Source: a virus. From it: a stretch of 64,000 nucleotides of DNA. The notes under the pieces are model-generated. The model was not told the DNA's origin. It was given only the letters and a program-made list of their open reading frames with translations, and made no database searches. Positions 1 to 64,000 of the stretch are shown piece after piece. The stretch lies in the IMG/VR virus record IMGVR_UViG_3300044712_000991, positions 96,001 to 160,000 of that record. One strand, given 5' to 3'. Numbering within the stretch: the first letter of the stretch is position 1; each line of letters starts with the position of its first letter. A program made the translations under genes and the position numbers.

Positions 1-138
1 TCGGTGGCGGGTCTGGGGGTGCAGGTGCAGGAGCTTCAAAAAATTCACCCAAAAGAATGGTTTTCGAAGGACCGTATAACCAAGATGAATCACCACCGCG
101 TAATCGTGCCCATTGATATTTTTGTAATGTGGTGGCCA

Positions 139-957
139 TTAGCCTTGCACTAACTTGAGATCACCCACTAGTGTTCCAGAGGAAGTAGTGCCTGTCATCA
201 ATATGAAGAACAGGCATGCCTGGTCGTGTACACGAGGGAACCCAAGTTGCGCCCAATCGCGTTCGTTCGGGTAGTTTGCAAGCGGAGCACCTATGGTAGC
301 GAGCCTTCTCGTGGCCGTTATACCGTAACTTCCAGCCGTGCCTGTAGTGGCGTGGATGATGTTGCCAATGGCGCGTATCTTTTCACCGTTATTGCCAGTG
401 ATGGGGAAGATACGGCTATCTTGGTTAAGTGGAGACGTCCCACCTATCGTAAGGGTCGTACTTCCCGGGGAACCCGATGCGTTTTCATACGATATGGTTG
501 CCGTTGCGCCTGTGGTGCCGATGTCGGTGTAAATTTCAAGCCACCATTCGACATCCGAATAATCTGAGGCACCTCTACGGTTGTTCATGTTGCTTGTACT
601 GCCAGAGACACCCACACCCACCACCTGAGCGGTTGTGGTTGTACCGCTGAGACCCCCCATGTGGGCAAGACGATCGTATACATAGATTGTTGTACCAGAG
701 TTACTTGAATTTAACATGCCTCTTGCAAAGTAACTCATACTTCCTGTTACGGGGTCTGTAAATAACCACGCTCCGGTCAGCGTGTCATCACATATGGCGG
801 CCGTACTTGGTATGGCCCCTTGCCCAGGAGTGCCAGTGGCACGCCACAGGGATGTGAATCCTGCCGTACCCTGAGTAGCGATACTTGCCTTGTTGACAAC
901 CATGGTCTGCCCACTAGCATAAGCGGCAACAATACCATCGAGAGTTGTAATAGCCAT
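139..957 (-). CDS. Hypothetical virion-associated protein (272 aa, MAITTLDG...)
   Basis: Thr/Gly/Ser-rich ORF directly downstream of the tail fibre. Start refined to ATG at 957 behind a GGAG RBS. Confidence 0.55.
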   Translation of the reverse strand: MAITTLDGIVAAYASGQTMVVNKASIATQGTAGFTSLWRATGTPGQGAIPSTAAICDDTLTGAWLFTDPVTGSMSYFARGMLNSSNSGTTIYVYDRLAHMGGLSGTTTTAQVVGVGVSGSTSNMNNRRGASDYSDVEWWLEIYTDIGTTGATATISYENASGSPGSTTLTIGGTSPLNQDSRIFPITGNNGEKIRAIGNIIHATTGTAGSYGITATRRLATIGAPLANYPNERDWAQLGFPRVHDQACLFFILMTGTTSSGTLVGDLKLVQG

Positions 958-970
958 ACTTAGTTCTCCG

Positions 971-3900
971 TTAGAAATACATATCGCAGTGGAAACTCGT
1001 GACAGCCGCACCCACAGAACCCGAGATAGCCAGCCACACAACGGAACCCGAGGGGATGGCGGATGCACTGAACGACCGCACAATTTGAGGATTTGTGGTG
1101 CTCGTAACTATCGTGGTACCCACGAGAGTACCCGATGCCCTCGATGCTCCGTAGTACACCGAGGCCGTTACAGGAGACCCTCCCGTGAGCACGTACGCAA
1201 TTTCCGAGATAAACAACGGGTTCGGCGTACGGAACCACGTGATGTTGTCCCCCGACACGGGGGAGTCCACGGTGATAGACCGTGGAATGTTCATCTGCGA
1301 GCCCTGTACGGTCAGCGACCCCGAGACGTTCACACTCCCACTCGGGACATGCACGTTGCCCATGAACTTCGTCCACCCCGACTCCCAGCGACCAGTCTCG
1401 CGCCCACCACTGTAGATACTCACGGGCTGCGTGCCCACGACATCCGTGCGACCGATGGTCGTGCTGTCAGTACTTGCCGTACCGAGGAGGAGATTCCCAG
1501 CGGGCTGTATTGTCAGGCTACCTACACTACCCACGACATCGATGGTCGTACTCCCATCTGCTGCCACGGTGGTCTTGTAGTAGTTCGACACATCGTACTG
1601 CGTTTGGGAGGATGTGGTGAAGACCGCCGCGTAGTTCCACACGAGTTGCTTGGTGGTCGCCACGTACCCCGCGAGCGACCCAGACTGCATGAACTCCACG
1701 GTGTACCCCTGGGTCGTTCCAATCTGGAAGGCCTTACCGTAGGCCATGGAGGTAACATACGAGGAAGTCGTTTGGACATCCAAGTACTCACCACTGTTGC
1801 GGGCGATGCGGAAAATCCCCGTATTGCCAATAAAAAGCGTGTGGTTCGTAGGAACATCGGCCACACCTGCTGTGAGTGCTGAACTAATATACACCGACCC
1901 CGTGACCTGGAGGTTGCCCGTTATGCGCTGCCCTGCGGAGAAGGCGTTCACCACATCTGTGCCAGCGAATCCTGTATGACCAGATGTAGCATACGCAAGA
2001 TTTGTGAGACCCGCGTGATCCTTGGTAAGGGAGCCCGTGACGTTCGTGAGCAACGCGCCATCACCAATGATTGAGGAACTAAAGCGAACGGAGCCCGTGA
2101 CCACAAGGTCACCCGTTATCTTCGTCCTCCCAGTGACCACCAATGGGTCTGTCGGAGCCGCCGTGTTTCCCACTCCAAGCCAACCACCCACGATGTTCAA
2201 GTCCGAAGTGCCTGGTATGTACAGACCGTAGGCATTCGAGATATCGGCGGTCTTTACGGGATCGATGTACAGTCCATAGGCTGTAGTTATTGTTGCCGGG
2301 GCTCCGAGACCGTTGCTGACCGTGATGTACTCACCTGCCACTTGATTGTGGTTGCCCGTTGCTCCCCAGAAAGCCACCTCCACCCTGTGACCAATCATCT
2401 GAATAGTGGAGCCCGTCATGGCCTTCGTAGACCTATTCTGCACCGTACTGTATGCCCCAATGTACGCCCCCGATAGGGTGGTGGGAGCCCCAGTGACCGT
2501 ATCGGGTATCATCGCACGGTTGTACGTACCGATAACATTGCCCGATGAATCCAAGGCATCCATTAGCACGGCTTCGTTTTCCTGAGCAATCGCCCATCCG
2601 CTTGAAGCAGGCCACGCAAGTGCAAGCGTATTGGCCGTAGCACGCATACTCCACGCGGAGTACGGGGTGTAGTTCGAGAAGTTTCCAATAGACAGACTTC
2701 CACTTACAACCACGCCTCCCGATATGTGCTGTATGGGGATGAAGGTGTTGCTCACGGCGGTGCCAGCGAAACCAGTGTGACCAGAGGTAGCGTACGGCAA
2801 GTTCGACAGACCCGCATGATCCGTTATGACCGCAGGTAGCCCAGCAAACCTAGAGTTGATACCCGAACTCACATACTGTGCGTGGTCGGAGGATTCAAAA
2901 CCAGTGTGACCGGATGAAGCGTAGTCCAATGCTGTAAGACCCGAGTGGACTGTCACTACAGCAGGTAGCGCATTGAACCGAGAGTTGATACCTGAACTGA
3001 CATACTGAGCATCTGCTGAGGACTGAAAGCCTGTGTGCCCTGATGTAGCATACGCTAGGTTCTGAAGTTCATTGTGGTACTCGTGAATCGAGGAGCTCAC
3101 GCCATTGATACGAGTCACGAGGTTCCCACTCACGAACTGCGCGTTCGTTTGGGATTCAAACCCAGTATGCCCTGATGTAGCGTACGATAGGTTCTGGAGT
3201 TCGTTGTGGTACTCGTGTATTGATGCGCTCACGTTGTTGATACGTGTTACGAGGTTACCACTAACGAACTGAGCATTGGTTTGCGATTCAAATCCAGTAT
3301 GCCCCGAAGATGCATAAGTAAGGTTGGACAGTCCGGCATGGTCGGTAATGACCGCTGGCAAGGCATTGAACCGCGAGTTGATACCAGAACTAACATACTG
3401 TGCATTGGCTGAGGATTCGAAACCCGTATGACCTGAGGATGCGTAGTCCAACGCCGAGAGACTAGAGTGGACGGTCACGACCGCAGGTAGTGCATTGAAA
3501 CGAGCATTGATACCCGAACTCACATACTGTGCATCCGCAGAGGACTGGAACCCTGTGTGGCCCGATGTGGCGTACGCTAGGTTCGTGAGACCCGCATGGT
3601 CTTTGGTGAGGGAACCCGTGACGTTGGTCAGCAGGGAGCCATCCCCTGACAGGGTACCAAGAACTGCTAGCGATCCGCTTACAGTGACCGAGCCTGTAAC
3701 GCGTAGTCCACCCACAGTGACCTGACGGTTGGCGAGGTTCCCCGAGTACTCCTCGCTCGATAGGTGGTAGTACTCTGATGGATAGAGACCTCCTTGTAAG
3801 GTCGTAAGTGAGTTGTGATCTATCGCCGCACCGGAGCCTACAGTATTCACCGAGCCGATGGACAGGAACGTCGGTGTGGCAGCCAAACGGCATTGCCCGG

Positions 3901-6900
3901 TAGATGTAGATGTTATGGTACTCCATGTCAGACGATAGGCGAACGATGCTTCTATAAGAGGGAACCCCGTGTAGTCCCACGCGGATAGATTTTCCGCCTC
4001 GGCTGCCGCTAGAGATGTGTACGTGGCTCTCCCCGGTATGATGGTATACGCGGCACTCCCCGAGAGGTTCGTGAACAACAGATACGAGTTCACCCACCGG
4101 ACTAATCCACCTCCACCACCTCCCGTAGCATCTATGAGTGCACCACTGTTATCCCACTGAATCCAGTTGGTTGCCGTGTTGTACTTAAACGGTACGCTAC
4201 TTGATGTCCACGCCCAGACCGTGGGTGCTGTTCTGTACATCACGGTGTACACAGGGAGAGTACCATTTTGGTCTGTCAAAGCTGGTAAACTGTGTACAAT
4301 ATCCTCATCTGCAATTACCGTGGCACTCACCCCAAACGTTTTAGCCGCATCATTATCGGTATCCACCGTAAGGCCGGATAACGCTCCTGCGGTAACAACC
4401 TGTGTTCCGTTTGTAGAGTGCTCGTAGTAATGGCTACGCCTATCGATGAGAACCGTGTGGCGTTCATCTCCGATCCAGTACTTGGGTACACTGCCCGAGT
4501 TCCACAAAATCTCAGCCACGGGTACTACAGTCGATAGCAGAGACCACGGAGAACTCGATACGCTGAGAGTACCTGCGGTGTCATCGATATAGATGAAGTT
4601 CTGCCCCTGGGTGAGCGGTGCCAACGATATGTTCTTAGAACCCGTTATCGTGTGCTTCAAGCCCATTCGCCAATAACTCCATGTGCTGCTCACAGGAGCC
4701 ACGGTGAACACTGAACTCCCATCGAACGAAAGCGTGGTCTCGGTCTGGTTGAGGAACCCATAGCGCCCAATGTTTGCAAAATCTGCACGGGAGAGCAAGG
4801 TCAGGTCGGCAGCAGCACGGTCAGACACTTCCTGTACCACGGAGGCCGAGATGGAGTTCATGCGGGTCACGATGTTGCCCGACACGAACTGGGCGTTCAC
4901 CTTGGTCTCCATGGTGGACACCATGTTCCCACTCACGAACTGCGCGTTTACCTGAGATTCGAAACCCGTGTGACCTGATGTAGCGTACGAGAGATTCTGG
5001 AGTTCGTTGTGGTACTCATGAATAGAGGAACTCACGCTATTGATGCGGGTCACTAGGTTACCACTCACAAACTGTGCGTTCGTCTGCGATTCAAACCCTG
5101 TGTGACCTGATGTAGCGTACGAGAGATTCTGGAGTTCGTTATGATATTCGTGGATTGATGCGCTCACATTGTTGATGCGCGTCACGAGATTGCCACTGAC
5201 GAACTGAGCATTCGTTTGCGATTCGAACCCCGTATGACCAGAAGCAGCATATGTCAGGTTCGACAGACCCGCGTGATCGGTGATGACCGCAGGCAAGGCC
5301 GCGAAGCGGGCATTGATACCCGAACTCACGTACTGTGCATCCGCCGCCGACTGAAATCCCGTATGGCCGCTGGAAGCGTAGTCGAGGTTCAGGAGAGCCG
5401 CGTGATTGGTGGTACCCCCACCAACGGATGCGGATGTCCACCGCGCATTACCTGCATTGTCGGAGGCCACGAGGTAGTACCCCGCGACAGCACCCGAAGC
5501 CATCTGTAGGCGTTGGGTGTTAACCGATCCCGTGACGGTCACACCCCCCTGGAAAGTCTGCGAGGAGGTGAAGGTGTTTCCTACTCCAGTGCCAGCGAAA
5601 CCCGTATGACCCGCCGAGGCGTAATCAAGTTGAGTAAGCTCCGAGTGAGCCACGACGCTCGATGTCGGGAGAGCCGATATGCGTGCGTTGATCCCTGAAC
5701 TCACATACTGCGCATTGGCAGAAGATTCAAAGCCCGTATGACCGGAGGAAGCGTAGTCGAGTGCTGTGAGGGATGAGTGGACTGTCACGACCGCAGGTAG
5801 AGCGTTGAATCGTGCGTTGATCCCTGAACTCACATACTGTGCATTTGCTTGGGACTCAAAACCCGTATGACCCGAGGTAGCGTATGCTAGGTTCTGAAGT
5901 TCATTGTGGTACTCATGAATAGAGGAACTCACGCCATTGATGCGGGTGACGAGATTGCCACTGACGAACTGGGCATTGGTTTGCGATTCAAACCCCGTAT
6001 GACCGGAAGAAGCGTACGAAAGGTTTTGGAGTTCATTGTGATACTCATGTATCGAGGAACTCACACCATTGATACGGGTCACGAGATTACCCGACACAAA
6101 CTGAGCATTCGTTTGCGACTCGAATCCCGTGTGTCCCGAGGATGCGTAGGTCAGGTTCGATAGGGCTGCATGATCGGTGATAACGGATGGCAAGGCATTG
6201 AAACGAGAGTTGATACCCGAACTGACGTACTGAGCATTCGCTTGAGACTCAAACCCCGTATGCCCCGATGCAGTGTACGATAGGTTCTGGAGTTCGTTGT
6301 GATACTCATGGATCGAGGAACTCACGCTATTGATGCGCGTCACAAGGTTCCCCGATACAAACTGAGCATTCGCCTCGGACTCAAAACCCGTATGACCCGA
6401 TGAGGCGTACGACAGCCCTTGCAGACTAGCGTGTGGTATGCTGCTCGATGTGAAGTGTATGGAGGTATCGAGGACATGCTGCGCCACGCTCGCACTGAGC
6501 GCTTGCAGACCTATCGAGGTCGCCACGGCAGATGAGGATACGAGTTGTAGTGTGGCTTGTGTGCCGACCAAACTGCCTGACACGAGGTTCAGCGTATAGA
6601 TGGTGCTGTCCAAACTGCTCGACACGAGTTGCAGGGTAGCCTGGGTGCTGACAAGACTTCCACTGATGGACATCACGAGCAGGGAGGTGCTGTCTACACT
6701 GCCCGAGAGGAGTGCGAGTGCCTGTTGCGTGCTTACGAGGCTCCCCGACACCACTGCTAGTGTGTACCACGCGGCATCCACCGAGGAACTCACAAGTTGG
6801 AGCTCGACTGAACTAGCGAACCCCGTGTGACCCGAGGAGGTGTAGTCCAGGTGTGCGAGGAGTTCGTGGGCTCCTCCCGCTATGCTACCCGTAAAGGGCA

Positions 6901-7063
6901 GTCCCACAGGCCCCTGGGGTCCAGGGGGACCCTGTACCCCGACCTGGATCACATGGGGGACCACGATGCTATTTGGTCGGACTTCAACCACTGTATTGGC
7001 GACACTCAATTGATTGGCGGTGACCAATTCAGGCGAGTTGATTTCGACATTGATGGTGGGCAT
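971..7063 (-). CDS. Long repetitive tail fibre / fibre-like structural protein (2030 aa)
   Basis: Short collagen-like GPPGPQGP near the N terminus, 20 copies of H-x2-L-x2-L-x-Y-x2-(S/A)GHTGF, a HNSLTTLQGG..EYYHL fibre motif and duplicated GDG(S/A)LLTNV motifs. Lies in the structural operon. Confidence 0.75.
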   Translation of the reverse strand: MPTINVEINSPELVTANQLSVANTVVEVRPNSIVVPHVIQVGVQGPPGPQGPVGLPFTGSIAGGAHELLAHLDYTSSGHTGFASSVELQLVSSSVDAAWYTLAVVSGSLVSTQQALALLSGSVDSTSLLVMSISGSLVSTQATLQLVSSSLDSTIYTLNLVSGSLVGTQATLQLVSSSAVATSIGLQALSASVAQHVLDTSIHFTSSSIPHASLQGLSYASSGHTGFESEANAQFVSGNLVTRINSVSSSIHEYHNELQNLSYTASGHTGFESQANAQYVSSGINSRFNALPSVITDHAALSNLTYASSGHTGFESQTNAQFVSGNLVTRINGVSSSIHEYHNELQNLSYASSGHTGFESQTNAQFVSGNLVTRINGVSSSIHEYHNELQNLAYATSGHTGFESQANAQYVSSGINARFNALPAVVTVHSSLTALDYASSGHTGFESSANAQYVSSGINARISALPTSSVVAHSELTQLDYASAGHTGFAGTGVGNTFTSSQTFQGGVTVTGSVNTQRLQMASGAVAGYYLVASDNAGNARWTSASVGGGTTNHAALLNLDYASSGHTGFQSAADAQYVSSGINARFAALPAVITDHAGLSNLTYAASGHTGFESQTNAQFVSGNLVTRINNVSASIHEYHNELQNLSYATSGHTGFESQTNAQFVSGNLVTRINSVSSSIHEYHNELQNLSYATSGHTGFESQVNAQFVSGNMVSTMETKVNAQFVSGNIVTRMNSISASVVQEVSDRAAADLTLLSRADFANIGRYGFLNQTETTLSFDGSSVFTVAPVSSTWSYWRMGLKHTITGSKNISLAPLTQGQNFIYIDDTAGTLSVSSSPWSLLSTVVPVAEILWNSGSVPKYWIGDERHTVLIDRRSHYYEHSTNGTQVVTAGALSGLTVDTDNDAAKTFGVSATVIADEDIVHSLPALTDQNGTLPVYTVMYRTAPTVWAWTSSSVPFKYNTATNWIQWDNSGALIDATGGGGGGLVRWVNSYLLFTNLSGSAAYTIIPGRATYTSLAAAEAENLSAWDYTGFPLIEASFAYRLTWSTITSTSTGQCRLAATPTFLSIGSVNTVGSGAAIDHNSLTTLQGGLYPSEYYHLSSEEYSGNLANRQVTVGGLRVTGSVTVSGSLAVLGTLSGDGSLLTNVTGSLTKDHAGLTNLAYATSGHTGFQSSADAQYVSSGINARFNALPAVVTVHSSLSALDYASSGHTGFESSANAQYVSSGINSRFNALPAVITDHAGLSNLTYASSGHTGFESQTNAQFVSGNLVTRINNVSASIHEYHNELQNLSYATSGHTGFESQTNAQFVSGNLVTRINGVSSSIHEYHNELQNLAYATSGHTGFQSSADAQYVSSGINSRFNALPAVVTVHSGLTALDYASSGHTGFESSDHAQYVSSGINSRFAGLPAVITDHAGLSNLPYATSGHTGFAGTAVSNTFIPIQHISGGVVVSGSLSIGNFSNYTPYSAWSMRATANTLALAWPASSGWAIAQENEAVLMDALDSSGNVIGTYNRAMIPDTVTGAPTTLSGAYIGAYSTVQNRSTKAMTGSTIQMIGHRVEVAFWGATGNHNQVAGEYITVSNGLGAPATITTAYGLYIDPVKTADISNAYGLYIPGTSDLNIVGGWLGVGNTAAPTDPLVVTGRTKITGDLVVTGSVRFSSSIIGDGALLTNVTGSLTKDHAGLTNLAYATSGHTGFAGTDVVNAFSAGQRITGNLQVTGSVYISSALTAGVADVPTNHTLFIGNTGIFRIARNSGEYLDVQTTSSYVTSMAYGKAFQIGTTQGYTVEFMQSGSLAGYVATTKQLVWNYAAVFTTSSQTQYDVSNYYKTTVAADGSTTIDVVGSVGSLTIQPAGNLLLGTASTDSTTIGRTDVVGTQPVSIYSGGRETGRWESGWTKFMGNVHVPSGSVNVSGSLTVQGSQMNIPRSITVDSPVSGDNITWFRTPNPLFISEIAYVLTGGSPVTASVYYGASRASGTLVGTTIVTSTTNPQIVRSFSASAIPSGSVVWLAISGSVGAAVTSFHCDMYF
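2760..6850 (-). repeat. Intragenic tandem repeats of about 40-45 aa (SGHTGF-ESQxNAQ-(F/Y)VS) in the fibre gene
   Basis: Near-identical ~120-135 nt units in blocks at about 2.76-3.6, 4.9-5.4 and 5.6-6.4 kb. Confidence 0.9.
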
Positions 7064-7078
7064 AAGGTAGTCTGAACG

Positions 7079-7465
7079 TTATGGGCGTGTCACAGCAGGG
7101 CGTATCCAGGCATCGCCTTGAAGGATACGTATTTCGGAGGCTCCGATGTAAAGTTTCATGTCCCACACTGCGCGGATATACGGCATACTGGCTGTCTGAG
7201 AGGCGGTCAGGGACAGAACAACCGATCCAGATGAGCCAGCACTTCCGGTAACAACACCGCTACTGCTCGATCCAAAGTTCACACCGAACTCCGCGAGCAC
7301 GCTTGGGTTGTTGTAGAAATCACGAATCTGAGCCCGACAAGTATAGCCTGTCAAGTCCATCGGGACTAGCGTCGGGTCGGAAACAGATAGGGGTACCTGA
7401 AGTGTCAGAGGAAGTTCGAAGGTCGCGCCTTGGTCTATCGTGATGTCATATTTTCCTGCTGGCAT
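7079..7465 (-). CDS. Beta-sandwich baseplate/fibre-attachment protein (128 aa)
   Basis: N-terminal YDITIDQGATF motif typical of small phage baseplate/fibre adaptor proteins; adjacent to the fibre gene. Confidence 0.55.
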   Translation of the reverse strand: MPAGKYDITIDQGATFELPLTLQVPLSVSDPTLVPMDLTGYTCRAQIRDFYNNPSVLAEFGVNFGSSSSGVVTGSAGSSGSVVLSLTASQTASMPYIRAVWDMKLYIGASEIRILQGDAWIRPAVTRP

Positions 7466-7466
7466 A

Positions 7467-7991
7467 CTAGTCCTCTGATTTTCTACGCATCCCCTTGGTC
7501 TTCCACTCACCAAACTTCACATACACTCTGAGTTTGTCAAGCAACCAGTTGGGGAATGGGATGTTCAGGAGAGTGCACGAATTTTCAACAACGGATATCG
7601 CCTCGGTCATCGCGAGCCACATCAAGGCCGCCTTGTCCAAGGACAGGAAACCGAAGATCGCGCTATTCACATACTCCAGGGAATGAAATGTGGCTATGAT
7701 GATACAGTAGAACAGGAGCTTTATCAGACCGTTCCTGAACGCCGAGGAACTGAGGGTGCGTTTGCGTAGTGCCACCCACACACCCGTAACCTGATCAACA
7801 AGCACGAGACCCACGAGCACGGAGAGACCGATGAGGTTCTCGTGAATGAGATACTCCACAGCGCCCAACATGAACACCAGGGCAGTTTTGACCCACGAGA
7901 GGTCTATTGCCGCATCCCAGGCTTTCTGTATAGGTAACAGCAGTAGACGGGTGTAGGACATGGTTGTCATAGTGTATTCCGATGTACACAT
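7467..7991 (-). CDS. Phage holin (Phage_holin_4_1-like)
   Basis: Hydrophobic helices, motif LVDQVTGVWVA..LSSSAFRNGLIK, basic C terminus; GGAGG RBS before ATG 7991. Confidence 0.75.
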   Translation of the reverse strand: MCTSEYTMTTMSYTRLLLLPIQKAWDAAIDLSWVKTALVFMLGAVEYLIHENLIGLSVLVGLVLVDQVTGVWVALRKRTLSSSAFRNGLIKLLFYCIIIATFHSLEYVNSAIFGFLSLDKAALMWLAMTEAISVVENSCTLLNIPFPNWLLDKLRVYVKFGEWKTKGMRRKSED

Positions 7992-8062
7992 GAAATATAC
8001 CTCCATCCACCCAGTTTTGACAGCCCTACTGGGAGCAGAGTACGAAACAGGTTATCCGCAGG

Positions 8063-9445
8063 TTAGTTCTTAACCATCAACACACCTGCCGATGTTTTGT
8101 AGAGCATTCCAGAGGTTAATCCGGCAGTACCCGCAGCCGTATCATCAGCGTAAGTAGGAAGACCTCCGATATATCCACTGTCTCCGCGTATCTTGAATAC
8201 TGTGTTTGCAAGTAGAGTGTCATTTGTGGCGGGGAGTATTGGTTCGTACCCGTTCACGTATATCTTATCCTGCGGAGGCTTGAACCTCCATCCAGCGTAT
8301 CCAGATGGAGCCCCGCCCACGAACCATGTATCATACGGCCCAGGATACTGTGCAGGTTTGAATAGCGTCCCATCCGCGCCATTTTGTGCGGAGACTATGA
8401 CGTTGTTCGTTCCTCCGACGTTTGCCAAGTCAAACCAATATCCTGAGTTGCCTGTCATGGTGATGATGAGATTTGCCGATCCACCATCGATTTTCACCCC
8501 CGTGTCGGTGGTGTTTTGTACTATGCCTGTGATGACTTGACCAACGGCACGTATCTCCACGCCGATAGGACCAGTGGCCGAAATGTCCGAGATAGAGTTG
8601 CACCCCACACCCGCATCGATGAGCATCCCCCATCCCGTTGCGGTCGTGGCATGAATGTCCGATCCGAAGATCACGCCGCTGTAACAGATGTGGACCGCCC
8701 CAGTGTCGTTCAGATACCCATTGTATTGCGAGAGGTGCATCGGGGACATGACCTTGATGCCCCAGGCTTTGTTCTGATACGACAACATCCCCGAAACTTC
8801 AATATCACCGGGACCATCAAATCTCCACCCATTGCCATCGTTGAAGATGGTTTTGATGCGACCCACAAACGCCTCTTGATCTTCCGAGGGGTTGTTGTAA
8901 CTTGCTACACCGCCCCACTCCGTATACAGTCCATCCTTTTTCGCATTCTGTATTGTCACATCGAATATCTTGAACCTCTTTCCATACACTCTCACACCAT
9001 ACCCCGAGTCGGGGTTTGAAGCCTTGTTCGCATCTATGGTCATGTGAGAGATTTCAAAGTCCACATTCCCGCCGAAGGTAGATGTTCCAGTCCAGGTATA
9101 GAATGAATCTGATTGCACGACGGCTCTATTTGATCCTGCACGTGACTTAAGGGTAGTGAGATTAAATCCAGCGCCCCTAAGTTTCACACGACTTTTGATT
9201 TTCACATTGGCGATGTATGTGCCAGAAGGAATGTAGACCACACCACCACCTACCGCGTATGCTGTGTTGATTGCAGTCTGTATGGACGCAGAATCCGATG
9301 CCACACCATTTCCCACCGCTCCATAATCTAGCACGTTGTAGATTTTGAGATTTGCGGTATTACCGCCACCGCCTCTCCGCATAATACCATCCCCGTAGGA
9401 TAGGGAGGCGCAGAAAACAAACAGAAGTATGAGTAGTCGCTTCAT
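8063..9445 (-). CDS. Pectate_lyase_3/GH55-like right-handed beta-helix protein (depolymerase-like) with N-terminal signal peptide
   Basis: NVLDYGAVGNGVASDSASIQTAIN..GGGVVYIPSGTY motif; N terminus MKRLLILLFVFCASLSYG. Confidence 0.75.
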   Translation of the reverse strand: MKRLLILLFVFCASLSYGDGIMRRGGGGNTANLKIYNVLDYGAVGNGVASDSASIQTAINTAYAVGGGVVYIPSGTYIANVKIKSRVKLRGAGFNLTTLKSRAGSNRAVVQSDSFYTWTGTSTFGGNVDFEISHMTIDANKASNPDSGYGVRVYGKRFKIFDVTIQNAKKDGLYTEWGGVASYNNPSEDQEAFVGRIKTIFNDGNGWRFDGPGDIEVSGMLSYQNKAWGIKVMSPMHLSQYNGYLNDTGAVHICYSGVIFGSDIHATTATGWGMLIDAGVGCNSISDISATGPIGVEIRAVGQVITGIVQNTTDTGVKIDGGSANLIITMTGNSGYWFDLANVGGTNNVIVSAQNGADGTLFKPAQYPGPYDTWFVGGAPSGYAGWRFKPPQDKIYVNGYEPILPATNDTLLANTVFKIRGDSGYIGGLPTYADDTAAGTAGLTSGMLYKTSAGVLMVKN

Positions 9446-9486
9446 AGGAATCCTCAATGTCTTGCAGATGTAGTGTGGGACGACAG

Positions 9487-9843
9487 TTATTCAATGGTCA
9501 CCGTGAGTGGTACCTCCCCCTTTACCCTGTAGAACGTTTGGTCTCGCGTCAAAAACGGTCGGGCATCACCGTATGAACCACCAGTACCTGGGCGAATCGG
9601 AATAGCGTTTAGGCTGTCGTTACCGAAACATATCCACGCAGTTGTTGTTCCAGCAGTTGAATCTAGCGCCGCTGTGACTTTATTCCATCCGTTAGGAGTG
9701 GCGAAAAAGTTACTGTCTACCGCAAACGATGCCCCGCCGTACTTCGTGCGTGAGTACGGTTTGCCATAGCGTTCGACGTATGATTGCGGTATCGTAATAG
9801 ATACGCAGAGCATAAGCATAAGGACTACAGTGAATGCTTTCAT
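9487..9843 (-). CDS. Hypothetical secreted protein (118 aa)
   Basis: Signal-peptide-like N terminus MKAFTVVLMLMLCVSITIP; GGAG RBS. Confidence 0.6.
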   Translation of the reverse strand: MKAFTVVLMLMLCVSITIPQSYVERYGKPYSRTKYGGASFAVDSNFFATPNGWNKVTAALDSTAGTTTAWICFGNDSLNAIPIRPGTGGSYGDARPFLTRDQTFYRVKGEVPLTVTIE

Positions 9844-9868
9844 TACAGTCTCCTAGAAAGTGTATATC

Positions 9869-10423
9869 CTATCCACCCATACCAAGGCGTGTACCACGCA
9901 AACCCCGCGTAAGACTCCTGGGGAAGCCCACCTGCCCCGAGAACTGACCCTTCGGGGATATCCTGTCGAATGCTATGGCCTTCTTCAAAATAGGAACGGT
10001 CGCGTTGATGAACGAGAGTATGGAGCCGTTGGCGATTGAAGCGTAATCCTGCTGCTTCTTGCGCATGAGGCTGATGCCGTTATCATTGTACTCGAAGTGC
10101 ACCCCAGCCTCAAACCACTGGAGACGGATGCCCACGAAGAACTCCGCGCACATCATGACCGCCGTGGACAGCGCAGACTGTGGGTCTTCCGATGCAGGAT
10201 TAGCCGATCCTGCGTACAAGTCGGTCGAGGAGTAGGTGGTAATCACAGGGGGGAACATGTTGAAGTAGTTCAGTCCCAACCTGAAGTCCTCCCACAGTTC
10301 ATCGTTGCCCAACTGCCCTGGGAGGCGCATGGATGATCCCGATGCGAGTTGCGTTCGCATACTCATCCGACTCCGGAGCAAGTCTACGAAAAACTGCTGT
10401 TCCGTGGAAAGTTCGTATCCCAT
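9869..10423 (-). CDS. Putative head-tail adaptor/neck protein
   Basis: Helical 184-aa ORF immediately downstream of the major capsid gene, with a FEYNDNGISL motif. Confidence 0.5.
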   Translation of the reverse strand: MGYELSTEQQFFVDLLRSRMSMRTQLASGSSMRLPGQLGNDELWEDFRLGLNYFNMFPPVITTYSSTDLYAGSANPASEDPQSALSTAVMMCAEFFVGIRLQWFEAGVHFEYNDNGISLMRKKQQDYASIANGSILSFINATVPILKKAIAFDRISPKGQFSGQVGFPRSLTRGLRGTRLGMGG

Positions 10424-10490
10424 GGGGTTCCTCAGAATGTGGTCGCACTCGTACGAGTATGCGTACAGGGTGTACTGCGTGTTAGAAAGA

Positions 10491-10527
10491 CAAAAGGGTT
10501 AACCTTTTTTGAAGGTTAACCCTTTTG
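10491..10527. terminator. Rho-independent terminator downstream of the major capsid gene
   Basis: Perfect 16-bp inverted repeat CAAAAGGGTTAACCTT/AAGGTTAACCCTTTTG. Confidence 0.8.
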
Positions 10528-10568
10528 AAAGGTTACTACGGTTCAACTTCGGACTGCCGCATCACCCA

Positions 10569-11516
10569 TTACTGGCTGATGGTGCCGGAGTGTGTACCGC
10601 GTGCCACGCCGTTTGCGACCAGCGCCGCCATACCGATCTCTTCGTAGGCCACGTAACCAATCGAGGCCTGCTTCGGAGCATCATCCGGCATGAGGATCAG
10701 TTCGGTACGGACAGGCATCACACCGAAGAAGCGGGGCTCCGCAAGGGAGTACACGCTACCACGCTGGATGAGGCGGCTGACGATGAGGTCAATCCCCCAG
10801 ATCGAGCCGTACAGGCCGGTCTCAAGGACTTCACGCAACGACACCGGATCGAGGTCCTTGGTGGACCACACGCGGATATCCGCGAACGAACGGAAGCGCA
10901 TGAGGAACGCGTACTGAGGCAGATCGTTGTCCATCACACTCGTGCTCAGGTCGTTCAGGAACGTCTTGGACGCACCGGCCGCACCGACCACGTACGGAAC
11001 TGCGGTCGTGTTGCCAGCGGTGGTGGCGTTCAGGAGGGCGATGAACTGAAGGTCTTCCTGCTCCTGCACGGAAATCTTCAACGCCTCTTGGGTACGATCG
11101 AGGATGTTGAAGCGCCGTTGCTGGATTTCGCTCAGACGGATGTTGGCATCCGCGAAGATTTCCCAGGTTGTGGGCTCAACGTACGTGCCGTTGATGTCCA
11201 CCTGGTTCACTGCGCCCTGCTTGGCCACCACGAACGCCGCGATCTGGGACTTGATGTCCTTATCGTAGCGGACGATCTGACCCTGTGCCAGGATGTCGAT
11301 CTCCAGGAACTTCCGAGCCACACCGACGTAGTCGAGTTGCTCGCGGATCGGGACTGCCATCTGCGCACCGACTGCCTGCCGACCTGCTTCGGTCTGGAGG
11401 GCATCGAATACCTGGTCAACGCCCATTGCGGCGTCGTTGTACGTCTGGTACGCATCGTTCATCGGGGCATCGCTCGATGTGGTGGCAAACCCTGCTTGGG
11501 GTTGGTTCTTGCTCAT
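10569..11516 (-). CDS. Major capsid protein (HK97 fold, 315 aa)
   Basis: PIREQLDYVGVARKFL..D.LAQG..VRYDKD motif of large-phage MCPs; order scaffold-decoration-MCP-adaptor; strong GAGAGAGG RBS and a downstream terminator. Confidence 0.85.
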   Translation of the reverse strand: MSKNQPQAGFATTSSDAPMNDAYQTYNDAAMGVDQVFDALQTEAGRQAVGAQMAVPIREQLDYVGVARKFLEIDILAQGQIVRYDKDIKSQIAAFVVAKQGAVNQVDINGTYVEPTTWEIFADANIRLSEIQQRRFNILDRTQEALKISVQEQEDLQFIALLNATTAGNTTAVPYVVGAAGASKTFLNDLSTSVMDNDLPQYAFLMRFRSFADIRVWSTKDLDPVSLREVLETGLYGSIWGIDLIVSRLIQRGSVYSLAEPRFFGVMPVRTELILMPDDAPKQASIGYVAYEEIGMAALVANGVARGTHSGTISQ

Positions 11517-11641
11517 GATCTACCTCTCTCATGTGATGATGGTGAATATGTCTGCGGGAGTACCGCAGTTATGGAACAGCGTGCAGCCATGGGGGTGGAG
11601 TTTACGGTACCCCACCCAGACCGTGTGGATCGCGCCGAGTG

Positions 11642-12115
11642 TTAGATGCGGAACAGCACGCCCAACGTGTAGTCGTTGGCGGCCGAAGGCACCTGGATGA
11701 CCTTGGCGATGACCGAGGCCGACCCCGGGTTGTTCGGTACACCCGATGCCACGGAGGCCGTGACAGTCAGGCGACCGAGGGAGTTCACCCACAGGCTCTG
11801 ACCGACCGAGGCGCTCTCGACATCGAGGGCATACGCACGCGTGGCGCTGGATGTAGCGACTTCCGTGCTGTGATTGATGTACACCTTGGTACCCGAACCG
11901 TAGATACCCGACAGCACAGACCCCGTTGGGGGTGCGCTCAGGTTGGTCGTCGGATCGGTGCCCATGAACAGTGCGTTGTCGCCGGAAGCCAGGGATGCCT
12001 CACCACTTGCATTGAGGGTGAAGAAGTTTCCCGGCTGCCAGCCAGTGGTGATCGTGGTCGCGGTGACCTTGAAGGTGTCCTTGGCGAACGTGCGTTGAAC
12101 CAGTACTTTACTCAT
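11642..12115 (-). CDS. Capsid decoration/stabilising protein (157 aa)
   Basis: Small beta-rich ORF between scaffold and MCP, sharing the GAGAGAGGTA RBS with the MCP gene. Confidence 0.6.
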   Translation of the reverse strand: MSKVLVQRTFAKDTFKVTATTITTGWQPGNFFTLNASGEASLASGDNALFMGTDPTTNLSAPPTGSVLSGIYGSGTKVYINHSTEVATSSATRAYALDVESASVGQSLWVNSLGRLTVTASVASGVPNNPGSASVIAKVIQVPSAANDYTLGVLFRI

Positions 12116-12211
12116 GTGATACCTCTCTCAGAATGAAACAGTGGACGAGCGAACGACTTGTGTCTCAGGGTGACCCCCGCGCAAACGGAGGTCACCCGAC
12201 GAGCGTGCTTC

Positions 12212-14044
12212 TTACTTCTGCCGATACGTGGCCTTCACGCGCCGCGTGGCCTCGGTCTCGGGATTGATACCCTTCTTCCGCAGCCTGTTCGCAATGGTGT
12301 TCAGACCATGCACGAAGGACTTCGGAGCCAGGGAGGACGTGGTGTGCATCTGTGGCACGAGCGAACTCGCCGCGCTGATCTTGCCTTCGGACTTCACTTC
12401 CGGCTTCAGACCATCCGTACTGACCGAACTGTTCTTCGGGTCACGGACGCTCTCGTGGGTGTTCGCGAGAATACCCGTTTCCACCTCTTCGTTCTCGGGG
12501 ATGCGTGCCTCTTTGATGGCCGCTTCCTTCACGATGGGCAGGGTGTTCAGGAGTTCGAGTTGCGCAGCGAACTTCTCGTTCGAGTACGCCACGACCTCAC
12601 GCGCCTTCGTAGCAATGGCCTGCTTCGTGAACGGAATCACGCCACGGGAGGCTGCCACGCGGGCGAAGTCCACAGCCTTGCGGGCGCGAGCTGCGCGTAC
12701 CTGGAGCGATGCTTCGGTCTTGACCGAGCCCGTACCAACGGACTCCCCGGTGTTCCCGCCTTCGAGACCGCCTTCGGTATCATTCGCGGACTCTGTTTCG
12801 GGCTTGTATGCGACGTTCATCTCCGCACCACCCTTGGTCACCGCACCGGCCTTGTCCTGATTGATGCCCATGCCGAGGTCGGTGGCCTGCTTCTGGCTCG
12901 ATGTCAGTTCGCGTGCGAACTCCGAATCACCGAATGCATCGGCGTAGTACGCACGGAGCTTCGACTTGTCCTTCACCTTCGGTTCACGCGCCGTGGTCTG
13001 CAACCCGAGGGAATCCAGTTCGGCGTTCATGAACGATGCGACGGTCTCAATGCCGTTCTTGCGGATGTGCTCCTCCACGTTCCGAGCAAAACTCGGGGAG
13101 GTGAAGATTTCGTAGTTCGCGGCGGTCTTCGGACCGATGGCGGGGCTCAGTTGCTCCCATGTGGCGACCGCATAGCGACCCTTGCCATCCTTGTTGAGCG
13201 AACGCATGACGATCGCGGAGCCGAACACGGGGTTCTTCTTCACGACCTTCGCATTGACATACGCGCCGAACTCGTGGGGGTTACCCTCATCGATCAGCCG
13301 TGGGTCGGACGAGGGGTTGGGCATCCGATCTTCTTTGCCCTTGTTACGCTTGAACTCCTCGTTACCCGCCTCGAACTGCTTGATCTCCTTGCGAGCCGAG
13401 TAGTTGATGTCGCCGTTGATACCCTTGTCACCCGAGAACTCTGCGCCCGTTGGGGGCACGGCAGTCGCCAGGACTTTCCCGAGCTCGTTCCACACGCGGA
13501 TACCCTCGCGGACGTTCTGCACGATCTCGTGGGTGGAACCCGCCTGGGCCGACCCTTGCTTCCGACGCAGGAGGTACGCCCAGTGCCGAATGCTGTCCTT
13601 CGCATCGTCAATGGCCGAGGCCGCTTGCTTGGTCAGAAGACCGAACTCGTTCTGCATCTTCGAGGAGAACCGCGCCGTTTGGCTGGCAGTCTTCTCTTCC
13701 ATCTCTTCTCCCTGCCCGGTGATGGCATCGATGCCATCCACAACGGCCTTGAGGTCTGTGATAGCTTCATTCACGACCTTCTTCGCCTCTTCGGGGGTCT
13801 TGATCTCTTCTTCCTTCTTCTCACCCTTTTCGCCACCGATTTCATCCGGCACGGGCGTGGCCATCTCGGGTCCACCCAGTCCAGCCTCATCTTCGGGAGC
13901 CATGTCACCATCACCCGCACCAACGAACTGCTCGGGCATTGAGTCCGCGATCTTCTTCAGGAGGAAACTCGCCCACTTCCGTGTGGTGTGAAGTTCGGAG
14001 AGCATCGACTTGAGATTCGAGTTGACTTGCGCTGTACTGAGCAT
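12212..14044 (-). CDS. Prohead scaffolding/core protein (610 aa)
   Basis: Charged, coiled-coil/low-complexity protein upstream of the decoration and MCP genes. Start refined to ATG 14044 (GGAG RBS). Confidence 0.55.
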   Translation of the reverse strand: MLSTAQVNSNLKSMLSELHTTRKWASFLLKKIADSMPEQFVGAGDGDMAPEDEAGLGGPEMATPVPDEIGGEKGEKKEEEIKTPEEAKKVVNEAITDLKAVVDGIDAITGQGEEMEEKTASQTARFSSKMQNEFGLLTKQAASAIDDAKDSIRHWAYLLRRKQGSAQAGSTHEIVQNVREGIRVWNELGKVLATAVPPTGAEFSGDKGINGDINYSARKEIKQFEAGNEEFKRNKGKEDRMPNPSSDPRLIDEGNPHEFGAYVNAKVVKKNPVFGSAIVMRSLNKDGKGRYAVATWEQLSPAIGPKTAANYEIFTSPSFARNVEEHIRKNGIETVASFMNAELDSLGLQTTAREPKVKDKSKLRAYYADAFGDSEFARELTSSQKQATDLGMGINQDKAGAVTKGGAEMNVAYKPETESANDTEGGLEGGNTGESVGTGSVKTEASLQVRAARARKAVDFARVAASRGVIPFTKQAIATKAREVVAYSNEKFAAQLELLNTLPIVKEAAIKEARIPENEEVETGILANTHESVRDPKNSSVSTDGLKPEVKSEGKISAASSLVPQMHTTSSLAPKSFVHGLNTIANRLRKKGINPETEATRRVKATYRQK

Positions 14045-14147
14045 AGGGCACTCCATGGAAAATTGACAGTATCGTATCGGCGGGTAGTAGTTCGCCATTC
14101 AACATATACATAGGCGGGAGACCCCCAAATTTATAGGGGGTGGGGAC

Positions 14148-14183
14148 AAAAAAATACGTTGCCCCCTGGGAGGGCAACGTATT
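14148..14183 (-). terminator. Rho-independent terminator separating accessory and structural regions
   Basis: 12-bp stem AATACGTTGCCC/GGGCAACGTATT followed by a U-run on the minus strand. Confidence 0.85.
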
Positions 14184-14222
14184 GTTTACCTGTAAGCCTG
14201 TAACGGGTAGACCCCGTTGGGG

Positions 14223-15089
14223 TTAACCCTTGTTGACTGGTTCCCCACATGAACCACAGAATTTGTCCCGTAATTCAAGGGGTTCCCGACATTGTGTGCA
14301 GAACTTCCTGAGGGTCATGCAGGTTTCCTTGACCGTCACGGGCTGCCCTAGAGCGGGGGCGTTGATTTGGAACTCCATCGTGACCTCCGTATCACCGAGA
14401 GCCTGGGCGTAGGTGTAGGAGAACTTCTGGTTGGACCCCCCTCCCTCGACCGTCGCACCCTTCAGCGTGCCCGAGGTGTATTCGGGGGCAAAGGAGGTCG
14501 AGCAGTTTAGGGCAGTGTTGCCAATCATTCCCTGCTCCATGACGACCCCTGCGCTCGATGTACTACAGGGCATAGATTGCGCGGAGTCATGTACAGCATC
14601 GGGACAGTATGACAGGGGTTCGATACGCACGGATCGGATGCTGATGCGCGGTCGCGGGGCTTCCCACTGGGCGGTAATACGTACGAGGCCGTTTGCGTTC
14701 GATGTGGGATTCTGCACTTCAGATGAGGTCAGGGACACGAATTTGAACTTCCGCCCCTTATCGAGCCGCCCATCGAGAACGAAGCGTTCGAGGTGAGTCT
14801 CGGCCTTACCATCCACGACGAGTTTGTTTCCACCGAGAACATCCGTACCATCGATCTCGACACCGATGATGGCGCGTTCAGTGGACATGTTCTTGAAGAA
14901 CAACACGTACTCCGAGTCGAAGGGTAGGTACAAGAAGGCCTTCTTGCGGAAATGTGTTTTGCTGTGGAGGAGAGAGTTTGAGACCGATGCTCCTGAGGAG
15001 TAAATGTTGGTCTCGCGGAGAGTGGAGCCATCAGTCTTCTGAACGGCTACCACGAGTTGGTGGAGATGCATAGAGGTGTATCCTTTCAC
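14223..15089 (-). CDS. Hypothetical protein with C-terminal double zinc ribbon
   Basis: 288-aa ORF ending CTQC...CGSC. Confidence 0.65.
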   Translation of the reverse strand: MKGYTSMHLHQLVVAVQKTDGSTLRETNIYSSGASVSNSLLHSKTHFRKKAFLYLPFDSEYVLFFKNMSTERAIIGVEIDGTDVLGGNKLVVDGKAETHLERFVLDGRLDKGRKFKFVSLTSSEVQNPTSNANGLVRITAQWEAPRPRISIRSVRIEPLSYCPDAVHDSAQSMPCSTSSAGVVMEQGMIGNTALNCSTSFAPEYTSGTLKGATVEGGGSNQKFSYTYAQALGDTEVTMEFQINAPALGQPVTVKETCMTLRKFCTQCREPLELRDKFCGSCGEPVNKG

Positions 15090-15222
15090 ACGACTGTTCC
15101 AACGGCAGTCGTACTTTTTTGAGTTGGAGGTCTACAATGGGGGAGTTGGGGCGGCACCATTATCGCCCGTTGGACTCTGTGTTCGCAGATTATCGCATAT
15201 CGCGATTTGCAAACTGGAATAA

Positions 15223-15261
15223 AAATTCTACCCCATAGATAGGCTCCATGGGGTAGAATTT
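15223..15261. terminator. Terminator-like hairpin
   Basis: 13-bp inverted repeat AAATTCTACCCCA/TGGGGTAGAATTT in an intergenic gap. Confidence 0.6.
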
Positions 15262-15290
15262 ATAGCCTACGGGAGGGTCTTGTGCGAGGA

Positions 15291-15593
15291 TCACCACCCG
15301 TTGTCGGGTGGGTCTCCCTCCTTGCGCTCCTTGGCTTCAGCGGTGTAGTTGTAACTGACATACGCGCTGACCACAAAGCGCTCAGGTTCCTCCGTACCGG
15401 GTTCGGCCTCGGCGTGCTTGATGTACACCACGACCGACTCGCTCTCATCCCTGAGGAGTGGATGTTCATCTTCATCATACAACTTCCCTGCCTCCGATGC
15501 TGCATCCTCGGCATCGAGACCCTCAATGGGACGCCACTCATCCTCCCCATGATACCCAGGAATGTTGTACAAGAACTTGATGGTGCTACCCAT
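15291..15593 (-). CDS. Hypothetical acidic protein (100 aa)
   Basis: ORF overlapping the phosphatase stop codon. Confidence 0.6.
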   Translation of the reverse strand: MGSTIKFLYNIPGYHGEDEWRPIEGLDAEDAASEAGKLYDEDEHPLLRDESESVVVYIKHAEAEPGTEEPERFVVSAYVSYNYTAEAKERKEGDPPDNGW

Positions 15594-16362
15594 GAGCGGG
15601 TACTCCTTTCACTTGAAGTACATGTAGTTCAGGGAAGGACACAGCGGTCAGTACACCAGACTCGTAGCATCCTGTGTCCACCCCGCACGTGTGGTTCACG
15701 AACCTCGGGGTCTCCCCGATGATGCGGTGACCGTAGAACACGAAGTCCTTCCCTTCGTATGTGTTCTCCCACTCAATGCGATTGGGGAACCCCTCGGGGG
15801 TCACGCCATCCCTCGGACCGAACAGCGCGTACGGTGCGACCTTCTCCACCGGATCGTTGAGCATGCCCTCGTAGTACCCCGCGTGCACCACGACCGCCTG
15901 TTGACCATCGGGTGTGCGCAGGACAGCCATGAGAGGCCACTTGGCAAGCAATCTCCTGTAGTTCTCGACCCACGGGTGACCCACCCCCGTGACTTGGAAC
16001 ATCGTCTGCTCCAGACCGTTCGTGAGTTGCACCTGTGCACCCCCGAGAGCCCTCATGAGTTTGTGGTCGTGATTGCCGAGCACGACCTCGAACGCCGAGT
16101 GGGGATTGTCATCGTACACCCCCACGGTGTACGCCTTGTAGTACGCCGTGTGCAAGGCCATCAGCGAGTCGGGTCCACGGTCGCAGATGTCCCCCGCACA
16201 GACCACCGCGCTCTGTACAGGCACCTCCCCACCGAGATCGTACTCCTTGATCTGTTGCAGGAGTTGCTCGAACTGCGTGTTCATCCCGTGCACATCTCCG
16301 ATGATCCAGAAGCGCGGGGCTTCGATGACCTTCGTCTTCAACAGATTACTGAACTTCGCCAT
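15586..16362 (-). CDS. Metallophosphoesterase (PPP/Pnkp phosphatase domain)
   Basis: Motifs GDVHG, GDICDRGPDS, GNHD, HAG, YGH, VDTGC. Confidence 0.9.
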   Translation of the reverse strand: MAKFSNLLKTKVIEAPRFWIIGDVHGMNTQFEQLLQQIKEYDLGGEVPVQSAVVCAGDICDRGPDSLMALHTAYYKAYTVGVYDDNPHSAFEVVLGNHDHKLMRALGGAQVQLTNGLEQTMFQVTGVGHPWVENYRRLLAKWPLMAVLRTPDGQQAVVVHAGYYEGMLNDPVEKVAPYALFGPRDGVTPEGFPNRIEWENTYEGKDFVFYGHRIIGETPRFVNHTCGVDTGCYESGVLTAVSFPELHVLQVKGVPAHG

Positions 16363-16840
16363 TGCTCACCTTGTCCTCGTTGATGAATGGAAACGATCTC
16401 TGGAGATCGATGTGATATCTCGCCACAACATCCTCGGGCACCTTGCGGTCTCGCAGGGCGTTCGCCGCGAGAGCCTCCTCCACGGAGGTGTCGATGATGA
16501 TGTACACCACGCGGTAGCCGTACTTGCGTGCGTAGTCCTGCATGATCTTCCGTGTGCGTGCCTTCACCATGTACGCCGCATCGAAGATGACATCCACACG
16601 GGCGGTCATCGTGGCGTGCATGCGTTCGTACGCGAGTGCCCAGGCACGACCGTTCACCGACTGGTCGGACTCATTACCCACGAGTTCCCCACGGATGGTG
16701 TCGGGGCAGATGACGTTCACCCTCAGGAGATCGGCGTGCGTGAGCAGACCGTACTCCAGGATTTTGGCTAGCGTGGACTTCCCGCTCGCGATACCCCCGA
16801 TAAGGAGGTACAACACGGGGGTTCTGTTCGGCATCTCCAT
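16346..16840 (-). CDS. P-loop kinase (AAA_33 / polynucleotide kinase domain)
   Basis: Walker A GGIASGKS, CPDTIR, and lid motif R.RKVPEDVV; overlaps the phosphatase start. Confidence 0.85.
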   Translation of the reverse strand: MEMPNRTPVLYLLIGGIASGKSTLAKILEYGLLTHADLLRVNVICPDTIRGELVGNESDQSVNGRAWALAYERMHATMTARVDVIFDAAYMVKARTRKIMQDYARKYGYRVVYIIIDTSVEEALAANALRDRKVPEDVVARYHIDLQRSFPFINEDKVSNGEVQ

Positions 16841-17259
16841 CAGTCTTCTTCCTTTTCTGCTTTCGGGCGTGCCACCTTCTTCACGAGTTCCGCGTGTTTC
16901 GCGGGGTCGTACGGGATGACCTCTGTGTTGGGCGAGATGCCCGTGGTACTTCCTGTGGCGGGGTACGCAACATCTATGGTGCCCCACCCAACACCGAGAA
17001 TCTTGACCACCTTGTTGCACTCGGGGATGACGTACATCTCCCCCACCTTCCCCTCGTAGAGAAAGAACACCCCCTTGGGGAGTGCGTACGGGCGTTCGGT
17101 CGGGACATCCGATTCCTCGGGCGCTGGTGTTTGCGGGGGCGCTTGCCGTGCCTTCTCTTCCTCAAGCATCTCCTGGATTGCGATGGCCTTCTGCCCCTCG
17201 TACTCCGCCTCCACCAACTGCTCAGTCTGTTCTTCGGACATCTGTTGCTGCTCTGACAT
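16840..17259 (-). CDS. Hypothetical protein (139 aa)
   Basis: ORF with AAGGAG RBS, translationally coupled to the kinase. Confidence 0.6.
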   Translation of the reverse strand: MSEQQQMSEEQTEQLVEAEYEGQKAIAIQEMLEEEKARQAPPQTPAPEESDVPTERPYALPKGVFFLYEGKVGEMYVIPECNKVVKILGVGWGTIDVAYPATGSTTGISPNTEVIPYDPAKHAELVKKVARPKAEKEED

Positions 17260-17333
17260 ACAGTACGCTCCTTGTGCGTAATACAAGAGGGGTGCCCCGA
17301 AGGAGCGCCCCCGTGCTGTGTGCGTTCAGTGAG

Positions 17334-18386
17334 TTAGTTACTGCTGATCGACATTCCTGTACTCTGCATGGGCTTCAGGCGCTCCGAGTACTCGACCGCG
17401 AGGTCGAACGCCTTCTGCTTGTTCGCCCGTGCGGGGCCGGTGAGGATGCTCAACGCCCGCGTGTCTGCCGAGCGGAAGTTCGACGCGTGATCCACGAACT
17501 CCGTGTACGCGTTGTACGCTCCCCAGACCGTGCCGTGCGTGGTCTCCAACTGCGCACCATGACCGACCTCCGCGAGCTTCATCACCAGCTCACGACGCTC
17601 CTTGATCCGTCCGACCACGAGCTCGGACACAGCCTCCTCGTTCTCCTTCTTCTCGGGCATCGGGAGCAGAGTCTCCACATACTTCACGAGATCATCGGCA
17701 GACATCCGTGCGACTGCCATCGAGTTGAACGCCCGTTCGAGTTCCTTGTTGTACTGATTGACGAGTCCCATCGTGCGCGAGGCCTCCTTCATGCGCTCCT
17801 CGGCGGATGCGGTGTGCCTGATGGCGACCTGCGAGACTGCCGAGCGCAGAGCGGCGTTGAGAGTGTTGTTGCACACCACGCGCACGTCGGTGAACATCGC
17901 GAGCAACGAGCTTGTACCATCATGCCAGTTCGCCAACAGCACGAACTTCTTGATCTTGTCCTCATCCGACCCGAGAATCTTGATGTACTCGGGGAGTGCC
18001 GCGAGGAGGAACACCGAGCGACCGGCCTTGAGGATGCCCGCGGTTTCGTAGATCGCTTCACCCGCGCCGACCACATGGTCGAAGAACCCGAAGGCCGCCG
18101 TATTCTGAATGGGCGTGTAGTCCCGACCCACCCGACCGCACAGGACGCTCTCCGAGCCATCCTTGTTCACCCGCACCGTGGAGAAACTGTCGCGGAGGGT
18201 CACCACCTGGGGGCGTCCAGCGACCATCAGGTGCGTCTGGTTCGGACGCTTCTCGACCTTGAAGTCAAACCCGATGGCCTCGATGATCTCCTGCGCGTTC
18301 ACCAGGTCCTTGGGGGTGACGACCCCCAACTCGTGCCACGGCAGGATACCCTTGGCGCTGATCATGTTCTCGACTTCGTGTGACAT
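17334..18386 (-). CDS. DUF932 / TIGR03299 phage-plasmid-like protein
   Basis: PWHELG, YTPIQN..AFGF, YETAG.L..GR.VF, HDG.SS, VRVVCNNTL and IRHT motifs. Confidence 0.85.
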   Translation of the reverse strand: MSHEVENMISAKGILPWHELGVVTPKDLVNAQEIIEAIGFDFKVEKRPNQTHLMVAGRPQVVTLRDSFSTVRVNKDGSESVLCGRVGRDYTPIQNTAAFGFFDHVVGAGEAIYETAGILKAGRSVFLLAALPEYIKILGSDEDKIKKFVLLANWHDGTSSLLAMFTDVRVVCNNTLNAALRSAVSQVAIRHTASAEERMKEASRTMGLVNQYNKELERAFNSMAVARMSADDLVKYVETLLPMPEKKENEEAVSELVVGRIKERRELVMKLAEVGHGAQLETTHGTVWGAYNAYTEFVDHASNFRSADTRALSILTGPARANKQKAFDLAVEYSERLKPMQSTGMSISSN

Positions 18387-18439
18387 AGTGTGCCTTTCTT
18401 CGTTGTGTGCTACGATCGGTTGTTTATTAAGTACGTACC

Positions 18440-18468
18440 AATATAGCACACGCAGGACTGAAAGTCAA
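18440..18468 (-). promoter_or_regulatory. sigma70-type early promoter
   Basis: TTGACT-17 bp-TATATT. Confidence 0.8.
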
Positions 18469-18482
18469 GTACAAAATGCAGT

Positions 18483-19857
18483 CTACCGAACTTTTTTCTT
18501 GAACTTCCGGAGGTGGTTGTAGTGCCTGATGTGCGTGACCCCCTTGGTCTCCCCGCACACACAGCACACACCCTCGTGCATCGTGACCACCCAGTCCGCC
18601 ATACCCCTGCGATGTATCTGCTCGGCGGTCAGGAAGCGTATCCCGCATGAGGGACACACATAGTTCGGGTCGTGCTTAGGCTTCTTTTTTCGGGGTGCGC
18701 CCACTGCGTTCCTCCTTGAGCCGCTTGTTTCTTCGCTTCACGACCTCAAACGCTTCATCCGCATCGACCATCGTCTCGTACGTCCCCCGTGTGGGGCGGA
18801 TGGTCGTGTACTCCCACTCAGGGAGCCCCGTAGTGGGGCTGTCCCTGAGAAAGATGTACGCACGCTCTTCCTGTTTGTGCGTGGAGTCCGAAAGAGAGAA
18901 CGCATCTCCTGCTCCTCCCGTGTCCTGTGCTGGTTCTGCTGCAAGTAGTTCCATCAGCGCCATGTCCTCTCTTGTTGGTAGATCAAAATCATGTTCGGTG
19001 TCCATAGGGTGTTCCTCGGGAGTTGTTTCTCACAACTCCGGCAAGTACAACATTTCCGCGTCCCATGCGCCGAGGATGTGGTAGTAGAACCCGAACGGCG
19101 AGGAGGCGAGCAAGATGGGGTCGCGCTTCCCGTACGCTTCGTTGAACGACTCGGGGGTCGCGATGACGAACAGCAGGGGCTTCTTGCCCGTGAGTTCCTT
19201 GCACTTCTTGATGTACGCGGTCATGATGCGCGTGGCATCCGCAGGGAACTCAGGGATGAAGATGTCCGCAGGGCGCTTCACAAGCCCGTGCTTGGTGCAC
19301 AGCGCCTGGACCTTGGCATCATCCGTGGTGTCGAACTGAGCGAAGAACTGCCCGAACGGGGTGCCCGTGGAGTCCAGTTCCTCGACCTTCTTCCGGTTCT
19401 CCAGGAGGTCGATGAGCGCTTGGAGTTCGTTGCGAGCAACATGCTGCTGTGTGATCTCCAGTTTCTCCTTCAGGAGGTCGATCTTGGAGTCCAGACCGTT
19501 GAGTGCCCACATGGTAGGGCGACGTTCGAGTTCCGCTAGGACGGACTTGGGGGTCACGGGGACTTCGATGGTCTGCCGTTTCACGCGCTTCCGCCTTGAG
19601 GAGGCTTTTGTGCGCCCCCGCCGACCAGGAAAGTCGTTCTGCGAAACTTCCACAACCCCTCCCGAGCCATAACGGTCGGGGCTGAAGTCCATGAGATACT
19701 CCGCCTCCTGCTTGAAGAACACGTCATTCGGGGGGGATGTGATGTACATGGAGCCCGAGGACACTGTGCTCGTTTCTGGCACGGGCACATCAACTACGGG
19801 CGCACTCGGTGCGATGCCAATCAGCTTCTGAAACATCTGTGCGATATACTGGAACAT
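18483..19857 (-). CDS. Three hypothetical ORFs (18483-18704 Zn-finger-like, 18676-19005, 19030-19857)
   Basis: Coupled or closely spaced ORFs with RBSs; no function recognised. Confidence 0.55.
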
Positions 19858-19880
19858 GTGAACCTCCTGTGATTGAATGG

Positions 19881-20384
19881 TTATTTACCGTGACACTTCT
19901 TGTACTTCTCGCCGCTTCCGCAGAAACAGGGGTCGTTGCGACCGATGTTCGTCGGGATAACGACCCCTGTGTCGGTCATCAGAAGACCATCGAGGTGGTC
20001 GAGTTCGTGCTGGTAGACGATGGCATCCATCTCGGTCAGCACGTACGTCCCACCGAGGTCATCCGAGGCCTCGCACTGAGAGTAGCGTGGGACGAGACAT
20101 TGTACTCCGGGAAGGCTGAGGCAACCCTCGCGGGACTCCACGAGGGGCTCCCGGAGTTCGCGCATCATGGGGTTCGCCACCCTGATGATCTTCCGCTCGT
20201 CCTCAACCATCGAGTAGTACACGAACGCCCTGCGCTGGATACCCACCTGTGGGGCGGACACTCCAATGGCCTCCGAGCATCCTCTGAGCGTTTCTTCGAG
20301 GATGCGGAAGACCTGCTCCTGTTCCTCGACCGCAAGGGGGAGGCAGATGAGACTCAACTGCTGCCTGTCGGTCACGATGCGCAT
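19881..20384 (-). CDS. def: Peptide deformylase with C-terminal SEC-C motif
   Basis: PDF motifs AIGVSAPQVG, EGCLS and HELDHLDG; C terminus GRNDPCFCGSGEKYKKCH; GGAGG RBS. Confidence 0.9.
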   Translation of the reverse strand: MRIVTDRQQLSLICLPLAVEEQEQVFRILEETLRGCSEAIGVSAPQVGIQRRAFVYYSMVEDERKIIRVANPMMRELREPLVESREGCLSLPGVQCLVPRYSQCEASDDLGGTYVLTEMDAIVYQHELDHLDGLLMTDTGVVIPTNIGRNDPCFCGSGEKYKKCHGK

Positions 20385-20632
20385 GTGCACCCTCCTGCAT
20401 CGCACAGCGTAGGCGCTTCAATCGTGGAGGTGGATAAGACCTTCACGAACAGCACGCCCCGATGTTTCTGCTCCTCAGGGGCATCCTCGACACCCACACT
20501 GACAAGTCCTGCCAGGGGTGGGACTTCCTTGTACGCCACCTGTGTCGAGATAGAAGCGAGCAGTTGCTTCGCATCATCCTCCGACAGCAGGAGAGTCCAG
20601 CGCTTCATGCTCTCATTGTATTCCAGAGTCAT
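20372..20632 (-). CDS. Hypothetical protein (86 aa)
   Basis: ORF overlapping both neighbours. Confidence 0.5.
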   Translation of the reverse strand: MTLEYNESMKRWTLLLSEDDAKQLLASISTQVAYKEVPPLAGLVSVGVEDAPEEQKHRGVLFVKVLSTSTIEAPTLCDAGGCTCAS

Positions 20633-21251
20633 CCGTACGTTCCTCCTCAGTTGTTCGTTGATTTTCCACTGCGTTTGCGTAGTACTTCCAGACCATGCTG
20701 TCGGCCTCGACGCTAGAGAGGCACATCAGATCACAGGCGGCCAACCACAGGCGTTCGAGTTCATCGTACTGCTTGGGGCTGGTCGGGGTGCTCTTGGGAA
20801 TCACGCGCTCGGGATGTATCTTTTGCAGGTATTTCAGGATGTGGGTGTCCAGCACGGCCATGCGTAGGTTCAGGCGGCTGTGGAGCAGGAAGAACCTGCT
20901 CGTCTTCGGTCCCACCCCGTGGAACTTCCGCAGGTCTTCCAAGGTGCACATTCTAAGGTTGATCCCCGAGGTGACTATCTGCTTGTACGACTTGGTCAGC
21001 ACATCATACCGACCGAGGTGTGCGCGTTGAAGGTTGATCCGGAGAGTCCCGTTACCGACCATGTGGCGTACACGACCAAACGGGGTGCCACCCTTGTCCA
21101 TCGCTAGGAACTTGTCAAGTGCCTTCTCTATCATGGTTGCCCTTTTTCCGGCCACTGCGACCGCAAAGAGGAGGAAGCGTTCAAGTTGTTCCTGGGTGAG
21201 GGTAGTATGGGGATCAGGTGACTTGACATCGAATGGTCGTTCGTTTATCAT
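20613..21251 (-). CDS. HhH-GPD DNA glycosylase (Ogg-like 8-oxoguanine glycosylase/lyase)
   Basis: HhH motif LRKFHGVGPKTSRFFL followed by AVLDTHIL (catalytic Lys/Asp spacing). Confidence 0.75.
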   Translation of the reverse strand: MINERPFDVKSPDPHTTLTQEQLERFLLFAVAVAGKRATMIEKALDKFLAMDKGGTPFGRVRHMVGNGTLRINLQRAHLGRYDVLTKSYKQIVTSGINLRMCTLEDLRKFHGVGPKTSRFFLLHSRLNLRMAVLDTHILKYLQKIHPERVIPKSTPTSPKQYDELERLWLAACDLMCLSSVEADSMVWKYYANAVENQRTTEEERTDDSGIQ

Positions 21252-21257
21252 GCTCTC

Positions 21258-21286
21258 AATATACAACATTTTTTGCGAGAAGTCAA
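21258..21286 (-). promoter_or_regulatory. sigma70-type early promoter (probably leaderless transcript)
   Basis: TTGACT-17 bp-TATATT; ATG follows 6 nt after the -10 box. Confidence 0.8.
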
Positions 21287-21288
21287 GT

Positions 21289-22939
21289 TCAATTTACGCT
21301 CACCTTCGCGTTCAGTGGTATTGGGCGTGCGCCAAGTACACCTCGTTCAATCCCTTGTGCAAGGAGGATACATGTATCCGCCACGCAGCAGATACCGAGA
21401 GCGTACTGTGCCGAGGCAACAAACTCCCGTACCTCCGCAAAGCGACCTTCCGGGGGAGCGCTTGCGGTTGCCCAAGTGAACAAACAATCATCGATGAATC
21501 GCGTGATCTCCGCGTACAGTGCGACCTTATCGGTCTCAGGTCTAATCATGTCCACGAGGTAGTCATCCACAGGGTATCCCTCATCTCTGAGAACTTCTCC
21601 ACCCACACGGTCTCGTACGGCCATCAGGAAGCGCATATACACTTGAGCGGGTGTGTACTCCTCCACAGGAATGAGCGACCCATCCTCCCGCGTACGGGCG
21701 AGGGGTCCCATGGTAGATGAATACAACTTCAGAGCTTCCGCCATGGGCATCATCGGGGACTGTCCTTCACATGGTAGTACGTACTCACGGGTCTACTGTG
21801 ATACGTGGATTGCTGTAGCACGTTGGACACCGTAATGAACGCGTACACAAGACCCCCTATCTTTGTGTACTGTGCCAGATAGGTCACGGTGTACATCTGT
21901 CCATCCGATCCCACACAGCGAAACTCCCGTACCACCCCGTTCACGGCCACGAAGTTCTGCACGGTCGCGGCGATACGGAACTTGGTCTCCCCGATGTGGA
22001 TGGTCTGTCCCTCGTGGTACACCCGAAGGGACTTCGGGGCAGGTCCAGAACTCTCATACTTTGGTGTACGCACGACCACCCCCTGGGGGTAGAACATGAA
22101 TGCGGGGGGCTTCCTGGGTTCCCCGTGTGCGCTTGAGATAGCGAGCAACCACAGACCGCCGATCAACAGGAGCAGTACGACGATTGTCGCGGATGCCCAC
22201 ACGTAGTCCTTTGTTCTCTGTGTCATACTTCGTTCTCCCTCGGTAGTGCTGCGCGTATCTTACGACCAACACGGGATTGTACGACCTTCCACACTCGTTT
22301 GTCCTCGGAGATCAGGGGGCGCAACAATCCCACTTCTGCTCTCCATTTGGATCGCGCTTCGAGGCACAGTCCGAGGATTTCCACGCGGGACATCGGGCAG
22401 TCCCCACCAAACCCATCGTGGAGCTTATCCACGACGTCCATGAGGAGCGTGTGCTCGATGAGCATCTCCTGCGTGTACTGATCCCGCACCGCCCACAGTT
22501 GGGGCATCTCCGCCCGAAACTCGGGGATATCGGGACACACCTCTTCCACGAAGTACCGCATGTCCTCGCAGTCCATGAGGTCGTAGTTCACAACGTTCGC
22601 ATCATGCCAGTAGACCCACAGACGCACGGGGAGAGTCCATCCCTCGGGGACGTACTCGATGAGGTACTTGAGGTTCGTGTTCCCCTGCTCGTGCCGGACG
22701 TCCTTAACGGCGTACACCCCGATAGCTGGCAGAGGTACACTCATGGTCAACGCGACAGGTAGCGAGGAGTCCACTCGGGACTGCCAGTCGATGATAAGGT
22801 CCCCCTTGAGGGGTGGGAGCCACAACAATTTGGTTCCCTGGGATACTCTGCGCATCCCATCGTTCTTCCACTGTTCGAAGGTCTTTCGGCTCGGTTGCCA
22901 CGCGGAGCGTTTGACGGTTTGATATGATTGGTAGTCCAT
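21289..22939 (-). CDS. Three hypothetical ORFs (21289-21753, 21750-22226 with N-terminal TM helix, 22223-22939)
   Basis: Stop/start-overlapping ORFs; no function recognised. Confidence 0.55.
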
Positions 22940-22944
22940 GGTCT

Positions 22945-22973
22945 AATATACAACAACTGCTGGAAAAAGTCAA
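22945..22973 (-). promoter_or_regulatory. sigma70-type early promoter (probably leaderless transcript)
   Basis: TTGACT-17 bp-TATATT; ATG 5 nt downstream. Confidence 0.8.
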
Positions 22974-22983
22974 GTCCCTAGGC

Positions 22984-23023
22984 AAAGAAAAACCCAGGAT
23001 GACCGTTACGCGCATCCTGGGTT
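22984..23023 (-). terminator. Rho-independent terminator
   Basis: 11-bp stem AACCCAGGATG/CATCCTGGGTT plus U-run. Confidence 0.8.
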
Positions 23024-23048
23024 GAGGTCTCTTTATCGGGTATGCCTT

Positions 23049-23468
23049 CTACTGAAGCGCGTACACCCATTGATAGTTCGCATCTCTGACCCTCAAGAAC
23101 ATCAGCTTCTTCTGCAACAATACATGGAGGGTGACGAGTACGGGGGTGTTCTGTTCATCCCGACATATCCACGACACGGATTTCTCCTGCTCGGTGTCCA
23201 AGCCTTGCCCGTGGGAGACAATGGTATACTGCTGTGACTCCTCGGAATTGATGGTAATGACCCCCGTGGTGATGCTGATGGCCACCCGAGGGACGACTTC
23301 GGAGGTTCGCGTTTCGCCCGTGTTGAGATCAGTACGCGAGATCGCCACAGCCCAGACGGTCTTGTACTCCGCAAACTGCGTGTAGGCCGGTGTACAGGAA
23401 ATCATCTGTGTCAAGGGAAGGAGGATGCTCAGAATGAACACCGCTCGCAGTGAGGTACGTGTGTGCAT
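23049..23468 (-). CDS. Hypothetical exported/lipoprotein-like protein (139 aa)
   Basis: Hydrophobic N terminus ending MISC. Confidence 0.55.
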   Translation of the reverse strand: MHTRTSLRAVFILSILLPLTQMISCTPAYTQFAEYKTVWAVAISRTDLNTGETRTSEVVPRVAISITTGVITINSEESQQYTIVSHGQGLDTEQEKSVSWICRDEQNTPVLVTLHVLLQKKLMFLRVRDANYQWVYALQ

Positions 23469-23485
23469 ATACTACTATCCTTTCG

Positions 23486-23893
23486 TTAGGTGGTGATGAT
23501 GATGTATAGCACGAGCGCCGCGATGTTCACGACCCACAGGAGTCCCCACAAGAGTTTCTTGTCCCCCCACCATTTGCCGTGGTTAGCATCCGTGTGAAAC
23601 ACCCGATCGACCACGAAGTGTGACCAGCAGTGGGGAATCCACTGAGCGATCTTGTACAACTTGCCATCTGGCCGGTGGAAACTGCTGTACAGATTCCAGG
23701 TCCCGAACGCATAGAGTTCGAGACTGAAACTAATGTCGGGCGCAGCGCCCAGCACCCAGTTGACCGTGGTGTACACCCCCAACCAGAGGGGCGCGAGGTG
23801 CACGCCGAACAGCGAGAGCACCAGGAGATCGAGGTAGAGCCCAACGAGGGCGGTGAATGTACCGTGCCAAACGAAATCCGTAGCGATAGCCAT
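23486..23893 (-). CDS. YdjM-like membrane metal-dependent hydrolase
   Basis: Motifs WHG, LGAAPDI, FHR and SHFVVDRVFH within TM helices. Start refined because the longer ORF runs through the tRNA. Confidence 0.5.
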   Translation of the reverse strand: MAIATDFVWHGTFTALVGLYLDLLVLSLFGVHLAPLWLGVYTTVNWVLGAAPDISFSLELYAFGTWNLYSSFHRPDGKLYKIAQWIPHCWSHFVVDRVFHTDANHGKWWGDKKLLWGLLWVVNIAALVLYIIITT

Positions 23894-23913
23894 ATGTTTC
23901 CTCCTTAGATAAG

Positions 23914-23987
23914 TGGCTGTGGGCAAAGGAGTCGAACCTCTACTAGCGCCTCCAAAGGGCGCTGTCCTGCCATTAGACGAGCCCACA
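23914..23987 (-). tRNA. trnQ: tRNA-Gln(UUG)
   Basis: Cloverleaf TGTGGGC/GCCCACA, anticodon arm GCGCC-CT-TTG-GA-GGCGC, encoded CCA. Confidence 0.95.
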
Positions 23988-23994
23988 ATGTGTA

Positions 23995-24378
23995 CTACTG
24001 GTGTATCCATGTATTCACACGCGCCCTGTACTCACGTGATCTCTCCGCTCTCGCAGTACGGCATTCCGGGCATCGACAACCTTTTCTATAAGCGGTCGAT
24101 GTACCATGTTTCAGGGGCTTCTTCAACAATTTTGATGTTTCCTCCTGATGATGCTTTGCACATAGTACAATACATTTCGCAAGTTCCTCGTCTCTGCGCA
24201 CTTGTGACCAGGACCATATGCGGTGGGATACCTTCTGTTCGGAATCTACGTGATGGAGTTCCAGCCCATCGGTCTCTGTGCAGCGTGCGCAGGTCTTACC
24301 AATGAAGTAGTAGGCACGCCGTTCAGCGTACCACCGTCTCTGGAATGCTCGCTGTTTATCCCGATTCTTATACCCCAC
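23995..24378 (-). CDS. HNH endonuclease
   Basis: CARC, LELHHVD, CIVLCAKHH, plus a C-terminal HGT..AY..GCRC..C zinc motif; adjacent to a tRNA. Confidence 0.8.
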   Translation of the reverse strand: MGYKNRDKQRAFQRRWYAERRAYYFIGKTCARCTETDGLELHHVDSEQKVSHRIWSWSQVRRDEELAKCIVLCAKHHQEETSKLLKKPLKHGTSTAYRKGCRCPECRTARAERSREYRARVNTWIHQ

Positions 24379-24682
24379 GGAGTTGCTCCATTATTGGACG
24401 ACCGTAACCTTCGGCTCGTAGTTTCTTCACGAGTTTGGTAGACAACAGGGTCTCGTTGCGCCCAATGTGGTACAGATGACACTCCGAGCACTTGTAGGCC
24501 ACCAACTTGTATGTGCTTGTGCCCATGGCGTTCATGTGCTTCGCGGCCTCCACAGCCTGATCGTGGTTCGCGAACTTCTTCTTCGGGAGTTTAATCAGCA
24601 GTCCATCGGGACCCATACCGAGCGTCTTGTTGCAGGGGTTGTGGTGGACTACCTTCGGCTTGTCATTCTTGTCTGGTTGCAT
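24368..24682 (-). CDS. Hypothetical phage protein with YKCSECHLYHIG motif
   Basis: ORF with GGAG RBS and a Cys/His zinc-binding motif. Confidence 0.6.
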   Translation of the reverse strand: MQPDKNDKPKVVHHNPCNKTLGMGPDGLLIKLPKKKFANHDQAVEAAKHMNAMGTSTYKLVAYKCSECHLYHIGRNETLLSTKLVKKLRAEGYGRPIMEQLRGV

Positions 24683-25012
24683 ACTCCTGTCGGATGTTAA
24701 CAACATACGCGCACGATAACGCCGTGAATGTTACTATGCACCACACATGTTACTACGATGAAAAAGAAGCGCCCGTTAGCACGTTGTCCCTCTACGGAAT
24801 CAGAGAAGGTTGGAGTCGCCCGGGGAGAAAGGGTAAGCCCTGGGTCGGTATAAGGCACGTGCCCTCACCTGATAAACAACAGCGCATGTCCTTGGCGTTC
24901 ATCTCACTCCCGTGCACATGCTGATCTGCCCACGGGTCATCGAATGATTTGCATTGGTGGCATTAAGCCAGTCCTGATCAGACTTCTGCTGGCACCAAGG
25001 ACACGCGCTAGT

Positions 25013-25237
25013 CTACGGCTTCCCGCCGTTGGTGTTCTCGGGATGCGCCGCGTGGCGCTCTTCATACTGATCCCGAGCGAGAATCTCGCGCCGCACGGCG
25101 GCATCCGTGCTGTCCACGCTCCGTTGATACTCGGAGGCCGACCGCACGGTCTTCTGCGTTGTGCATCCGCTCGTGAGTACGCCTACGGTCACCATAAGCA
25201 GAAGCACAGTGAGTGTCGAAAACTTATGAGTTCGCAT
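25013..25237 (-). CDS. Small lipoprotein (74 aa)
   Basis: Signal peptide with lipobox-like LTSG-C. Confidence 0.6.
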   Translation of the reverse strand: MRTHKFSTLTVLLLMVTVGVLTSGCTTQKTVRSASEYQRSVDSTDAAVRREILARDQYEERHAAHPENTNGGKP

Positions 25238-25390
25238 ACTAGCCTTTCGTTGGGTACCACACATCTACAACGCGTTGCCTATCAAGGAGAACACAGCCAC
25301 CACTATCGCATCCCACACGAGGAACAACCCTATCCACGTCAGCCTCTCCCGCGAGTCCTCTAGCATGGCGACCTCCTTGTGCTTGTATGG

Positions 25391-25419
25391 AATATACCAC
25401 ATCCTGTGGTGAAAGTCAA
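25391..25419 (-). promoter_or_regulatory. sigma70-type early promoter
   Basis: TTGACT-17 bp-TATATT. Confidence 0.8.
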
Positions 25420-25453
25420 GTCCCCTTGAAAATAAAGTTGCCCCCGCGCAGGT

Positions 25454-26167
25454 CTAGAGCGAGGCGTGGACTGCCTCCTGAATATCGACCGTACTGTGAG
25501 AGCATGTGGTATCCAAGCGATGCCGAAGCCTTTCTAGGACAAGGTCGCTCTCATGCTCCTGCGCCTCATCGCGTTCCCATTCCATGAGCTTCGCCAGGAC
25601 TTCCTCTTCCCACGAAGCCAACTGTCGTTTGATCTCCTTCTGTCCTTCCCGACGAAGGTGTTTACTGTTCTGTCGCGCACGAATACGGTTGGACACTTCC
25701 TGCATAGACCTGTTCTCCGTGATAATGATTAGTCAACTAGTAGAATATCGACTACCGTGGGATGGAAAGAACCCCACTCCAGCGTGAACACTCTGAGCGC
25801 CTCTTCCTTGTTGTTTGCGAGAAAGAAGGCATCCCCGTGCACTAGTCTTCCCGAGCGTTTGGATGTGTACGCAAAGCGCACACGCCACGATCCGAACTCC
25901 GACTCACGCATGGGGGTTGTCATTTTTGGGTGCCGTGTTGTTGGGTTCGAAGTTGCGCCCATCCGTACAGTACTCCACGAGGGCGTTTGCCACGAGTTCC
26001 GCCTGTTGGCGGGTCATTACCACGCGTTCCGCGATCTCATCCTTGCCTGTGACCGAGCGAAGTTCCACGAGGTCGAGTCCATCGGCATCGGGTGCGACTT
26101 CGAGGTATTCACCACTCGCATCATCGTAGATGCGGATGTGTCGTTCGATTGAGTACTGCTGTGCCAT
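25454..26167 (-). CDS. Three small hypothetical ORFs (25454-25705, 25729-~25907, 25904-26167)
   Basis: Closely packed ORFs with RBSs. Confidence 0.5.
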
Positions 26168-26193
26168 AGAGAACTCTCCTTTGTGTAGGACTC

Positions 26194-26222
26194 AATATAC
26201 ACAACAAGAGGTCAAAAGTCAA
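26194..26222 (-). promoter_or_regulatory. sigma70-type early promoter
   Basis: TTGACT-17 bp-TATATT. Confidence 0.8.
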
Positions 26223-26264
26223 GTCTATCTGTCCGAAAAAAGTGCTATATCTCGGACAAATACC

Positions 26265-26858
26265 TTAGACTTCCACGCGCTCGTAGACCTTCTTCATCAC
26301 ACCCATCCCCTCAAGATTCTGACAAATCTTGAGGATATCCCCAGGGTGTACGGCGTTCTGATCATACCCCTGGATGTTGATGGCCGCCACGACGATAGGA
26401 GAATCCGTGGTGAGAAGCATGCCCACAAACTCGACCTCCGAACAAATCTCGTTGTCGGGGAAGAAGTTTTTGTGTGCCCAGCGTGCGGGGAGGTGCAAGC
26501 CCGTGACCATCCAGCGCCACATGAACCAGAACAACTGTGCCCACCCGTAGGTGTTCCCCACATACTTGTGGTAGACTGACCACATAGCTTTCTCAGCGTT
26601 CCGTGCGTGCTTGAGCCAACGGTAGACCATCACGTCGTAGTGTGGGTTGGCGGCAGTCCTCTCCCACGGAGTGACGCTCACTGTGAGGTTGGCCTCGAAG
26701 ATTGTCTGCTCACCGTTCTGCTGATTGAAGAACCCGAGAGCGCAGTGGGACCATGGGCTACCAGTGAAGAACCGAATAGCCTTGGACAGGAAATTACCAT
26801 CCCTGTTGTTCACGAAGATGACATCCCCGGGGTTGATAACAAACGTCGTTTTCTGCAT
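26265..26858 (-). CDS. Permuted papain-like amidase (YiiX/YebB, peptidase C92-like)
   Basis: N-terminal PGDVIF and WSH; Y-G-W; C-terminal ICSE and HPGD (His before Cys, permuted NlpC/P60 order). Confidence 0.8.
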   Translation of the reverse strand: MQKTTFVINPGDVIFVNNRDGNFLSKAIRFFTGSPWSHCALGFFNQQNGEQTIFEANLTVSVTPWERTAANPHYDVMVYRWLKHARNAEKAMWSVYHKYVGNTYGWAQLFWFMWRWMVTGLHLPARWAHKNFFPDNEICSEVEFVGMLLTTDSPIVVAAINIQGYDQNAVHPGDILKICQNLEGMGVMKKVYERVEV

Positions 26859-26892
26859 TGGGGTTCTCCTTGACAGATGGAAGTACTGTGGA

Positions 26893-26967
26893 TGGCACAT
26901 CCACCTCGATTCGAACGAGGAAAACAGGATTTGGAGTCCTGCGGTTTACCGTTGAGCCTATGGATGC
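26893..26967 (-). tRNA. trnW: tRNA-Trp(CCA)
   Basis: Anticodon arm CAGGA-CT-CCA-AA-TCCTG, T arm CCTCG-TTCGAAT-CGAGG, encoded CCA. Confidence 0.93.
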
Positions 26968-26979
26968 GAGTACATAAAG

Positions 26980-27053
26980 TTGCGGGGACGAGATTTGAAC
27001 TCGCGACCTCCTGGCTATGAACCAGGCGGGATACCAGACTTCCCCACCCCGCG
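26980..27053 (-). tRNA. Initiator-type tRNA-fMet(CAU)
   Basis: 5' CGCGGGG with C1.A72 mismatch; anticodon arm CCTGG-TT-CAT-AG-CCAGG. Confidence 0.85.
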
Positions 27054-27059
27054 ATTGAA

Positions 27060-27335
27060 CTACAAGTCTTGAGGCTGTTGCCCAAGCCATTCGACGTACA
27101 GCATCACCGGCCAGAAGACCCAGCTCACACCGAACACGAGTGCCGCATGCTGGAAGGAAGGATCATCTTCACGCCCCCTGATGACCGCCCCGATAGTCCA
27201 GGAGACCCCGAACGCGAAGTACGTCATGAACGGGAGGAAGAAGTACAGCACGAGCAGAATGCCGAGTATCCAGAGGATGTCCTTCAGCGTGAGTGGCACG
27301 CCGAGGAAGTCCGTGATGCGCGAGAAGATGGACAT
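27060..27335 (-). CDS. Small membrane protein (91 aa)
   Basis: Multiple hydrophobic segments; GAAAGG RBS. Confidence 0.6.
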   Translation of the reverse strand: MSIFSRITDFLGVPLTLKDILWILGILLVLYFFLPFMTYFAFGVSWTIGAVIRGREDDPSFQHAALVFGVSWVFWPVMLYVEWLGQQPQDL

Positions 27336-27355
27336 GGTGTTTCCTTTCCGAAATG

Positions 27356-27815
27356 TGGTGGACATGCCGGGAGTCGAACCCGGTTCTACCAAGTACCACG
27401 TACAGAGTCTTTCACAGGTTTGGTCGGTTTACCACGCATCCTGAGGCAAGGACTCCGACAAACCTCCGTCCTCGGATGTTGCGTTCCCACAGCACAATCC
27501 CCAGGGAACGCCATGGGGTACAACACGTACCGCGATCGATCGGCTTTTGTTATCGTGAGGCAAGAGCATTTGCTGTGTCCGTCCGGGTGGAAACGGTCTT
27601 GCGACCTCGGTGCCTACTCTTGAGCCGACTACCCCACACCCTAGTGGCTGTTAGGCCAGTTCGAGTTCACCCGCGCCGACCAACGCCAGAGCGTCGTCGA
27701 AGGTGAAGGCAGAGATTTGTTCTGCGTTTGTTTTTTGAACCCTGATTTACGTGGTGTGTTCACCCACGACCTGCACCCTGGACATAACACTCAGTATCGA
27801 GGCCAAGTCATGCCC
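27356..27815 (-). ncRNA. ssrA: tmRNA (460 nt), tag peptide AEQISAFTFDDALALVGAGELELA*
   Basis: 5' GGGCATGACTTGGCCTCGA pairs with 3' CATGTCC-A-CCA including G3.U70; T arm CCGGGTTCGACTCCCGG; tag ORF 27651-27725 begins with a GCA resume codon after an A-rich tract. Confidence 0.93.
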
Positions 27816-27922
27816 ATATGTGGCTGTCTTCCTATTCGAACGACCGAGGCTCCCAAGGTGTCACAGCCACATGGCTCACTAGGGAGTCGTTTGGTGACTT
27901 TTAGGGCTACCCCAACCAAAAT

Positions 27923-30900
27923 CTAACCTTTTTGCGTGGTCTTTATAGTCTCCTCCTGTAGTCGTTTGTTGAATGAGCACTGGTCGCACACAACCCTCTG
28001 AGATGCACCGAACGCCGCGTGATCTGTCACGAGTTTCACATGCCCACACTCCAGTTCCACATTGACGTGGTTGAGGTCTGTCTCACCGAACTTTGAGACC
28101 ACGCGCACGATCTTGCGTATCACCCTGCGTTTCATGCGCGGGAGGCCTTTCGCTCAGCCTTGTACTTCCGGCAGCAGTCCGCCGAGCAGAAGGCGTTCGA
28201 GTGCGAATGCTCGTGCCCACAGCGTACGCACTTCTTGGGTGCCACACCTTGGCTGGGATTGCCCATCAAGCGCGTGGTCAACGGGAACTGTGCCCCCACC
28301 CCCATCGCCATCGCTAGGAGCATCCCGATCGCTCCCGCACCCCTGCTCCGCCTGCCCATCATGTACGGATCGGGCGGGAGCGGTGGAGGCGGAGGTGGCA
28401 TGGCAACCACAAGACTGTCATCGGCTGCCTTGGAGAGACCGTAGGGGATACCATCCTCATCCACAACGAGCACCTTCTTCGACTTCTCTGCCCCGAGTAG
28501 TTCATCCTTCTTGGCGGACATCATACGCTGGGTCATCCTTTCTTCTTATACCGCGCTGTGAGTTTGTAGACCGTGGTGGGGAACGCCCCCGCCCCGACAT
28601 CCTGTTCGATGATACCATCCTGGAACATGTTGAACACAACATTCGTGCGCACCGTCTTCGTCTCTCCGCCCTGCCCCGCACCATCCTTCTGGAGCCACGC
28701 GTACCTACTCGCGGATCGCATGCGGGAGGCCGTGCAAAGTGCCCACCCGAGGTTCATCATGTCCACCACCGCTTGCTGTGCTTTGGTCATCCTACTAGTC
28801 TCCCATCTCGTTCGGCTGTCCAATCTAACATAGCCTGGGAAAGTGTGGGATGCTTCCGGCAGAACAGGCGACTCCGAGGTTCTCGCTTGTGGAGCGCTAT
28901 CCGAAGGCGTGCTCCACGCACCCCACTGATCTCCACACGAATGCCCTTCTCGTGCGCGAGGAACACCATGCGGGTGAGAAGCGAGTCATCGTACGTTGCG
29001 GGCGCTCCCTGGATAACGATCGCCCACCCGAAGCCGTACGGCTGTAGCCCACACTTCTTGCCTCGGGGGATATGATGCTCTCCTCTGAAGATAATCGAGA
29101 AGAACAGCGTGGCTTCCATTTCGGACATCCTTGGAGCCTCCCGAGCGAGGTCGCGCTTGCGCTGCTCAGCGATCAACCGCGCCCGTTCCACGAGTTGCAT
29201 CGTACCCTCCATGGGAGTCCCATGGAAGCGCACACCCTCCGCGTTCAGTTCCTGGAAGGCTTCCTCCCAGTACGGGCTCTCCTTGAGCTCCGCCTTGAGC
29301 TCCTCGTGGGTCATATCGTGCAGGGCTTTCACGGTCGCCTCTCAAAGTACCGCGATATCCGTGAGGTCATGTTGTTCCATTGGCGAGCGATCGATGGCGT
29401 GATGGTGACAAGAGCCAGTAACCCCTTCACTCCGATCAGGATGTCCCGCAGTTCCTTCACATGTCGCTGTTCCTCCGCAAGCTGGCACACGGCGCACACA
29501 TGGGTGCCCTCAAACCCGCAGGAGTTCGTCCCACGCTCACCCGTGGTATGGCAGTCGAGCCAGTAGTCTGTCGCAGCCTTAGCCGCTAATTCTTGCACAC
29601 GCTTCTTGAGCGCCTCGTTCTCTTCCTCAATATCTTGCGGTTTGATCTGTGTACGTACGCGCTTCATGTTAGGCATATCGTGCCCTCTTGATGAACTCGT
29701 TAAGTTCCTTGTCATCGTGGGTCATGTCGTGCAGGGCTGTCATCGGGGGTTCCTCCGACGATGTTCAAGAATCGACTGTATCTCTCGTTCGGCGGCTTCC
29801 CGCATATCCTGTGGGCGCGTATCATCCATCGGGGGTGCTGCGTAGCCGTAGATGTATTTTTTGAGATGCGCCTCAATCTGTTGATACACCCCCGTGGATG
29901 TCCCATACTGGTGGATGATCTTCAACAAGTGTCGCGCCGCGGCCGCTTCTTCTCTTGCGCCATCCCGCTCGTTCATGAAGCGCTCGTCGTTCTCGGACTT
30001 GGCGCGTTTGTACGCATCGCGCTCGTGGGCAAGCTTCTCCGCCTGTGCAAACAGGCGAGCCGCCCGCTCCTCCACGGCTTTCAACTGATCGATGTGGTCG
30101 TTCAGTTGCTCGCCCAGGACCTTCTCACGGTCGTACGCGGCATCCATCTCCGCCGCGAGTTCGAGCATCGCCAGTTCGGCCGGTACATACTGGAGCATCA
30201 CGGGGTTCGGCTCGCTCACGAGCTCTTCCCACTCGCCGTACCGCACTTCGCCCTCGGGTGCAAAGAGCAGGGCAGGATCGACTAGGATAACCTGTGGGGG
30301 TTCACGCTTTGACATCGGTCTGCTCCTCCTGTTGGAATGGTAATGCTATGGTCACCATGACCACATGAACTTCTCGTTTGCCAATGAGATACCCCTCTTC
30401 TTCAACAGACACAGAGTTCTGTACGTTGTTCTGTATAGCAGAGCGTTTGAGCCTCTCCGCAAACGCAAGCGCTTCTCGTTTGCTTGCCATCACCCTTCCT
30501 TCTTCACGGGCTTCACGTTCACGTACGGGATGCGCACGGTCACCACGAGCATACCCACACCACCCTCGGTCGTAGGCTTCTGATCCACAACCTCCACCGT
30601 GGGGTCGCGCTCAACCAAGCCCACCGACGCTCGCTGAGCAGTCATCCGCAAGCGCAGGGCGAGGCTCTTGGCACTGATGAGATTCCTGATGTTGGTCGTC
30701 TGCGAGGTCATTGTTTTGCCTTTTCCCTTTCTAGTCTTTGTACTTCACGGCGTATGATGTTCCCCAATAAGTTGACCGTGCGAATGAAGGTCATGTATCC
30801 GCTCTCTACGTGGTGTGCGGGATGCTCACCCGACTCCAGGTGCTCCCGGACTTTGATCATCCACTTCCGGAGGCGTAGGCTGTCCACATGCGTCCTGCGC

Positions 30901-31258
30901 AGGGTCCTCAGTTGCTCCTCGGTGTACAGAAGAAGTGCCTGGGTCGCCGCGAGGTTCCGAGCGTAGATGACGTTCTGGTCACGCTCCATGGCGAGTGCGG
31001 TCTCAAGTTCTGCTATGATCTGGTCATCGGTCATGGTTGCCATTTGATGTCCTCCTAATATACAACACTCGGGGCTGAAAGTCAAGTCCTTGTTGAGTAC
31101 CACACGCGAATTTTTGCCCACACTGTCTGACAACCAAGCATGAACAGCCCCATAATCAACGCTGTCACCAACACCAGGATAACTGGCAGCGGGAGACAGA
31201 GAATGACCATGAATGCGAAAAAGGATGAGAATGATTTGTCCACGATTGACCTCCTTGG
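27923..31258 (-). CDS. Run of about 10 small hypothetical ORFs (27923-28135, 28132-28536, 28533-28823, 28787-29332, 29329-29715, 29740-30315, 30302-30493, 30490-30711, 30708-~31043, ~31082-31240)
   Basis: Stop/start-overlapping minus-strand ORFs typical of phage early genes; none recognised. Confidence 0.5.
31057..31085 (-). promoter_or_regulatory. sigma70-type early promoter
   Basis: TTGACT-17 bp-TATATT. Confidence 0.8.
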
Positions 31259-31267
31259 TCTGTCTGT

Positions 31268-31296
31268 AATATACAACAGCCAGATATGAAAGTCAA
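31268..31296 (-). promoter_or_regulatory. sigma70-type early promoter
   Basis: TTGACT-17 bp-TATATT. Confidence 0.8.
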
Positions 31297-31323
31297 GTGA
31301 AAAATGAAGAATCTTTGGAGGGG

Positions 31324-31396
31324 AGCCACCGGAGGGACTTGAACCCCCGACCCGCGCATTACAGGTGCGCCGCTCTACCAACTGAGCTACAGTGGC
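31324..31396 (-). tRNA. trnT: tRNA-Thr(UGU), atypical C33
   Basis: GCCACTG/CGGTGGC acceptor; anticodon arm GCGCA-CC-TGT-AA-TGCGC. Confidence 0.9.
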
Positions 31397-31401
31397 TAGA
31401 A

Positions 31402-31705
31402 TCACAAGAGGCACCGGTGGTGGAACAGTCCAATAAAGGGGTAGATGGTACTTGAAACCATCGTCGTGTTACTGGCTTGCGCCCTGCTCCTCGGTTTTTG
31501 CCGAGGACTCCTCGGAGCCCGTATGCACTACACGCATCCACCGTTCGTGGCTACCGGCCTCTTGTGCTTGAAATACACCCAGGGCTGTGGCGGGATTTCA
31601 CTCGCAACTCCACACCCTGCCTAGCCATTCGGCCACCTCCCTTCGTACGACCGGGAGCGGGGGATTCGAACCCACCATACTAAGTGTGTCTGTTATCTTT
31701 GTTCC
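31402..31705 (-). ncRNA. Unclassified structured RNA with tRNA-like D-arm and T-loop modules
   Basis: No plausible ORF; 10-bp long-range helix CACAAGAGGC/GCCTCTTGTG, multiple hairpins and three T-loop-like motifs; lies between two tRNAs. Confidence 0.6.
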
Positions 31706-31760
31706 GCTCCTCATCTCGTACCCGAATGGTACGCGAGGTTACGTCTAACCCCACAGCATG

Positions 31761-31837
31761 TGGTCGGAGCGACACGACTTGAACGTGCGGCCACTCGCTC
31801 CCAAAGCGAGTGCTCTACCGGGCTGAGCTACGCTCCG
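31761..31837 (-). tRNA. trnP: tRNA-Pro(UGG)
   Basis: CGGAGCG/CGCTCCG acceptor, CTCGC-TT-TGG-GA-GCGAG anticodon arm, encoded CCA. Confidence 0.95.
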
Positions 31838-32065
31838 AATACACTTTACCACGTTGTCCACATGTGTCGCAACAACTCTATCAGTTTACCAAAACAGTAA
31901 GCAGTCGCAAGAACGATTGCAATCTGCACCCACGGAGACAACTGCATCATGTGATCCATACTTACACCCCTTCATCTTTTGCGCATTCGTCGCCACTGCC
32001 ATTCACCGTACAACTCCGCCAACCCCCAACCTACTATAACCCCGATGAGGGCAACCACACCTGGG

Positions 32066-32661
32066 TCAGTCAGCCACTGCCACATCGTTGTCCTCCTTTA
32101 CGATGGGCGTACGGAGCTTGGGCAGCACAGGCATCGATCCATCAAGGACGAACCTCCGGAGAACACGGACATCGAACTGCAAGGTCGGGTTGTACACCCG
32201 AGCAACGGGCTCCCCACAGTCAATGGAGTGCCCTGAGATGAAGCACGTCTGATTCAACTGACAGGCGTGCCAGCGAGTCTGAACTTCCTGAAGGGTCATG
32301 CCCTGCATAACGGTTCTCCTTGATGAGTGCGAACGGGGTTGAGGATTTTGATGTACTTGGCGGTGTACCACAGACCACCCTGTGAGACTGGGCGCACGTG
32401 TTCCACCACATTGCCTCTAAAGGCCACGCGGAACCACATACGACCCTTGGTACTCAGGTGGGGAACTCGGGGGGCGGCCGTGATATGCCAACCAGGACGT
32501 ACGGCGAACCCCTTGGTGGGGTGCACCCCCGATATGTACTCCCCTCCCACCACAAGACGAGCACGGCGATTGATGAACAACGAGCCGAGCGAGCCATCTC
32601 GACGGACACGAAACAACTTGTATCCCACACGATGGCGAGGTTGAGCAGTGGCGGTCTTCAT
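32066..32661 (-). CDS. Two hypothetical ORFs (32066-~32309, 32296-32661)
   Basis: Overlapping ORFs downstream of the promoter at 32669. Confidence 0.5.
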
Positions 32662-32668
32662 GGAGGAC

Positions 32669-32697
32669 AATATACAAACTTCTTACGAAAAAGTCAA
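32669..32697 (-). promoter_or_regulatory. sigma70-type early promoter (probably leaderless transcript)
   Basis: TTGACT-17 bp-TATATT; ATG 7 nt downstream. Confidence 0.8.
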
Positions 32698-32712
32698 ATC
32701 CCCACCCACTCC

Positions 32713-33354
32713 TTAGGGAGCCACATCCGAACTGCTCGGTACCCAGACTCCCGCGATCGCGACCAACATGTTCACGATACCCGAGGTATCTGAGTGGCTA
32801 CCAACACCGAGCCCCGCAGCGTATCCGGTGGCGTACCCCTTCTCGTAGTCCGTGGGGACTGGTGGGTCTACGGGAGGCGGATCGACTGGCGGTGGGTCTA
32901 CGGGAGGCGTAACTACCACCGCTTCCTCCAAGACCACATCGTCCACATGCAGAACATCAGATGGTTGGGTACCACCCGCGAAGGCAAACCGCAGACGAGC
33001 ATTCGTGGTCGTACCCACTCCTACGAACTCGAACTGCGAAGCGGTGATCGATGGACCGATAGTCACAAGCATATCGAGCCCTAGAGGAGTGTACGGACTA
33101 GCGTGCTCGTGGACTACCACATTGATCGCCCTCGGAAGTCCTTCGGTTTTGGCCTTAAAGGACAGCCTGTATTTTTTACCGGCCTCGATACGCAGACCGT
33201 ACTGATACAACTGTACGTTCGATCCCGTACCCTTACCGATACGAATAACCGCCTGACCGTTCTCGATCTTGCAGGTGTTGTTGGGGTTGTCGGAGTAGAA
33301 TGACCAACTGGTCAGACCACCATCGAACTGGGGATTCAAGATTTCATTTGCCAC
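32713..33354 (-). CDS. CBM4/9-type carbohydrate-binding protein with Pro-rich linker and GxxxG tail
   Basis: ILNPQFDGG..W, QLYQ, KKYRLSFKAK and ARLRF..DDVVL motifs of CBM_4_9; (VDPPP)n linker. Confidence 0.75.
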   Translation of the reverse strand: MANEILNPQFDGGLTSWSFYSDNPNNTCKIENGQAVIRIGKGTGSNVQLYQYGLRIEAGKKYRLSFKAKTEGLPRAINVVVHEHASPYTPLGLDMLVTIGPSITASQFEFVGVGTTTNARLRFAFAGGTQPSDVLHVDDVVLEEAVVVTPPVDPPPVDPPPVDPPVPTDYEKGYATGYAAGLGVGSHSDTSGIVNMLVAIAGVWVPSSSDVAP

Positions 33355-33403
33355 GTGCGACCTCCATTGATTATGAACTTGTGTACCTCTTGGCGCTTAG
33401 CGC

Positions 33404-36145
33404 TTAGCGTGGACGGGAGACCATCCACGGATGTTTTGCATTCGGTTGCCACAGGGCTTCAATAGTCCGCAGGAGACCCGCGATGTCCGTGGCCGAACTC
33501 TGCCCTGTAGCAAGACCAGCGGCGTACCCTGCTGCATAGCCGAGGTCGTAGTCTGATGTCGGCGGAGGCACAACGACCTCCGCTAGTACCACATCATCGA
33601 TGTGTATCACATCTCCGACCTGGACTGATGGTGCAAACCAGAACCGCAGGCGTGCATCCGCGTGAGAAGCAAGACCCGTGAAGTCCAACGTGAACGTCTG
33701 GGGGCTTGTGGTGAACGTGACCGTCTGATCCAATCCCAACCCCGAGTAGGGTGTGCCGTTCATATGCACCAGAACCTGCACCGTACGGCTCGTGTTGGCA
33801 TAACCGACGAAGGTCAGCCTGTAATCGGTGTCGAGTACGATGGCGAACTCCGCCTGATTGAGCTGGATGTTCGTACCAGATGAGCCACCAACGTCCATGA
33901 CGAACTCACCCCCCGTGACATCCCCCGTGACAGCCGCATCATCGGAGAAGAAAGACCACGCGGTCATACCATCGGAGAAATCTCCGTTGCGGAGAATGTT
34001 CGCGCTCGTATTCTGGTCGTTCACCGTAAGCACCGCGTTCGAGCTTGTGGTCGTACCCACGGAGTTCGTGACAGCGCACTTGATGGTCGCCCCGTTGTCC
34101 CCGATGACCGTGGTGAACGAGTACGTGCTAGCAGTCTCGCCACCCTGGAGAGTGTTGTTCTTGTACCACTGATACGTAACAGCCAGGGAACTCGTCACGC
34201 TCACCGAGAACGATGCTGTGGCACCTTTGACAACCGTGAGCGTCGTTGGAGATATGGTGACCACGGGTGGCTGCGGATTCGTATCCAACTCCAACATCGC
34301 ACCCACATTCGGCTGTGTTCCCGTACGGAGAAGCGTGATGGGGATGTTGGAGGTAATGCCCGTGGTGCTCCTGTCAAGCACGAGCACCGTGGCGGCCTGC
34401 ACATCGGTCACCGTGTACGCCACGGGGTCATTGCCAACCAGAATCTGGTCGCCAGTGGTTATTCCGTACCCATCATGGAACATCTGTGCGTCCTCGACCG
34501 CGATGCTCGTACCCGTACCCTGGGCGGTCGTGCGCGTCATGTACGTACCGGCCGCAATCGTATCCGCACCAGCCTTCGGTCCGAAGTCGTACTGCGTGTG
34601 GGAACCCGTAGGATACTGCGTGACACTCACGAACTGATCCCACGGCACTTCCACACTGTGTGTATCGAACCCCGCGTGGGTCTTCCAGTTGTCCACCGTG
34701 AAATACGTAGCGAGACCATTGGCGGGATCGCATATACGAGCGCCATCGGCGTTGGCGTACATGTTATAGTCAATGTTGGGATTCGAAGAACTGAACCCCG
34801 GACTATTGATGGACACCTCACCGTGATGATGGTTGGCCACAAAGTTATTAATGAACACGAACCCATCATCGGAAGCCCCACCATCACCGTAGTGGACAAG
34901 GGCTTGGAACCCATCCCGCGATTCCGTCCCGTTGTACGAACTGTTCCACCCCGTGTAGTCCCTGTTGTTACCGATGAAGGTGTTGTTGTACACCTTGTAC
35001 TGGCGGTAGTAAGGTGCTATGATGGGTCCGATGGCACCGAGATTGTCGTACACGATGTTGTTGCGAATAATGATACGCGCAGAGTACTCATCCCCACCGC
35101 ATGTCACGAAGCCCTTACCACCACTTCTGTTCTGTGCGACCATCACCACCCAGTCGCCATTTTCATCCTTCCACTGCGCCCACGTCTGACTACCTGTTTT
35201 ATACTGCCCATCACGATAGTCGAGCACGATACCACCATCATCCTGCCCAGGATCGCCGTAGCAGACGTTGTCCTCGATCACCACATCACCAGCACCCTTG
35301 AGATCGATGCAGTTCTCTGCGATGTCCACGAAGATGTTCTGCCGAACAATCGTTCCACAGTTTCGTACCGCAGGATGCAGGTCGTAGTCTGGCTCAAACT
35401 GGATACCGTCCTCATTCCACGTCGGTCCAAGAACGTTCTGTTCGATGAGCGTCCCTTGTATGAGAGTACTAGCCGGAGAACCAATATCCAAACAACTGCT
35501 ACCATTGTCATGGATATAGTTGTTCCGAATAATGCAGTTGCGGGGAGCCGCGCCACTTAGCCATATTCCCAACCACATCCCGTGTATCTCGTTGTTCTCA
35601 AACAACGCACCGTTACCCTCGAACATGATGCCCGTTTGCCGATAGTCCGACATGTAGTTCGTACGCCCGCCACCAGTCTGGTAAATCTTGCAGTTCTTGA
35701 TGGTGATGTTCTGCGAATCGTGGTTTCCGATGTGTACGTGGCCGATGCGGTTACTACCATCCTGCGCCTGAAACGCTGCATCTTGTGACCACGCGTAGGA
35801 TAGGGATAGTCCATCAATTACGATGTTCGACTTTGCTGGAGCGGTGTATCCATGATTGGACCCATCATTCAAAATAGGATACCACCCGATGGCGACCACC
35901 GCTGGCTCGCTCAGCCCTCGCCCAGCAATAATGGCCTCCTCGGAGAGGTACCGCTTGTACGTGATAGGCAGGGCGACCGTACCACTTCTCTCGGGGGAAA
36001 TGAGGTCTTCGTATGTCCCCCCATGGATGTACACCGTATCCCCCGGCTGAAGGGTGGTGTTTGCTTTGGATATAGTTAGCCACGGTTGTGCCGCAGTACC
36101 TGGGGCACTATCTGATCCAGTGGTGGTAATGTGATACTCTGCCAT
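33404..36145 (-). CDS. Right-handed beta-helix (DUF1565/PL9-like) + Ig-like + CBM4/9 protein (913 aa)
   Basis: YHITTTGSDSAPGTAAQPWLTISKA..LQPGDTVYIHGGTY N terminus, PbH1-like repeats, YQWYKN..YKCAVTN-type Ig domain, C-terminal CBM4. Confidence 0.8.
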   Translation of the reverse strand: MAEYHITTTGSDSAPGTAAQPWLTISKANTTLQPGDTVYIHGGTYEDLISPERSGTVALPITYKRYLSEEAIIAGRGLSEPAVVAIGWYPILNDGSNHGYTAPAKSNIVIDGLSLSYAWSQDAAFQAQDGSNRIGHVHIGNHDSQNITIKNCKIYQTGGGRTNYMSDYRQTGIMFEGNGALFENNEIHGMWLGIWLSGAAPRNCIIRNNYIHDNGSSCLDIGSPASTLIQGTLIEQNVLGPTWNEDGIQFEPDYDLHPAVRNCGTIVRQNIFVDIAENCIDLKGAGDVVIEDNVCYGDPGQDDGGIVLDYRDGQYKTGSQTWAQWKDENGDWVVMVAQNRSGGKGFVTCGGDEYSARIIIRNNIVYDNLGAIGPIIAPYYRQYKVYNNTFIGNNRDYTGWNSSYNGTESRDGFQALVHYGDGGASDDGFVFINNFVANHHHGEVSINSPGFSSSNPNIDYNMYANADGARICDPANGLATYFTVDNWKTHAGFDTHSVEVPWDQFVSVTQYPTGSHTQYDFGPKAGADTIAAGTYMTRTTAQGTGTSIAVEDAQMFHDGYGITTGDQILVGNDPVAYTVTDVQAATVLVLDRSTTGITSNIPITLLRTGTQPNVGAMLELDTNPQPPVVTISPTTLTVVKGATASFSVSVTSSLAVTYQWYKNNTLQGGETASTYSFTTVIGDNGATIKCAVTNSVGTTTSSNAVLTVNDQNTSANILRNGDFSDGMTAWSFFSDDAAVTGDVTGGEFVMDVGGSSGTNIQLNQAEFAIVLDTDYRLTFVGYANTSRTVQVLVHMNGTPYSGLGLDQTVTFTTSPQTFTLDFTGLASHADARLRFWFAPSVQVGDVIHIDDVVLAEVVVPPPTSDYDLGYAAGYAAGLATGQSSATDIAGLLRTIEALWQPNAKHPWMVSRPR

Positions 36146-36158
36146 ACGTCCTCCAGTA

Positions 36159-36178
36159 TTCTATAGCCAAAACATAGG
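36159..36178 (-). promoter_or_regulatory. Conserved 20-mer CCTATGTTTTGGCTATAGAA (candidate late promoter/operator)
   Basis: 18/20 identical to the copy at 36969-36988; both lie just upstream of an RBS. Confidence 0.5.
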
Positions 36179-36289
36179 GAGAAAACATGTGAATTTGCAG
36201 GGGGTAGAGGAGTGTAAAAACAGTACCCGGGTCTCTAGCGAACGCCTAGCGACCCAGGTACGCACTGCGGTTGTACGGAGGTTGGTGGC

Positions 36290-36604
36290 TTACGCCTGTT
36301 CGGTTGGCTCTGCGGTCGCGATACTGAGCGAAACTGCTTGCCCGCCTACGATGTCCACTTCGAGCACACCCGTCAGAGGCACAATGCCCTCTCCGAGATC
36401 GGCGTCCGCCGTGACCACGACCTGCGCATGACCAAGGGGTCCTTTGGCAATGATGGTCGCTGAGAGCCCATCTGCCTCGGGCACGACTGTCAGAAGCGCA
36501 TCATCCCCTGCCCATACGGGTGCGCCATCGACGCGTGCGGGATTGCCCTTCTTGTCCACGGGCTGGATGCTTGCAACTACCTGCTGTGTGGCGGTGATAA
36601 CCAT
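36290..36604 (-). CDS. Small Ig-like/beta-sandwich protein (104 aa; possible extension to ATG 36742)
   Basis: QPVDKKGNPARVDG..W..DGLSA..TADADLGEG motif; AAAGGA RBS. Confidence 0.6.
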   Translation of the reverse strand: MVITATQQVVASIQPVDKKGNPARVDGAPVWAGDDALLTVVPEADGLSATIIAKGPLGHAQVVVTADADLGEGIVPLTGVLEVDIVGGQAVSLSIATAEPTEQA

Positions 36605-36765
36605 GGTGTATCCTTTCAGATGTAGGTTGATGTGTGGGTAAAACACTATGAACTGCAACTGTACTGCCCGACGCTTCGAGCGCCGTTTGTGAAACGATAT
36701 TCCCTGAAACCAGTACCACAGTATGAACAAAAATCGTCTCATTTCGTTCCCCTCGATTGTGTGCG

Positions 36766-36954
36766 TTACCCACCTACCGTAATCCGGTGGAGGTCGAAGT
36801 TGAAGAACAACGTCAACAGCCATACCACAATAGCGATGATGGCGACAGCGTTCAAGATTTTCTTGATCTGCACGTCCATCGGAATGTAGTTGTTGACTAA
36901 CCACAAGACAACACCTACAACAACGAGAGTTAATAGTACGGTAATCAATGGCAT
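36766..36954 (-). CDS. Thivi_2564-family small membrane protein
   Basis: MPLITVLLTLVVVGVVLWLVNNYIPM..IKKILNAV two-helix pattern. Confidence 0.75.
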   Translation of the reverse strand: MPLITVLLTLVVVGVVLWLVNNYIPMDVQIKKILNAVAIIAIVVWLLTLFFNFDLHRITVGG

Positions 36955-36968
36955 TCAAGCCTCCTGTG

Positions 36969-36988
36969 TTCTATACCCAATACATAGG
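36969..36988 (-). promoter_or_regulatory. Conserved 20-mer CCTATGTATTGGGTATAGAA
   Basis: Second copy of the 36159-36178 motif. Confidence 0.5.
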
Positions 36989-37057
36989 TTACAAGAGGTT
37001 GTTTTGTTAGACACGAGTAGGATGAAAAAGGATTGAGATGAGGGATGAGAAAAAGAC

Positions 37058-37277
37058 GGACACGGTATCCAAGTTTCTGACCCTCTGCGGGTACTCGGAT
37101 GTGCACCTTACGGAGAAAATCTCAGCCGTTATGGGTATCGGTCTCGGGGAGGAGACTGTCCCTCCGCACAGAAGGCGGTCAGGCCACCCAACGCTAGTAC
37201 ATCTCTATGGTCACTGAGATCAGACTACACACGGGGCACCTCGTGTTCTGCACGTTGGTCGCACCCACACCGTGTCC
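37058..37277 (-). ncRNA. Promoter-driven rod-like ncRNA candidate (~220 nt)
   Basis: 9-bp terminal helix GGACACGGT/ACCGTGTCC, nested internal helices, starts at the predicted TSS and is followed by a U-run. Confidence 0.55.
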
Positions 37278-37287
37278 TAAGGCCTAC

Positions 37288-37316
37288 AATATACAACATT
37301 CTTTTGTGAAAGTCAA
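37288..37316 (-). promoter_or_regulatory. sigma70-type early promoter
   Basis: TTGACT-17 bp-TATATT. Confidence 0.8.
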
Positions 37317-37323
37317 GTTCTAG

Positions 37324-37920
37324 CTACTGCCAGAGCACAGGTCTCACGGAAAAGTCCTGGAAGTCCGCGAAGATGTTCTTCCGCAGGAGAATCCGACCGA
37401 ACGCCTCGGTCTCCCACACCGCACCGTTCAGAGCGTGGTGCGGCCGGTACTCCGAGGGGAGCCCCAAACGCTCGTAAATCATTCCCGAACTCAGTACCCC
37501 TGGATAGAACTTCCCGTGTGTATGGAAGTAGTCCGTTTGAGCCACGGAGTGCAGATCGATCGTGTGGTAGGGGAACGGGAAGTCCTTCATGGACATCCCC
37601 ACCCGCTTTGTCTCCTCCTTGAGGAACGTCAGGTCGAACTCGGGGTTCTGTCCCGCGAGCACCACGGGCACCCCCAGGGACTTCACCCACGCGTAGAACT
37701 CGGTGAGCAACGTCGGGATGTCCTTCGGGAGCGCCGCGAGTTGCTCCCGAGTGTACCCGTTGACATCCAACGCCGAGTCCTCGATGTCCACCTCGGGCGA
37801 AGGGCGTGCCTCTCCGTAGAAGTACTGCTCAGCGTTGTGCCAGTTGATGGCTCCGATGCTGATGATACCGTTCGTCTGAGGGCGTACACCTGTGGTCTCC
37901 ACATCTACGACAATCATCAT
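37324..37920 (-). CDS. DEDDh 3'-5' exonuclease (DnaQ-like)
   Basis: ExoI VDVETTG, ExoII QNPEFD, ExoIII HHAL. Confidence 0.85.
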   Translation of the reverse strand: MMIVVDVETTGVRPQTNGIISIGAINWHNAEQYFYGEARPSPEVDIEDSALDVNGYTREQLAALPKDIPTLLTEFYAWVKSLGVPVVLAGQNPEFDLTFLKEETKRVGMSMKDFPFPYHTIDLHSVAQTDYFHTHGKFYPGVLSSGMIYERLGLPSEYRPHHALNGAVWETEAFGRILLRKNIFADFQDFSVRPVLWQ

Positions 37921-37928
37921 CAGACCTT

Positions 37929-38162
37929 TCAGTTTGGTAGTGCAAACGGCTTGCTTCCAGCGGGTTCAGGATCGGGAGTGTATTCCTGTTGTATGAACTT
38001 CACCCGATGAGCGGAGATGGCGAGCCCGAACGAAATGCCATCACCTACCTGAAAGGGCGTTAGTAGGTACGCAACGGGTGTTATGGCGTATGTTTCCTTC
38101 TGCTCGTATGTTTCGGACGAGTTGTCCATGAATGTGAACTTAATCTTGAACATCCCCATCAT
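37929..38162 (-). CDS. Hypothetical protein (77 aa)
   Basis: ORF between the exonuclease and the PD-(D/E)XK gene. Confidence 0.5.
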   Translation of the reverse strand: MMGMFKIKFTFMDNSSETYEQKETYAITPVAYLLTPFQVGDGISFGLAISAHRVKFIQQEYTPDPEPAGSKPFALPN

Positions 38163-38829
38163 CCTCCGTTAGTTCTTGCTCTTCCACATCTCGTACACCT
38201 AGCACAGCCTTCTTCTTCGTCTGATACTTGTACGACCAGACTGCCGTGCCATCTCCGTGAGGGACGAACATCCCTATCCGCCGGAGAGCGGAGATGAGGA
38301 GCTTATTCTCCGCCGACAGGTTGTGCGCGGGGAACGCTATGGCTTGTTTGACCTTCCTGGGAAACGCGTGCCCCTCCGTGTACTCCAAGAGCCCCCACCG
38401 TTCGGGGAGTTCATCGGGCTTCAGGAGACCCGTGGGGGCGAGGAAGTACCGCAGGGAGCCCATGCCGAACTCGGGGTGGCGGCGGAAGTGCTTCTGCGCA
38501 TCAACGAGGAAGTCCGTACGACTCGCCTTGCACTCGATGAGGATACTCCCCCTAGAGCTCCACCCGATACCATCCGCTTCCTCCCTCTGGGAGGCCATCT
38601 CGGAGATCACAACAGCACACCGACGTTCCAACCATGCCCTACCGATCGTCACGAGCTTAGCGTGTACCGTTCGGTCGCTCTGTGCGCGTTCCGCTGCGCG
38701 AGCAGCTTCTAGCCGTGCGAAAACTTCGCGATCAAGAACGGCATCATCTGTCACGGAGGAGGGCGCTCCACAGACCGTGGGCACGGGAGGAACGTGCTCG
38801 ATGTGCTGCTGCTGTTTTCTCCTACTCAT
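38140..38829 (-). CDS. PD-(D/E)XK nuclease-like protein (MmcB-like)
   Basis: EEADGIGW...IECKASRTDFL.D, followed by RYFLAP.GLL...ELP..WGLL. Confidence 0.65.
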   Translation of the reverse strand: MSRRKQQQHIEHVPPVPTVCGAPSSVTDDAVLDREVFARLEAARAAERAQSDRTVHAKLVTIGRAWLERRCAVVISEMASQREEADGIGWSSRGSILIECKASRTDFLVDAQKHFRRHPEFGMGSLRYFLAPTGLLKPDELPERWGLLEYTEGHAFPRKVKQAIAFPAHNLSAENKLLISALRRIGMFVPHGDGTAVWSYKYQTKKKAVLGVRDVEEQELTEDDGDVQD

Positions 38830-39736
38830 CGTCAGCGTGTTCCAGGATGAGGATAACGGTCGCCACATTCTGTGTGACCATCTGCGTGATACGCCACCCA
38901 CGACTTATCATGTTCTCCACCTCGACCCACGACATATGTGGTTTGAAGGTGCCCGAAGGATCGTACGCCTTGTTGTACTCCGCCATTGTGTGGTAGAAGT
39001 CGTCAGGGCCATTCGGACCGATTATGTGTGGAAACACAATCATCTGTCGGTATTGCATGCGGTCATCCCTTCTTCGGCTGTGCGGGAGCACCGCTCGCAA
39101 GCAGGGCTTCCTGGACGAAACTCACCTTGTCCAACGCCGGGGCGTGACGGTCGTACACAGCGACCATCTTGCGCATACCCTTCACGGCCTCTTCGAGTTC
39201 AGCGGCGGTCGCCTTGTGCGCATCTCCCACCGCCTGGGTCTCCTTGTCGATCAGTTCGCCGTACTTCCGCCGGATGGTCGCGACCTTGTCCTGGGCGTCC
39301 TTGTACGAGGCTTCGATACGCTTCTCGAACTCATCAATCTGCTGTTCGAGCATCTGCTTCATTGTCATCAGGGTGTTCCTTTCTTGATTATGTGTGCGAG
39401 TTTACGATTTGCCTTCTGCTCGGCACGGAGGTCGCGCTCGACCTTGTCCGCGAGTTCCGTGTGGAGCTCTTTGAGGATCAACTCTGCGTGGCGACGGATA
39501 CGGTCAGCGGCTACTCCTGCGTACGCATCCTTGAGAACGAGGCGCGGGACGAGCATCGCCTTCGTACACTTGAACATCGTATGACACTCCTCGCACCAAC
39601 AGTCTTCCCGGAAGCCCTCGGACTCCGTGGACAGACCGCTCACGCGGTACAGGGGCTCCCCGCATTTGGGGCACAACATCTCGCTATTGCTTGCCATGGG
39701 ATGTAGTCCTTTCGTGGTCAAAGATACGCAAATCAA
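38822..39736 (-). CDS. Three small hypothetical ORFs (38822-~39061, 39063-39368 coiled coil, 39368-~39697 CxxC Zn ribbon)
   Basis: Coupled ORFs. Confidence 0.5.
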
Positions 39737-39782
39737 AGAAGAAAAGCAAATCGCGCTGAGTAAAATTACTCAACGCATTGAG

Positions 39783-39810
39783 TAAAACAAATCGGGGGCT
39801 TGCGCCCCCG
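39783..39810 (-). terminator. Rho-independent terminator of the Cas7-like gene
   Basis: CGGGGGC-GCAA-GCCCCCG followed by ATTTGTTTT. Confidence 0.8.
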
Positions 39811-39822
39811 AAGAAATGATGA

Positions 39823-40422
39823 CTACTTCACGGCTTTCACGGACTCCACCGTGAACCGCCCGTGCTCGGGACGCCAGTCGCACAGACCGATCTCCCGCCC
39901 TGCGACCTCCACGAACTTCTTGATTGAGGCTTCATCCACGAGGTCGGGCATGAAGGTCACGGTGAACGTGAGCCCCCACCGTTTGAACTCGGGGCGGGTG
40001 CGCATCACGCTCGACTGCCCGATCTTGACAGCCACGCGGGACATGTTCATCCCTTCCGCGTACAGCTTCTTGATGTCCTTCGGACCATCGTAGTCCAGGA
40101 GGTTGTCCTCGTAGATGCCGAGGGCGGACTTCGCGGTCGGTCCCTGTTTTGACCGCTTGGCGGCGTTCACAATCATCGCCTTCAGGACATACCCCGGGAT
40201 GATGATTTGGTTCTTGGTGTTGAGGTACAGGCTAGCGAAGAACTCGATCCGCGCCATCTCCTCGTGGTCGTCATCCGTCTTCTGCTTCTTGCCCGAAACG
40301 GACTTGAGCTCCTTGGATGCCTTGGACAGCGGGTCTTTCAGCGCCACGCCGTTGTGCATGATGAGACTGTCCACACCTTCGATAACGAACTGCAATTTGC
40401 GAAGACCATTTTCGGTGGCCAT
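39823..40422 (-). CDS. Solitary RAMP/Cas7-like RNA-binding protein (Vipr-like, 199 aa)
   Basis: N-terminal beta strand FVIEG..LIMHN, IP..VLKA helix, V.IG.SSVMRTRP.F..W thumb-like segment, C-terminal G-loop AGREIGLCDWRPEHGRF; CAGGAG RBS. Recognised from family motifs, not by search. Confidence 0.65.
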   Translation of the reverse strand: MATENGLRKLQFVIEGVDSLIMHNGVALKDPLSKASKELKSVSGKKQKTDDDHEEMARIEFFASLYLNTKNQIIIPGYVLKAMIVNAAKRSKQGPTAKSALGIYEDNLLDYDGPKDIKKLYAEGMNMSRVAVKIGQSSVMRTRPEFKRWGLTFTVTFMPDLVDEASIKKFVEVAGREIGLCDWRPEHGRFTVESVKAVK

Positions 40423-40486
40423 GATTTGTTTCTCCTGTATGTGCATGTTGAACTTTGTAGGCAGTCCAACGAGGCCTGTTGATGCT

Positions 40487-40542
40487 CTACTACTGACATC
40501 TACCTCTCCAATTCACACGCTACCTCACCTCAACCGCGCCTT
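40487..40542 (-). repeat. Short degenerate pentamer run in the 5' leader of the Cas7-like gene
   Basis: Plus strand acctc-tccaa-ttcac-acgct-acctc-acctc-a-accgc-gcctt (5-nt phase). Confidence 0.55.
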
Positions 40543-40553
40543 AAGTGTACCAC

Positions 40554-40582
40554 AAGATACAAAATGAATTCTCGATTGTCAA
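40554..40582 (-). promoter_or_regulatory. sigma70-type promoter of the Cas7-like gene
   Basis: TTGACA-17 bp-TATCTT. Confidence 0.8.
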
Positions 40583-40608
40583 GTGCTATGCAGAAAAATC
40601 TTTGATGG

Positions 40609-41012
40609 GTACCTAATGACCGTACCAGACTCTACCTAACCCATCCGTGACCATCCAGACCCTACCCTGCCGAACCCATTGTACCTAATGACCACACCAG
40701 ACCTCTCCACGACAGACCGAGACTTGCCTCGCCTTGCCGTTCCGTACCGCTCCAGAACAGACCAAAAGTACCTAATGACCGTACCAATGCCCACCAAACC
40801 TTTCCCCTCCCAAACCAAACATGCCTTACCGGAACGACCCTTACCATATTCAAAACGTTTTTACTTAATATCCTTACCAGACCATTACAAAACTTGCCGA
40901 TCCACTCCTATCCAGACCAATCCTCACCGTTTGTACCTAATGACCACACCGAATCCTACCGCGCCTTTCCTTGCCGAACCCAGACCTAACACATCGCTCC
41001 GATCCCAACCTT
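40609..41012 (-). repeat. Five-unit non-coding array of NN-GGY pentamers, each unit closed by CATTAGGTAC (vrRNA-like guide array)
   Basis: Plus-strand GTACCTAATG at 40609, 40681, 40768 and 40933, with a degenerate TTACTTAATA at 40861, followed by 12, 15, 16, 12 and 14 in-phase pentamers (mostly ACC/GCC/TCC + NN). Confidence 0.9.
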
Positions 41013-41295
41013 ATTTTGAAACGCTCTTTGCCCTCATCGTCGCCCCCTGCGTCCGCACGGGACACACATGGATGTCCGCTCTCTCAATCGCTCGCAGACC
41101 ACCCTGCACGCGCTGCACAGGTGTGGGGATCACTTGCGACCTCTGAGGACGATGTACATGCGTGTGTGTACGCGCTTCTACAGGGCTCACGAGGATCACG
41201 CTCTTGCGGTACTTCCGCACCTCCTGGTACGCTTCCCGCGCAGAAAAAGATAGTGCGGGAATCACCTGGTTGGAGCACCGCGTCGTGCACCGCAT
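41011..41295 (-). CDS. Hypothetical basic protein (94 aa) ending at the array edge
   Basis: Fills the gap between the phosphoesterase and the array; weak support. Confidence 0.35.
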   Translation of the reverse strand: MRCTTRCSNQVIPALSFSAREAYQEVRKYRKSVILVSPVEARTHTHVHRPQRSQVIPTPVQRVQGGLRAIERADIHVCPVRTQGATMRAKSVSK

Positions 41296-41309
41296 TATCT
41301 TGCCTAGTT

Positions 41310-42119
41310 TCACAGGCGATGCTCCGTAGGGAACTGCGCCTTGATCCTGAATAGATGGGGTTGCCACGAGTACGACCCATCGGGCTCCACATCGAACGCC
41401 ACGGCACCGAAGTGCAGAAGGCCTGAACATCTGCGTCCCCCGTATTTCGACCCCGCTGCTTGGAGCGCAGGGAGGGTCATCGCCACGGCCATCCTGTCCT
41501 TGATGGGGAAGTACGCCGCCCCATGGTAGTGCACGTGCGATCTGCACAGGATGTCCGCCCGAGGAGCTTCACCAGCCACGAACTCGAAGAGATTCCACAT
41601 CAGTTCCTTCATCACGGGCGTGAGCCTCGTGTGGGGCAACGAGGAGTTGCCTACATGGTGTTTGAAGTTGAACTTCAGCCCGTTCACATCCAGACGAACA
41701 ACATCCTCCGCCGTGGCATTGAATGCCTTGGTCATCGTGGACTCGAAGTCCTCCGCATCTCCCACATGGTACCCTGTACCGTAGGCGAAGAAGTGCTGTT
41801 TGGCACGCGCTTGCCGGATGCACACACTCGCAATCTCTGCCTGTTTGAGTCTATCTGTCGTGATCTGCTCGGTTCCACCGCTACGCATACCTTGACCATC
41901 GATGGCATCCCCGTTGACCACGAGAGCATCGATGGGTTGCAGGTCATCCATAGTGACCACATACTTGTCCCACAGTTCGCGCCGGATGTTGTACACCTTG
42001 CGACCACCGAGGGCTTTTCCAGGATCGAACTGCGGTGGGGTGAGCCCCACGATGTGTCCGCAGTGCATGTCGCCAATGACAACGATGCGTTTGGTCTTCC
42101 GTTCTGTCGCTACCGCCAT
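41310..42119 (-). CDS. Calcineurin-like metallophosphoesterase
   Basis: GDMHCGH, NGDAIDG, GTGYH, KHH and RSHVH motifs. Confidence 0.85.
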   Translation of the reverse strand: MAVATERKTKRIVVIGDMHCGHIVGLTPPQFDPGKALGGRKVYNIRRELWDKYVVTMDDLQPIDALVVNGDAIDGQGMRSGGTEQITTDRLKQAEIASVCIRQARAKQHFFAYGTGYHVGDAEDFESTMTKAFNATAEDVVRLDVNGLKFNFKHHVGNSSLPHTRLTPVMKELMWNLFEFVAGEAPRADILCRSHVHYHGAAYFPIKDRMAVAMTLPALQAAGSKYGGRRCSGLLHFGAVAFDVEPDGSYSWQPHLFRIKAQFPTEHRL

Positions 42120-42138
42120 GGGTTTCCTTTCAAGTTGT

Positions 42139-42474
42139 TTACCACAGTCTGACCTGCATCCCCAATCGGGGTATGAAGTACAGCGGTTTCTCTGTCAGCG
42201 CCCGCTCCTGCCACATCTCGATCTCGACCCCCACCCCAATCCTGGGGTGCACCCAGTACTGCACCCACTGCTTGCTGTCGAACTGCCGAGCCCAGTACCA
42301 TGTGTAGGACGACCACACGAGGGTCGAGTCCTTCAGGGGTTGATAGTGCGAAAAGCCGAGCACGGGCATCCGCGAGGGGGTGTCGTAGTACAGTTCGAAC
42401 ACCCCGTACGAGGAACTCTCTTGAGCAACACCTACGACACTGCTGAGGATCAGCAACAGAAGGATGACCTTCAC
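42139..42474 (-). CDS. Secreted aromatic-rich beta protein, possibly outer-membrane (111 aa)
   Basis: Signal peptide MKVILLLLILSSVVGVA; alternating beta pattern ending in PRLGMQVRLW. Confidence 0.5.
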   Translation of the reverse strand: MKVILLLLILSSVVGVAQESSSYGVFELYYDTPSRMPVLGFSHYQPLKDSTLVWSSYTWYWARQFDSKQWVQYWVHPRIGVGVEIEMWQERALTEKPLYFIPRLGMQVRLW

Positions 42475-42695
42475 ACACCCTCCTTGGACGCATGCACAGC
42501 GTAGGGGAACAGGCCGTGTTCCAGGAGGCATACCGCTTCGGACTCATTCATGGTCTTCAGCAGAAGGGTTTCCTGTGCGTGGGTCACGGGGTTCAGCGAC
42601 CAGACCTCCCACATCTCTCCCGAGTAGCACAGCCTACGGTGCTCGAAGTCCACCCCTGCGTAGGGGTACATCTGAAGGAACTCTGCGGTGGTCAT
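42471..42695 (-). CDS. Hypothetical protein (74 aa)
   Basis: AGGAG RBS behind the promoter. Confidence 0.55.
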   Translation of the reverse strand: MTTAEFLQMYPYAGVDFEHRRLCYSGEMWEVWSLNPVTHAQETLLLKTMNESEAVCLLEHGLFPYAVHASKEGV

Positions 42696-42720
42696 GCTGT
42701 ATCTCCTGTGTGTATGTCAC

Positions 42721-42749
42721 AATATACAACATTCGGGACTGAAAGTCAA
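42721..42749 (-). promoter_or_regulatory. sigma70-type early promoter
   Basis: TTGACT-17 bp-TATATT. Confidence 0.8.
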
Positions 42750-43228
42750 GTGGTGGCTACGACCATAGTCGGGGCATCCACGAGCACCCCATGGGTATAC
42801 CACGCCCTCCTGTCGCTCTCCTCGACCGCTGGACCATCCTCACGGTGGAGTTCGCCTTGGAAGTACCACACACGGTCACCGTTGGGATACACCTGCGCAG
42901 GACCATCGGCGCGGTGCCGCACTCCGTTGACATACCACGCCTCGTACCCACACACGGCAGGTTCCTGCTCCTTGTTCGGTCGCGGAATTGGCCACGTAAC
43001 GGCCGGTCCATCTTCCCGGTGGCGCTTGCCATGCACGAACCACTCGCACTCGCCGTTCGAGAACTCTCGGGCGGGGCCATCGGTACGGTGGAGAAGATCG
43101 TCCCCATCGTAGTAGAATGTGCCTTCTTCGGTACGTACGCTGTAGCAGTAGTGCTCCATGGTTGTGGAGTACACCTGTTCGCCCGGGACAGCGCGATTTT
43201 CATTCAGGGGTCGGAGGGGGAAGGTCAT
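42746..43228 (-). CDS. HRxDGPA-repeat protein
   Basis: Four (L/R)HRxDGPA repeats with W-(F/Y)-x-x-G spacers. Confidence 0.75.
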   Translation of the reverse strand: MTFPLRPLNENRAVPGEQVYSTTMEHYCYSVRTEEGTFYYDGDDLLHRTDGPAREFSNGECEWFVHGKRHREDGPAVTWPIPRPNKEQEPAVCGYEAWYVNGVRHRADGPAQVYPNGDRVWYFQGELHREDGPAVEESDRRAWYTHGVLVDAPTMVVATT

Positions 43229-43719
43229 CGTGCACCCTCCATGGCGAGCTTGCGAAGCTCTGCGAGCGAGAGGTCGGCCATGTTCACAGGAGCGGGGGTC
43301 TGCGTGAGAGAACTCCGTGAAGTGAGAGCATCCGCCTCGGGGGTCAGGGAGGAGCACGCAGCGAACGGTACGAGAAACTCCCGACCATCACCGAAGTCCA
43401 CCACATACTTCGTCCTGCGTGCCGAGAGGATAGTCCCACGCCGATGTGCGGGGTTCGGGCTCTTTACCGCGACCTGCGTGCCACGCTTGGCCATCCCGAA
43501 CGAGATCATGTCCGTGGACACCTCTTTGGTCTTCACGAGCGACAACGGGAGCGCGAACACGCCCTTCGCCCGATACTCCTGATCATCGAACGACCCCGAG
43601 CCCGAGGAGTACACGAGACCGAACCGCTTGGCGACCTCGGTCAAGGCTTTGTCAACCTCGCTGTGAAGGAACTTCGCTGTCTGTCTGTCCATTTTCGTGA
43701 TTGCTGCGTGCTGTGCCAT
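43225..43719 (-). CDS. Hypothetical protein (164 aa)
   Basis: GAAAGGA RBS behind the promoter. Confidence 0.55.
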   Translation of the reverse strand: MAQHAAITKMDRQTAKFLHSEVDKALTEVAKRFGLVYSSGSGSFDDQEYRAKGVFALPLSLVKTKEVSTDMISFGMAKRGTQVAVKSPNPAHRRGTILSARRTKYVVDFGDGREFLVPFAACSSLTPEADALTSRSSLTQTPAPVNMADLSLAELRKLAMEGAR

Positions 43720-43746
43720 ACTCGGTGTCCTTTCTGTTGGTGCTAT

Positions 43747-43775
43747 AATATACATCGGGGATTTGTGAAAGTCAA
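43747..43775 (-). promoter_or_regulatory. sigma70-type early promoter
   Basis: TTGACT-17 bp-TATATT. Confidence 0.8.
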
Positions 43776-43816
43776 GAGAAATCTTAGCCCACAGGCTAAG
43801 AAAATGTGCTCAAATC

Positions 43817-44059
43817 TTAGGCTGTGACCTTCTTTTTGTGCTTGATGGCGATGTATCCGCACTTCGGGCGGGAGTAGCGGATGAGCCCCTTGGCCTTCAG
43901 GCGGGCGATGGCGTTGTACGTGGCATGCCGAGACATGAAGGAGTCCCAACCCTCACCCCTGGCGGTGTACGACCGGATGATCTCCAGGATGCGCTTCTCG
44001 TTCTCGACCATCGCTGCCTGAATCTTCTCGTACGCGCTGAGCTTCTTTGACCGTGCCAT
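43817..44059 (-). CDS. Small basic protein, possibly winged-helix (80 aa)
   Basis: Basic ORF behind the promoter; YNAIARLKAKGLIRY resembles a wHTH recognition helix and wing. Confidence 0.5.
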   Translation of the reverse strand: MARSKKLSAYEKIQAAMVENEKRILEIIRSYTARGEGWDSFMSRHATYNAIARLKAKGLIRYSRPKCGYIAIKHKKKVTA

Positions 44060-44087
44060 CTGCGTTAGCCTTTCAATTGGTAGTACA

Positions 44088-44116
44088 AATATACTACACG
44101 CCGAGTCCAAAGTCAA
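44088..44116 (-). promoter_or_regulatory. sigma70-type early promoter
   Basis: TTGACT-17 bp-TATATT. Confidence 0.8.
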
Positions 44117-44151
44117 GAACTATTTTGAGAATCTTCCCCCGGGGGGCATAG

Positions 44152-44188
44152 AAAAGCCCCGCCCCGTACAGATTGTACGGGGCGGGGC
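44152..44188 (-). terminator. Rho-independent terminator
   Basis: 15-bp stem GCCCCGCCCCGTACA/TGTACGGGGCGGGGC plus U-run. Confidence 0.85.
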
Positions 44189-44215
44189 AGTCAATCGATC
44201 GTTGTCGCCGGCCAT

Positions 44216-46159
44216 TCACTTGAGTGCCATCATCTTCACCGTCGTGCGACATCGTGATGGCCCCCCTGTGCCCGTGCCAAGTTCGAGCACTGCGATGTAC
44301 GTGCCTGTCGTAGGGGCAGTCCATCTGGCGGAGTAGGTTCCCAGAGCATGATGTACACCGTTGATCAGTACAGCCTCTCTGCCGAGGATGTCCACGACCT
44401 TCAGGGTCACGGACGCTCCCTCGGGTACCGCGTACTCGATGGTCGTCTCGGGGTTGAACGGATTGGGGTAGTTCCGCAGAGCAAACTGTGTGGGCTTCTG
44501 CGGGTCCTGTTCCACCGCCGTACCGTTCACGATCTGAAATGTCTTGTCCAACCACCCACCTCCATCGGTGAGTGCCGAGGGATAGGCTGTACTCTGCGAG
44601 TAGCAACCGATGGTCATCGAATACGATCCGTTGTGGGTAATGGTCGGGAAGAAGACCACCGTCCGTGTCTGCCCCGCCGTGTAGGGCTGTAGAGTGGAGT
44701 TCAGTACAATATCGTACGGAAGTTGCTGATCTCGATCCAGATAGATACTCACATACGAGGAGGTCGGGCTCACTGTACCAGGGTATGTCCCGTGCGTAAC
44801 ATCCGCCTCAATCCGCAGTTGGGTACCCGCCTGAATGAGGGCGTTCCCTCCTTCGGACAGGAGTTCGCCTGTCTGATTGTTGTACACCCGCTGCGTGGGC
44901 AGGAAGGGCGTGTTGTGGGTGTACGTGAGGTTCGTGGTCAGACCGGCCGCGATGGTCAGCGACCCCTGCCCCCAGTACTGCTCACCCCACGGAGTGATAC
45001 GGGCGTTGTACACCTTGTACGTGTAAGTCCCCGCAGCAAGTCCCTCGAAGATCGCCGTGGACTTTGCGTTCGCCCACTTGTCCTCCACAAGATCGCCGTT
45101 CGGAGCATAGAGTTTCACATGTGCCGATGGTCCAGCGAGCCCCCACGGGTCTTCCGCACGGAGGAGGATTTCAAGTCGCCCCTCGGTCACCATGGGAGCC
45201 ACGGGATACCGTGCGACCCCCTTGTTCCAGTTGGCGATGAACACGAACGTCCCGTTCGATTGGATGGCGTAGATGTCGTACCCCGTGAGCCCCTGATTAA
45301 GGAGTTCCCACGATGTGCCCCCATTGGTCGATCTATAGGCTCCACCGACAGCCCCCTGAGGGGTGTTCGCCATGTTCCCCGCGTAGAGCACCGAACCGTA
45401 TGCACCGAGGCACTGCACGTACGGGTTGACCACCCCCACGTTTGCCGAGCTCCAGTTCACACGGTTCGTGCATTTGAGAATCCCCATCGGGCCGAGATCG
45501 TTGCTGACGCCCGCGAAGACCGCCGAGCCCGTGGCGAGCATGTCCCACACATACTTCTTGCCGTTGTTTTCCCACAGCATCCAGTGCTGTCCATAGTCGC
45601 GGGAGATGAAGATGCCCCCGTTGTCTCCTCCGAACGTACCGACGTACATGTCCGTCCCCTGCACAACGAGGGAGAAGGCGTTGGTGTTCATCAGTCGCCC
45701 ATTCGAGCCATCGGAGAACAGAGCACCGTTAGAGAACGACCACGTCGCTCCGTTGTTGGTGGACTTCTGCACCCCTCCCGATCCTGCGACAAACAATGAA
45801 CCATTGATCTTGGTAATTGCCCTGACCTGTGTATTGAGCATGGATGTCCACGAAGTCCCGTTGTCCGATGAACGCTTCACGCCATCAGTGTGCATCGCGT
45901 ACACCACACCGTCGATGACCTCCAGACCATGACAGAACTCGTTGCCGGGGGTCTTCTGCCACGCGCCACCCTGGTTTGATGACCGGAAGACCCCACTGTT
46001 GGTCGCCGCGAACACGTAGTCCCCGTTGAAGCCGATGTCGTATGTGTAGGCTGAGGTCAGCCCCGATGTGACGTACTCCCACTGCTGTGCTCTCCCCAGG
46101 GACACTCCGCAGAACAGCAGGAGGATCGAGAGGATGATGCTCAGGTTACGCTTCTTCAT
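44216..46159 (-). CDS. Secreted BNR/Asp-box beta-propeller protein with T9SS type-A C-terminal sorting domain (647 aa)
   Basis: Signal peptide MKKRNLSIILSILLLFCGVSLGRA-Q; repeated S.N.G..W Asp-boxes; C-terminal NYPNPFNPETTIEY...LKVVDILGRE...KMMALK. Confidence 0.85.
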   Translation of the reverse strand: MKKRNLSIILSILLLFCGVSLGRAQQWEYVTSGLTSAYTYDIGFNGDYVFAATNSGVFRSSNQGGAWQKTPGNEFCHGLEVIDGVVYAMHTDGVKRSSDNGTSWTSMLNTQVRAITKINGSLFVAGSGGVQKSTNNGATWSFSNGALFSDGSNGRLMNTNAFSLVVQGTDMYVGTFGGDNGGIFISRDYGQHWMLWENNGKKYVWDMLATGSAVFAGVSNDLGPMGILKCTNRVNWSSANVGVVNPYVQCLGAYGSVLYAGNMANTPQGAVGGAYRSTNGGTSWELLNQGLTGYDIYAIQSNGTFVFIANWNKGVARYPVAPMVTEGRLEILLRAEDPWGLAGPSAHVKLYAPNGDLVEDKWANAKSTAIFEGLAAGTYTYKVYNARITPWGEQYWGQGSLTIAAGLTTNLTYTHNTPFLPTQRVYNNQTGELLSEGGNALIQAGTQLRIEADVTHGTYPGTVSPTSSYVSIYLDRDQQLPYDIVLNSTLQPYTAGQTRTVVFFPTITHNGSYSMTIGCYSQSTAYPSALTDGGGWLDKTFQIVNGTAVEQDPQKPTQFALRNYPNPFNPETTIEYAVPEGASVTLKVVDILGREAVLINGVHHALGTYSARWTAPTTGTYIAVLELGTGTGGPSRCRTTVKMMALK

Positions 46160-46205
46160 TGATGTATCTCCTTGTGGATGATGGTACCCGCTTGAACTTG
46201 GTTGC

Positions 46206-46234
46206 AATATACATACAGAAAATCGAAAAGTCAA
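46206..46234 (-). promoter_or_regulatory. sigma70-type early promoter of the T9SS cargo gene
   Basis: TTGACT-17 bp-TATATT. Confidence 0.8.
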
Positions 46235-46241
46235 ATCGTGC

Positions 46242-47591
46242 TCACTGCGGAAAGCCACACCTATCGTGGAATTCCTGGACTCGCTCATCGAAGATGATGT
46301 CCTCGAACACCAACGGGCGGCTCAGTCGTAGACCGGCCATGGTGGTGCACCTGCTGAGAGCCACATAGACCTGTCCGTGAGCGAACGCACCCTTACCGAA
46401 GTCCACGATCACCCTCTCGAAGGTCTTGCCCTGCGCCTTATGGATGGTCACCGCCCACCCGAGTTTGATGGGCAACTGGGTGAAACTCCCCACGGAGGTC
46501 GCCCTCAGATGTCGGCCATCCATGGTGTACGCGTACTTGTCCCACTTCATGCTCTCCACCTGCACAACAGAGCCCTCGATGTCCACCCCAACCCAACTCT
46601 GTCCCAACTCCACGACCGTACCGATACTGCCGTTCACGAACGCCCCTCCGGGGTCGTTGCGTACGAGCATCACCTGCGCACCCACGCGAAGCTTCAGGAA
46701 CTCATCCGTAGGATGCTGCTTGTTCTCGTAGAACTGCCCACTGATGGTCGCTCTGTACAGGCGCTCGGGCATCGGGAGTCTGCGCAGTTGCTGGGTGTTG
46801 ATGGACTCCGCGATGCTGTTTGTGGCGGTGAGCATGATGGGCTCTGCCGCGACCCCTGGAGGAAACTGCGCATCATTCCAGTCCACTTTGAGACTGCACC
46901 GCCGATTCAGCAGATCAATGTCCTCCTGCTCAACCTGCCGATTGCGGATACGGTTCAGAATCTCCAGGAACTCGGGGTCGTTCTGTTGCCGGAAGGCCGT
47001 GGTGAGCATCGCGGCCTGAAACGGGGTGTCCCGCACACAGTTCGCGTCGAAGAAGAACGGGGAGGCATAACGCTCTTCCAAGAACTTCTGTGCCACCCCC
47101 TTCACCACGGGCGGAAGTTGGCAGAGGTCTCCGAAGACAATGAGTTGCACCCCACCGAACTGCTTGTCGGGCTCATCGCGATGCATGCGCAGACTCTTGT
47201 CTATGCAGTCCAGGACATCCGCCCTGACCATACTGATCTCATCGATGATGAGCGTGTCGAGTTCCTCCATCTTCTCCCGTAGAGAGTAGTGGTACTGCAC
47301 ATCCGCCTCGGGATCGAGCACCTCCTGCACGGGGAATCTGAAGAAGGAGTGGATGGTCGCGCCCCCGACGTTCAGCGCCGCGACCCCCGTGGGAGCCACG
47401 ACAGCCGTGACCCGCGTACTCAGCACTTCCTCCAACAAGTGACGGAGAAGCGTGGACTTGCCCGTACCCGCGTTGCCCGTGACAAACACATTCGGGAAGT
47501 CCTCCCTCTCCACGAGCTGGATGACCTCCTGGTACTCGGGGGTGATGATGATGTTCGTGGGTTTCTCCATTTCCATTTCAACGGTGGACAT
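46242..47591 (-). CDS. PIF1/RecD-like SF1B DNA helicase
   Basis: GNAGTGKS, DEISM, GDLCQLPP, AVTIHKAQG and YVALSR motifs. Confidence 0.92.
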   Translation of the reverse strand: MSTVEMEMEKPTNIIITPEYQEVIQLVEREDFPNVFVTGNAGTGKSTLLRHLLEEVLSTRVTAVVAPTGVAALNVGGATIHSFFRFPVQEVLDPEADVQYHYSLREKMEELDTLIIDEISMVRADVLDCIDKSLRMHRDEPDKQFGGVQLIVFGDLCQLPPVVKGVAQKFLEERYASPFFFDANCVRDTPFQAAMLTTAFRQQNDPEFLEILNRIRNRQVEQEDIDLLNRRCSLKVDWNDAQFPPGVAAEPIMLTATNSIAESINTQQLRRLPMPERLYRATISGQFYENKQHPTDEFLKLRVGAQVMLVRNDPGGAFVNGSIGTVVELGQSWVGVDIEGSVVQVESMKWDKYAYTMDGRHLRATSVGSFTQLPIKLGWAVTIHKAQGKTFERVIVDFGKGAFAHGQVYVALSRCTTMAGLRLSRPLVFEDIIFDERVQEFHDRCGFPQ

Positions 47592-47624
47592 TCGACCTCA
47601 GTATGCTATTGAGTAGATGTTTGA

Positions 47625-50600
47625 TTAACATGTGGGTGTACAACTATTGTCGGGGTTGCCTTTTGTCATTAGTTGTTGTGTGTCGGTGTCAATACCGTAT
47701 GCCCGCAAAGCCAATACGAACGCCTCCTGACCAAGGTAGTCGAGTTTCTGATACTCCGCGTACACCCGACGCGCCACTTTGTTCGCCGCGTGCTCACCAC
47801 TGGAGACGGACTCGTGAATGCTATTACTGTGCGAACCCATTAGACCTTCCTTTTCCGTCTCGGTTTGGCAGGGGGAGCCGCATGGCGTGTCATCCGCACA
47901 TACAGCACAAGGGGAAGCACTGCCTTGCCCAAGAGTTTTGAAAGGACGTACCCACAGGGGATTTGATAGGCGTGACCCTTACTGTACACTGTAGTCCATC
48001 CACCGAAGGATTCGCGACAGTCGTGCGCGATAGCTACTCGGGTGTACCCCTCTCTACGTCGGGACGAGGCGAAGAACCGATACAGAAGTCTTTCCCCAGG
48101 CTGAAAAACCTCGTGCAACTCGGGAACCCACTCCCCAACGTAGTAGACTCGGAAGGTCTGTTCTATTTGTGAGGGGATGTCCTGTGTCACGACCTTCCCA
48201 GTGATGGTATCCGTTTTTCCATTGAAGGTCGCCACGAAGTCGAAACTCTCGGGGCGATCGGTGACGGGTGTACGCCTTCGGGGTGTCATTCGCGCTCTAC
48301 CCTCGCGACCGCGCCGAGTTGTTCGAGGCACATCTTGATGGTCGTACTCTCCTGGAGTTGCATGTGCTGTCCCACGAAGGAGGGCATGGTCTGCACATAC
48401 AGCGGTATTTCACGGGCTGGTACTTCGAGGATACCCGCGAGGTACATCAGCACCTCCGCCTTTCGATCCGTGGGCACGGACACGAGCACCACCCGATACT
48501 TCTCATCCTCGTGCTTGTCGATCACCCATGTATGGACATCGAAGGTCTCGGTATCCAGGACTTCGAACTTCGAGAACGGCGTGTTCGGCACGGCGGCATC
48601 GATGAACGTCTGCACGTAGTCGAAGTCATCGTGATCAAACTGGAAGCCTCCCATGGCTTCCCCACTGTCCTTCGTGGGATCAACGGCGAACACCATGTAG
48701 CGCATAACGCGCCGAGGTCCATCGGGGAGAGAAGTTTTGGTCTGCTTTGTTGTGTGCATCGGAGTACCTTCCATTAGTCTGTGAACTCATAAACCTTGAG
48801 GATTGTGATTTCCTTACCTGTGTTTGCTTCAAACTCTGAGAGAAAGGGGAGCACCATCGGATACACCTCTGCCCACATCGCGGTCGGGATATGCACCTCC
48901 TGCCCATTCCAGACCTCACAGAGGGGTTCTTGCGGAGTACTCCACCAGAGGGGGATGCCGAACAGGGTGACCCTCCTGCGAGGGAGGTTTCGATAGATTA
49001 ACCGCAACCCATCCCCCTCAAATCGACAGTGCCAGTCATATCTACCGAGGGCACCCGGGTCTGTCAAATAGATTGCGAGCGCGGATGTACAGTCAAGGAT
49101 TCTCATGGGTTCTCCCTATCGGATGGTAAGAGTCGCATGGCCTTCTTGAGGAGTTCCTTGTGTGCCGTGGCCTTGCCCTCCCGCCGGATGAGCCACCCCA
49201 CGAGGATGATGATCGCTTGGATGAAGGGGAAGCCCACGGCTGCCAACAGACCGAGGTCTGCGTAGGATGCACCCGACAAGAGTCGTATGCACCACAACGG
49301 GATGGAGAACGCAAGACCACCCACCCCGAACACCACCATCTGCCACCCCTCGAATTCACGGTAGGTCATAGGACATCACCATTTTAGTAGAATGAGGAGC
49401 AGGATCATACTCTCAAGCCCTAGTTCCGCCCACCGTATGAACTGACGAAAACGGTTGAATGTGCTCCCCGTGTCTTCCTTGATGGTGTCCAAGAAGCGAA
49501 CGACTAGCCAGTGGTATGCCCTGATGCCAAGGAGGAACACACCAAACATACGCATTCCTAGAACAAAAAGCAAACAGCACCCCACCACGGGGGGCAAGAC
49601 CCAGACCCAGAAGTAGTGCATCCAGAAGGATGCCCACTTCCACTGCACTGACAACAGTTTGAACAGCCAACGAGTGACGAACAGGTACGCCGTGTGTTGC
49701 GCCAGGGCTATCCACACGAGCCCGTAGAGAATGTCCATGGTCATGCTGGCACCCTCCCTTCCGCCTGATCGATAGCGGCTCGTCCTTGACGCACGAAATG
49801 CGGGTCATGCCCGGGCGTAGACGCATAGAGCGCTGTGAGGTTCTTCAGAGCCTCCAGCATGCGGGGGGAGGCCGCAATGAGGTGCACATTCGCCCGCGTC
49901 TCCCCCACCGAGTCCTCGTGGAAGACCACGCTTGCGATTCGGCTGAAGCCAGGGGGGTTGTGGGTATCGTGCACCGAGTGCCCCTCACCATCCTGCACCG
50001 TTCCCCACTCAATCTGCCGCGGACCACGGGTAGGCTGGTTCATTGGGTGATCTCCTTATCCTTGGTGACCTCAGGGAGTTCCGCGACCTTGTGGGTGTCC
50101 ATCGCGGCCAATCCGCTCTTGATGACCATCGCGGTCGCGAACGCCTCGACTGCCGCCTTCGCCTCGGTCATCGTGTGCTCCATGTGCCGATCGAACTGGG
50201 AGGCTACGAAGGGCATGTTCGACATGATGGCCTGCCTGACCATCTTCATCTTCCCGAGGATTTCCCGCATGGAGGTCATCGTGGCCTTTCTGTCCACAAT
50301 CAGCGCCTGAAGATCGTCGATGACCTCATCGAGTTCCCCGCCGACACGCGCGGCATCCTTCTTGAACTCCTCGCGGAACAGGGTGTTCGGGTTGTTGTAC
50401 GGGGGATCGGGAATGCGCTCCCAATTCAACCTACGGAGAGTGCACGGGGTGCCCGCGCCCTGATTGAGGTGGGTGACCATCTGCGCAAACTGCTCGGTGG
50501 ACATCTCGACCTCGATGAGTTCCTGCTTTGCATGAATCCAGTGCTGATGGAGCCCTCGTTGGCGTTCCGCACGGCAGATGCTCAAGGTGATGGTCTCCCC

Positions 50601-50732
50601 GTGCTTGATAGAGGAGTCGAAGAGCACCCTGGATGTACCCGAAGCTCGACTGATCTGCACTACCGCGTACGAAGGGTGCTGTTCGATGGTTTCCCCATCG
50701 GCAGTCTTGATAGCCTGGTACTTTGCACTCAT
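47625..50732 (-). CDS. Run of eight hypothetical ORFs (47625-47840, 47840-~48289, 48286-48774, 48774-49106, 49103-49369 TM, 49376-49744 TM, 49741-50043, 50040-50732)
   Basis: Stop/start-overlapping ORFs; no function recognised. Confidence 0.5.
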
Positions 50733-50758
50733 AGAACAACCTTTCAAGTTGGTACCCC

Positions 50759-50787
50759 AATATACAACACTCACCACCGAAAGTCAA
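50759..50787 (-). promoter_or_regulatory. sigma70-type early promoter
   Basis: TTGACT-17 bp-TATATT. Confidence 0.8.
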
Positions 50788-50790
50788 GTC

Positions 50791-53683
50791 CTATTTGGAC
50801 TTCTTTCTAGCCCCTACCTTCTTCAGGGGCTCATCGGGCAGGATTTCGAAGCCATCCCATCCCGCGAAGACCTTCCGCGCCTCATCGTAAGTGATGTGGA
50901 TGGGCATCAGCTTACCTCGTACGTGCACGATGATGCCCTCCCCGTTGTCGGATACGCAGGAAATGGCGGTGATGCTCACAGCGTGTCCCCCGATGTTCTT
51001 CCAGTAGATAGCAGTGGGTTTGATTCGTACGTGGTTCATTGCGTTGCTCCTGATGATTGTGAGTACTATGAGTTACTTTCTTGTCCACCACCACGGATCG
51101 TACCTGAATGTCCACCCGCAGACTGTGATCTCAAAGCCCGAGAGGAGGAACAGGATGACCGCTATGCAGATGAGCGTGCGCATCAGTCCAAGCCCTTCCG
51201 TTGCTCGGCCAACCGTGCTTTGCGCCTCTGCCGAACATGCTGGACGAACTGCTCGGCTATCGCCCGACCCACAAACAACGCCTCTTCCTCCGAGAAGTGC
51301 CCAACATCCATAGACACCCCATCGAAATTGAGGAAGTTGGCCGGTCGCGGGAGATCGATGTGGACTGCTCGTTTGGTCGTGACCGTCACGGACTTCCTCA
51401 CGAAGTCCCCCGAAGTGTTCTCCACGACAGGTGGAGGGGCAGTCATCTTCTTCCGCTTGGGCACCGCGTACGCCACAGTCCGTCCACGATTCCACTCCTG
51501 GATAGCCGTATCCGATGAGCGGTAGAAGGTGGTGCGCCGTTGACACTTGGTGCACTGGACCCAATGCTTGGGCACCCCCATCCTGTACTTCATACGGACT
51601 TCAATCACGCCCCCGTTAAAGGGTTTGAAGGGACTCCTGCACGTGGGACAGGGCTCAATAGTGGTGGGGGTAGATTTTGCCATGGTCACTCTTCTTTCAT
51701 CTTAGGTGGATTCAAATCGAAGCACACGAGATCACTTGTCATGTCCGCCGCAAGACCGACCTTCCGTTGACACCTTGGGCAGTCTATCCGGAGATACCCC
51801 CGCTTGGACTTCTGAAGGCGCTCATCAAACGCCGTGGCCTCAAACTTAGTCTTGCAATGAGGGCACTCGACCCCCGTGTCGGAGAAGCAGAGGATTGCCC
51901 CAGGAATGTGGACACAGTGACTCAATGGGGCTCCCCCACCTCATCTGGAAACGGCGCATCCTGAACCTCTCTCATGGCGGTCACTAAGTCCATCATGAGG
52001 CGAGTCTCTGTGTCGTTTGTACTCCCCTGCCGGAACTCAAGCACCATGTGCATCAAGCGATCTCTCTGGGCTTTACACGCGCTGGACCACGCATCTTGTT
52101 GGATGTGCCGAATGACCGTGGTCTTCCCGATGAGTCGAGTCTGCACTAAAAGCTGGAGCCACTCCGAACAGTAGCGCATAGTTACCTTCCTCCCATGTAC
52201 ATTCTTGCTCGTATGCGCACCTTCGTGTTGAACAGTCGGATCGCCCTGTCCTCCCCGAACAACTCTACGGATAGCCCGCAGGTTTCGCAGAAGACCACGG
52301 TGTCCCCCGTGCGTTTATCTTGACGGATGTTCGGTAGATTCCCACAGCAAGTTTCACACCGTGCTGTGGGGATAATTGATTTCTTCTTCTTGGGTTTCTT
52401 CATGGGTGCCTGTCAAACGGATATCTGAATCGAATGAGCCACCCTCCGAGGAGAACGAAGTTCACGAGTCCTGCCTTCTCACTGAAGGACATCTGCGTCC
52501 AGAGCGACCCGCGCACATCCCGGGCATACACCCCGAACCCGAAGACCCTCACCCACAGTCGGTCCCCCTCGGGGGACTTACGGCCGGTGCGACTACATTG
52601 AAATCCTGGAATACGAAATCTCCTAGCGATCATGCACGGGGTCTTTCTTCGGAATACCCCTGTAGGGAGGAAGCGTTTCTGGTGCATCCACCGCATAGTG
52701 CACGGCGATAGACAGTCCACGGAGAACCCTCAGGGCATCCTTCACCCGCATCCAGACTTCCACATAGGGTAGGCAGGGCTTGCTAAGATACCACCGCCCT
52801 CGGATCATGTCCATGGTCTTGTCAGGACGCGTGTGTATCTGCACGAGGTTGTCGATGAGGATGCTCATGGGCGTTCTCCAGGCAGACAAAGGTGGATGCG
52901 CACGGCAGTCGTTCTGCACGTGTTCTCACTTCCAGGAACGTCGGAGAACCATACGAGGTACCACGCTCCCCCGGGATTGGGCTGACTCTTCCACATCTTC
53001 CCCGCGTAGACCCCCGTGGGAGTCGAACCAGTGTAGTCCATGAGTTGCCCGAAGGTCTCCATGGTCATCCGCGCACAATCGCCATCGAAGCGGATACTCT
53101 CCACGGAAGGCTGCGTCCACCCCTTGCTCAACGGGTGCACCATGGGCGGGATGCTATACAGTGGCGGTACCTCCCTCTCCACGGGCTTCTCCTTGGGGGC
53201 ATTCGATGCAGGTGGCAGGGGAGCAAGTTTGTTCCGCTCGGCCACCGAGAGGTCAATCAGGCGGCGTGCGATATCCAACAGCCGATCATCAATCGTCTCG
53301 GACTCTCGTAGGGGTACCTCTGCCCCGTACGTCCTGCACTTGAGAACATCCGCCGCGAGGTGTGTGAGTGCGCTGGACAGGTCTGTCGGGGAGTGCGATG
53401 GTACAATCTCCGGACCACATGTGTAGCCCGTAAGTACTGTAGGCTCACTCTCGGGCTCGTCCTTCGGGGGATAATCCACGAATGACACACTATTGAAGCG
53501 TAGTCCCGGGTACTCCTGGAGCTCGATCTTAGTGTGCCATGTGTGAACATCCGTTGCCTGAACCGTGTACATCCCACCCACCACAAGAACGCCACGGGGG
53601 TCATCATTGTTTCCGAACTTCACCTGCTCGTCTGTTGCCCCCACGTACTTCACTTGTGCACCCTTTTGAGCTTGAATATTCAT
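50791..53683 (-). CDS. Run of small hypothetical ORFs (50791-51039, 51183-51689 Lar-like Zn ribbon, 51686-51925, 51922-52179, 52182-52403, 52623-~52868, 52865-53683)
   Basis: Coupled ORFs, several with CxxC pairs. Confidence 0.5.
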
Positions 53684-53696
53684 ATCGTTTCTCCTA

Positions 53697-54131
53697 TTAG
53701 TCTGCTGTCCACTGCCAAACGAGATATGTAAGTACTGCCTCAGCGACCAAGATCACAACGAACACCGGCCATCTATCCCAGTTCCAACCTCCACCGTTAC
53801 GGTGATACACCTTGTCCACCTCGATGTGAATGGCGATGGGCAGGGGGACATACCTAGTCTGATAGTAGTCGAAATTATGAAACTTCCTGTACGTCTCCCA
53901 ATCATCACGCCTTACGATGTTACCGTACGCTCCCGCGATATCGGGGAACATCCCGAGCACCGCACCCACGTAGCCCACGGTACGGGCAGTCTGATTGTCG
54001 GCTCCCAGCAACTTCGCGGTTCCCGCGTACAACGTGAAACCGGCCAGTCCGTGACCAACGGTGCTATCCGCCGAGGCCTGTGCAACCCCACCCATGAGAA
54101 GGCACGCCAACACCACAGAGCGCCCTATCAC
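53697..54131 (-). CDS. Second YdjM-like membrane metal-dependent hydrolase
   Basis: VGHG, LGMFPDI, FHN and IHIEVDKVYH motifs parallel those of 23486-23893. Confidence 0.45.
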   Translation of the reverse strand: MIGRSVVLACLLMGGVAQASADSTVGHGLAGFTLYAGTAKLLGADNQTARTVGYVGAVLGMFPDIAGAYGNIVRRDDWETYRKFHNFDYYQTRYVPLPIAIHIEVDKVYHRNGGGWNWDRWPVFVVILVAEAVLTYLVWQWTAD

Positions 54132-54948
54132 GCTATCACCTTCTGCTCGCGTAAGTCCCGGTTGAGTTCCTCGCAGACTGCCCTCGCCCTCCCTAGTGCC
54201 TCCTCGGGATTGCGCAGGTAGCCCTTGATACGCCGAACGACCTTCCCCCGCTTCAAGCCCTTCTTGCTCGCTCGCGGTATCCACTGAAAGATGCCCAAAC
54301 TGAAACTCACGGCGTGCGCGTACGCCCCCGGTTGTCCGGGAGCGCATGCGCCATCGAAGTCGTACTCATAGGGTTGTGGATTAGCCTTGGGCATCGAGAG
54401 TCTCCTGTTCAGTAGTTGGGGGTAGTCTATAGCCGACCTTACGGGCACGGTTGATGAGCATCATCTTCAGGTGTGGGGAGAGGATGCTCACCTTGTACGT
54501 CAGGAAGACCCTTTTGGCGTACCGCAGAAGACCCTCGGCGGAGATCATACCGCACCACTGTTTGCGGAGCGCCTCGTACTTCTCCTCCCAATGCCCTGCG
54601 TTCTGAGCGTACCTCAGGGCTTCCCTCTCCCACCCCCTGGCACGGGTGTCCGCCGCATCCCGTTCGTTCTGCGCTTGATCCACAGAGCGCCCGTATTCCT
54701 CGGCCTCCACAGTAGCCGCCTGTGCTGTGGCGGTAGCCACCCTGAGTTTTTCTAGGGTCTCCACATGGGTCTTCCACAACTCCTGATACGCCTCATCCGT
54801 GATGTACAGCGTGGTGTCCTCGAAGGTCAACGCCCCTTCATACGCGGTGTACACCCACCCATCGTGCTTCATGCGCCGCAGAACATACAGTCGTCTGGGC
54901 ATCGGGACATCCGTGGGGATGGGGCGTGTGTTACCTGCTAAGTCCATT
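54128..54948 (-). CDS. Two hypothetical ORFs (54128-~54393, 54381-~54948 coiled coil)
   Basis: Coupled ORFs behind the promoter. Confidence 0.5.
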
Positions 54949-54969
54949 GGCTCTCCTTTTACGTGCTCC

Positions 54970-54998
54970 AATATACAACATTGGAAACAGAATGTCAA
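54970..54998 (-). promoter_or_regulatory. sigma70-type early promoter
   Basis: TTGACA-17 bp-TATATT. Confidence 0.8.
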
Positions 54999-55948
54999 GT
55001 GGGGTGCTCAGATTTTTCCCATGCGTAACCACAGGGAATGAGGTCTCCTCGGGGGTTCCACGGGTTCTCCACCAGACCATCACAGCGATAGACCACATGG
55101 GAGGATTTCCATGTGACGCACGGTGGGTGAACTTCACGCACTAGGCGCGATCCGCACTCGGGACACACCGATGGACAGTCTTTTGGTCTTCTACCCATGA
55201 TGACCTCCTCCTACCCTATTTTGTCCTCAAGCAGAACGTACTGCTCCCGCGTGATCTCGCTCCAGAAGAGGAGGCGCACAGCCTGCCCCACCACGGGGTG
55301 CGCGAGTTCGTCGGCCAGCCACGAAGTGGGGTGTTCATCGATCACAGCCTGTCGGGTGTCATGCCCGTACCTCGAAATGTACTCGTAGAGCATGAAGAAG
55401 TACTGCTTGTCCTTGCTCATCGCTGGCTCTCCACATGCGCACTGGGATGGCGCTCCTCGAAGAGGGGGCAGTTCACGCACTCGTACCACATGGTGTTCGT
55501 GAGACTCGGAGTGCCGCCTACGCCTACGGTGTGGAAGAAGTCCCCCTGGCTGTCAACAAAGGAGTACTTGCACGCCTCCCGCCTTGCCGCACCACGCACT
55601 TTCAGATCGGCGGCGTGGATCATCCAGTTCTTAGCCATGATTGGTCTTTCCTAACGGTGGAAGAAACACACGCTCGTTCTTGCGCTCCTTCCAGTATGTT
55701 GAGAGGCAGAACCCGAGGTCTGACAGGTCATCCCGTGTAAAGATGGATGCCCCGTACATGACAAGACCCCCGATAAACACGATGACCGCCGCCACCCAGG
55801 ATGCGGGGTTCCACCAGTTCCATGTCCACGACACGAGGTCGCCATCGTGCCAGTAGCGGACAATCATGAGGATGCGCATCAGGTGACCTGCGTGGGTCAG
55901 ATTATACGGATGACTCTTTTTTGTTCTCGTGCTGAGTTTCATTCTCAT
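54995..55948 (-). CDS. Four small hypothetical ORFs (54995-55198, 55211-55420, 55417-55638, 55631-55948)
   Basis: Coupled ORFs. Confidence 0.5.
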
Positions 55949-56358
55949 GTGGTCTCCTGCGAAGGCGGTCGGTCTTGTTCGGTCGGTCTGTGTGCAACAC
56001 CCACGACCACCCGTGCCTGTTGCCGAGCAGTAAAATGGGCTTCAGATTTGCTCAGTACTCTCTGCAACTCCTGCTCTTCCAAAGCATCGGCATCGAAGCC
56101 CTTGGACTGACAGTATACGAGCAGCGTGATACACACCCCTCCCACCTCCTGCGGTGGATCACCAGCGGGTCTGCCATAGACATAGTCCACAATCTTGTGT
56201 GCCATATCACGAGTCAGTCCTTCAGCCTGGGCGAGTTCTGTGGCTTCCTCTAGCACTCGGGTGACCCTCTCCACCACATTGCCGACAGTCTCTGCGCCAA
56301 AACAGCGTACGGCCCAGTCTGTGGCTTGAATCTGGCGTGACCTGCGTACGGAACTCAT
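55945..56358 (-). CDS. MazG-like all-alpha NTP pyrophosphohydrolase
   Basis: R..RVLEEATEL and QEVGGV acidic helical motifs. Confidence 0.55.
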   Translation of the reverse strand: MSSVRRSRQIQATDWAVRCFGAETVGNVVERVTRVLEEATELAQAEGLTRDMAHKIVDYVYGRPAGDPPQEVGGVCITLLVYCQSKGFDADALEEQELQRVLSKSEAHFTARQQARVVVGVAHRPTEQDRPPSQETT

Positions 56359-57756
56359 GCGCCCTGCCCGTTCTTTTGGGGGTCATCCTTGTCAGGTACG
56401 CGCAGGGTCGTGTGGACACGCACGGTGGACTCGATTCGCATTTTTCCACCATCTTCGCCGTGTCTCCCCCACTCCCAACTCATATGGATGTCGGGACCGA
56501 ACTGAAAGTTGTGTCCTGGTGAGTACTGGACGGTCATCCGTGTAAGTTCGTACTTCAGGGCGATCGCCGCGAGTTCTCGGCAAATCTGTATCTGCTGTTC
56601 TGGGATAGTCATTTCCTTTTCTTCCTTTCCTTCTCTTGGGGCTTGGCGTGGAGCGGTGGATAGCCCAAATCCTCGCGCCGAGCATCGTTGAGCATCTTCA
56701 AGTATTCGATGGTCTCCCTATCCGAATTCGATAACTCGGGTAAGTCCTTGCTTGTCAGTGTGATTCTCCGTGGCACATCTGTCGCTGGAATATCGCTCTC
56801 AGAGTACGGAAAGTACATCAACGTTTTTTCATCTACCCAAAACCCATCCTCCGAGGAACGCTCTGGTCTATTCTGCGTAAGGTGTACGGCTCCGTTGGGT
56901 TGTTTCACCACCCAAAGCTCAAGTCTCATGCCAGGGCTTTCTTGATGGTGTCCAACACGGCCGCTATACGGGCATTATGCGCATCCGCCCCGCAGTTGCA
57001 CTCGGTGTCCTCGGGGTTCGCGCAGGCATCGGGATGCTTGGGACACGAATACCCCAAATCCTCACGGTAATGAGGTAGCACACTCTGTTCCAACACCTTG
57101 ACCGCCTCGGTCAAGAGCGACAGCGGAACGTACTCCACCGCATCATCCTGACCCTCCAGTCGCTGGTCTGCCCACTCCCCGAAGTGTCCGTGGGGTGTAG
57201 TGGACTGCGTGTCCACCCATATTCTTGTCGGCGTGAGTCCCATCATCTCTTTCCTTTACGCTCGGGCTTGCTCACCGTACGTACGCGTACGTGTGGGCGT
57301 GCAGACATGGGTGTCGCCCGAGGGTCTTGTCGTTGGAGAATGAACTGCACGGTCACGCTACTCATGCGCACCCCTACCACCTGTAACTTGGAGTCCCGCA
57401 TGGTCTGTCCCTCGTACTGCTTGAGCAACTGCTTGGCGAACCGCCGGAGTGCCCCCTGCATGCCCAACCCCCGCACGGTGTTGTCCTGGAGTTCGGCGGT
57501 CATGCCCATGGTTGCGCCAAATGATACATGATCGGCCTTCTTGCCCTTCATATACACATCGTAACTCATGCTACACCTCCTCCCGGATACGGTCAGCGAT
57601 GTCCTTCAGGCGATTGAACTGCGCGGGTGAGCACTCGGAGGGCACGGCGTACCCGTTGAGGGTCTGCATGAACTCCCGCTCCCAGTCCGTCAGGCGCGTG
57701 GGATGCGCATTGATGAGTTCCATGTTCTCCTGTACTATCTTCTCTCGAAAGTTCAT
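56355..57756 (-). CDS. Five small hypothetical ORFs (56355-56612, 56609-56929, 56926-57246, 57243-57569, 57571-57756)
   Basis: Stop/start-overlapping ORFs. Confidence 0.5.
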
Positions 57757-57784
57757 GCGCGAATGTCCTTCTGTGGTTGTGCCC

Positions 57785-57813
57785 AATATACAACATGGAG
57801 ATCGAAAAGTCAA
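57785..57813 (-). promoter_or_regulatory. sigma70-type early promoter
   Basis: TTGACT-17 bp-TATATT. Confidence 0.8.
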
Positions 57814-58687
57814 GTCCTGTCCTTCTTTGGTTTCTCGGTTGCCATTCGACAAGTCATACGTTTCCCCACCGTGCCCTCCCAGAGCATACACCAAGCGGTT
57901 CTGTGCAAATCGCGTACTCCCGGAGCGGGACGAGGTCGATACTGCCGACACTCTCCGCACGGTATCTCCCCCTTCTTAGCCCTGTGGTACTCTCGTACGC
58001 TCATTGTTTCCTCCACCTGCGGAGGAGTCTGCGACACCACGGCCAATGGCGATGGATGGCAAGTCCGCCCATCCACACCACAAGAAGTACGCACGCCCCG
58101 TACAGCAGTATGGGGGGCGTGAGTGCATGTACGGGTCCTATCGTGTCACCCATTAGTTCCTCCTTCACCACCCTGATCCTCGGGGGCTTTCAGTTTTGGT
58201 ATTCCCTGGAACTCGTTGCAGATACCGCTAGCATCCACAGGAAGGTCTGTGGTGGTCGGGGGGCGTCCTGGGTACACCCATGTGAACTGCACCCTCTGGC
58301 AGATGTACTGCCCATCCTCATCACCATACCCGTGCAGGCAGTTCGCACACGCATCCTGATCGCGGTAGCCCTTCGCAGCCAAAGTGGCCTCCGCCTGTTT
58401 ACGCGCCTCTTCGTAGTTCATGGTGTGCCTCCCGTTGTAGGTGGTAATTCCACGGTGACCTGCCTCTCGAACTTGTTGCATACGCCGTTCGGGTCTACGG
58501 GCATGGTGGTCACTTTTGAGCGTGCTCCAACAACCCATGTCCACTCGAATGTCACACGCTGACACTCGTATGATCCTTCCCTATCATCCCACACATGGGC
58601 GCACACCGCACATGTGTTGACTTCATGGTACCCATCGGCTGCCACGAGCAAGGCTTTCGCCTTCTGCTTCTCTTCTTCATAATCCAT
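57810..58687 (-). CDS. Cys-rich small ORFs (57810-58004, 58146-58421, 58418-58687); the last two are tandem paralogues
   Basis: Shared M(N/D)YEE, CxxCxH, CQRV and VDxxG(I/V)CN.F motifs. Confidence 0.6.
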
Positions 58688-60095
58688 TGCGCACCTCCTC
58701 CTCCTTGTCGAGTACTTCGCGCATCGTGTGCAGGAAGACCATCGCACACGCGGGAACTATGGCGTTCCCGATGGCTTTGACTTGGGCTTGCCTTTCAGGT
58801 ATTCCCTTACCCACGCGGATAAGAAGTTCCCTGTCGGCCACGTCCATCCCAACGGGTAGCCCATCAGCCAGCACTCCCATACGGGGTTCAACTGCCCACC
58901 AATCGGCGGTCGTGTAGCCCCCGCCTCCTGTGGCGCACTCCCCACCGCATCCCTCAACTTGACACCCCACCGCGTGCCTTCCCGATTCTCCCTGTACCAT
59001 CCATGACCATCGTTGGTCGCCCTCACCGCTCCACCTTCGGCATCCGATGCCCTCGGGGTCGGCCACGGAGTCTGATCGACCGTCGTGAGCGCTACGGTGT
59101 CCGCGAGGTTCAGGCTGTGCGAGTTCTGACCGTTCTTGGTCAGCCTCCTCCCCGTGGGGCTCAGCACCGCATCGGGGTGCTCCACTTCCTGCGCCGTTGG
59201 GGTCGGCCACTGCACCTGCTCCGCCAAGCACCCCGGCACCCAGTGCCTCCCGATGGACTCCCTGTAGGCCTTCCTGCGCTCGTACCTCCCCGGTCCCCCC
59301 GCAATCTCCACCACAGTCGGTGTCAGCCACAGCCTCTCGATCACCAGGGCCATCGTGGTCAGCGACAACCGTGTGGGTCGCACCACAGGCACAGGAGTGT
59401 CCGTGAGGATCAGTTCCTCGGGGGATGGCGTACGCCCCACTCTGAATCTCTCCGAGCGCACCGCCTCCGTCGCCCTCGGTGTCCCCACCCAGACGTTCAC
59501 TATCGGTCCCCTGCGAGACCAACGCTTCCCACCAGTCGTCGGGGAGTCCCCGGGTGCCCGTGGGGTTGCACACGATCCAGATGCGGTCTCGTTTGTGGGG
59601 AGCTCCAAGCTGCCACGCGCCGAAACGATGCCATTCCGCATCGTACCCGATTTCGGCCAAGTCAGTGAGGACTCGCTTGAAGAACTGCCCTTTTTCGGAC
59701 GTGAGGAGCCCAGGGACATTTTCAAACAGCGCCCAACGGGGTCGTACGTTGCTAAGGGCTCGGACGCACTCACTCCAGAGATCACGCGTGTCTTCCGAGG
59801 CTTTGCGCTTGCCCGCGAGCGAGTGGGGCTGGCAGGGGAAGCCCCCTGTGATGAGGTTGATTCCGTCGAACCGTTCTTCGGTCCAGTCGATTTTCGTGAT
59901 GTCGCCAAGGCAGATGCTCCCAGGAAAGTTTCGGTGATAGATAGAACACGAGAACTCTTCGATGTCCGCGTGAGCCACGTTACAGTAGCGCTCTCCCCAC
60001 ACAGCACGGGCGGCCACAGAGAAGCCTCCAATGCCCGAGAAGAGGTCGAGGTGTTTGATCCGGTCATCCACAATCGGCAGAGGTGTGAGCATCAT
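58677..60095 (-). CDS. C5-cytosine DNA methyltransferase, alpha chain
   Basis: Motifs I DLFSGIGG, IV GFPCQ, VI ENV, VIII HKRDRIW and X GNAIVP; motif IX absent from this frame. Confidence 0.9.
   Translation of the reverse strand: MMLTPLPIVDDRIKHLDLFSGIGGFSVAARAVWGERYCNVAHADIEEFSCSIYHRNFPGSICLGDITKIDWTEERFDGINLITGGFPCQPHSLAGKRKASEDTRDLWSECVRALSNVRPRWALFENVPGLLTSEKGQFFKRVLTDLAEIGYDAEWHRFGAWQLGAPHKRDRIWIVCNPTGTRGLPDDWWEALVSQGTDSERLGGDTEGDGGGALGEIQSGAYAIPRGTDPHGHSCACGATHTVVADHDGPGDREAVADTDCGGDCGGTGEVRAQEGLQGVHREALGAGVLGGAGAVADPNGAGSGAPRCGAEPHGEEADQERSELAQPEPRGHRSAHDGRSDSVADPEGIGCRRWSGEGDQRWSWMVQGESGRHAVGCQVEGCGGECATGGGGYTTADWWAVEPRMGVLADGLPVGMDVADRELLIRVGKGIPERQAQVKAIGNAIVPACAMVFLHTMREVLDKEEEVRNGL
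58757..60073 (-). CDS. Alternative-frame methyltransferase beta chain (W-x-TP repeats plus motif-IX-like LNPVWECWLMGYP); true start uncertain
   Basis: Open frame across the whole alpha gene; protein-like exactly where the alpha frame looks degenerate. Confidence 0.65.
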   Translation of the reverse strand: MWMTGSNTSTSSRALEASLWPPVLCGESATVTWLTRTSKSSRVLSITETFLGASALATSRKSTGPKNGSTESTSSQGASPASPTRSRASAKPRKTRVISGVSASEPLATYDPVGRCLKMSLGSSRPKKGSSSSESSLTWPKSGTMRNGIVSARGSLELPTNETASGSCATPRAPGDSPTTGGKRWSRRGPIVNVWVGTPRATEAVRSERFRVGRTPSPEELILTDTPVPVVRPTRLSLTTMALVIERLWLTPTVVEIAGGPGRYERRKAYRESIGRHWVPGCLAEQVQWPTPTAQEVEHPDAVLSPTGRRLTKNGQNSHSLNLADTVALTTVDQTPWPTPRASDAEGGAVRATNDGHGWYRENREGTRWGVKLRDAVGSAPQEAGATRPPIGGQLNPVWECWLMGYPLGWTWPTGNFLSAWVREYLKGKPKSKPSGTP

Positions 60096-60893
60096 CCTTT
60101 AAGTGCTCCATTGGGCATAGATGCTCTGTTCGAGAATGTAACAAACCACCCGAAGTCGAACCACCTGGGTCTCTTCCACACGCCCACCACGCGAAGCAGG
60201 AGCCCCGATGTACAGTCGTGTCTGACTGCTATCGCATCGACCTCCACCACATCACCCTTCTTGAGTCGGGGTGAATACGTGTCCTTGAGTGTCATTTTCA
60301 TTGTATGTCCCTCGCCTTTCTCTGCTGGGTTGTACGCTTTCTGTACTCTGCAATCCACACCACGGCGGTGACCACCATGTAGAACCCCGGGACGATGAAC
60401 GTCATGATGGTCGCCACTTCTTTCCAGTCGATGACCACCCAGTACAGGCATAGAAATATGAGGAAGATGGAGGTGGCTATGGCGAACCCGCCCATTGCCC
60501 CCGCCTCGTGTTCGTTTCTCATGCGGGGTCTTCTCCCTTTTTGTCTTCTCGTTTGATGTTCAGCAACAGCCGCTCATACGGGTCATCCTGCACAGGCGCA
60601 GGTACGGGCTCGGTGGGCGTAGATAGCCCCTCCGCCCTCTTAATGGCATCCAGCATAGCGCGGGTCAGTTTGCTAGGCAGTGGCTCACGAACGGCTAGTT
60701 TCAGTAAGGCAAGCATTGCTGGTGCTTCCGCCATCAGCCTCAGGTCGGCTTCCCGCTGCTCCTCATCTCCGTAGCCCGTGTAGTCCTCCTCACCAACGGC
60801 GAGGTCGTACGACATACCGGGGGCTCGCTGACCACGGATGAACATCACGCCGTTGCGCTTACAGAATGTCCAGGGTGTGGGTGAGTGTTTCAT
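60092..60893 (-). CDS. Three hypothetical ORFs (60092-60301, 60298-60522 TM, 60519-60893)
   Basis: Coupled ORFs behind the promoter. Confidence 0.5.
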
Positions 60894-60916
60894 GCTGTGT
60901 TCTCCTTGTGGTGCAC

Positions 60917-60945
60917 AATATACACTATTGAGACTTCAAAGTCAA
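60917..60945 (-). promoter_or_regulatory. sigma70-type early promoter
   Basis: TTGACT-17 bp-TATATT. Confidence 0.8.
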
Positions 60946-60949
60946 GTCC

Positions 60950-61210
60950 TCACTTGACTTTTCTCTTCTTGGGTTCCCCGAGAATGAAGGTCAGTCCGAT
61001 AGTGTTGAGACTGATACCCACAATGGGCGTATCCACCCCCAGATACTTATACGTCTTGAGAAGTTCCTTGACCAACCTCTGCAAGGCCGGTCGCAGAGCA
61101 CAGTTCTTCACCATGGCATCTGTGATGTTGATGTGTGCCCCGCCTATGGTCATTGATCTTGACCGCTCATCCATCGGGGATTTCTTCGCTCGATAAAAAT
61201 CAACGCTCAT
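60950..61210 (-). CDS. Hypothetical protein (86 aa)
   Basis: GAGGAGG RBS. Confidence 0.55.
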   Translation of the reverse strand: MSVDFYRAKKSPMDERSRSMTIGGAHINITDAMVKNCALRPALQRLVKELLKTYKYLGVDTPIVGISLNTIGLTFILGEPKKRKVK

Positions 61211-61239
61211 ATACCCTCCTCGGTTAGTTGTTCAAGTTG

Positions 61240-61314
61240 TGGATGCTGAGGGAGTCGAACCCCCGACCCCCGCCTTGTAAGGGCGGTGCTCTTAACCTAC
61301 TGAGCTAAGCATCC
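61240..61314 (-). tRNA. trnV: tRNA-Val(UAC)
   Basis: GGATGCT/AGCATCC acceptor; CCGCC-CT-TAC-AA-GGCGG anticodon arm. Confidence 0.95.
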
Positions 61315-61318
61315 AATA

Positions 61319-61502
61319 GAAGTACAGTATGTGGCTTCGCCGTTGTGTCGCCAACGGAGCTGGATACGATATCGGAGTCGTTGCTCAATCGCTCTCCGGT
61401 GAGTTTTCCACCACACGGTCAGCGTACGACGGATGCTACTTGTGCTGCGCTGAGAGTCGTACACCTACCTCACACGGTCCGTCCTTGCGGCTACTGTACC
61501 TC
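61319..61502 (-). ncRNA. Unclassified structured RNA candidate (184 nt) between tRNAs
   Basis: 11-bp closing helix GAGGTACAGTA/TACTGTACTTC plus internal hairpins. Confidence 0.5.
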
Positions 61503-61505
61503 TTG

Positions 61506-61579
61506 TGGACCCGCCCCGACTCGAACGGGGGACTACCTGATTATGAGTCAGGTGCTCTAACCAACTGAGCTACGGGTCC
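61506..61579 (-). tRNA. tRNA with CAU anticodon, probably Ile2 (lysidine-modified)
   Basis: CCTGA-CT-CAT-AA-TCAGG arm resembles Ile2 tRNAs; elongator Met not excluded. Confidence 0.85.
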
Positions 61580-61590
61580 AGTACCGACTG

Positions 61591-62005
61591 CTACTTAGCG
61601 AAGTGCTCTCCCAGGGTCTTGCACGCCCACGCGAGCACGAGACACGCGAGGACACCCAAAACTCCAAAGGAGAGCCCCCAATCCTCCCGCCGAATGGTCA
61701 CCACGAGCGCCCAGATGAGACCGATAAAGAAGACCAAGAGGATGCCACCTGCGAGAATGATCTGCCAATCCATTACGTACGCTCCTTTTCTTGTGTACTA
61801 CATACTGCACTCAGTGATACAGCCTATCGATGACCACGTGCACCGCCCACATACATACGACAATCACCGCGAACGCACCGCAGAAGACAGCAAACGTCTT
61901 ATCGTACGATCGCAGGGACTTCACAAGCGCCTCCACAAAGACCCACACCGAAGGCACGAGTACGACTGTAAGAATTGTCACGGCTACCCAAAACTGCCAA
62001 TCCAT
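61591..62005 (-). CDS. Two tandem small membrane proteins (61591-61773, 61811-62005), both starting MDWQ
   Basis: Two hydrophobic helices each; located between tRNAs. Confidence 0.55.
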
Positions 62006-62028
62006 AGCGACCTCCCTCTGAATGTTTG

Positions 62029-62110
62029 TGTCGAGAACAGGACTTGAACCTGCATGGGTCTCCCCAGTGGCTCCTAAGGCCACCGCGTCTGCCAATTCCG
62101 CCATCCCGAC
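62029..62110 (-). tRNA. trnL: tRNA-Leu(UAG)
   Basis: GTGGC-CT-TAG-GA-GCCAC anticodon arm with a variable arm. Confidence 0.95.
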
Positions 62111-62151
62111 ATTGTATCTAGGCTGTTAAGTTCCTTGTGTGCTGTAATGAC

Positions 62152-62898
62152 TCACCAGGCGAAACGTGGGTATTTAGAATTCATGTGTCTCACTTGCTCA
62201 CAAGCGATCATCGCATCGTATTCTTGTTTAGGGATAGTCTTCCAGTTCATAATAGTCACACTACGCGAGGGATTCGTCGTCTCCCGCCACCACTGGAGCG
62301 GATGTACATTCACCACAAAATTCGCATACGCAGGCACGCCATCCGCCCCCGAGATGAACGCTGTCACTAGGTAGTAGGTAGTCTGCGTGACTTCCCGCTG
62401 TTCAACAGACTTGGAGATCGGGCGCTTACGTGGCGATACTTTTTTCATTGTTTCACCTTGTGATGAAATTGGATGTTTGGATATTGATTAGCGCCCTCCG
62501 GCGCTCAACCTTCAGGTACTCCCCGAGCGCGAGCCTCGCGGGTCGGCAACTGTTAATGTGCGCTTGAAAGTTCGCCTCGGGGCGCACCACCCGCTTCTGA
62601 CAGTGGGGGCACTTCGCTACCTGGATGGTGGTCATGCGTGCACAATCTCCCCATCGTTAGGAACCGACCCTGTCTGACGGTAGAAGTCATACTGCGCTTT
62701 CGTTATCTCCTGACAGAACAGTATTGGTGTACTCATGTGACCCGTTGCCCAATCCATGGGATCACTGCTGGTTACAGTAAACCCCACACTCCACCGGCCA
62801 TCGCGGGGGCTACGTCCCACAGTAATGTAGTAGTACTTCTCGGCATCCCCTCCCGCCGAGGAGGGTACAGTACGGTTGGACACTCTCAAGGGGCTCAT
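62152..62898 (-). CDS. Three small hypothetical ORFs (62152-62448, 62453-62635, 62632-62898)
   Basis: Coupled ORFs. Confidence 0.5.
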
Positions 62899-63554
62899 GT
62901 GGTCTCCTTTTTGAACGCTGTGTTACCGATCTTCAGCAGGGTCACCCGTGGTGCCCACTGCTCGGCCATCGCCCTCGCGATGCCAGGGAAGGTCTTCGAC
63001 CTCGCCTTCGCACGTTCTGCGGGCGGGAGTTTCCAGAGGTCGGCGTACCACTTGTCCATCGACTTCCCCGAACCGAAGACCACACGCTCCCCTGGCTCGA
63101 CCACATTTGTGGGCTCCAACAACGGAAGTCCACGGAGCCACAGGCAGGTCTTCTTCGAGTACGGATCACCGAACATGTACGGCTGAATCACTTGGTCGGG
63201 CTTCCGCCACACCCGGGACATGATGCCCACGGGGTTCTCGATAGCCACTCGGGGGCACTTCGATGGGAGGATGGTCGCAAAGCGCATAAAGAAGTCCACG
63301 CCCTGCTGTTGCCGGCCATCCTTGCGCTTCTGTTCGAACCACGCAGCGCCCGAGACCGCGAGGTGCGTACACGGGGGAAAGGCGATGATCATATCCCACT
63401 GCTGATCGAGCAGGGGGAGGACATCCTGCTCCAAGTGCCACTCGGGGTGCGCCCCCGAGCAGGGGAGAATATCACAGGAGTACGCTTCATGCCCGAGCGC
63501 ACGGAGTTCTGTCGTCACCGCCTGAGACTCTTCACACGCAACTAACACCCTCAT
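62895..63554 (-). CDS. Phage C5-methyltransferase-like protein
   Basis: VLVACEESQ (motif I-like), FPPCT (catalytic PC), IENP, QPY.FG, KKTCLW and RSKTFPGIA motifs. Confidence 0.75.
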   Translation of the reverse strand: MRVLVACEESQAVTTELRALGHEAYSCDILPCSGAHPEWHLEQDVLPLLDQQWDMIIAFPPCTHLAVSGAAWFEQKRKDGRQQQGVDFFMRFATILPSKCPRVAIENPVGIMSRVWRKPDQVIQPYMFGDPYSKKTCLWLRGLPLLEPTNVVEPGERVVFGSGKSMDKWYADLWKLPPAERAKARSKTFPGIARAMAEQWAPRVTLLKIGNTAFKKETT

Positions 63555-63577
63555 CTGTCCTCCTAAAAGTTACCCCT

Positions 63578-63606
63578 AATATACACACTCCGTTCGTGAT
63601 TGTCAA
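63578..63606 (-). promoter_or_regulatory. sigma70-type early promoter
   Basis: TTGACA-17 bp-TATATT. Confidence 0.75.
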
Positions 63607-63626
63607 CACCCCTTGAAAATAATGTT

Positions 63627-64000
63627 CTACCCCCATTGAGAAGCCATGGCCTTTGCGACACCCTCGAAGGTCTTGCTTGCTGTTTTCGCATCATGAGCCA
63701 CGCCTCTACTCCCACCCCGCCCTCTAGCGAAGCCCCCCGTGTTGCTTGGTAAGTACGGTGTGAACTCCTTGACGACCTTCGTCGGAACAAGGGAGGGCAG
63801 TCCTTTGAGCCACAACAGCGTACGTTTTGAATACGGGTGACCAAATTGATACGGCTGTATGACCTGTGTTGGCTCAGGAAGCCCGATGATCTTCAATGGT
63901 GTTGGATTCTCTATGGCCACCCTGGGGCACCCACTACGGTAGAACATCATGAAAAACTCTTTTGCTTCCAACGCTTTTGCTAGACGCGCCTCATCCACAT
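63627..64000 (-). CDS. Second C5-methyltransferase-like paralogue (5' part outside the window)
   Basis: IENP, QPYQFG, KRTLLW and SKTFEGVAKAMA motifs parallel 62895-63554. Confidence 0.7.
   Translation of the reverse strand, partial: VDEARLAKALEAKEFFMMFYRSGCPRVAIENPTPLKIIGLPEPTQVIQPYQFGHPYSKRTLLWLKGLPSLVPTKVVKEFTPYLPSNTGGFARGRGGSRGVAHDAKTASKTFEGVAKAMASQWG

What the first reader, a model, noticed from the sequence alone, without database searches (positions are those of the whole stretch)
39823..41012. Candidate RNA-guided system: solitary Cas7/RAMP-like gene plus an array of NN-GGY pentamer guides (VIPR-like)
Seen: 40609-41012 is non-coding with strict 5-nt periodicity. It has five units. Start-to-start spacings are 72, 87, 93 and 72 nt, and the last unit is about 80 nt. 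On the minus (gene-sense) strand each unit is 12-16 pentamers of a variable dinucleotide plus a near-constant GGT/GGC/GGA (occasionally GTC/GTT), closed by CATTAGGTAC; one closing copy, at 40861, is degenerate. Example, unit 40609-40680: TG-GGT TC-GGC AG-GGT AG-GGT CT-GGA TG-GTC AC-GGA TG-GGT TA-GGT AG-AGT CT-GGT AC-GGT CATTAGGTAC. The adjacent 199-aa protein has its own promoter and terminator and carries RAMP-like features, including the C-terminal G-loop GREIGLCDWRPEHGRF. No other cas genes are in the window. Established: Cas7/RAMP proteins polymerise along guide RNA with a fixed nucleotide periodicity. Inference: each subunit binds one GGY, and the NN positions form a non-contiguous targeting code against competing phage or host DNA. 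This resembles VIPR (Vipr/vrRNA) systems as I recall them; I cannot confirm membership without a search.
Basis: partly seen in the sequence, partly recalled or inferred. Interest (0 to 1): 0.97.

Follow-up and report, generated by a model that had tools for sequence, protein, structure and literature searches.

The report
Phage VIPR locus: Vipr plus guide array
An uncultured 194-kb phage carries a genuine example of the VIPR system described in 2026 (a small Cas7-like protein plus five guide RNAs built from five-base repeats), here in a stripped-down form with no accessory gene; what its guides target could not be found.

Summary
On the minus strand, 41012-40609 holds five head-to-tail units of 12-15 NN-GGH pentamers (67 in all; G at position 3 in 66/67). 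Four units end in an exact GGTCATTAGGTAC and one ends in a decayed copy. It is the only array of this kind in the 194,278-bp phage genome.

The adjacent 199-aa protein is a full-length homologue of the solved SUSP1 Vipr protein (PDB 36pp: E 7e-20 alone, 1.8e-47 as a family profile). It keeps the published guanine-contact residues and K33, and its model is a Cas7/Csm3-like RAMP fold. About 70 of 81 homologue loci in IMG/VR carry same-strand pentamer arrays beside the gene. This is therefore a VIPR system, a kind already in print (three 2026 bioRxiv preprints), and a new member rather than a new kind.

Local differences:
- No accessory (vap) gene, although its nearest relatives pair vipr with an HNH nuclease.
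- The array lies only upstream of vipr.
- The tail is short (10-13 nt) and unstructured.
- The scaffold is relaxed (A at the Y position in 25% of units).

No convincing target was found. The single 22/24 hit is within chance expectation.

This scan has noted VIPR loci before on much other DNA: 525 notes in at least 355 genomes.

The parts
39823..40422 (-). vipr gene, 199 aa plus stop. AGGAG lies 8 nt before the ATG at 40422.
   Evidence: PDB 36pp_D 'SUSP1 Vipr protein': E 6.9e-20, residues 11-194 against 5-189; family profile E 1.8e-47. phrog_4652 E 1.5e-45. AF2 pLDDT 93.4. Foldseek top hits are all Csm3/Cas7.
40554..40582 (-). Sigma-70-like promoter of vipr (TTGACA-17-TATCTT, with TG before the -10). 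It sits between the array and the gene.
   Evidence: The motif recurs at 54970 and 63578 on the same strand; 4 matches against 0.36 expected.
39792..39811 (-). Intrinsic terminator directly after vipr: 8-bp stem with 7 G-C pairs, followed by a T run.
39752..39777 (-). Second terminator-like hairpin.
40609..41012 (-). vrRNA array: five contiguous units of NN-GGH pentamers, each closed by a short tail.
40933..41012 (-). vrRNA unit U1: 14 pentamers plus tail CATTAGGTAC.
40861..40932 (-). vrRNA unit U2: 12 pentamers plus decayed tail TATTAAGTAA. Possibly defective.
40768..40860 (-). vrRNA unit U3: 13-nt spacer, 14 pentamers and tail.
40681..40767 (-). vrRNA unit U4: 15 pentamers plus tail.
40609..40680 (-). 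vrRNA unit U5: 12 pentamers plus tail.
40502..40536 (-). Weak, short pentamer-like tract (5 of 7 units G-G/T at positions 3-4) inside the vipr 5' leader. It may be a remnant unit or a Vipr-binding site. Low confidence.

Best explanation
This is a VIPR (Viral Interference Programmable Repeat) system of an uncultured 194-kb phage.

Shown here:
- The 199-aa protein is a Vipr, the stand-alone RAMP of VIPR systems.
- It has an intact G-loop, thumb and guanine-contact residues.
- The array has the vrRNA anatomy: 12-15 tandem GGY/NN-type pentamers followed by an invariant 3' tail.

Inferred from the published SUSP1 and P. fulva work:
- The array is transcribed and cut into five vrRNAs of about 72-93 nt.
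- One Vipr protomer binds each pentamer, and neighbouring protomers lock away the G-G-H bases.
- The exposed NN dinucleotides pair with double-stranded DNA that reads NNxNNx..., skipping one target base per unit.
- The filament then sits on the DNA and blocks transcription of a competing phage, satellite or host gene.

The locus and the whole phage genome lack the HNH nuclease that accompanies nearly all of its closest relatives, and lack any vap1-like gene. The most likely output is therefore binding and silencing, not cutting. The vipr gene has its own host-type promoter and terminator. The array lies upstream of that promoter, so it must be transcribed from an unrecognised promoter in 41013-41309 or by read-through from the upstream phosphoesterase gene.
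For: - Sequence homology to the solved SUSP1 Vipr over its full length (E 6.9e-20, profile E 1.8e-47).
- Residue mapping from the alignment onto the functional residues named in 10.64898/2026.04.26.720927: H17 to H23, K33 to K40, R138 to R143, D177 to D182, W178 to W183, R179 to R184. H23, R143 and R184 are invariant and D182 and W183 at least 90% conserved in 22 homologues.
- Confident model (pLDDT 93.4) with an RRM core and a beta-hairpin thumb at 127-146. All top Foldseek hits are Csm3/Cas7 of type III and VII CRISPR (E about 1e-6).
- The array meets the published caller definition: at least 4 YNNGG units, and 9-16 units plus a 3' tail in the characterised examples (10.64898/2026.04.26.720920).
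- About 70 of 81 IMG/VR homologue loci carry period-5 GG arrays on the gene's strand, next to the gene.
- The closest relative (63% identity, a 171.8-kb phage) has arrays on both sides of vipr and the same upstream phosphoesterase gene.
- No self-target under the 1-nt skip rule: best 67-71% NN match, equal to shuffled guides. This is what the discovery paper reports for real systems.
- No CRISPR-period tandem repeat in the window, and no Cas1 or HNH anywhere in the genome.
Against: - No transcription, processing or binding data exist for this locus.
- No natural target was found. Three guides gave no exact 10-11-unit match in IMG/VR, 185,579 reference genomes or JGI metagenomes, and guide U2 was never scanned against any public collection.
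- The one hit, U5 at 22/24, is no better than chance in a database of that size.
- The tail is only 10-13 nt and has no predicted structure (fold z-scores -0.8 to +0.9), unlike the SUSP1 pseudoknot. How the 3' end is capped and how units are cut is unknown.
- One unit has a decayed tail.
- 25% of units have A where SUSP1 Vipr sterically excludes purines, and the pocket residues E71/M72 are Y78/V79 here.
- No promoter was recognised upstream of the array.
- The 1-nt skip rule was shown experimentally only for type II systems.
Confidence: 0.9

Rival explanations
1. A VIPR system that destroys its targets. The Vipr-vrRNA filament would recruit a nuclease encoded elsewhere (phage or host), as expected for the HNH-associated clade in which this Vipr is nested.
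For: A quick maximum-likelihood tree puts this protein and its 63% relative as a 100%-supported pair inside the clade whose members have an HNH gene directly upstream of vipr (74-78 of 81 loci). That clade is separate from the vap1-type cultured phages. The discovery paper links nuclease vap genes to target destruction.
Against: A profile of the clade's HNH proteins finds nothing in six-frame translations of this genome or of the relative's genome, and Pfam HNH finds nothing in this genome. Nothing in the 9 kb around vipr is shared with the homologue loci except vipr itself. The nesting nodes have only 84-90% SH-aLRT support, on a quick tree with long branches.
Confidence: 0.06
2. A decaying or idle locus: the gene and array are inherited remnants that no longer act on any target.
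For: One of the five tails is degenerate. No accessory gene is present. No target was found in any collection. No array promoter was recognised.
Against: The open reading frame is intact with all key contact residues. It has a good RBS, a promoter of the phage's recurrent type and a strong terminator. Four tails are letter-perfect over 13 nt while the NN positions differ, which points to selection on the scaffold. The locus is kept at a syntenic place in a relative whose GC content differs by 17 points.
Confidence: 0.03
3. The pentamer tract is unrelated to the protein: a glycine-rich coding region, a G-rich structural DNA element or simple low-complexity sequence that happens to lie next to a RAMP-like gene.
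For: Mechanical ORFs of 60-155 aa cross the tract.
Against: A 5-nt period cannot be a reading frame, and the phase shifts by 2-3 nt between units. The same association of array and gene recurs in about 70 independent loci. The tract is unique in the genome.
Confidence: 0.01

Closest known systems
VIPR type II system of Escherichia phage SUSP1 (Vipr + vap1 + vrRNAs; bioRxiv 10.64898/2026.04.26.720920, .720927 and 10.64898/2026.10.15.759431; PDB 36pp)
   Same: - Homologous Vipr protein of about 200 aa with the same guanine-binding residues, G-loop and thumb.
- vrRNAs of 12-15 GGY/NN-type pentamers followed by an invariant 3' tail.
- Phage-encoded, with no cas genes and no CRISPR array.
- No self-targets.
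   Different: - Only about 31% identity.
- No vap1-like gene after vipr.
- All five vrRNAs lie upstream of vipr; SUSP1 has one upstream and three downstream.
- The tail is 10-13 nt and unstructured, not a pseudoknot.
- The Y position is A in 25% of units.
- Host and targets are unknown.
HNH-associated VIPR loci of uncultured phages (IMG/VR loci L004-L082; probably one of the nuclease-bearing types III-V of the discovery paper; type number not determinable here)
   Same: - Closest protein relatives (39-49% identity).
- This Vipr nests among them in the tree.
- Many of them also have contiguous arrays with very short tails, for example GGGTTTC-like in L006 and L014 and GGCTCGGAAC in L065. These resemble the 'staggered' arrays of fig. 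S18 (legend read).
   Different: - They carry an HNH endonuclease gene of about 150 aa immediately upstream of vipr, and their arrays are mostly downstream.
- Here there is no HNH anywhere in the genome and the array takes the upstream position.
Cas7/Csm3 backbone subunits of class 1 CRISPR-Cas effectors
   Same: RAMP fold with thumb and glycine-rich loop. Polymerises along a guide RNA with fixed periodicity (Foldseek E about 1e-6 to Csm3 chains).
   Different: - 9-15% identity.
- Below the Pfam RAMP threshold.
- No Cas5, Cas6, Cas10, Cas1 or Cas2 and no repeat-spacer array.
- 5-nt rather than 6-nt periodicity.
- Gapped rather than contiguous pairing.

Membership tests
VIPR system | Vipr protein: sequence homologue of the Vipr family (stand-alone RAMP of about 200 aa) | tested here: met
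   PDB 36pp_D SUSP1 Vipr: E 6.9e-20 over residues 11-194; profile E 1.8e-47. 134 phage records hold homologues, including SUSP1-like Felixounaviruses.
VIPR system | RAMP hallmarks: RRM core, thumb and glycine-rich loop | tested here: met
   AF2 model pLDDT 93.4. Beta-hairpin at 127-146 carries R141/R143, and the G-loop is at 179-190. All top Foldseek hits are Csm3/Cas7.
VIPR system | Residues that bind G1 and G2 of the GGY motif and the target backbone (SUSP1 H17, D177, R138, W178, R179, K33) | tested here: met
   These align to H23, D182, R143, W183, R184 and K40 (alignment; paper sections read). They are invariant or at least 90% conserved in alignment A1, except K40, which is not among those columns. 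The Y-pocket residues E71/M72 are not conserved (Y78/V79).
VIPR system | vrRNA: tandem YNNGG (GGY/NN) pentamers, at least 4 and typically 9-16, with a conserved scaffold and hypervariable NN | tested here: met
   Five tracts of 12-15 pentamers. G at position 3 in 66/67, G at position 4 in 53/67, T or C at position 5 in 49/67 and A in 17/67; 14 different NN. Relaxed motifs such as TGH/NN are already reported (10.64898/2026.10.21.760802).
VIPR system | Invariant 3' tail after the repeat tract | tested here: met
   GGTCATTAGGTAC is exact in 4 of 5 units and occurs nowhere else in the genome. It is short and shows no predicted structure, unlike the SUSP1 pseudoknot.
VIPR system | Array adjacent to vipr on the same strand, a pattern that recurs in homologues | tested here: met
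   The array ends 186 nt upstream of the vipr start codon (40609 to 40422). About 70 of 81 homologue loci have same-strand arrays beside the gene.
VIPR system | Accessory gene (vap) in an operon with vipr (typical, not universal) | tested here: not met
   Nothing around vipr is shared with the homologue loci. There is no similarity to wV8 gp94 or MakoManhole gp77. No HNH is found in the genome. The paper names seven types but six vap genes, so a vap-less form does not exclude membership.
VIPR system | vrRNAs are expressed, processed and bound by Vipr | not testable with these tools
   Needs sRNA-seq or a pull-down.
VIPR system | Guides match natural targets under the 1-nt skip rule and do not match the phage's own genome | tested here: inconclusive
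   No self-target. No target in the relative phage or in other VIPR loci. Exact 10-11-unit runs of U1, U3 and U4 are absent from the three collections; U2 was not scanned in any collection and U5 only as a 9-unit pattern in IMG/VR. The one U5 hit of 22/24 is within chance.
CRISPR-Cas (class 1) | Repeat-spacer array and further cas genes (Cas5/6/8/10, Cas1/2) | tested here: not met
   No CRISPR-period tandem repeat in the window. No Cas1 or Pfam RAMP match in the genome.

The most novel reading that the evidence does not exclude
This locus and its 63% relative may define a vap-less VIPR lineage, kept at one syntenic site (after a metallophosphoesterase gene) in a clade of 170-195-kb phages. It would have descended from HNH-nuclease VIPRs by loss of the nuclease, that is, a switch from cutting to pure silencing. 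Its vrRNA ends would evolve fast: a 10-13-nt unstructured tail here, and a hairpin of about 45 nt in the relative. If so, a 13-nt linear tail is enough to define and cap a vrRNA, which would make this about the smallest VIPR known.
Probability: 0.3. Interest if true: 0.45.

Novelty: new member of a known kind. Interest (0 to 1): 0.33.

Why it matters
VIPR systems were first described in 2026 and are thought to be older than CRISPR, so each well-dissected natural locus helps map their range. This one shows the system in a large uncultured phage in its barest form: one protein gene, five guides, no accessory gene and only a 13-nt tail. It sits phylogenetically among nuclease-linked relatives. 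That makes it a convenient test case for two questions. What is the minimum a vrRNA needs at its 3' end? Does loss of the nuclease partner turn a cutter into a silencer? It does not change the picture of what VIPR is.

Tried and rejected
1. Target hunting.
- The 3'-most 9 units of U5 hit four IMG/VR contigs at one shared 35-nt site, 22/24 NN.
- I rejected it as evidence for four reasons. The site lies in a 242-aa ORF beside glycosyltransferases with the skip base on codon position 1, not the wobble position. The contigs have 41-45% GC and share nothing with this phage. P(at least 22/24) is about 9e-12 per position, which predicts roughly one such hit by chance if the collection holds roughly 1e11 positions; that size is my own estimate, not stated by the tool. 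No other guide hits those loci.
- Ten-unit patterns of U1, U3 and U4 (3' ends) and of U4 and U1 (5' ends) gave 0 hits in IMG/VR.
- Eleven-unit patterns gave 0 hits in genome contigs (U4, U1) and in metagenome contigs (U4, U3).
- Exact-run searches miss targets with scattered mismatches. U2 was never scanned against a public collection.

2. Self-targets and nearby candidates: none in the own genome at 0-2 nt skip, none in the 171.8-kb relative and none in 87 other loci.

3. Translating the guides as NNx codons gave plausible but unplaceable peptides.

4. The Zn-ribbon ORF 39371-39697 (-) as a new vap:
- It has no similarity to vap1-like proteins or to the small Zn-ribbon ORF after the relative's locus.
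- Two terminators separate it from vipr.
- It has only sub-threshold Pfam hits.
- Rejected for lack of evidence.

5. Other checks that led nowhere.
- Rfam found nothing for the array or its flanks.
- TRF does not see the array because its units are too variable.
- A second in-phase GG locus at genome 169090-169164 looks like coding sequence by eye; no frame or family check was run.

6. Tools that could not be used.
- The target contigs L085-L088 are not held as whole records.
- The supplementary tables of the discovery paper are not held, so the formal VIPR type number could not be assigned.

Full report
**Observation**

Read on the minus strand, 41012-40609 is a run of five head-to-tail units:
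- U1 41012-40943, 14 pentamers
- U2 40930-40871, 12 pentamers
- U3 40847-40778, 14 pentamers
- U4 40765-40691, 15 pentamers
- U5 40678-40619, 12 pentamers

Four units are closed by an exact CATTAGGTAC; the conserved block is really 13 nt, GGTCATTAGGTAC. U2 is closed by a decayed copy, TATTAAGTAA. Over the 67 pentamers, position 3 is G in 66, position 4 is G in 53 and T in 11, and position 5 is T 37, A 17, C 12, G 1. The first two positions take 14 different dinucleotides.

Lag-5 self-identity is 0.43 against 0.29 +/- 0.02 in shuffles, z = 6.6. This is the only place in the 194,278-bp genome with 8 or more in-phase GG in 12 pentamers. The 13-nt tail occurs nowhere else. The pentamer phase shifts by 2-3 nt from unit to unit, so the tract cannot be coding.

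**The protein**

The ORF at 40422-39826 (-) has an AGGAG ribosome-binding site. It gives a 199-aa protein with no Pfam match and a strong match to an unannotated phage family, phrog_4652 (E 1.5e-45).

Against all PDB sequences its only real hit is 36pp chain D, 'SUSP1 Vipr protein': E 6.9e-20 over residues 11-194 against 5-189 of 202. A profile of 22 homologues raises this to E 1.8e-47 over the whole length.

The cryo-EM paper names the residues that hold the vrRNA (10.64898/2026.04.26.720927):
- H17 and D177 for G1
- R138 and W178 for G2
- R179 for Y3
- K33 for the target backbone

In the alignment these fall on H23, D182, R143, W183, R184 and K40. H23, R143 and R184 are invariant, and D182 and W183 are at least 90% conserved, in alignment A1. 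The two helix-1 residues said to exclude purines at Y3 (E71, M72) are Y78 and V79 here. This may relate to the 25% of units that carry A at that position; that link is an inference.

The AlphaFold model is confident (pLDDT 93.4, pTM 0.87). All its top Foldseek hits are Csm3/Cas7 subunits of type III and VII CRISPR complexes (E about 1e-6, TM about 0.5). The Foldseek PDB copy predates the Vipr entries.

**Signals around the gene**

- A sigma-70-like promoter (TTGACA-17-TATCTT) lies at 40582-40554 (-), between array and gene.
- A strong terminator lies at 39811-39792 (-), right after the stop codon, followed by a second hairpin.
- The promoter form TTGACA-N17-TGTATnTT recurs twice more on this strand in the window. 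The looser pattern searched, TTGACA-N16-18-TAYNNT, has 4 matches against 0.36 expected.
- No promoter was recognised in the 300 nt between the upstream gene and the array. How the array is transcribed is therefore open: read-through from the upstream gene or an unrecognised promoter.
- None of the five units folds better than its shuffles (z -0.8 to +0.9), so there is no structured tail.
- Rfam has nothing here.

**Relatives**

- tblastn finds homologues in 134 cultured phage genomes, including the SUSP1-like Felixounaviruses at about 31% identity. The best are Gordonia, Pseudomonas and Mycobacterium phages at 34-39%.
- 63 metagenomic proteins match at E below 1e-5.
- A pattern scan of IMG/VR found 348 loci, of which 80 were kept.
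- Scanning these and L002 for in-phase GG, about 70 of 81 carry period-5 arrays on the gene's strand, mostly just downstream and sometimes upstream.
- The closest relative (63% identity; a complete 171,836-bp phage with terminal repeats and GC 38%) has arrays on both sides of vipr. Each of its units ends in a hairpin tail of about 45 nt.
- That relative also has a homologous metallophosphoesterase-like gene upstream of the array, as here (E 4e-5). The locus is therefore syntenic in two large phages of very different base composition.

**Accessory genes**

- In cultured phages (wV8, MakoManhole, Medea1, LittleE, LESphi2, Trine), vipr is followed by an overlapping or closely adjacent gene: 146-188 aa in five of them and 267 aa in Trine. 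This is the type II arrangement.
- In 74-78 of the 81 IMG/VR loci, a gene of about 150 aa with an HNH nuclease domain lies immediately upstream of vipr.
- In about 22 of those, the vipr-array part of the module lies upstream of the portal gene, and TerL and an AbrB-like gene lie further upstream on the same strand.
- Here neither kind of accessory gene exists. Nothing in 9 kb around vipr is shared with the homologue loci except vipr. The HNH profile finds nothing in this genome or in the relative's. Pfam HNH, Cas1 and RAMP find nothing in the genome.
- A quick ML tree pairs this Vipr with the 63% relative (support 100). It nests the pair, with 84-90% support, inside the HNH-associated clade, apart from the vap1-type cultured phages. 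The careful tree search did not finish, and the long branches call for caution.
- Several members of the HNH-associated clade also have contiguous arrays with very short tails. These resemble the 'staggered' arrays of the discovery paper (fig. S18 legend).

**Targets**

I followed the published rule: guide NN joined by one wildcard, both strands scanned. The five guides have no match in the phage's own genome beyond what shuffled guides give (67-71%). This agrees with the papers' finding of no self-targeting. There is also nothing in the relative phage or in 87 other loci.

The one hit was a 9-unit pattern of U5. It matched four IMG/VR contigs at one shared site, 22/24 NN. I do not count it as evidence:
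- The site puts the skip base on codon position 1 of a 242-aa ORF.
- The contigs are unrelated to this phage.
- About one hit of that quality is expected by chance, assuming roughly 1e11 positions in the collection (my estimate).

Exact 10- or 11-unit runs of U1, U3 and U4 were absent from IMG/VR, the reference genomes and the JGI metagenomes. U2 was never scanned against a public collection. The targets remain unknown. A mismatch-tolerant search could not be run on the public collections with these tools.

**Comparison with what is known**

VIPR systems were described in three 2026 preprints. They consist of a Vipr RAMP, vrRNAs of 9-16 GGY/NN pentamers plus a 3' tail, and recognition of double-stranded DNA with one skipped base per unit. 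They repress transcription of competing phages and satellites. Seven types and six vap families are named. A fourth preprint already reports relaxed scaffolds such as TGH/NN.

Every defining feature that can be tested in silico is met here except the typical, not universal, accessory gene. The locus is therefore a member of a known kind.

Its particular traits are modest variations rather than a new kind:
- no vap, despite descent from a nuclease-linked clade
- an upstream-only array
- a 13-nt linear tail
- a GGH scaffold
- a host phage of 194 kb

This scan has already noted VIPR loci on much other DNA: 525 notes in at least 355 genomes.

**Verdict**

This is a new member of a known kind, of moderate-to-low interest.

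Noticed in passing
L004-L082 (IMG/VR loci), e.g. L006:595-1041, L043:736-5583: In 74-78 of 81 homologue loci an HNH endonuclease gene of about 150 aa sits immediately upstream of vipr. In about 22 loci the vipr-array part of the module lies upstream of the portal (DUF4055) gene, with TerL and an AbrB-like gene further upstream on the same strand. This suggests a recurrent insertion site in the packaging region.
   Followed up: partly
window 40502-40536 (-): A short degenerate pentamer tract (5 of 7 units with G-G/T at positions 3-4) lies inside the vipr 5' leader, downstream of the promoter. It could be a remnant sixth unit or a site where Vipr binds its own mRNA. It could also be chance.
   Followed up: partly
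window 41013-41309 (-): About 300 nt of apparently non-coding leader lie between the metallophosphoesterase-like gene (42119-41310, -) and the array. It holds an imperfect G+C-rich hairpin (about 41260-41233) and no recognised promoter. The source of array transcription is unexplained.
   Followed up: no
window 39371-39697 (-) and L003:4052-4189: A small CxxC...CxxC zinc-ribbon ORF follows the VIPR locus in this phage (109 aa) and in its 63% relative (45 aa). The two show no detectable similarity, and here two terminators separate the ORF from vipr.
   Followed up: partly
window 3036-6412: Tandem Repeats Finder reports three blocks of a 132-nt repeat (2-4.4 copies, 68-85% matches). It is probably a repeated protein module. 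Not examined.
   Followed up: no
window 54970-54998 and 63578-63606 (-): Two more promoters of the form found before vipr (TTGACA-N17-TGTATATT) suggest a shared class of host-polymerase (early?) promoters in this phage.
   Followed up: no
window 31765-31839: A tRNA-Pro-like stretch, 85-90% identical to the tRNA-Pro genes of Synechococcus T4-like cyanophages, was the only megablast match of 30000-50000 to cultured phages.
   Followed up: no
window 36766-36954 (-) and L038:51-239: A 62-aa ORF about 3 kb from vipr is 61% identical to an ORF near the vipr of an unrelated IMG/VR locus. This is a single case, of unknown meaning.
   Followed up: no

Follow-up and report, generated by a model that had tools for sequence, protein, structure and literature searches.

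Why would a bacteriophage encode a protein that ends in the sorting signal of a bacterial secretion machinery? [quoted passage not shown] Phage-encoded T9SS cargo as such has already been described (2019-2020; PMC6949934, PMC7468147). Contigs of the crAss-like 'cluster 2' carry open reading frames with T9SS sorting domains (de Jonge et al., 2019, Viruses, PMC6949934), and in Cryophage three T9SS cargoes, an endoglucanase, a GH39 and a PA14 protein, occur in one phage; its authors suggested that the host T9SS is hijacked, perhaps in connection with superinfection or competition (Bellas et al., 2020, Nat Commun, PMC7468147). The gene analyzed in the present study, P0001, is located in a window of 64,000 nt (positions 96,001 to 160,000 of the IMG/VR record IMGVR_UViG_3300044712_000991, to which window the coordinates of all P0001 features refer) and provides a clean, complete example, in which a phage appears to borrow the T9SS in order to place a protein of its own on or outside the infected cell.

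Genome context and transcription unit

The genome harbouring P0001 is a complete, single IMG/VR record of 194,278 bp from a rhizosphere metagenome (CheckV 100%, end overlap 134 bp) and encodes a major head protein, a tail spike, a Dda-like helicase, a C5 methylase and eight tRNAs. Neither a tyrosine or serine recombinase nor an integrase or resolvase was found in the 194,278 bp, and because no integrase was detectable in a complete genome, the phage is probably virulent.

The coding sequence of P0001 extends over 44216..46159 on the minus strand, stop codon included, and specifies a predicted T9SS cargo protein of 647 aa. Although the surrounding reading frame is open across 44216..46288 (-), the ATG at 46159 was taken as the start, because the Shine-Dalgarno site AAGGAGA (46167..46173, minus strand, read directly) is situated 7 nt upstream of it, a canonical signal peptide results, and five close homologues all begin at the equivalent position. 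Shine-Dalgarno cores were found at 45% of the first starts of long ORFs vs 17% of random positions. Upstream, a sigma70-type promoter dedicated to the gene (TTGACT-17 nt-TATATT, 46206..46234, minus strand) begins 8 nt past the stop codon of a Dda/PIF1-like helicase gene. The genome holds 22 exact copies of this promoter type compared with 0.3 expected from mononucleotide shuffles, all of them (22/22) on the minus strand and each ahead of a start codon. An intrinsic terminator with a 15-bp GC-rich stem, a 3-nt loop and TTTTC (44156..44188, minus strand) follows 28 nt beyond the stop codon of P0001; its fold energy of -34.5 kcal/mol (z = -6.13) was matched by 0 of 200 shuffles, and the next promoter is located at 44116. 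Judged by these signals, P0001 is one gene between its own predicted promoter and terminator and constitutes a separate transcription unit, outside the structural module in a region tiled by sigma70-type promoters; the promoter type points to early expression. The original prediction of a dedicated promoter and a strong terminator was thus borne out. The range first assigned to the gene ended at 46234, which is the first promoter base, and comprised promoter plus gene.

Phage genes flank P0001 on both sides within the closed genome, and its GC3 (0.74) matches that of the neighbouring phage genes, with 0.79 in the helicase and 0.78 in the capsid gene, which argues that the gene is not chimeric. 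An assembly chimera with host DNA, named at the outset as a way in which the prediction might fail, was dismissed in view of GC3, phage promoter type and genome closure.

Single genes equipped with their own promoter and terminator are known from lambdoid phages as morons, following the concept of Hendrix and Juhala; classical morons reside in prophages, are active while the prophage is repressed and frequently deviate in base composition. P0001 shares with lambdoid morons the one-gene promoter-terminator unit between unrelated phage genes and a position that varies among relatives, but differs from the classical ones in a phage without integrase and a composition that matches the phage. Since its GC3 is close to that of its neighbours (0.74 vs 0.78-0.79) and no integrase or resolvase was found, P0001 is moron-like and not a classical moron.

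Signal peptide, sorting domain and passenger

P0001 unites an N-terminal Sec signal peptide with a sorting domain at the extreme C-terminus. The Sec/SPI signal peptide (46088..46159, minus strand, residues 1-24), which reads MKKRNLSIILSILLLFCGVSLGRA and is followed by QQ, has KKR as its basic n-region, a hydrophobic core of 11 residues and a G-R-A/Q cleavage site, as judged by eye, with the cut predicted between GRA and QQ. The signal peptide is present in all six family members, and Gln25, which would be exposed by this cleavage, is invariant among them (alignment A1); the Q-rule, a Gln after the signal peptide cut, holds in Bacteroidetes and in Ignavibacterium album (PMC5837995). A reading of 'LLLFCG' as a lipoprotein signal was rejected, for Phe at -1 is unlike a lipobox and the Cys is absent from the homologues.

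The T9SS type A C-terminal sorting domain (CTD; 44219..44485, minus strand, residues 559-647 of 647) reads NYPNPFNPETTIEY ... VVDILGRE ... GTY ... KMMALK. On P0001 the NCBIfam profile TIGR04183 scored 34.4 bits vs a cut-off of 23, and a six-frame genome scan with the same profile gave 26.8 bits at P0001, likewise over the cut-off of 23; Pfam PF18962 remained slightly under its threshold (24.2 vs 27), and the homologues P0002 and P0003 bear PF18962 in precomputed annotations. Seven beta-strands are predicted within residues 559-645 (AF2 model), in agreement with the seven-stranded Ig-like beta-sandwich of such CTDs (PMC11285876). G593 is invariant in 14 sequences, as are M643, A645 and the terminal K647 in the P0001 family. 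For secretion in P. gingivalis, importance was reported of the L-beta3-beta4 glycine and the C-terminal motif of the CTD, to which G593 and the C-terminal Lys correspond at sequence level (PMC11285876). P0001 and P0002 possess an insertion of 7-8 residues before the last CTD strand, and residues 630-635 show low pLDDT.

Between the two signals lies a passenger of three predicted domains. The first is a BNR/Asp-box beta-propeller (45200..46087, minus strand, residues 25-320) with seven blades in the AF2 model and pLDDT mostly 80-93, in which five clean Asp-boxes of the form S-x-D/N-x-G-x-x-W (residues 60, 97, 133, 186 and 277) and a degenerate one were recognized; Pfam PF02012 stayed below its cut-off (21.3 vs 27). 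It is the most conserved region of the family, with 66-69% identity by region. Propellers are also present in virion proteins of other phages. Beta-sandwich domain 1 (44909..45199, minus strand, residues 321-417, AF2 domain model) has a CnaB/transthyretin-like fold, for which VIA-align yielded Z of about 10-10.7 to CnaB2, pilin and carboxypeptidase-regulatory-type domains, a generic match. Beta-sandwich domain 2 (44522..44908, minus strand, residues 418-546) was likewise delimited in an AF2 domain model and compared by VIA-align; its top fold matches are glycan-binding domains of the O-antigen transporter Wzt (Z 11.8, 11.6 and 11.2; rmsd about 3 A; 120-137 residues aligned), which lie only about 1 Z over unrelated sandwiches, so that the modelled likeness to Wzt-type glycan binding is a lead only. 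Fold searches with the whole protein and with the middle domains returned generic propeller and sandwich matches only. The elements originally proposed for the protein, namely a Sec signal peptide ending in A-Q, Asp-box propeller repeats, further beta domains and a T9SS type A CTD, were accordingly all recovered.

In the Foldseek search the best-ranked propeller proteins were the sensor/binding propellers BT4663 and BT4673 and PorZ of Porphyromonas gingivalis (PDB 5M11), which shares with P0001 the combination of beta-propeller and T9SS CTD. PorZ ranked 16th (E 1.7e-11, TM about 0.3), a generic structural match, and it differs from P0001 in having two propellers, in retaining its CTD and in being a component of the T9SS attachment complex; a sequence-level relationship does not exist.

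Phage particles commonly display Ig-like domains and beta-propellers, and the BFVD matches of P0001 include virion structural and tail-fibre-type proteins, as would be expected if it were a virion or adhesion component, whose CTD-like sandwich served as an Ig-like decoration or binding domain with the T9SS uninvolved. We consider this quite improbable, given that a virion protein assembled in the cytoplasm would not be expected to start with a cleavable Sec signal peptide followed by a conserved +1 Gln, that P0001 lies outside the structural module as a transcription unit of its own in a region of sigma70-type promoters, and that its CTD, judged by score, is a true type A sorting domain and retains the functionally important Gly and the C-terminal Lys.

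Export by Sec and T9SS is also compatible with a passenger that is a released enzyme or nutrient-scavenging protein, for instance the product of an auxiliary gene for glycan degradation or binding, which would promote host metabolism or remove glycans of capsule or receptors. Sialidases and enzymes of the GH74 type typically have BNR/Asp-box propellers, Foldseek also matched GH74 xyloglucanases, if only as generic folds, and the cargoes of Cryophage include an endoglucanase and a GH39 protein (PMC7468147). However, the weak NCBIfam match to an 'F510_1955 family glycosylhydrolase' (NF045728) reached 51.8 bits, far under the cut-off of 175, and covered repeat motifs only; GH74 enzymes have two propellers vs one in P0001; no catalytic family exceeded its threshold among the Pfam and NCBIfam profiles; and the best-ranked folds are the sensor/binding propellers and PorZ named above. 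A released enzyme or scavenging protein is an unlikely explanation, and a binding protein at the surface of the infected cell is preferred, although the passenger fold is generic and its role for this reason a guess.

Relatives of P0001 and cargo genes of other phages

Together with five full-length homologues (52-77% identity) P0001 forms the family P0001-P0006. Longer contigs with P0002-P0006 measure 7-23 kb; in the short contigs that were analyzed, the flanks of the five homologues contained no phage marker and no similarity to the present phage. At two metagenome loci with homologues, L003 and L004, the flanks matched no Pfam or PHROG family and had nothing in common with the phage; the upstream regions possess a sigma70-like promoter and Shine-Dalgarno sites, but the extended phage motif is absent. 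Consequently, the phage-borne status of the family is established only for P0001. A scan of viral contigs with P0001 and with the neighbouring helicase, one protein each, gave no match, and the sole tblastn match in 50,697 GenBank phages was a BNR protein encoded by Synechococcus phage S-CBWM1.

In 185,579 species-representative genomes no homologue exceeded about 33% identity; the scan returned only distant BNR propellers with 23-31% identity (Acidobacteriota, Eremiobacteria, others). Named matches to the whole protein come, among others, from Kapabacteria, Ignavibacteria and Bacteroidota. Cellular T9SS proteins make up the distant homologues. P0001 resembles the cellular BNR/Ycf48-like/Sortilin-Vps10 Por_Secre_tail proteins (Ignavibacteriota, Kapabacteria, Bacteroidota) in signal peptide, Asp-box propeller, optional sandwiches and type A CTD, including the CTD motif 'NYPNPFNP' common to both, but differs from them in a full-length identity of at most 33% and in standing under a phage promoter; unlike these cellular proteins, the P0001-P0006 family has no close members in the species-representative genomes.

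In the capsid-defined clade of the present phage, two further complete phages, G001 (with 89% identity in the capsid) and G007, possess one gene apiece for a signal peptide plus CTD (44.3 and 37.5 bits), which differs from P0001 and occupies another locus. The cargo gene of G001 is found between homologues of G000 11345-11782 and 12166-12948, adjoining a spanin-like gene downstream of terL, and hence at another syntenic position than P0001. No T9SS cargo gene was found in G006 (90% complete) in the same comparison, and the helicase neighbouring P0001 had no counterpart in G001, G006 or G007; both presence and position of the cargo gene therefore vary among these related phages. Three unrelated large phages (G024, G025, G026) encode T9SS cargo genes as well. 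A match in the 'provirus' G012, which at 19.2 bits was under the cut-off and lay among tail-fibre-like ORFs, was set aside. Since unrelated large phages as well as clade relatives carry such genes, T9SS cargo is, on sequence grounds, a recurring accessory gene type in large phages, and the fact that cargoes of different kinds recur at differing positions in large phages, whether related or not, suggests that the trait is selected for rather than accidental.

Against this background it was considered whether P0001 might be a recently captured host gene without a phage role, a neutral passenger, or else a product of misassembly. That its distant homologues are cellular T9SS proteins, that it does not belong to the conserved core of the clade and that loci differ among relatives would agree with such a view; yet in GC and GC3 P0001 conforms fully to the phage, the gene has a phage-type promoter and a terminator as well as phage genes on both sides in a closed genome, a homologue above about 33% identity is missing from the 185,579 species-representative genomes, the ORF is uninterrupted and both of its sorting signals are conserved, and different cargoes recur independently in three complete members of the clade. 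Capture without function, or a chimera, is accordingly regarded as very improbable, and P0001 is treated as an accessory gene of the phage.

Like Cryophage, the present phage is an uncultured genome in which proteins with T9SS type A sorting domains are encoded by variable accessory genes (PMC7468147). Unlike Cryophage, it is a 194-kb rhizosphere phage with one BNR propeller plus two sandwich domains in a defined promoter-to-terminator unit, and recurrence was observed here across a capsid-defined clade and unrelated large phages. With the crAss-like 'cluster 2', whose hosts are of Bacteroidetes type, it has phage ORFs with T9SS sorting domains in common; those of 'cluster 2', however, adjoin the head module, are linked to BACON repeats and belong to gut phages of Bacteroidia (PMC6949934), whereas P0001 is positioned in a non-structural region, has a propeller passenger and probably a host other than Bacteroidia.

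Host lineage and proposed role

The nearest named CTDs are those of Melioribacteraceae, Ignavibacteriae and Cloacimonadota, and the Atlas clusters for the G001 cargo are dominated by Ignavibacteriota (0.98 by features, TM about 0.7 by structure). On the basis of nearest named CTDs, Q-rule and Atlas look-alikes, the host is most likely a T9SS-bearing, Ignavibacteriota-like bacterium of the FCB group, in keeping with the Ignavibacteria-related lineage to which the CTD had originally been said to point. Sigma70-type promoters and Shine-Dalgarno sites, as used by the phage, make a host outside the Bacteroidia probable. To our knowledge no cultured phage-host system exists for Ignavibacteriota, and P0001 offers one of the few clues to the host of a soil phage clade that is itself uncultured.

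P0001 is best explained as a moron-like accessory gene, whose product would be exported via Sec and the host T9SS and whose passenger would cover or mask the infected cell on its outside, a reading to which we assign a probability of roughly 0.65. The host RNA polymerase would transcribe P0001 in early or mid infection, alongside replication genes with the same promoter type; the Sec system would carry the product to the periplasm, where signal peptidase I would expose Gln25, and the host T9SS would recognise the CTD and move the protein across the outer membrane. The CTD would then be removed, and the propeller with its two sandwich domains would be anchored on the cell surface or released. 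In the weakest step, the passenger would act as a binding protein, possibly a glycan-binding one, and not as an enzyme, and would mask the infected cell surface; such a coat could block superinfection and/or keep progeny from adsorbing to infected cells and debris. We infer both the export of P0001 and its function from the sequence, by which a remodelling of the infected cell surface is probable; a role in superinfection exclusion or receptor masking, which had originally been proposed together with adhesion, is suggested by the early-type promoter and the predicted surface export.

More tentatively, and with the doubtful side prevailing, it may be proposed that phages of ~160-210 kb infecting Ignavibacteriota-like bacteria and other FCB bacteria outside the Bacteroidia are routinely equipped with interchangeable cassettes for T9SS cargo. 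Located at varying loci, the cassettes would combine a signal peptide and a variable passenger with a CTD that is matched to the host, and would serve to re-coat the host surface from early infection onwards. If so, T9SS hijacking would represent a phage strategy that is general but has so far escaped study, and host assignment could use the CTD sequence as a marker, since CTDs are species-specific; incompatibility of CTDs between species is possible (PMC11285876).

In Flavobacterium, phages are known to use T9SS cargoes and gliding adhesins as receptors, which makes a phage-made T9SS cargo plausible for receptor masking. Early exported phage proteins that block receptors are represented by Llp of T5 and Cor of lambdoid phages, small lipoproteins of the Lol pathway. 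Though they differ from P0001 as lipoproteins, not T9SS cargo, and share no homology with it, they would offer an analogy to its proposed role, being accessory proteins with a signal peptide that are sent to the envelope against further adsorption.

The cargo gene, its product and its possible role

The region holds a single long open reading frame (44216..46288, minus strand), the true start of which is best placed at the ATG at 46159, since a ribosome-binding site (AAGGAGA, minus strand) lies 7 nt 5' of it, a canonical signal peptide follows and five close homologues begin there. The 43 extra codons 5' of 46159 overlap the promoter and reach into the 3' end of the helicase gene upstream, the stop codon of which ends at 46242. 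The predicted protein, P0001, has 647 residues. In an AlphaFold2 model (14 sequences as input, mean pLDDT 79.5) a signal helix (residues 2-20), a seven-bladed propeller (about 26-320), two beta-sandwiches (about 325-415 and about 419-545), a disordered linker (547-556) and a seven-stranded C-terminal sandwich (559-645) were distinguished. Residues 564-630 matched the NCBIfam model TIGR04183 ('T9SS type A sorting domain') with 34.4 bits at a curated cut-off of 23 bits, and on the same stretch Pfam PF18962 reached 24.2 bits, slightly below its cut-off of 27 bits. The C-terminal type IX sorting domain (CTD) of the original prediction was thereby confirmed, as were the Sec signal peptide, canonical from ATG 46159, the Asp-box propeller, with five clean boxes (residues 60, 97, 133, 186, 277) and a degenerate one (230), and the further beta domains, which are the two sandwiches between propeller and CTD. 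No other T9SS CTD was found in the 194,278-bp genome.

Five full-length homologues from metagenomes share this architecture at 52-77% identity; the propeller is most conserved (66-69%), followed by the CTD (49-55%), and the signal peptide is variable save for the Gln following the cut site. As a single-protein query P0001 retrieved no relative from IMG/VR contigs, and none was found in 185,579 species-representative genomes. Distant matches (≤33% identity) were to cellular proteins that likewise show the BNR / Sortilin-Vps10 / Por_Secre_tail architecture; those with a taxon name, few in number, belong to Kapabacteria, Ignavibacteria, Bacteroidota and Cyclobacteriaceae.

The top Foldseek matches were BT4663 and BT4673, hybrid two-component systems of Bacteroides, in their periplasmic sensor domains of propeller-plus-Ig type; PorZ and GH74 xyloglucanases came next, all of them generic matches given a TM of only about 0.3-0.36. 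By fold comparison the first middle domain is CnaB/transthyretin-like, and the second resembles best the Wzt O-antigen-binding domains (Z 11.2-11.8, about 1 Z above unrelated sandwiches). No catalytic family of Pfam or NCBIfam reached threshold on P0001. On these results a binding or coating role rather than an enzymatic one is favoured, which is the weakest step of the interpretation. We infer that P0001 would be exported, and superinfection exclusion or receptor masking is plausible by analogy with Llp of phage T5, an early exported phage protein. In its testable parts, the interpretation first offered for this gene is supported.

Transcription unit and ownership by the phage

The dedicated promoter and strong terminator that had been predicted were both recovered on the minus strand: TTGACT-17-TATATT at 46234-46206, and a hairpin with a 15-bp GC-rich stem at 44188-44156, identified from sequence and folding (-34.5 kcal/mol, z = -6.1; 0/200 shuffles equally stable). 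The terminator is followed by a further such promoter (44116-44088, minus), that of the downstream gene 43817-44116 (minus), and gene 43225-43755 (minus) likewise has its own (43775-43747); neither gene matched a Pfam or PHROG family. A second terminator-like hairpin lies at 43801-43782. The region is a row of single-gene units.

Across the genome 22 exact TTGAC[TA]-N16-18-TATA[TA]T sites were counted, 0.3 being expected from mononucleotide shuffles. All 22 lie on the minus strand shortly 5' of start codons (within 18440-63606 of the window, and at 15376, 36331, 161061 and 172935 of the genome), and a conserved extended form, ACTTGACTTTC...TGTTGTATATTG, is common to most of them. The promoter of the cargo gene is, on this pattern, of a recurring type of the phage's own. 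Expression of the gene may be early; a near-consensus sigma70 promoter requires no phage factor. One promoter copy keeps its position downstream of terL in the related phage G001.

The source genome is one IMG/VR virus record of 194,278 bp, rated 100% complete, the last 134 bases of which repeat the first 134 (133/134 identical), so that the genome closes. Phage genes in the window include those for a major head protein (phrog_2522, 7.5e-52), a tail spike and a C5 DNA methylase, along with eight tRNA genes and, directly upstream of the cargo gene, a Dda/PIF1-like helicase gene. A chimera with host DNA, by which the gene would be foreign to the phage, was excluded: the cargo gene (GC 0.587) has a GC3 of 0.74, in agreement with 0.79 in the helicase and 0.78 in the capsid gene, and carries the phage-type promoter. 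The phage is probably virulent, as neither a tyrosine integrase nor a serine recombinase was detectable in the genome. The DNA stems from a rhizosphere metagenome, and identical short pieces are present in a run from a second rhizosphere study. In both rhizosphere runs a 40-65-nt stretch at 44408-44474 of the window, which encodes NYPNPFNP, was matched by dozens of unrelated contigs at 80-90% identity, so that genes with this CTD motif abound in these communities.

T9SS cargo in other phages

Phage-encoded T9SS cargo is already known from two sequence-level descriptions, namely three variable genes in 'Cryophage', termed 'a unique occurrence' (Bellas et al., 2020; PMC7468147), and crAss-like contigs bearing ORFs with T9SS sorting domains (de Jonge et al., 2019; PMC6949934); a literature search found no experimental work on such cargo. 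Added here are the complete anatomy of a cargo gene's transcription unit, a probably Ignavibacteriota-like host, and the observation that cargoes recur, differing in kind and in locus, both within a clade of phages of 170-195 kb and in large phages unrelated to it.

Alignment of capsid homologues yielded 43 IMG/VR loci, and 23 of those records were scanned with TIGR04183. G001, the closest relative with a complete genome, measures 171,836 bp, has direct terminal repeats and a capsid protein 89% identical to that of the present phage, differs in GC (37% vs 55% here), and is syntenic with the present phage at 30-67% protein identity. Its cargo (L058:5777-6919, minus; equal to L055:1492-2634) has 380 aa and combines a signal peptide, cut as TVQA|QQW, with a Ycf48-like propeller and with a CTD of 44.3 bits. 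The gene directly follows a spanin-like gene in an operon downstream of terL, between homologues of 11345-11782 and 12166-12948 of the present genome, where a mere 384-bp gap is found. As it occupies another locus and resembles P0001 in the CTD (33%) and first blades (30%) only, cargo genes have been acquired or relocated independently within the capsid clade. G007, also complete (181,733 bp), encodes 333 aa (L056:1486-2487, minus) with a signal peptide, a passenger without known type and a CTD of 37.5 bits; both cargoes exceed the PF18962 threshold. In G006 (90% complete) the TIGR04183 scan found no cargo gene.

Among 2.9 million IMG/VR contigs the NYPNPFNP DNA pattern matched 61 stretches. 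Three large phages with a different capsid, G024 (207 kb, 91% complete), G025 (210 kb, 100% complete) and G026 (161 kb), carry genes with a signal peptide and a CTD above the thresholds of both models. One metagenome (3300029288) is the source of both G007 and G024, whose capsids are unrelated; their small cargoes (that of G024 at L124:1486-2289, minus) are 36% identical overall and about 75% in the CTD, which suggests that the two phages have a host in common or that genes have passed between phages.

Host lineage and loci of the homologues

In a CTD-only search the nearest named matches were Melioribacteraceae, Ignavibacteriae and Cloacimonadota. ESM-Atlas look-alikes of P0001, to be taken as leads only, fell mostly into Ignavibacteriota or Bacteroidota clusters (scores 0.84-0.86), and those of the G001 cargo were dominated by Ignavibacteriota (0.98, TM about 0.7). 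That a Gln invariably follows the signal peptide agrees with the Q-rule, which holds for 71% of SPI substrates in Bacteroidetes and 77% in Ignavibacterium album but fails in most Chlorobi (below 9%) (PMC5837995); phage proteins obeying it were earlier interpreted as host adaptation (PMC10367356). Shine-Dalgarno sequences precede 45% of first starts vs 17% of random positions in this phage, and 29-43% vs 5-6% in its low-GC relatives, and sigma70-type promoters occur in all of these. Ribosomes of Bacteroidia make no use of such sequences (PMC10798248), and the Bacteroidia-type promoter TTTG/TAnnTTTG was not enriched in the genome (2 found, 0.95 expected). Taking nearest CTDs, look-alikes, Q-rule, sigma70 promoters and Shine-Dalgarno use together, we consider the odds slightly better than even that the host is a T9SS-bearing bacterium outside Bacteroidia, most likely Ignavibacteriota-like. 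CTDs of different species are not interchangeable (PMC11285876), so the phage CTD must suit the T9SS of its host, which would explain the CTD differences among these phages.

Two homologue contigs examined were short, with 40-44% GC and nothing recognisable in their flanks. On L003, the metagenome contig with homologue P0005, a 204-aa protein is encoded 0.7 kb upstream of the P0005 gene (L003:325-939, plus), separated from it by an unrelated 122-aa ORF; its signal peptide is cut before Gln (SVYA|QN), its C-terminus resembles a beta-sandwich tail, and the protein is a possible second secreted cargo, although a family search gave no match. The gene for homologue P0004 is immediately preceded by a short ORF of about 55 aa with a very hydrophobic product (L004:2355-2520, plus); the stop codon of this ORF falls within the cargo gene's ribosome-binding site, AAGGAG.
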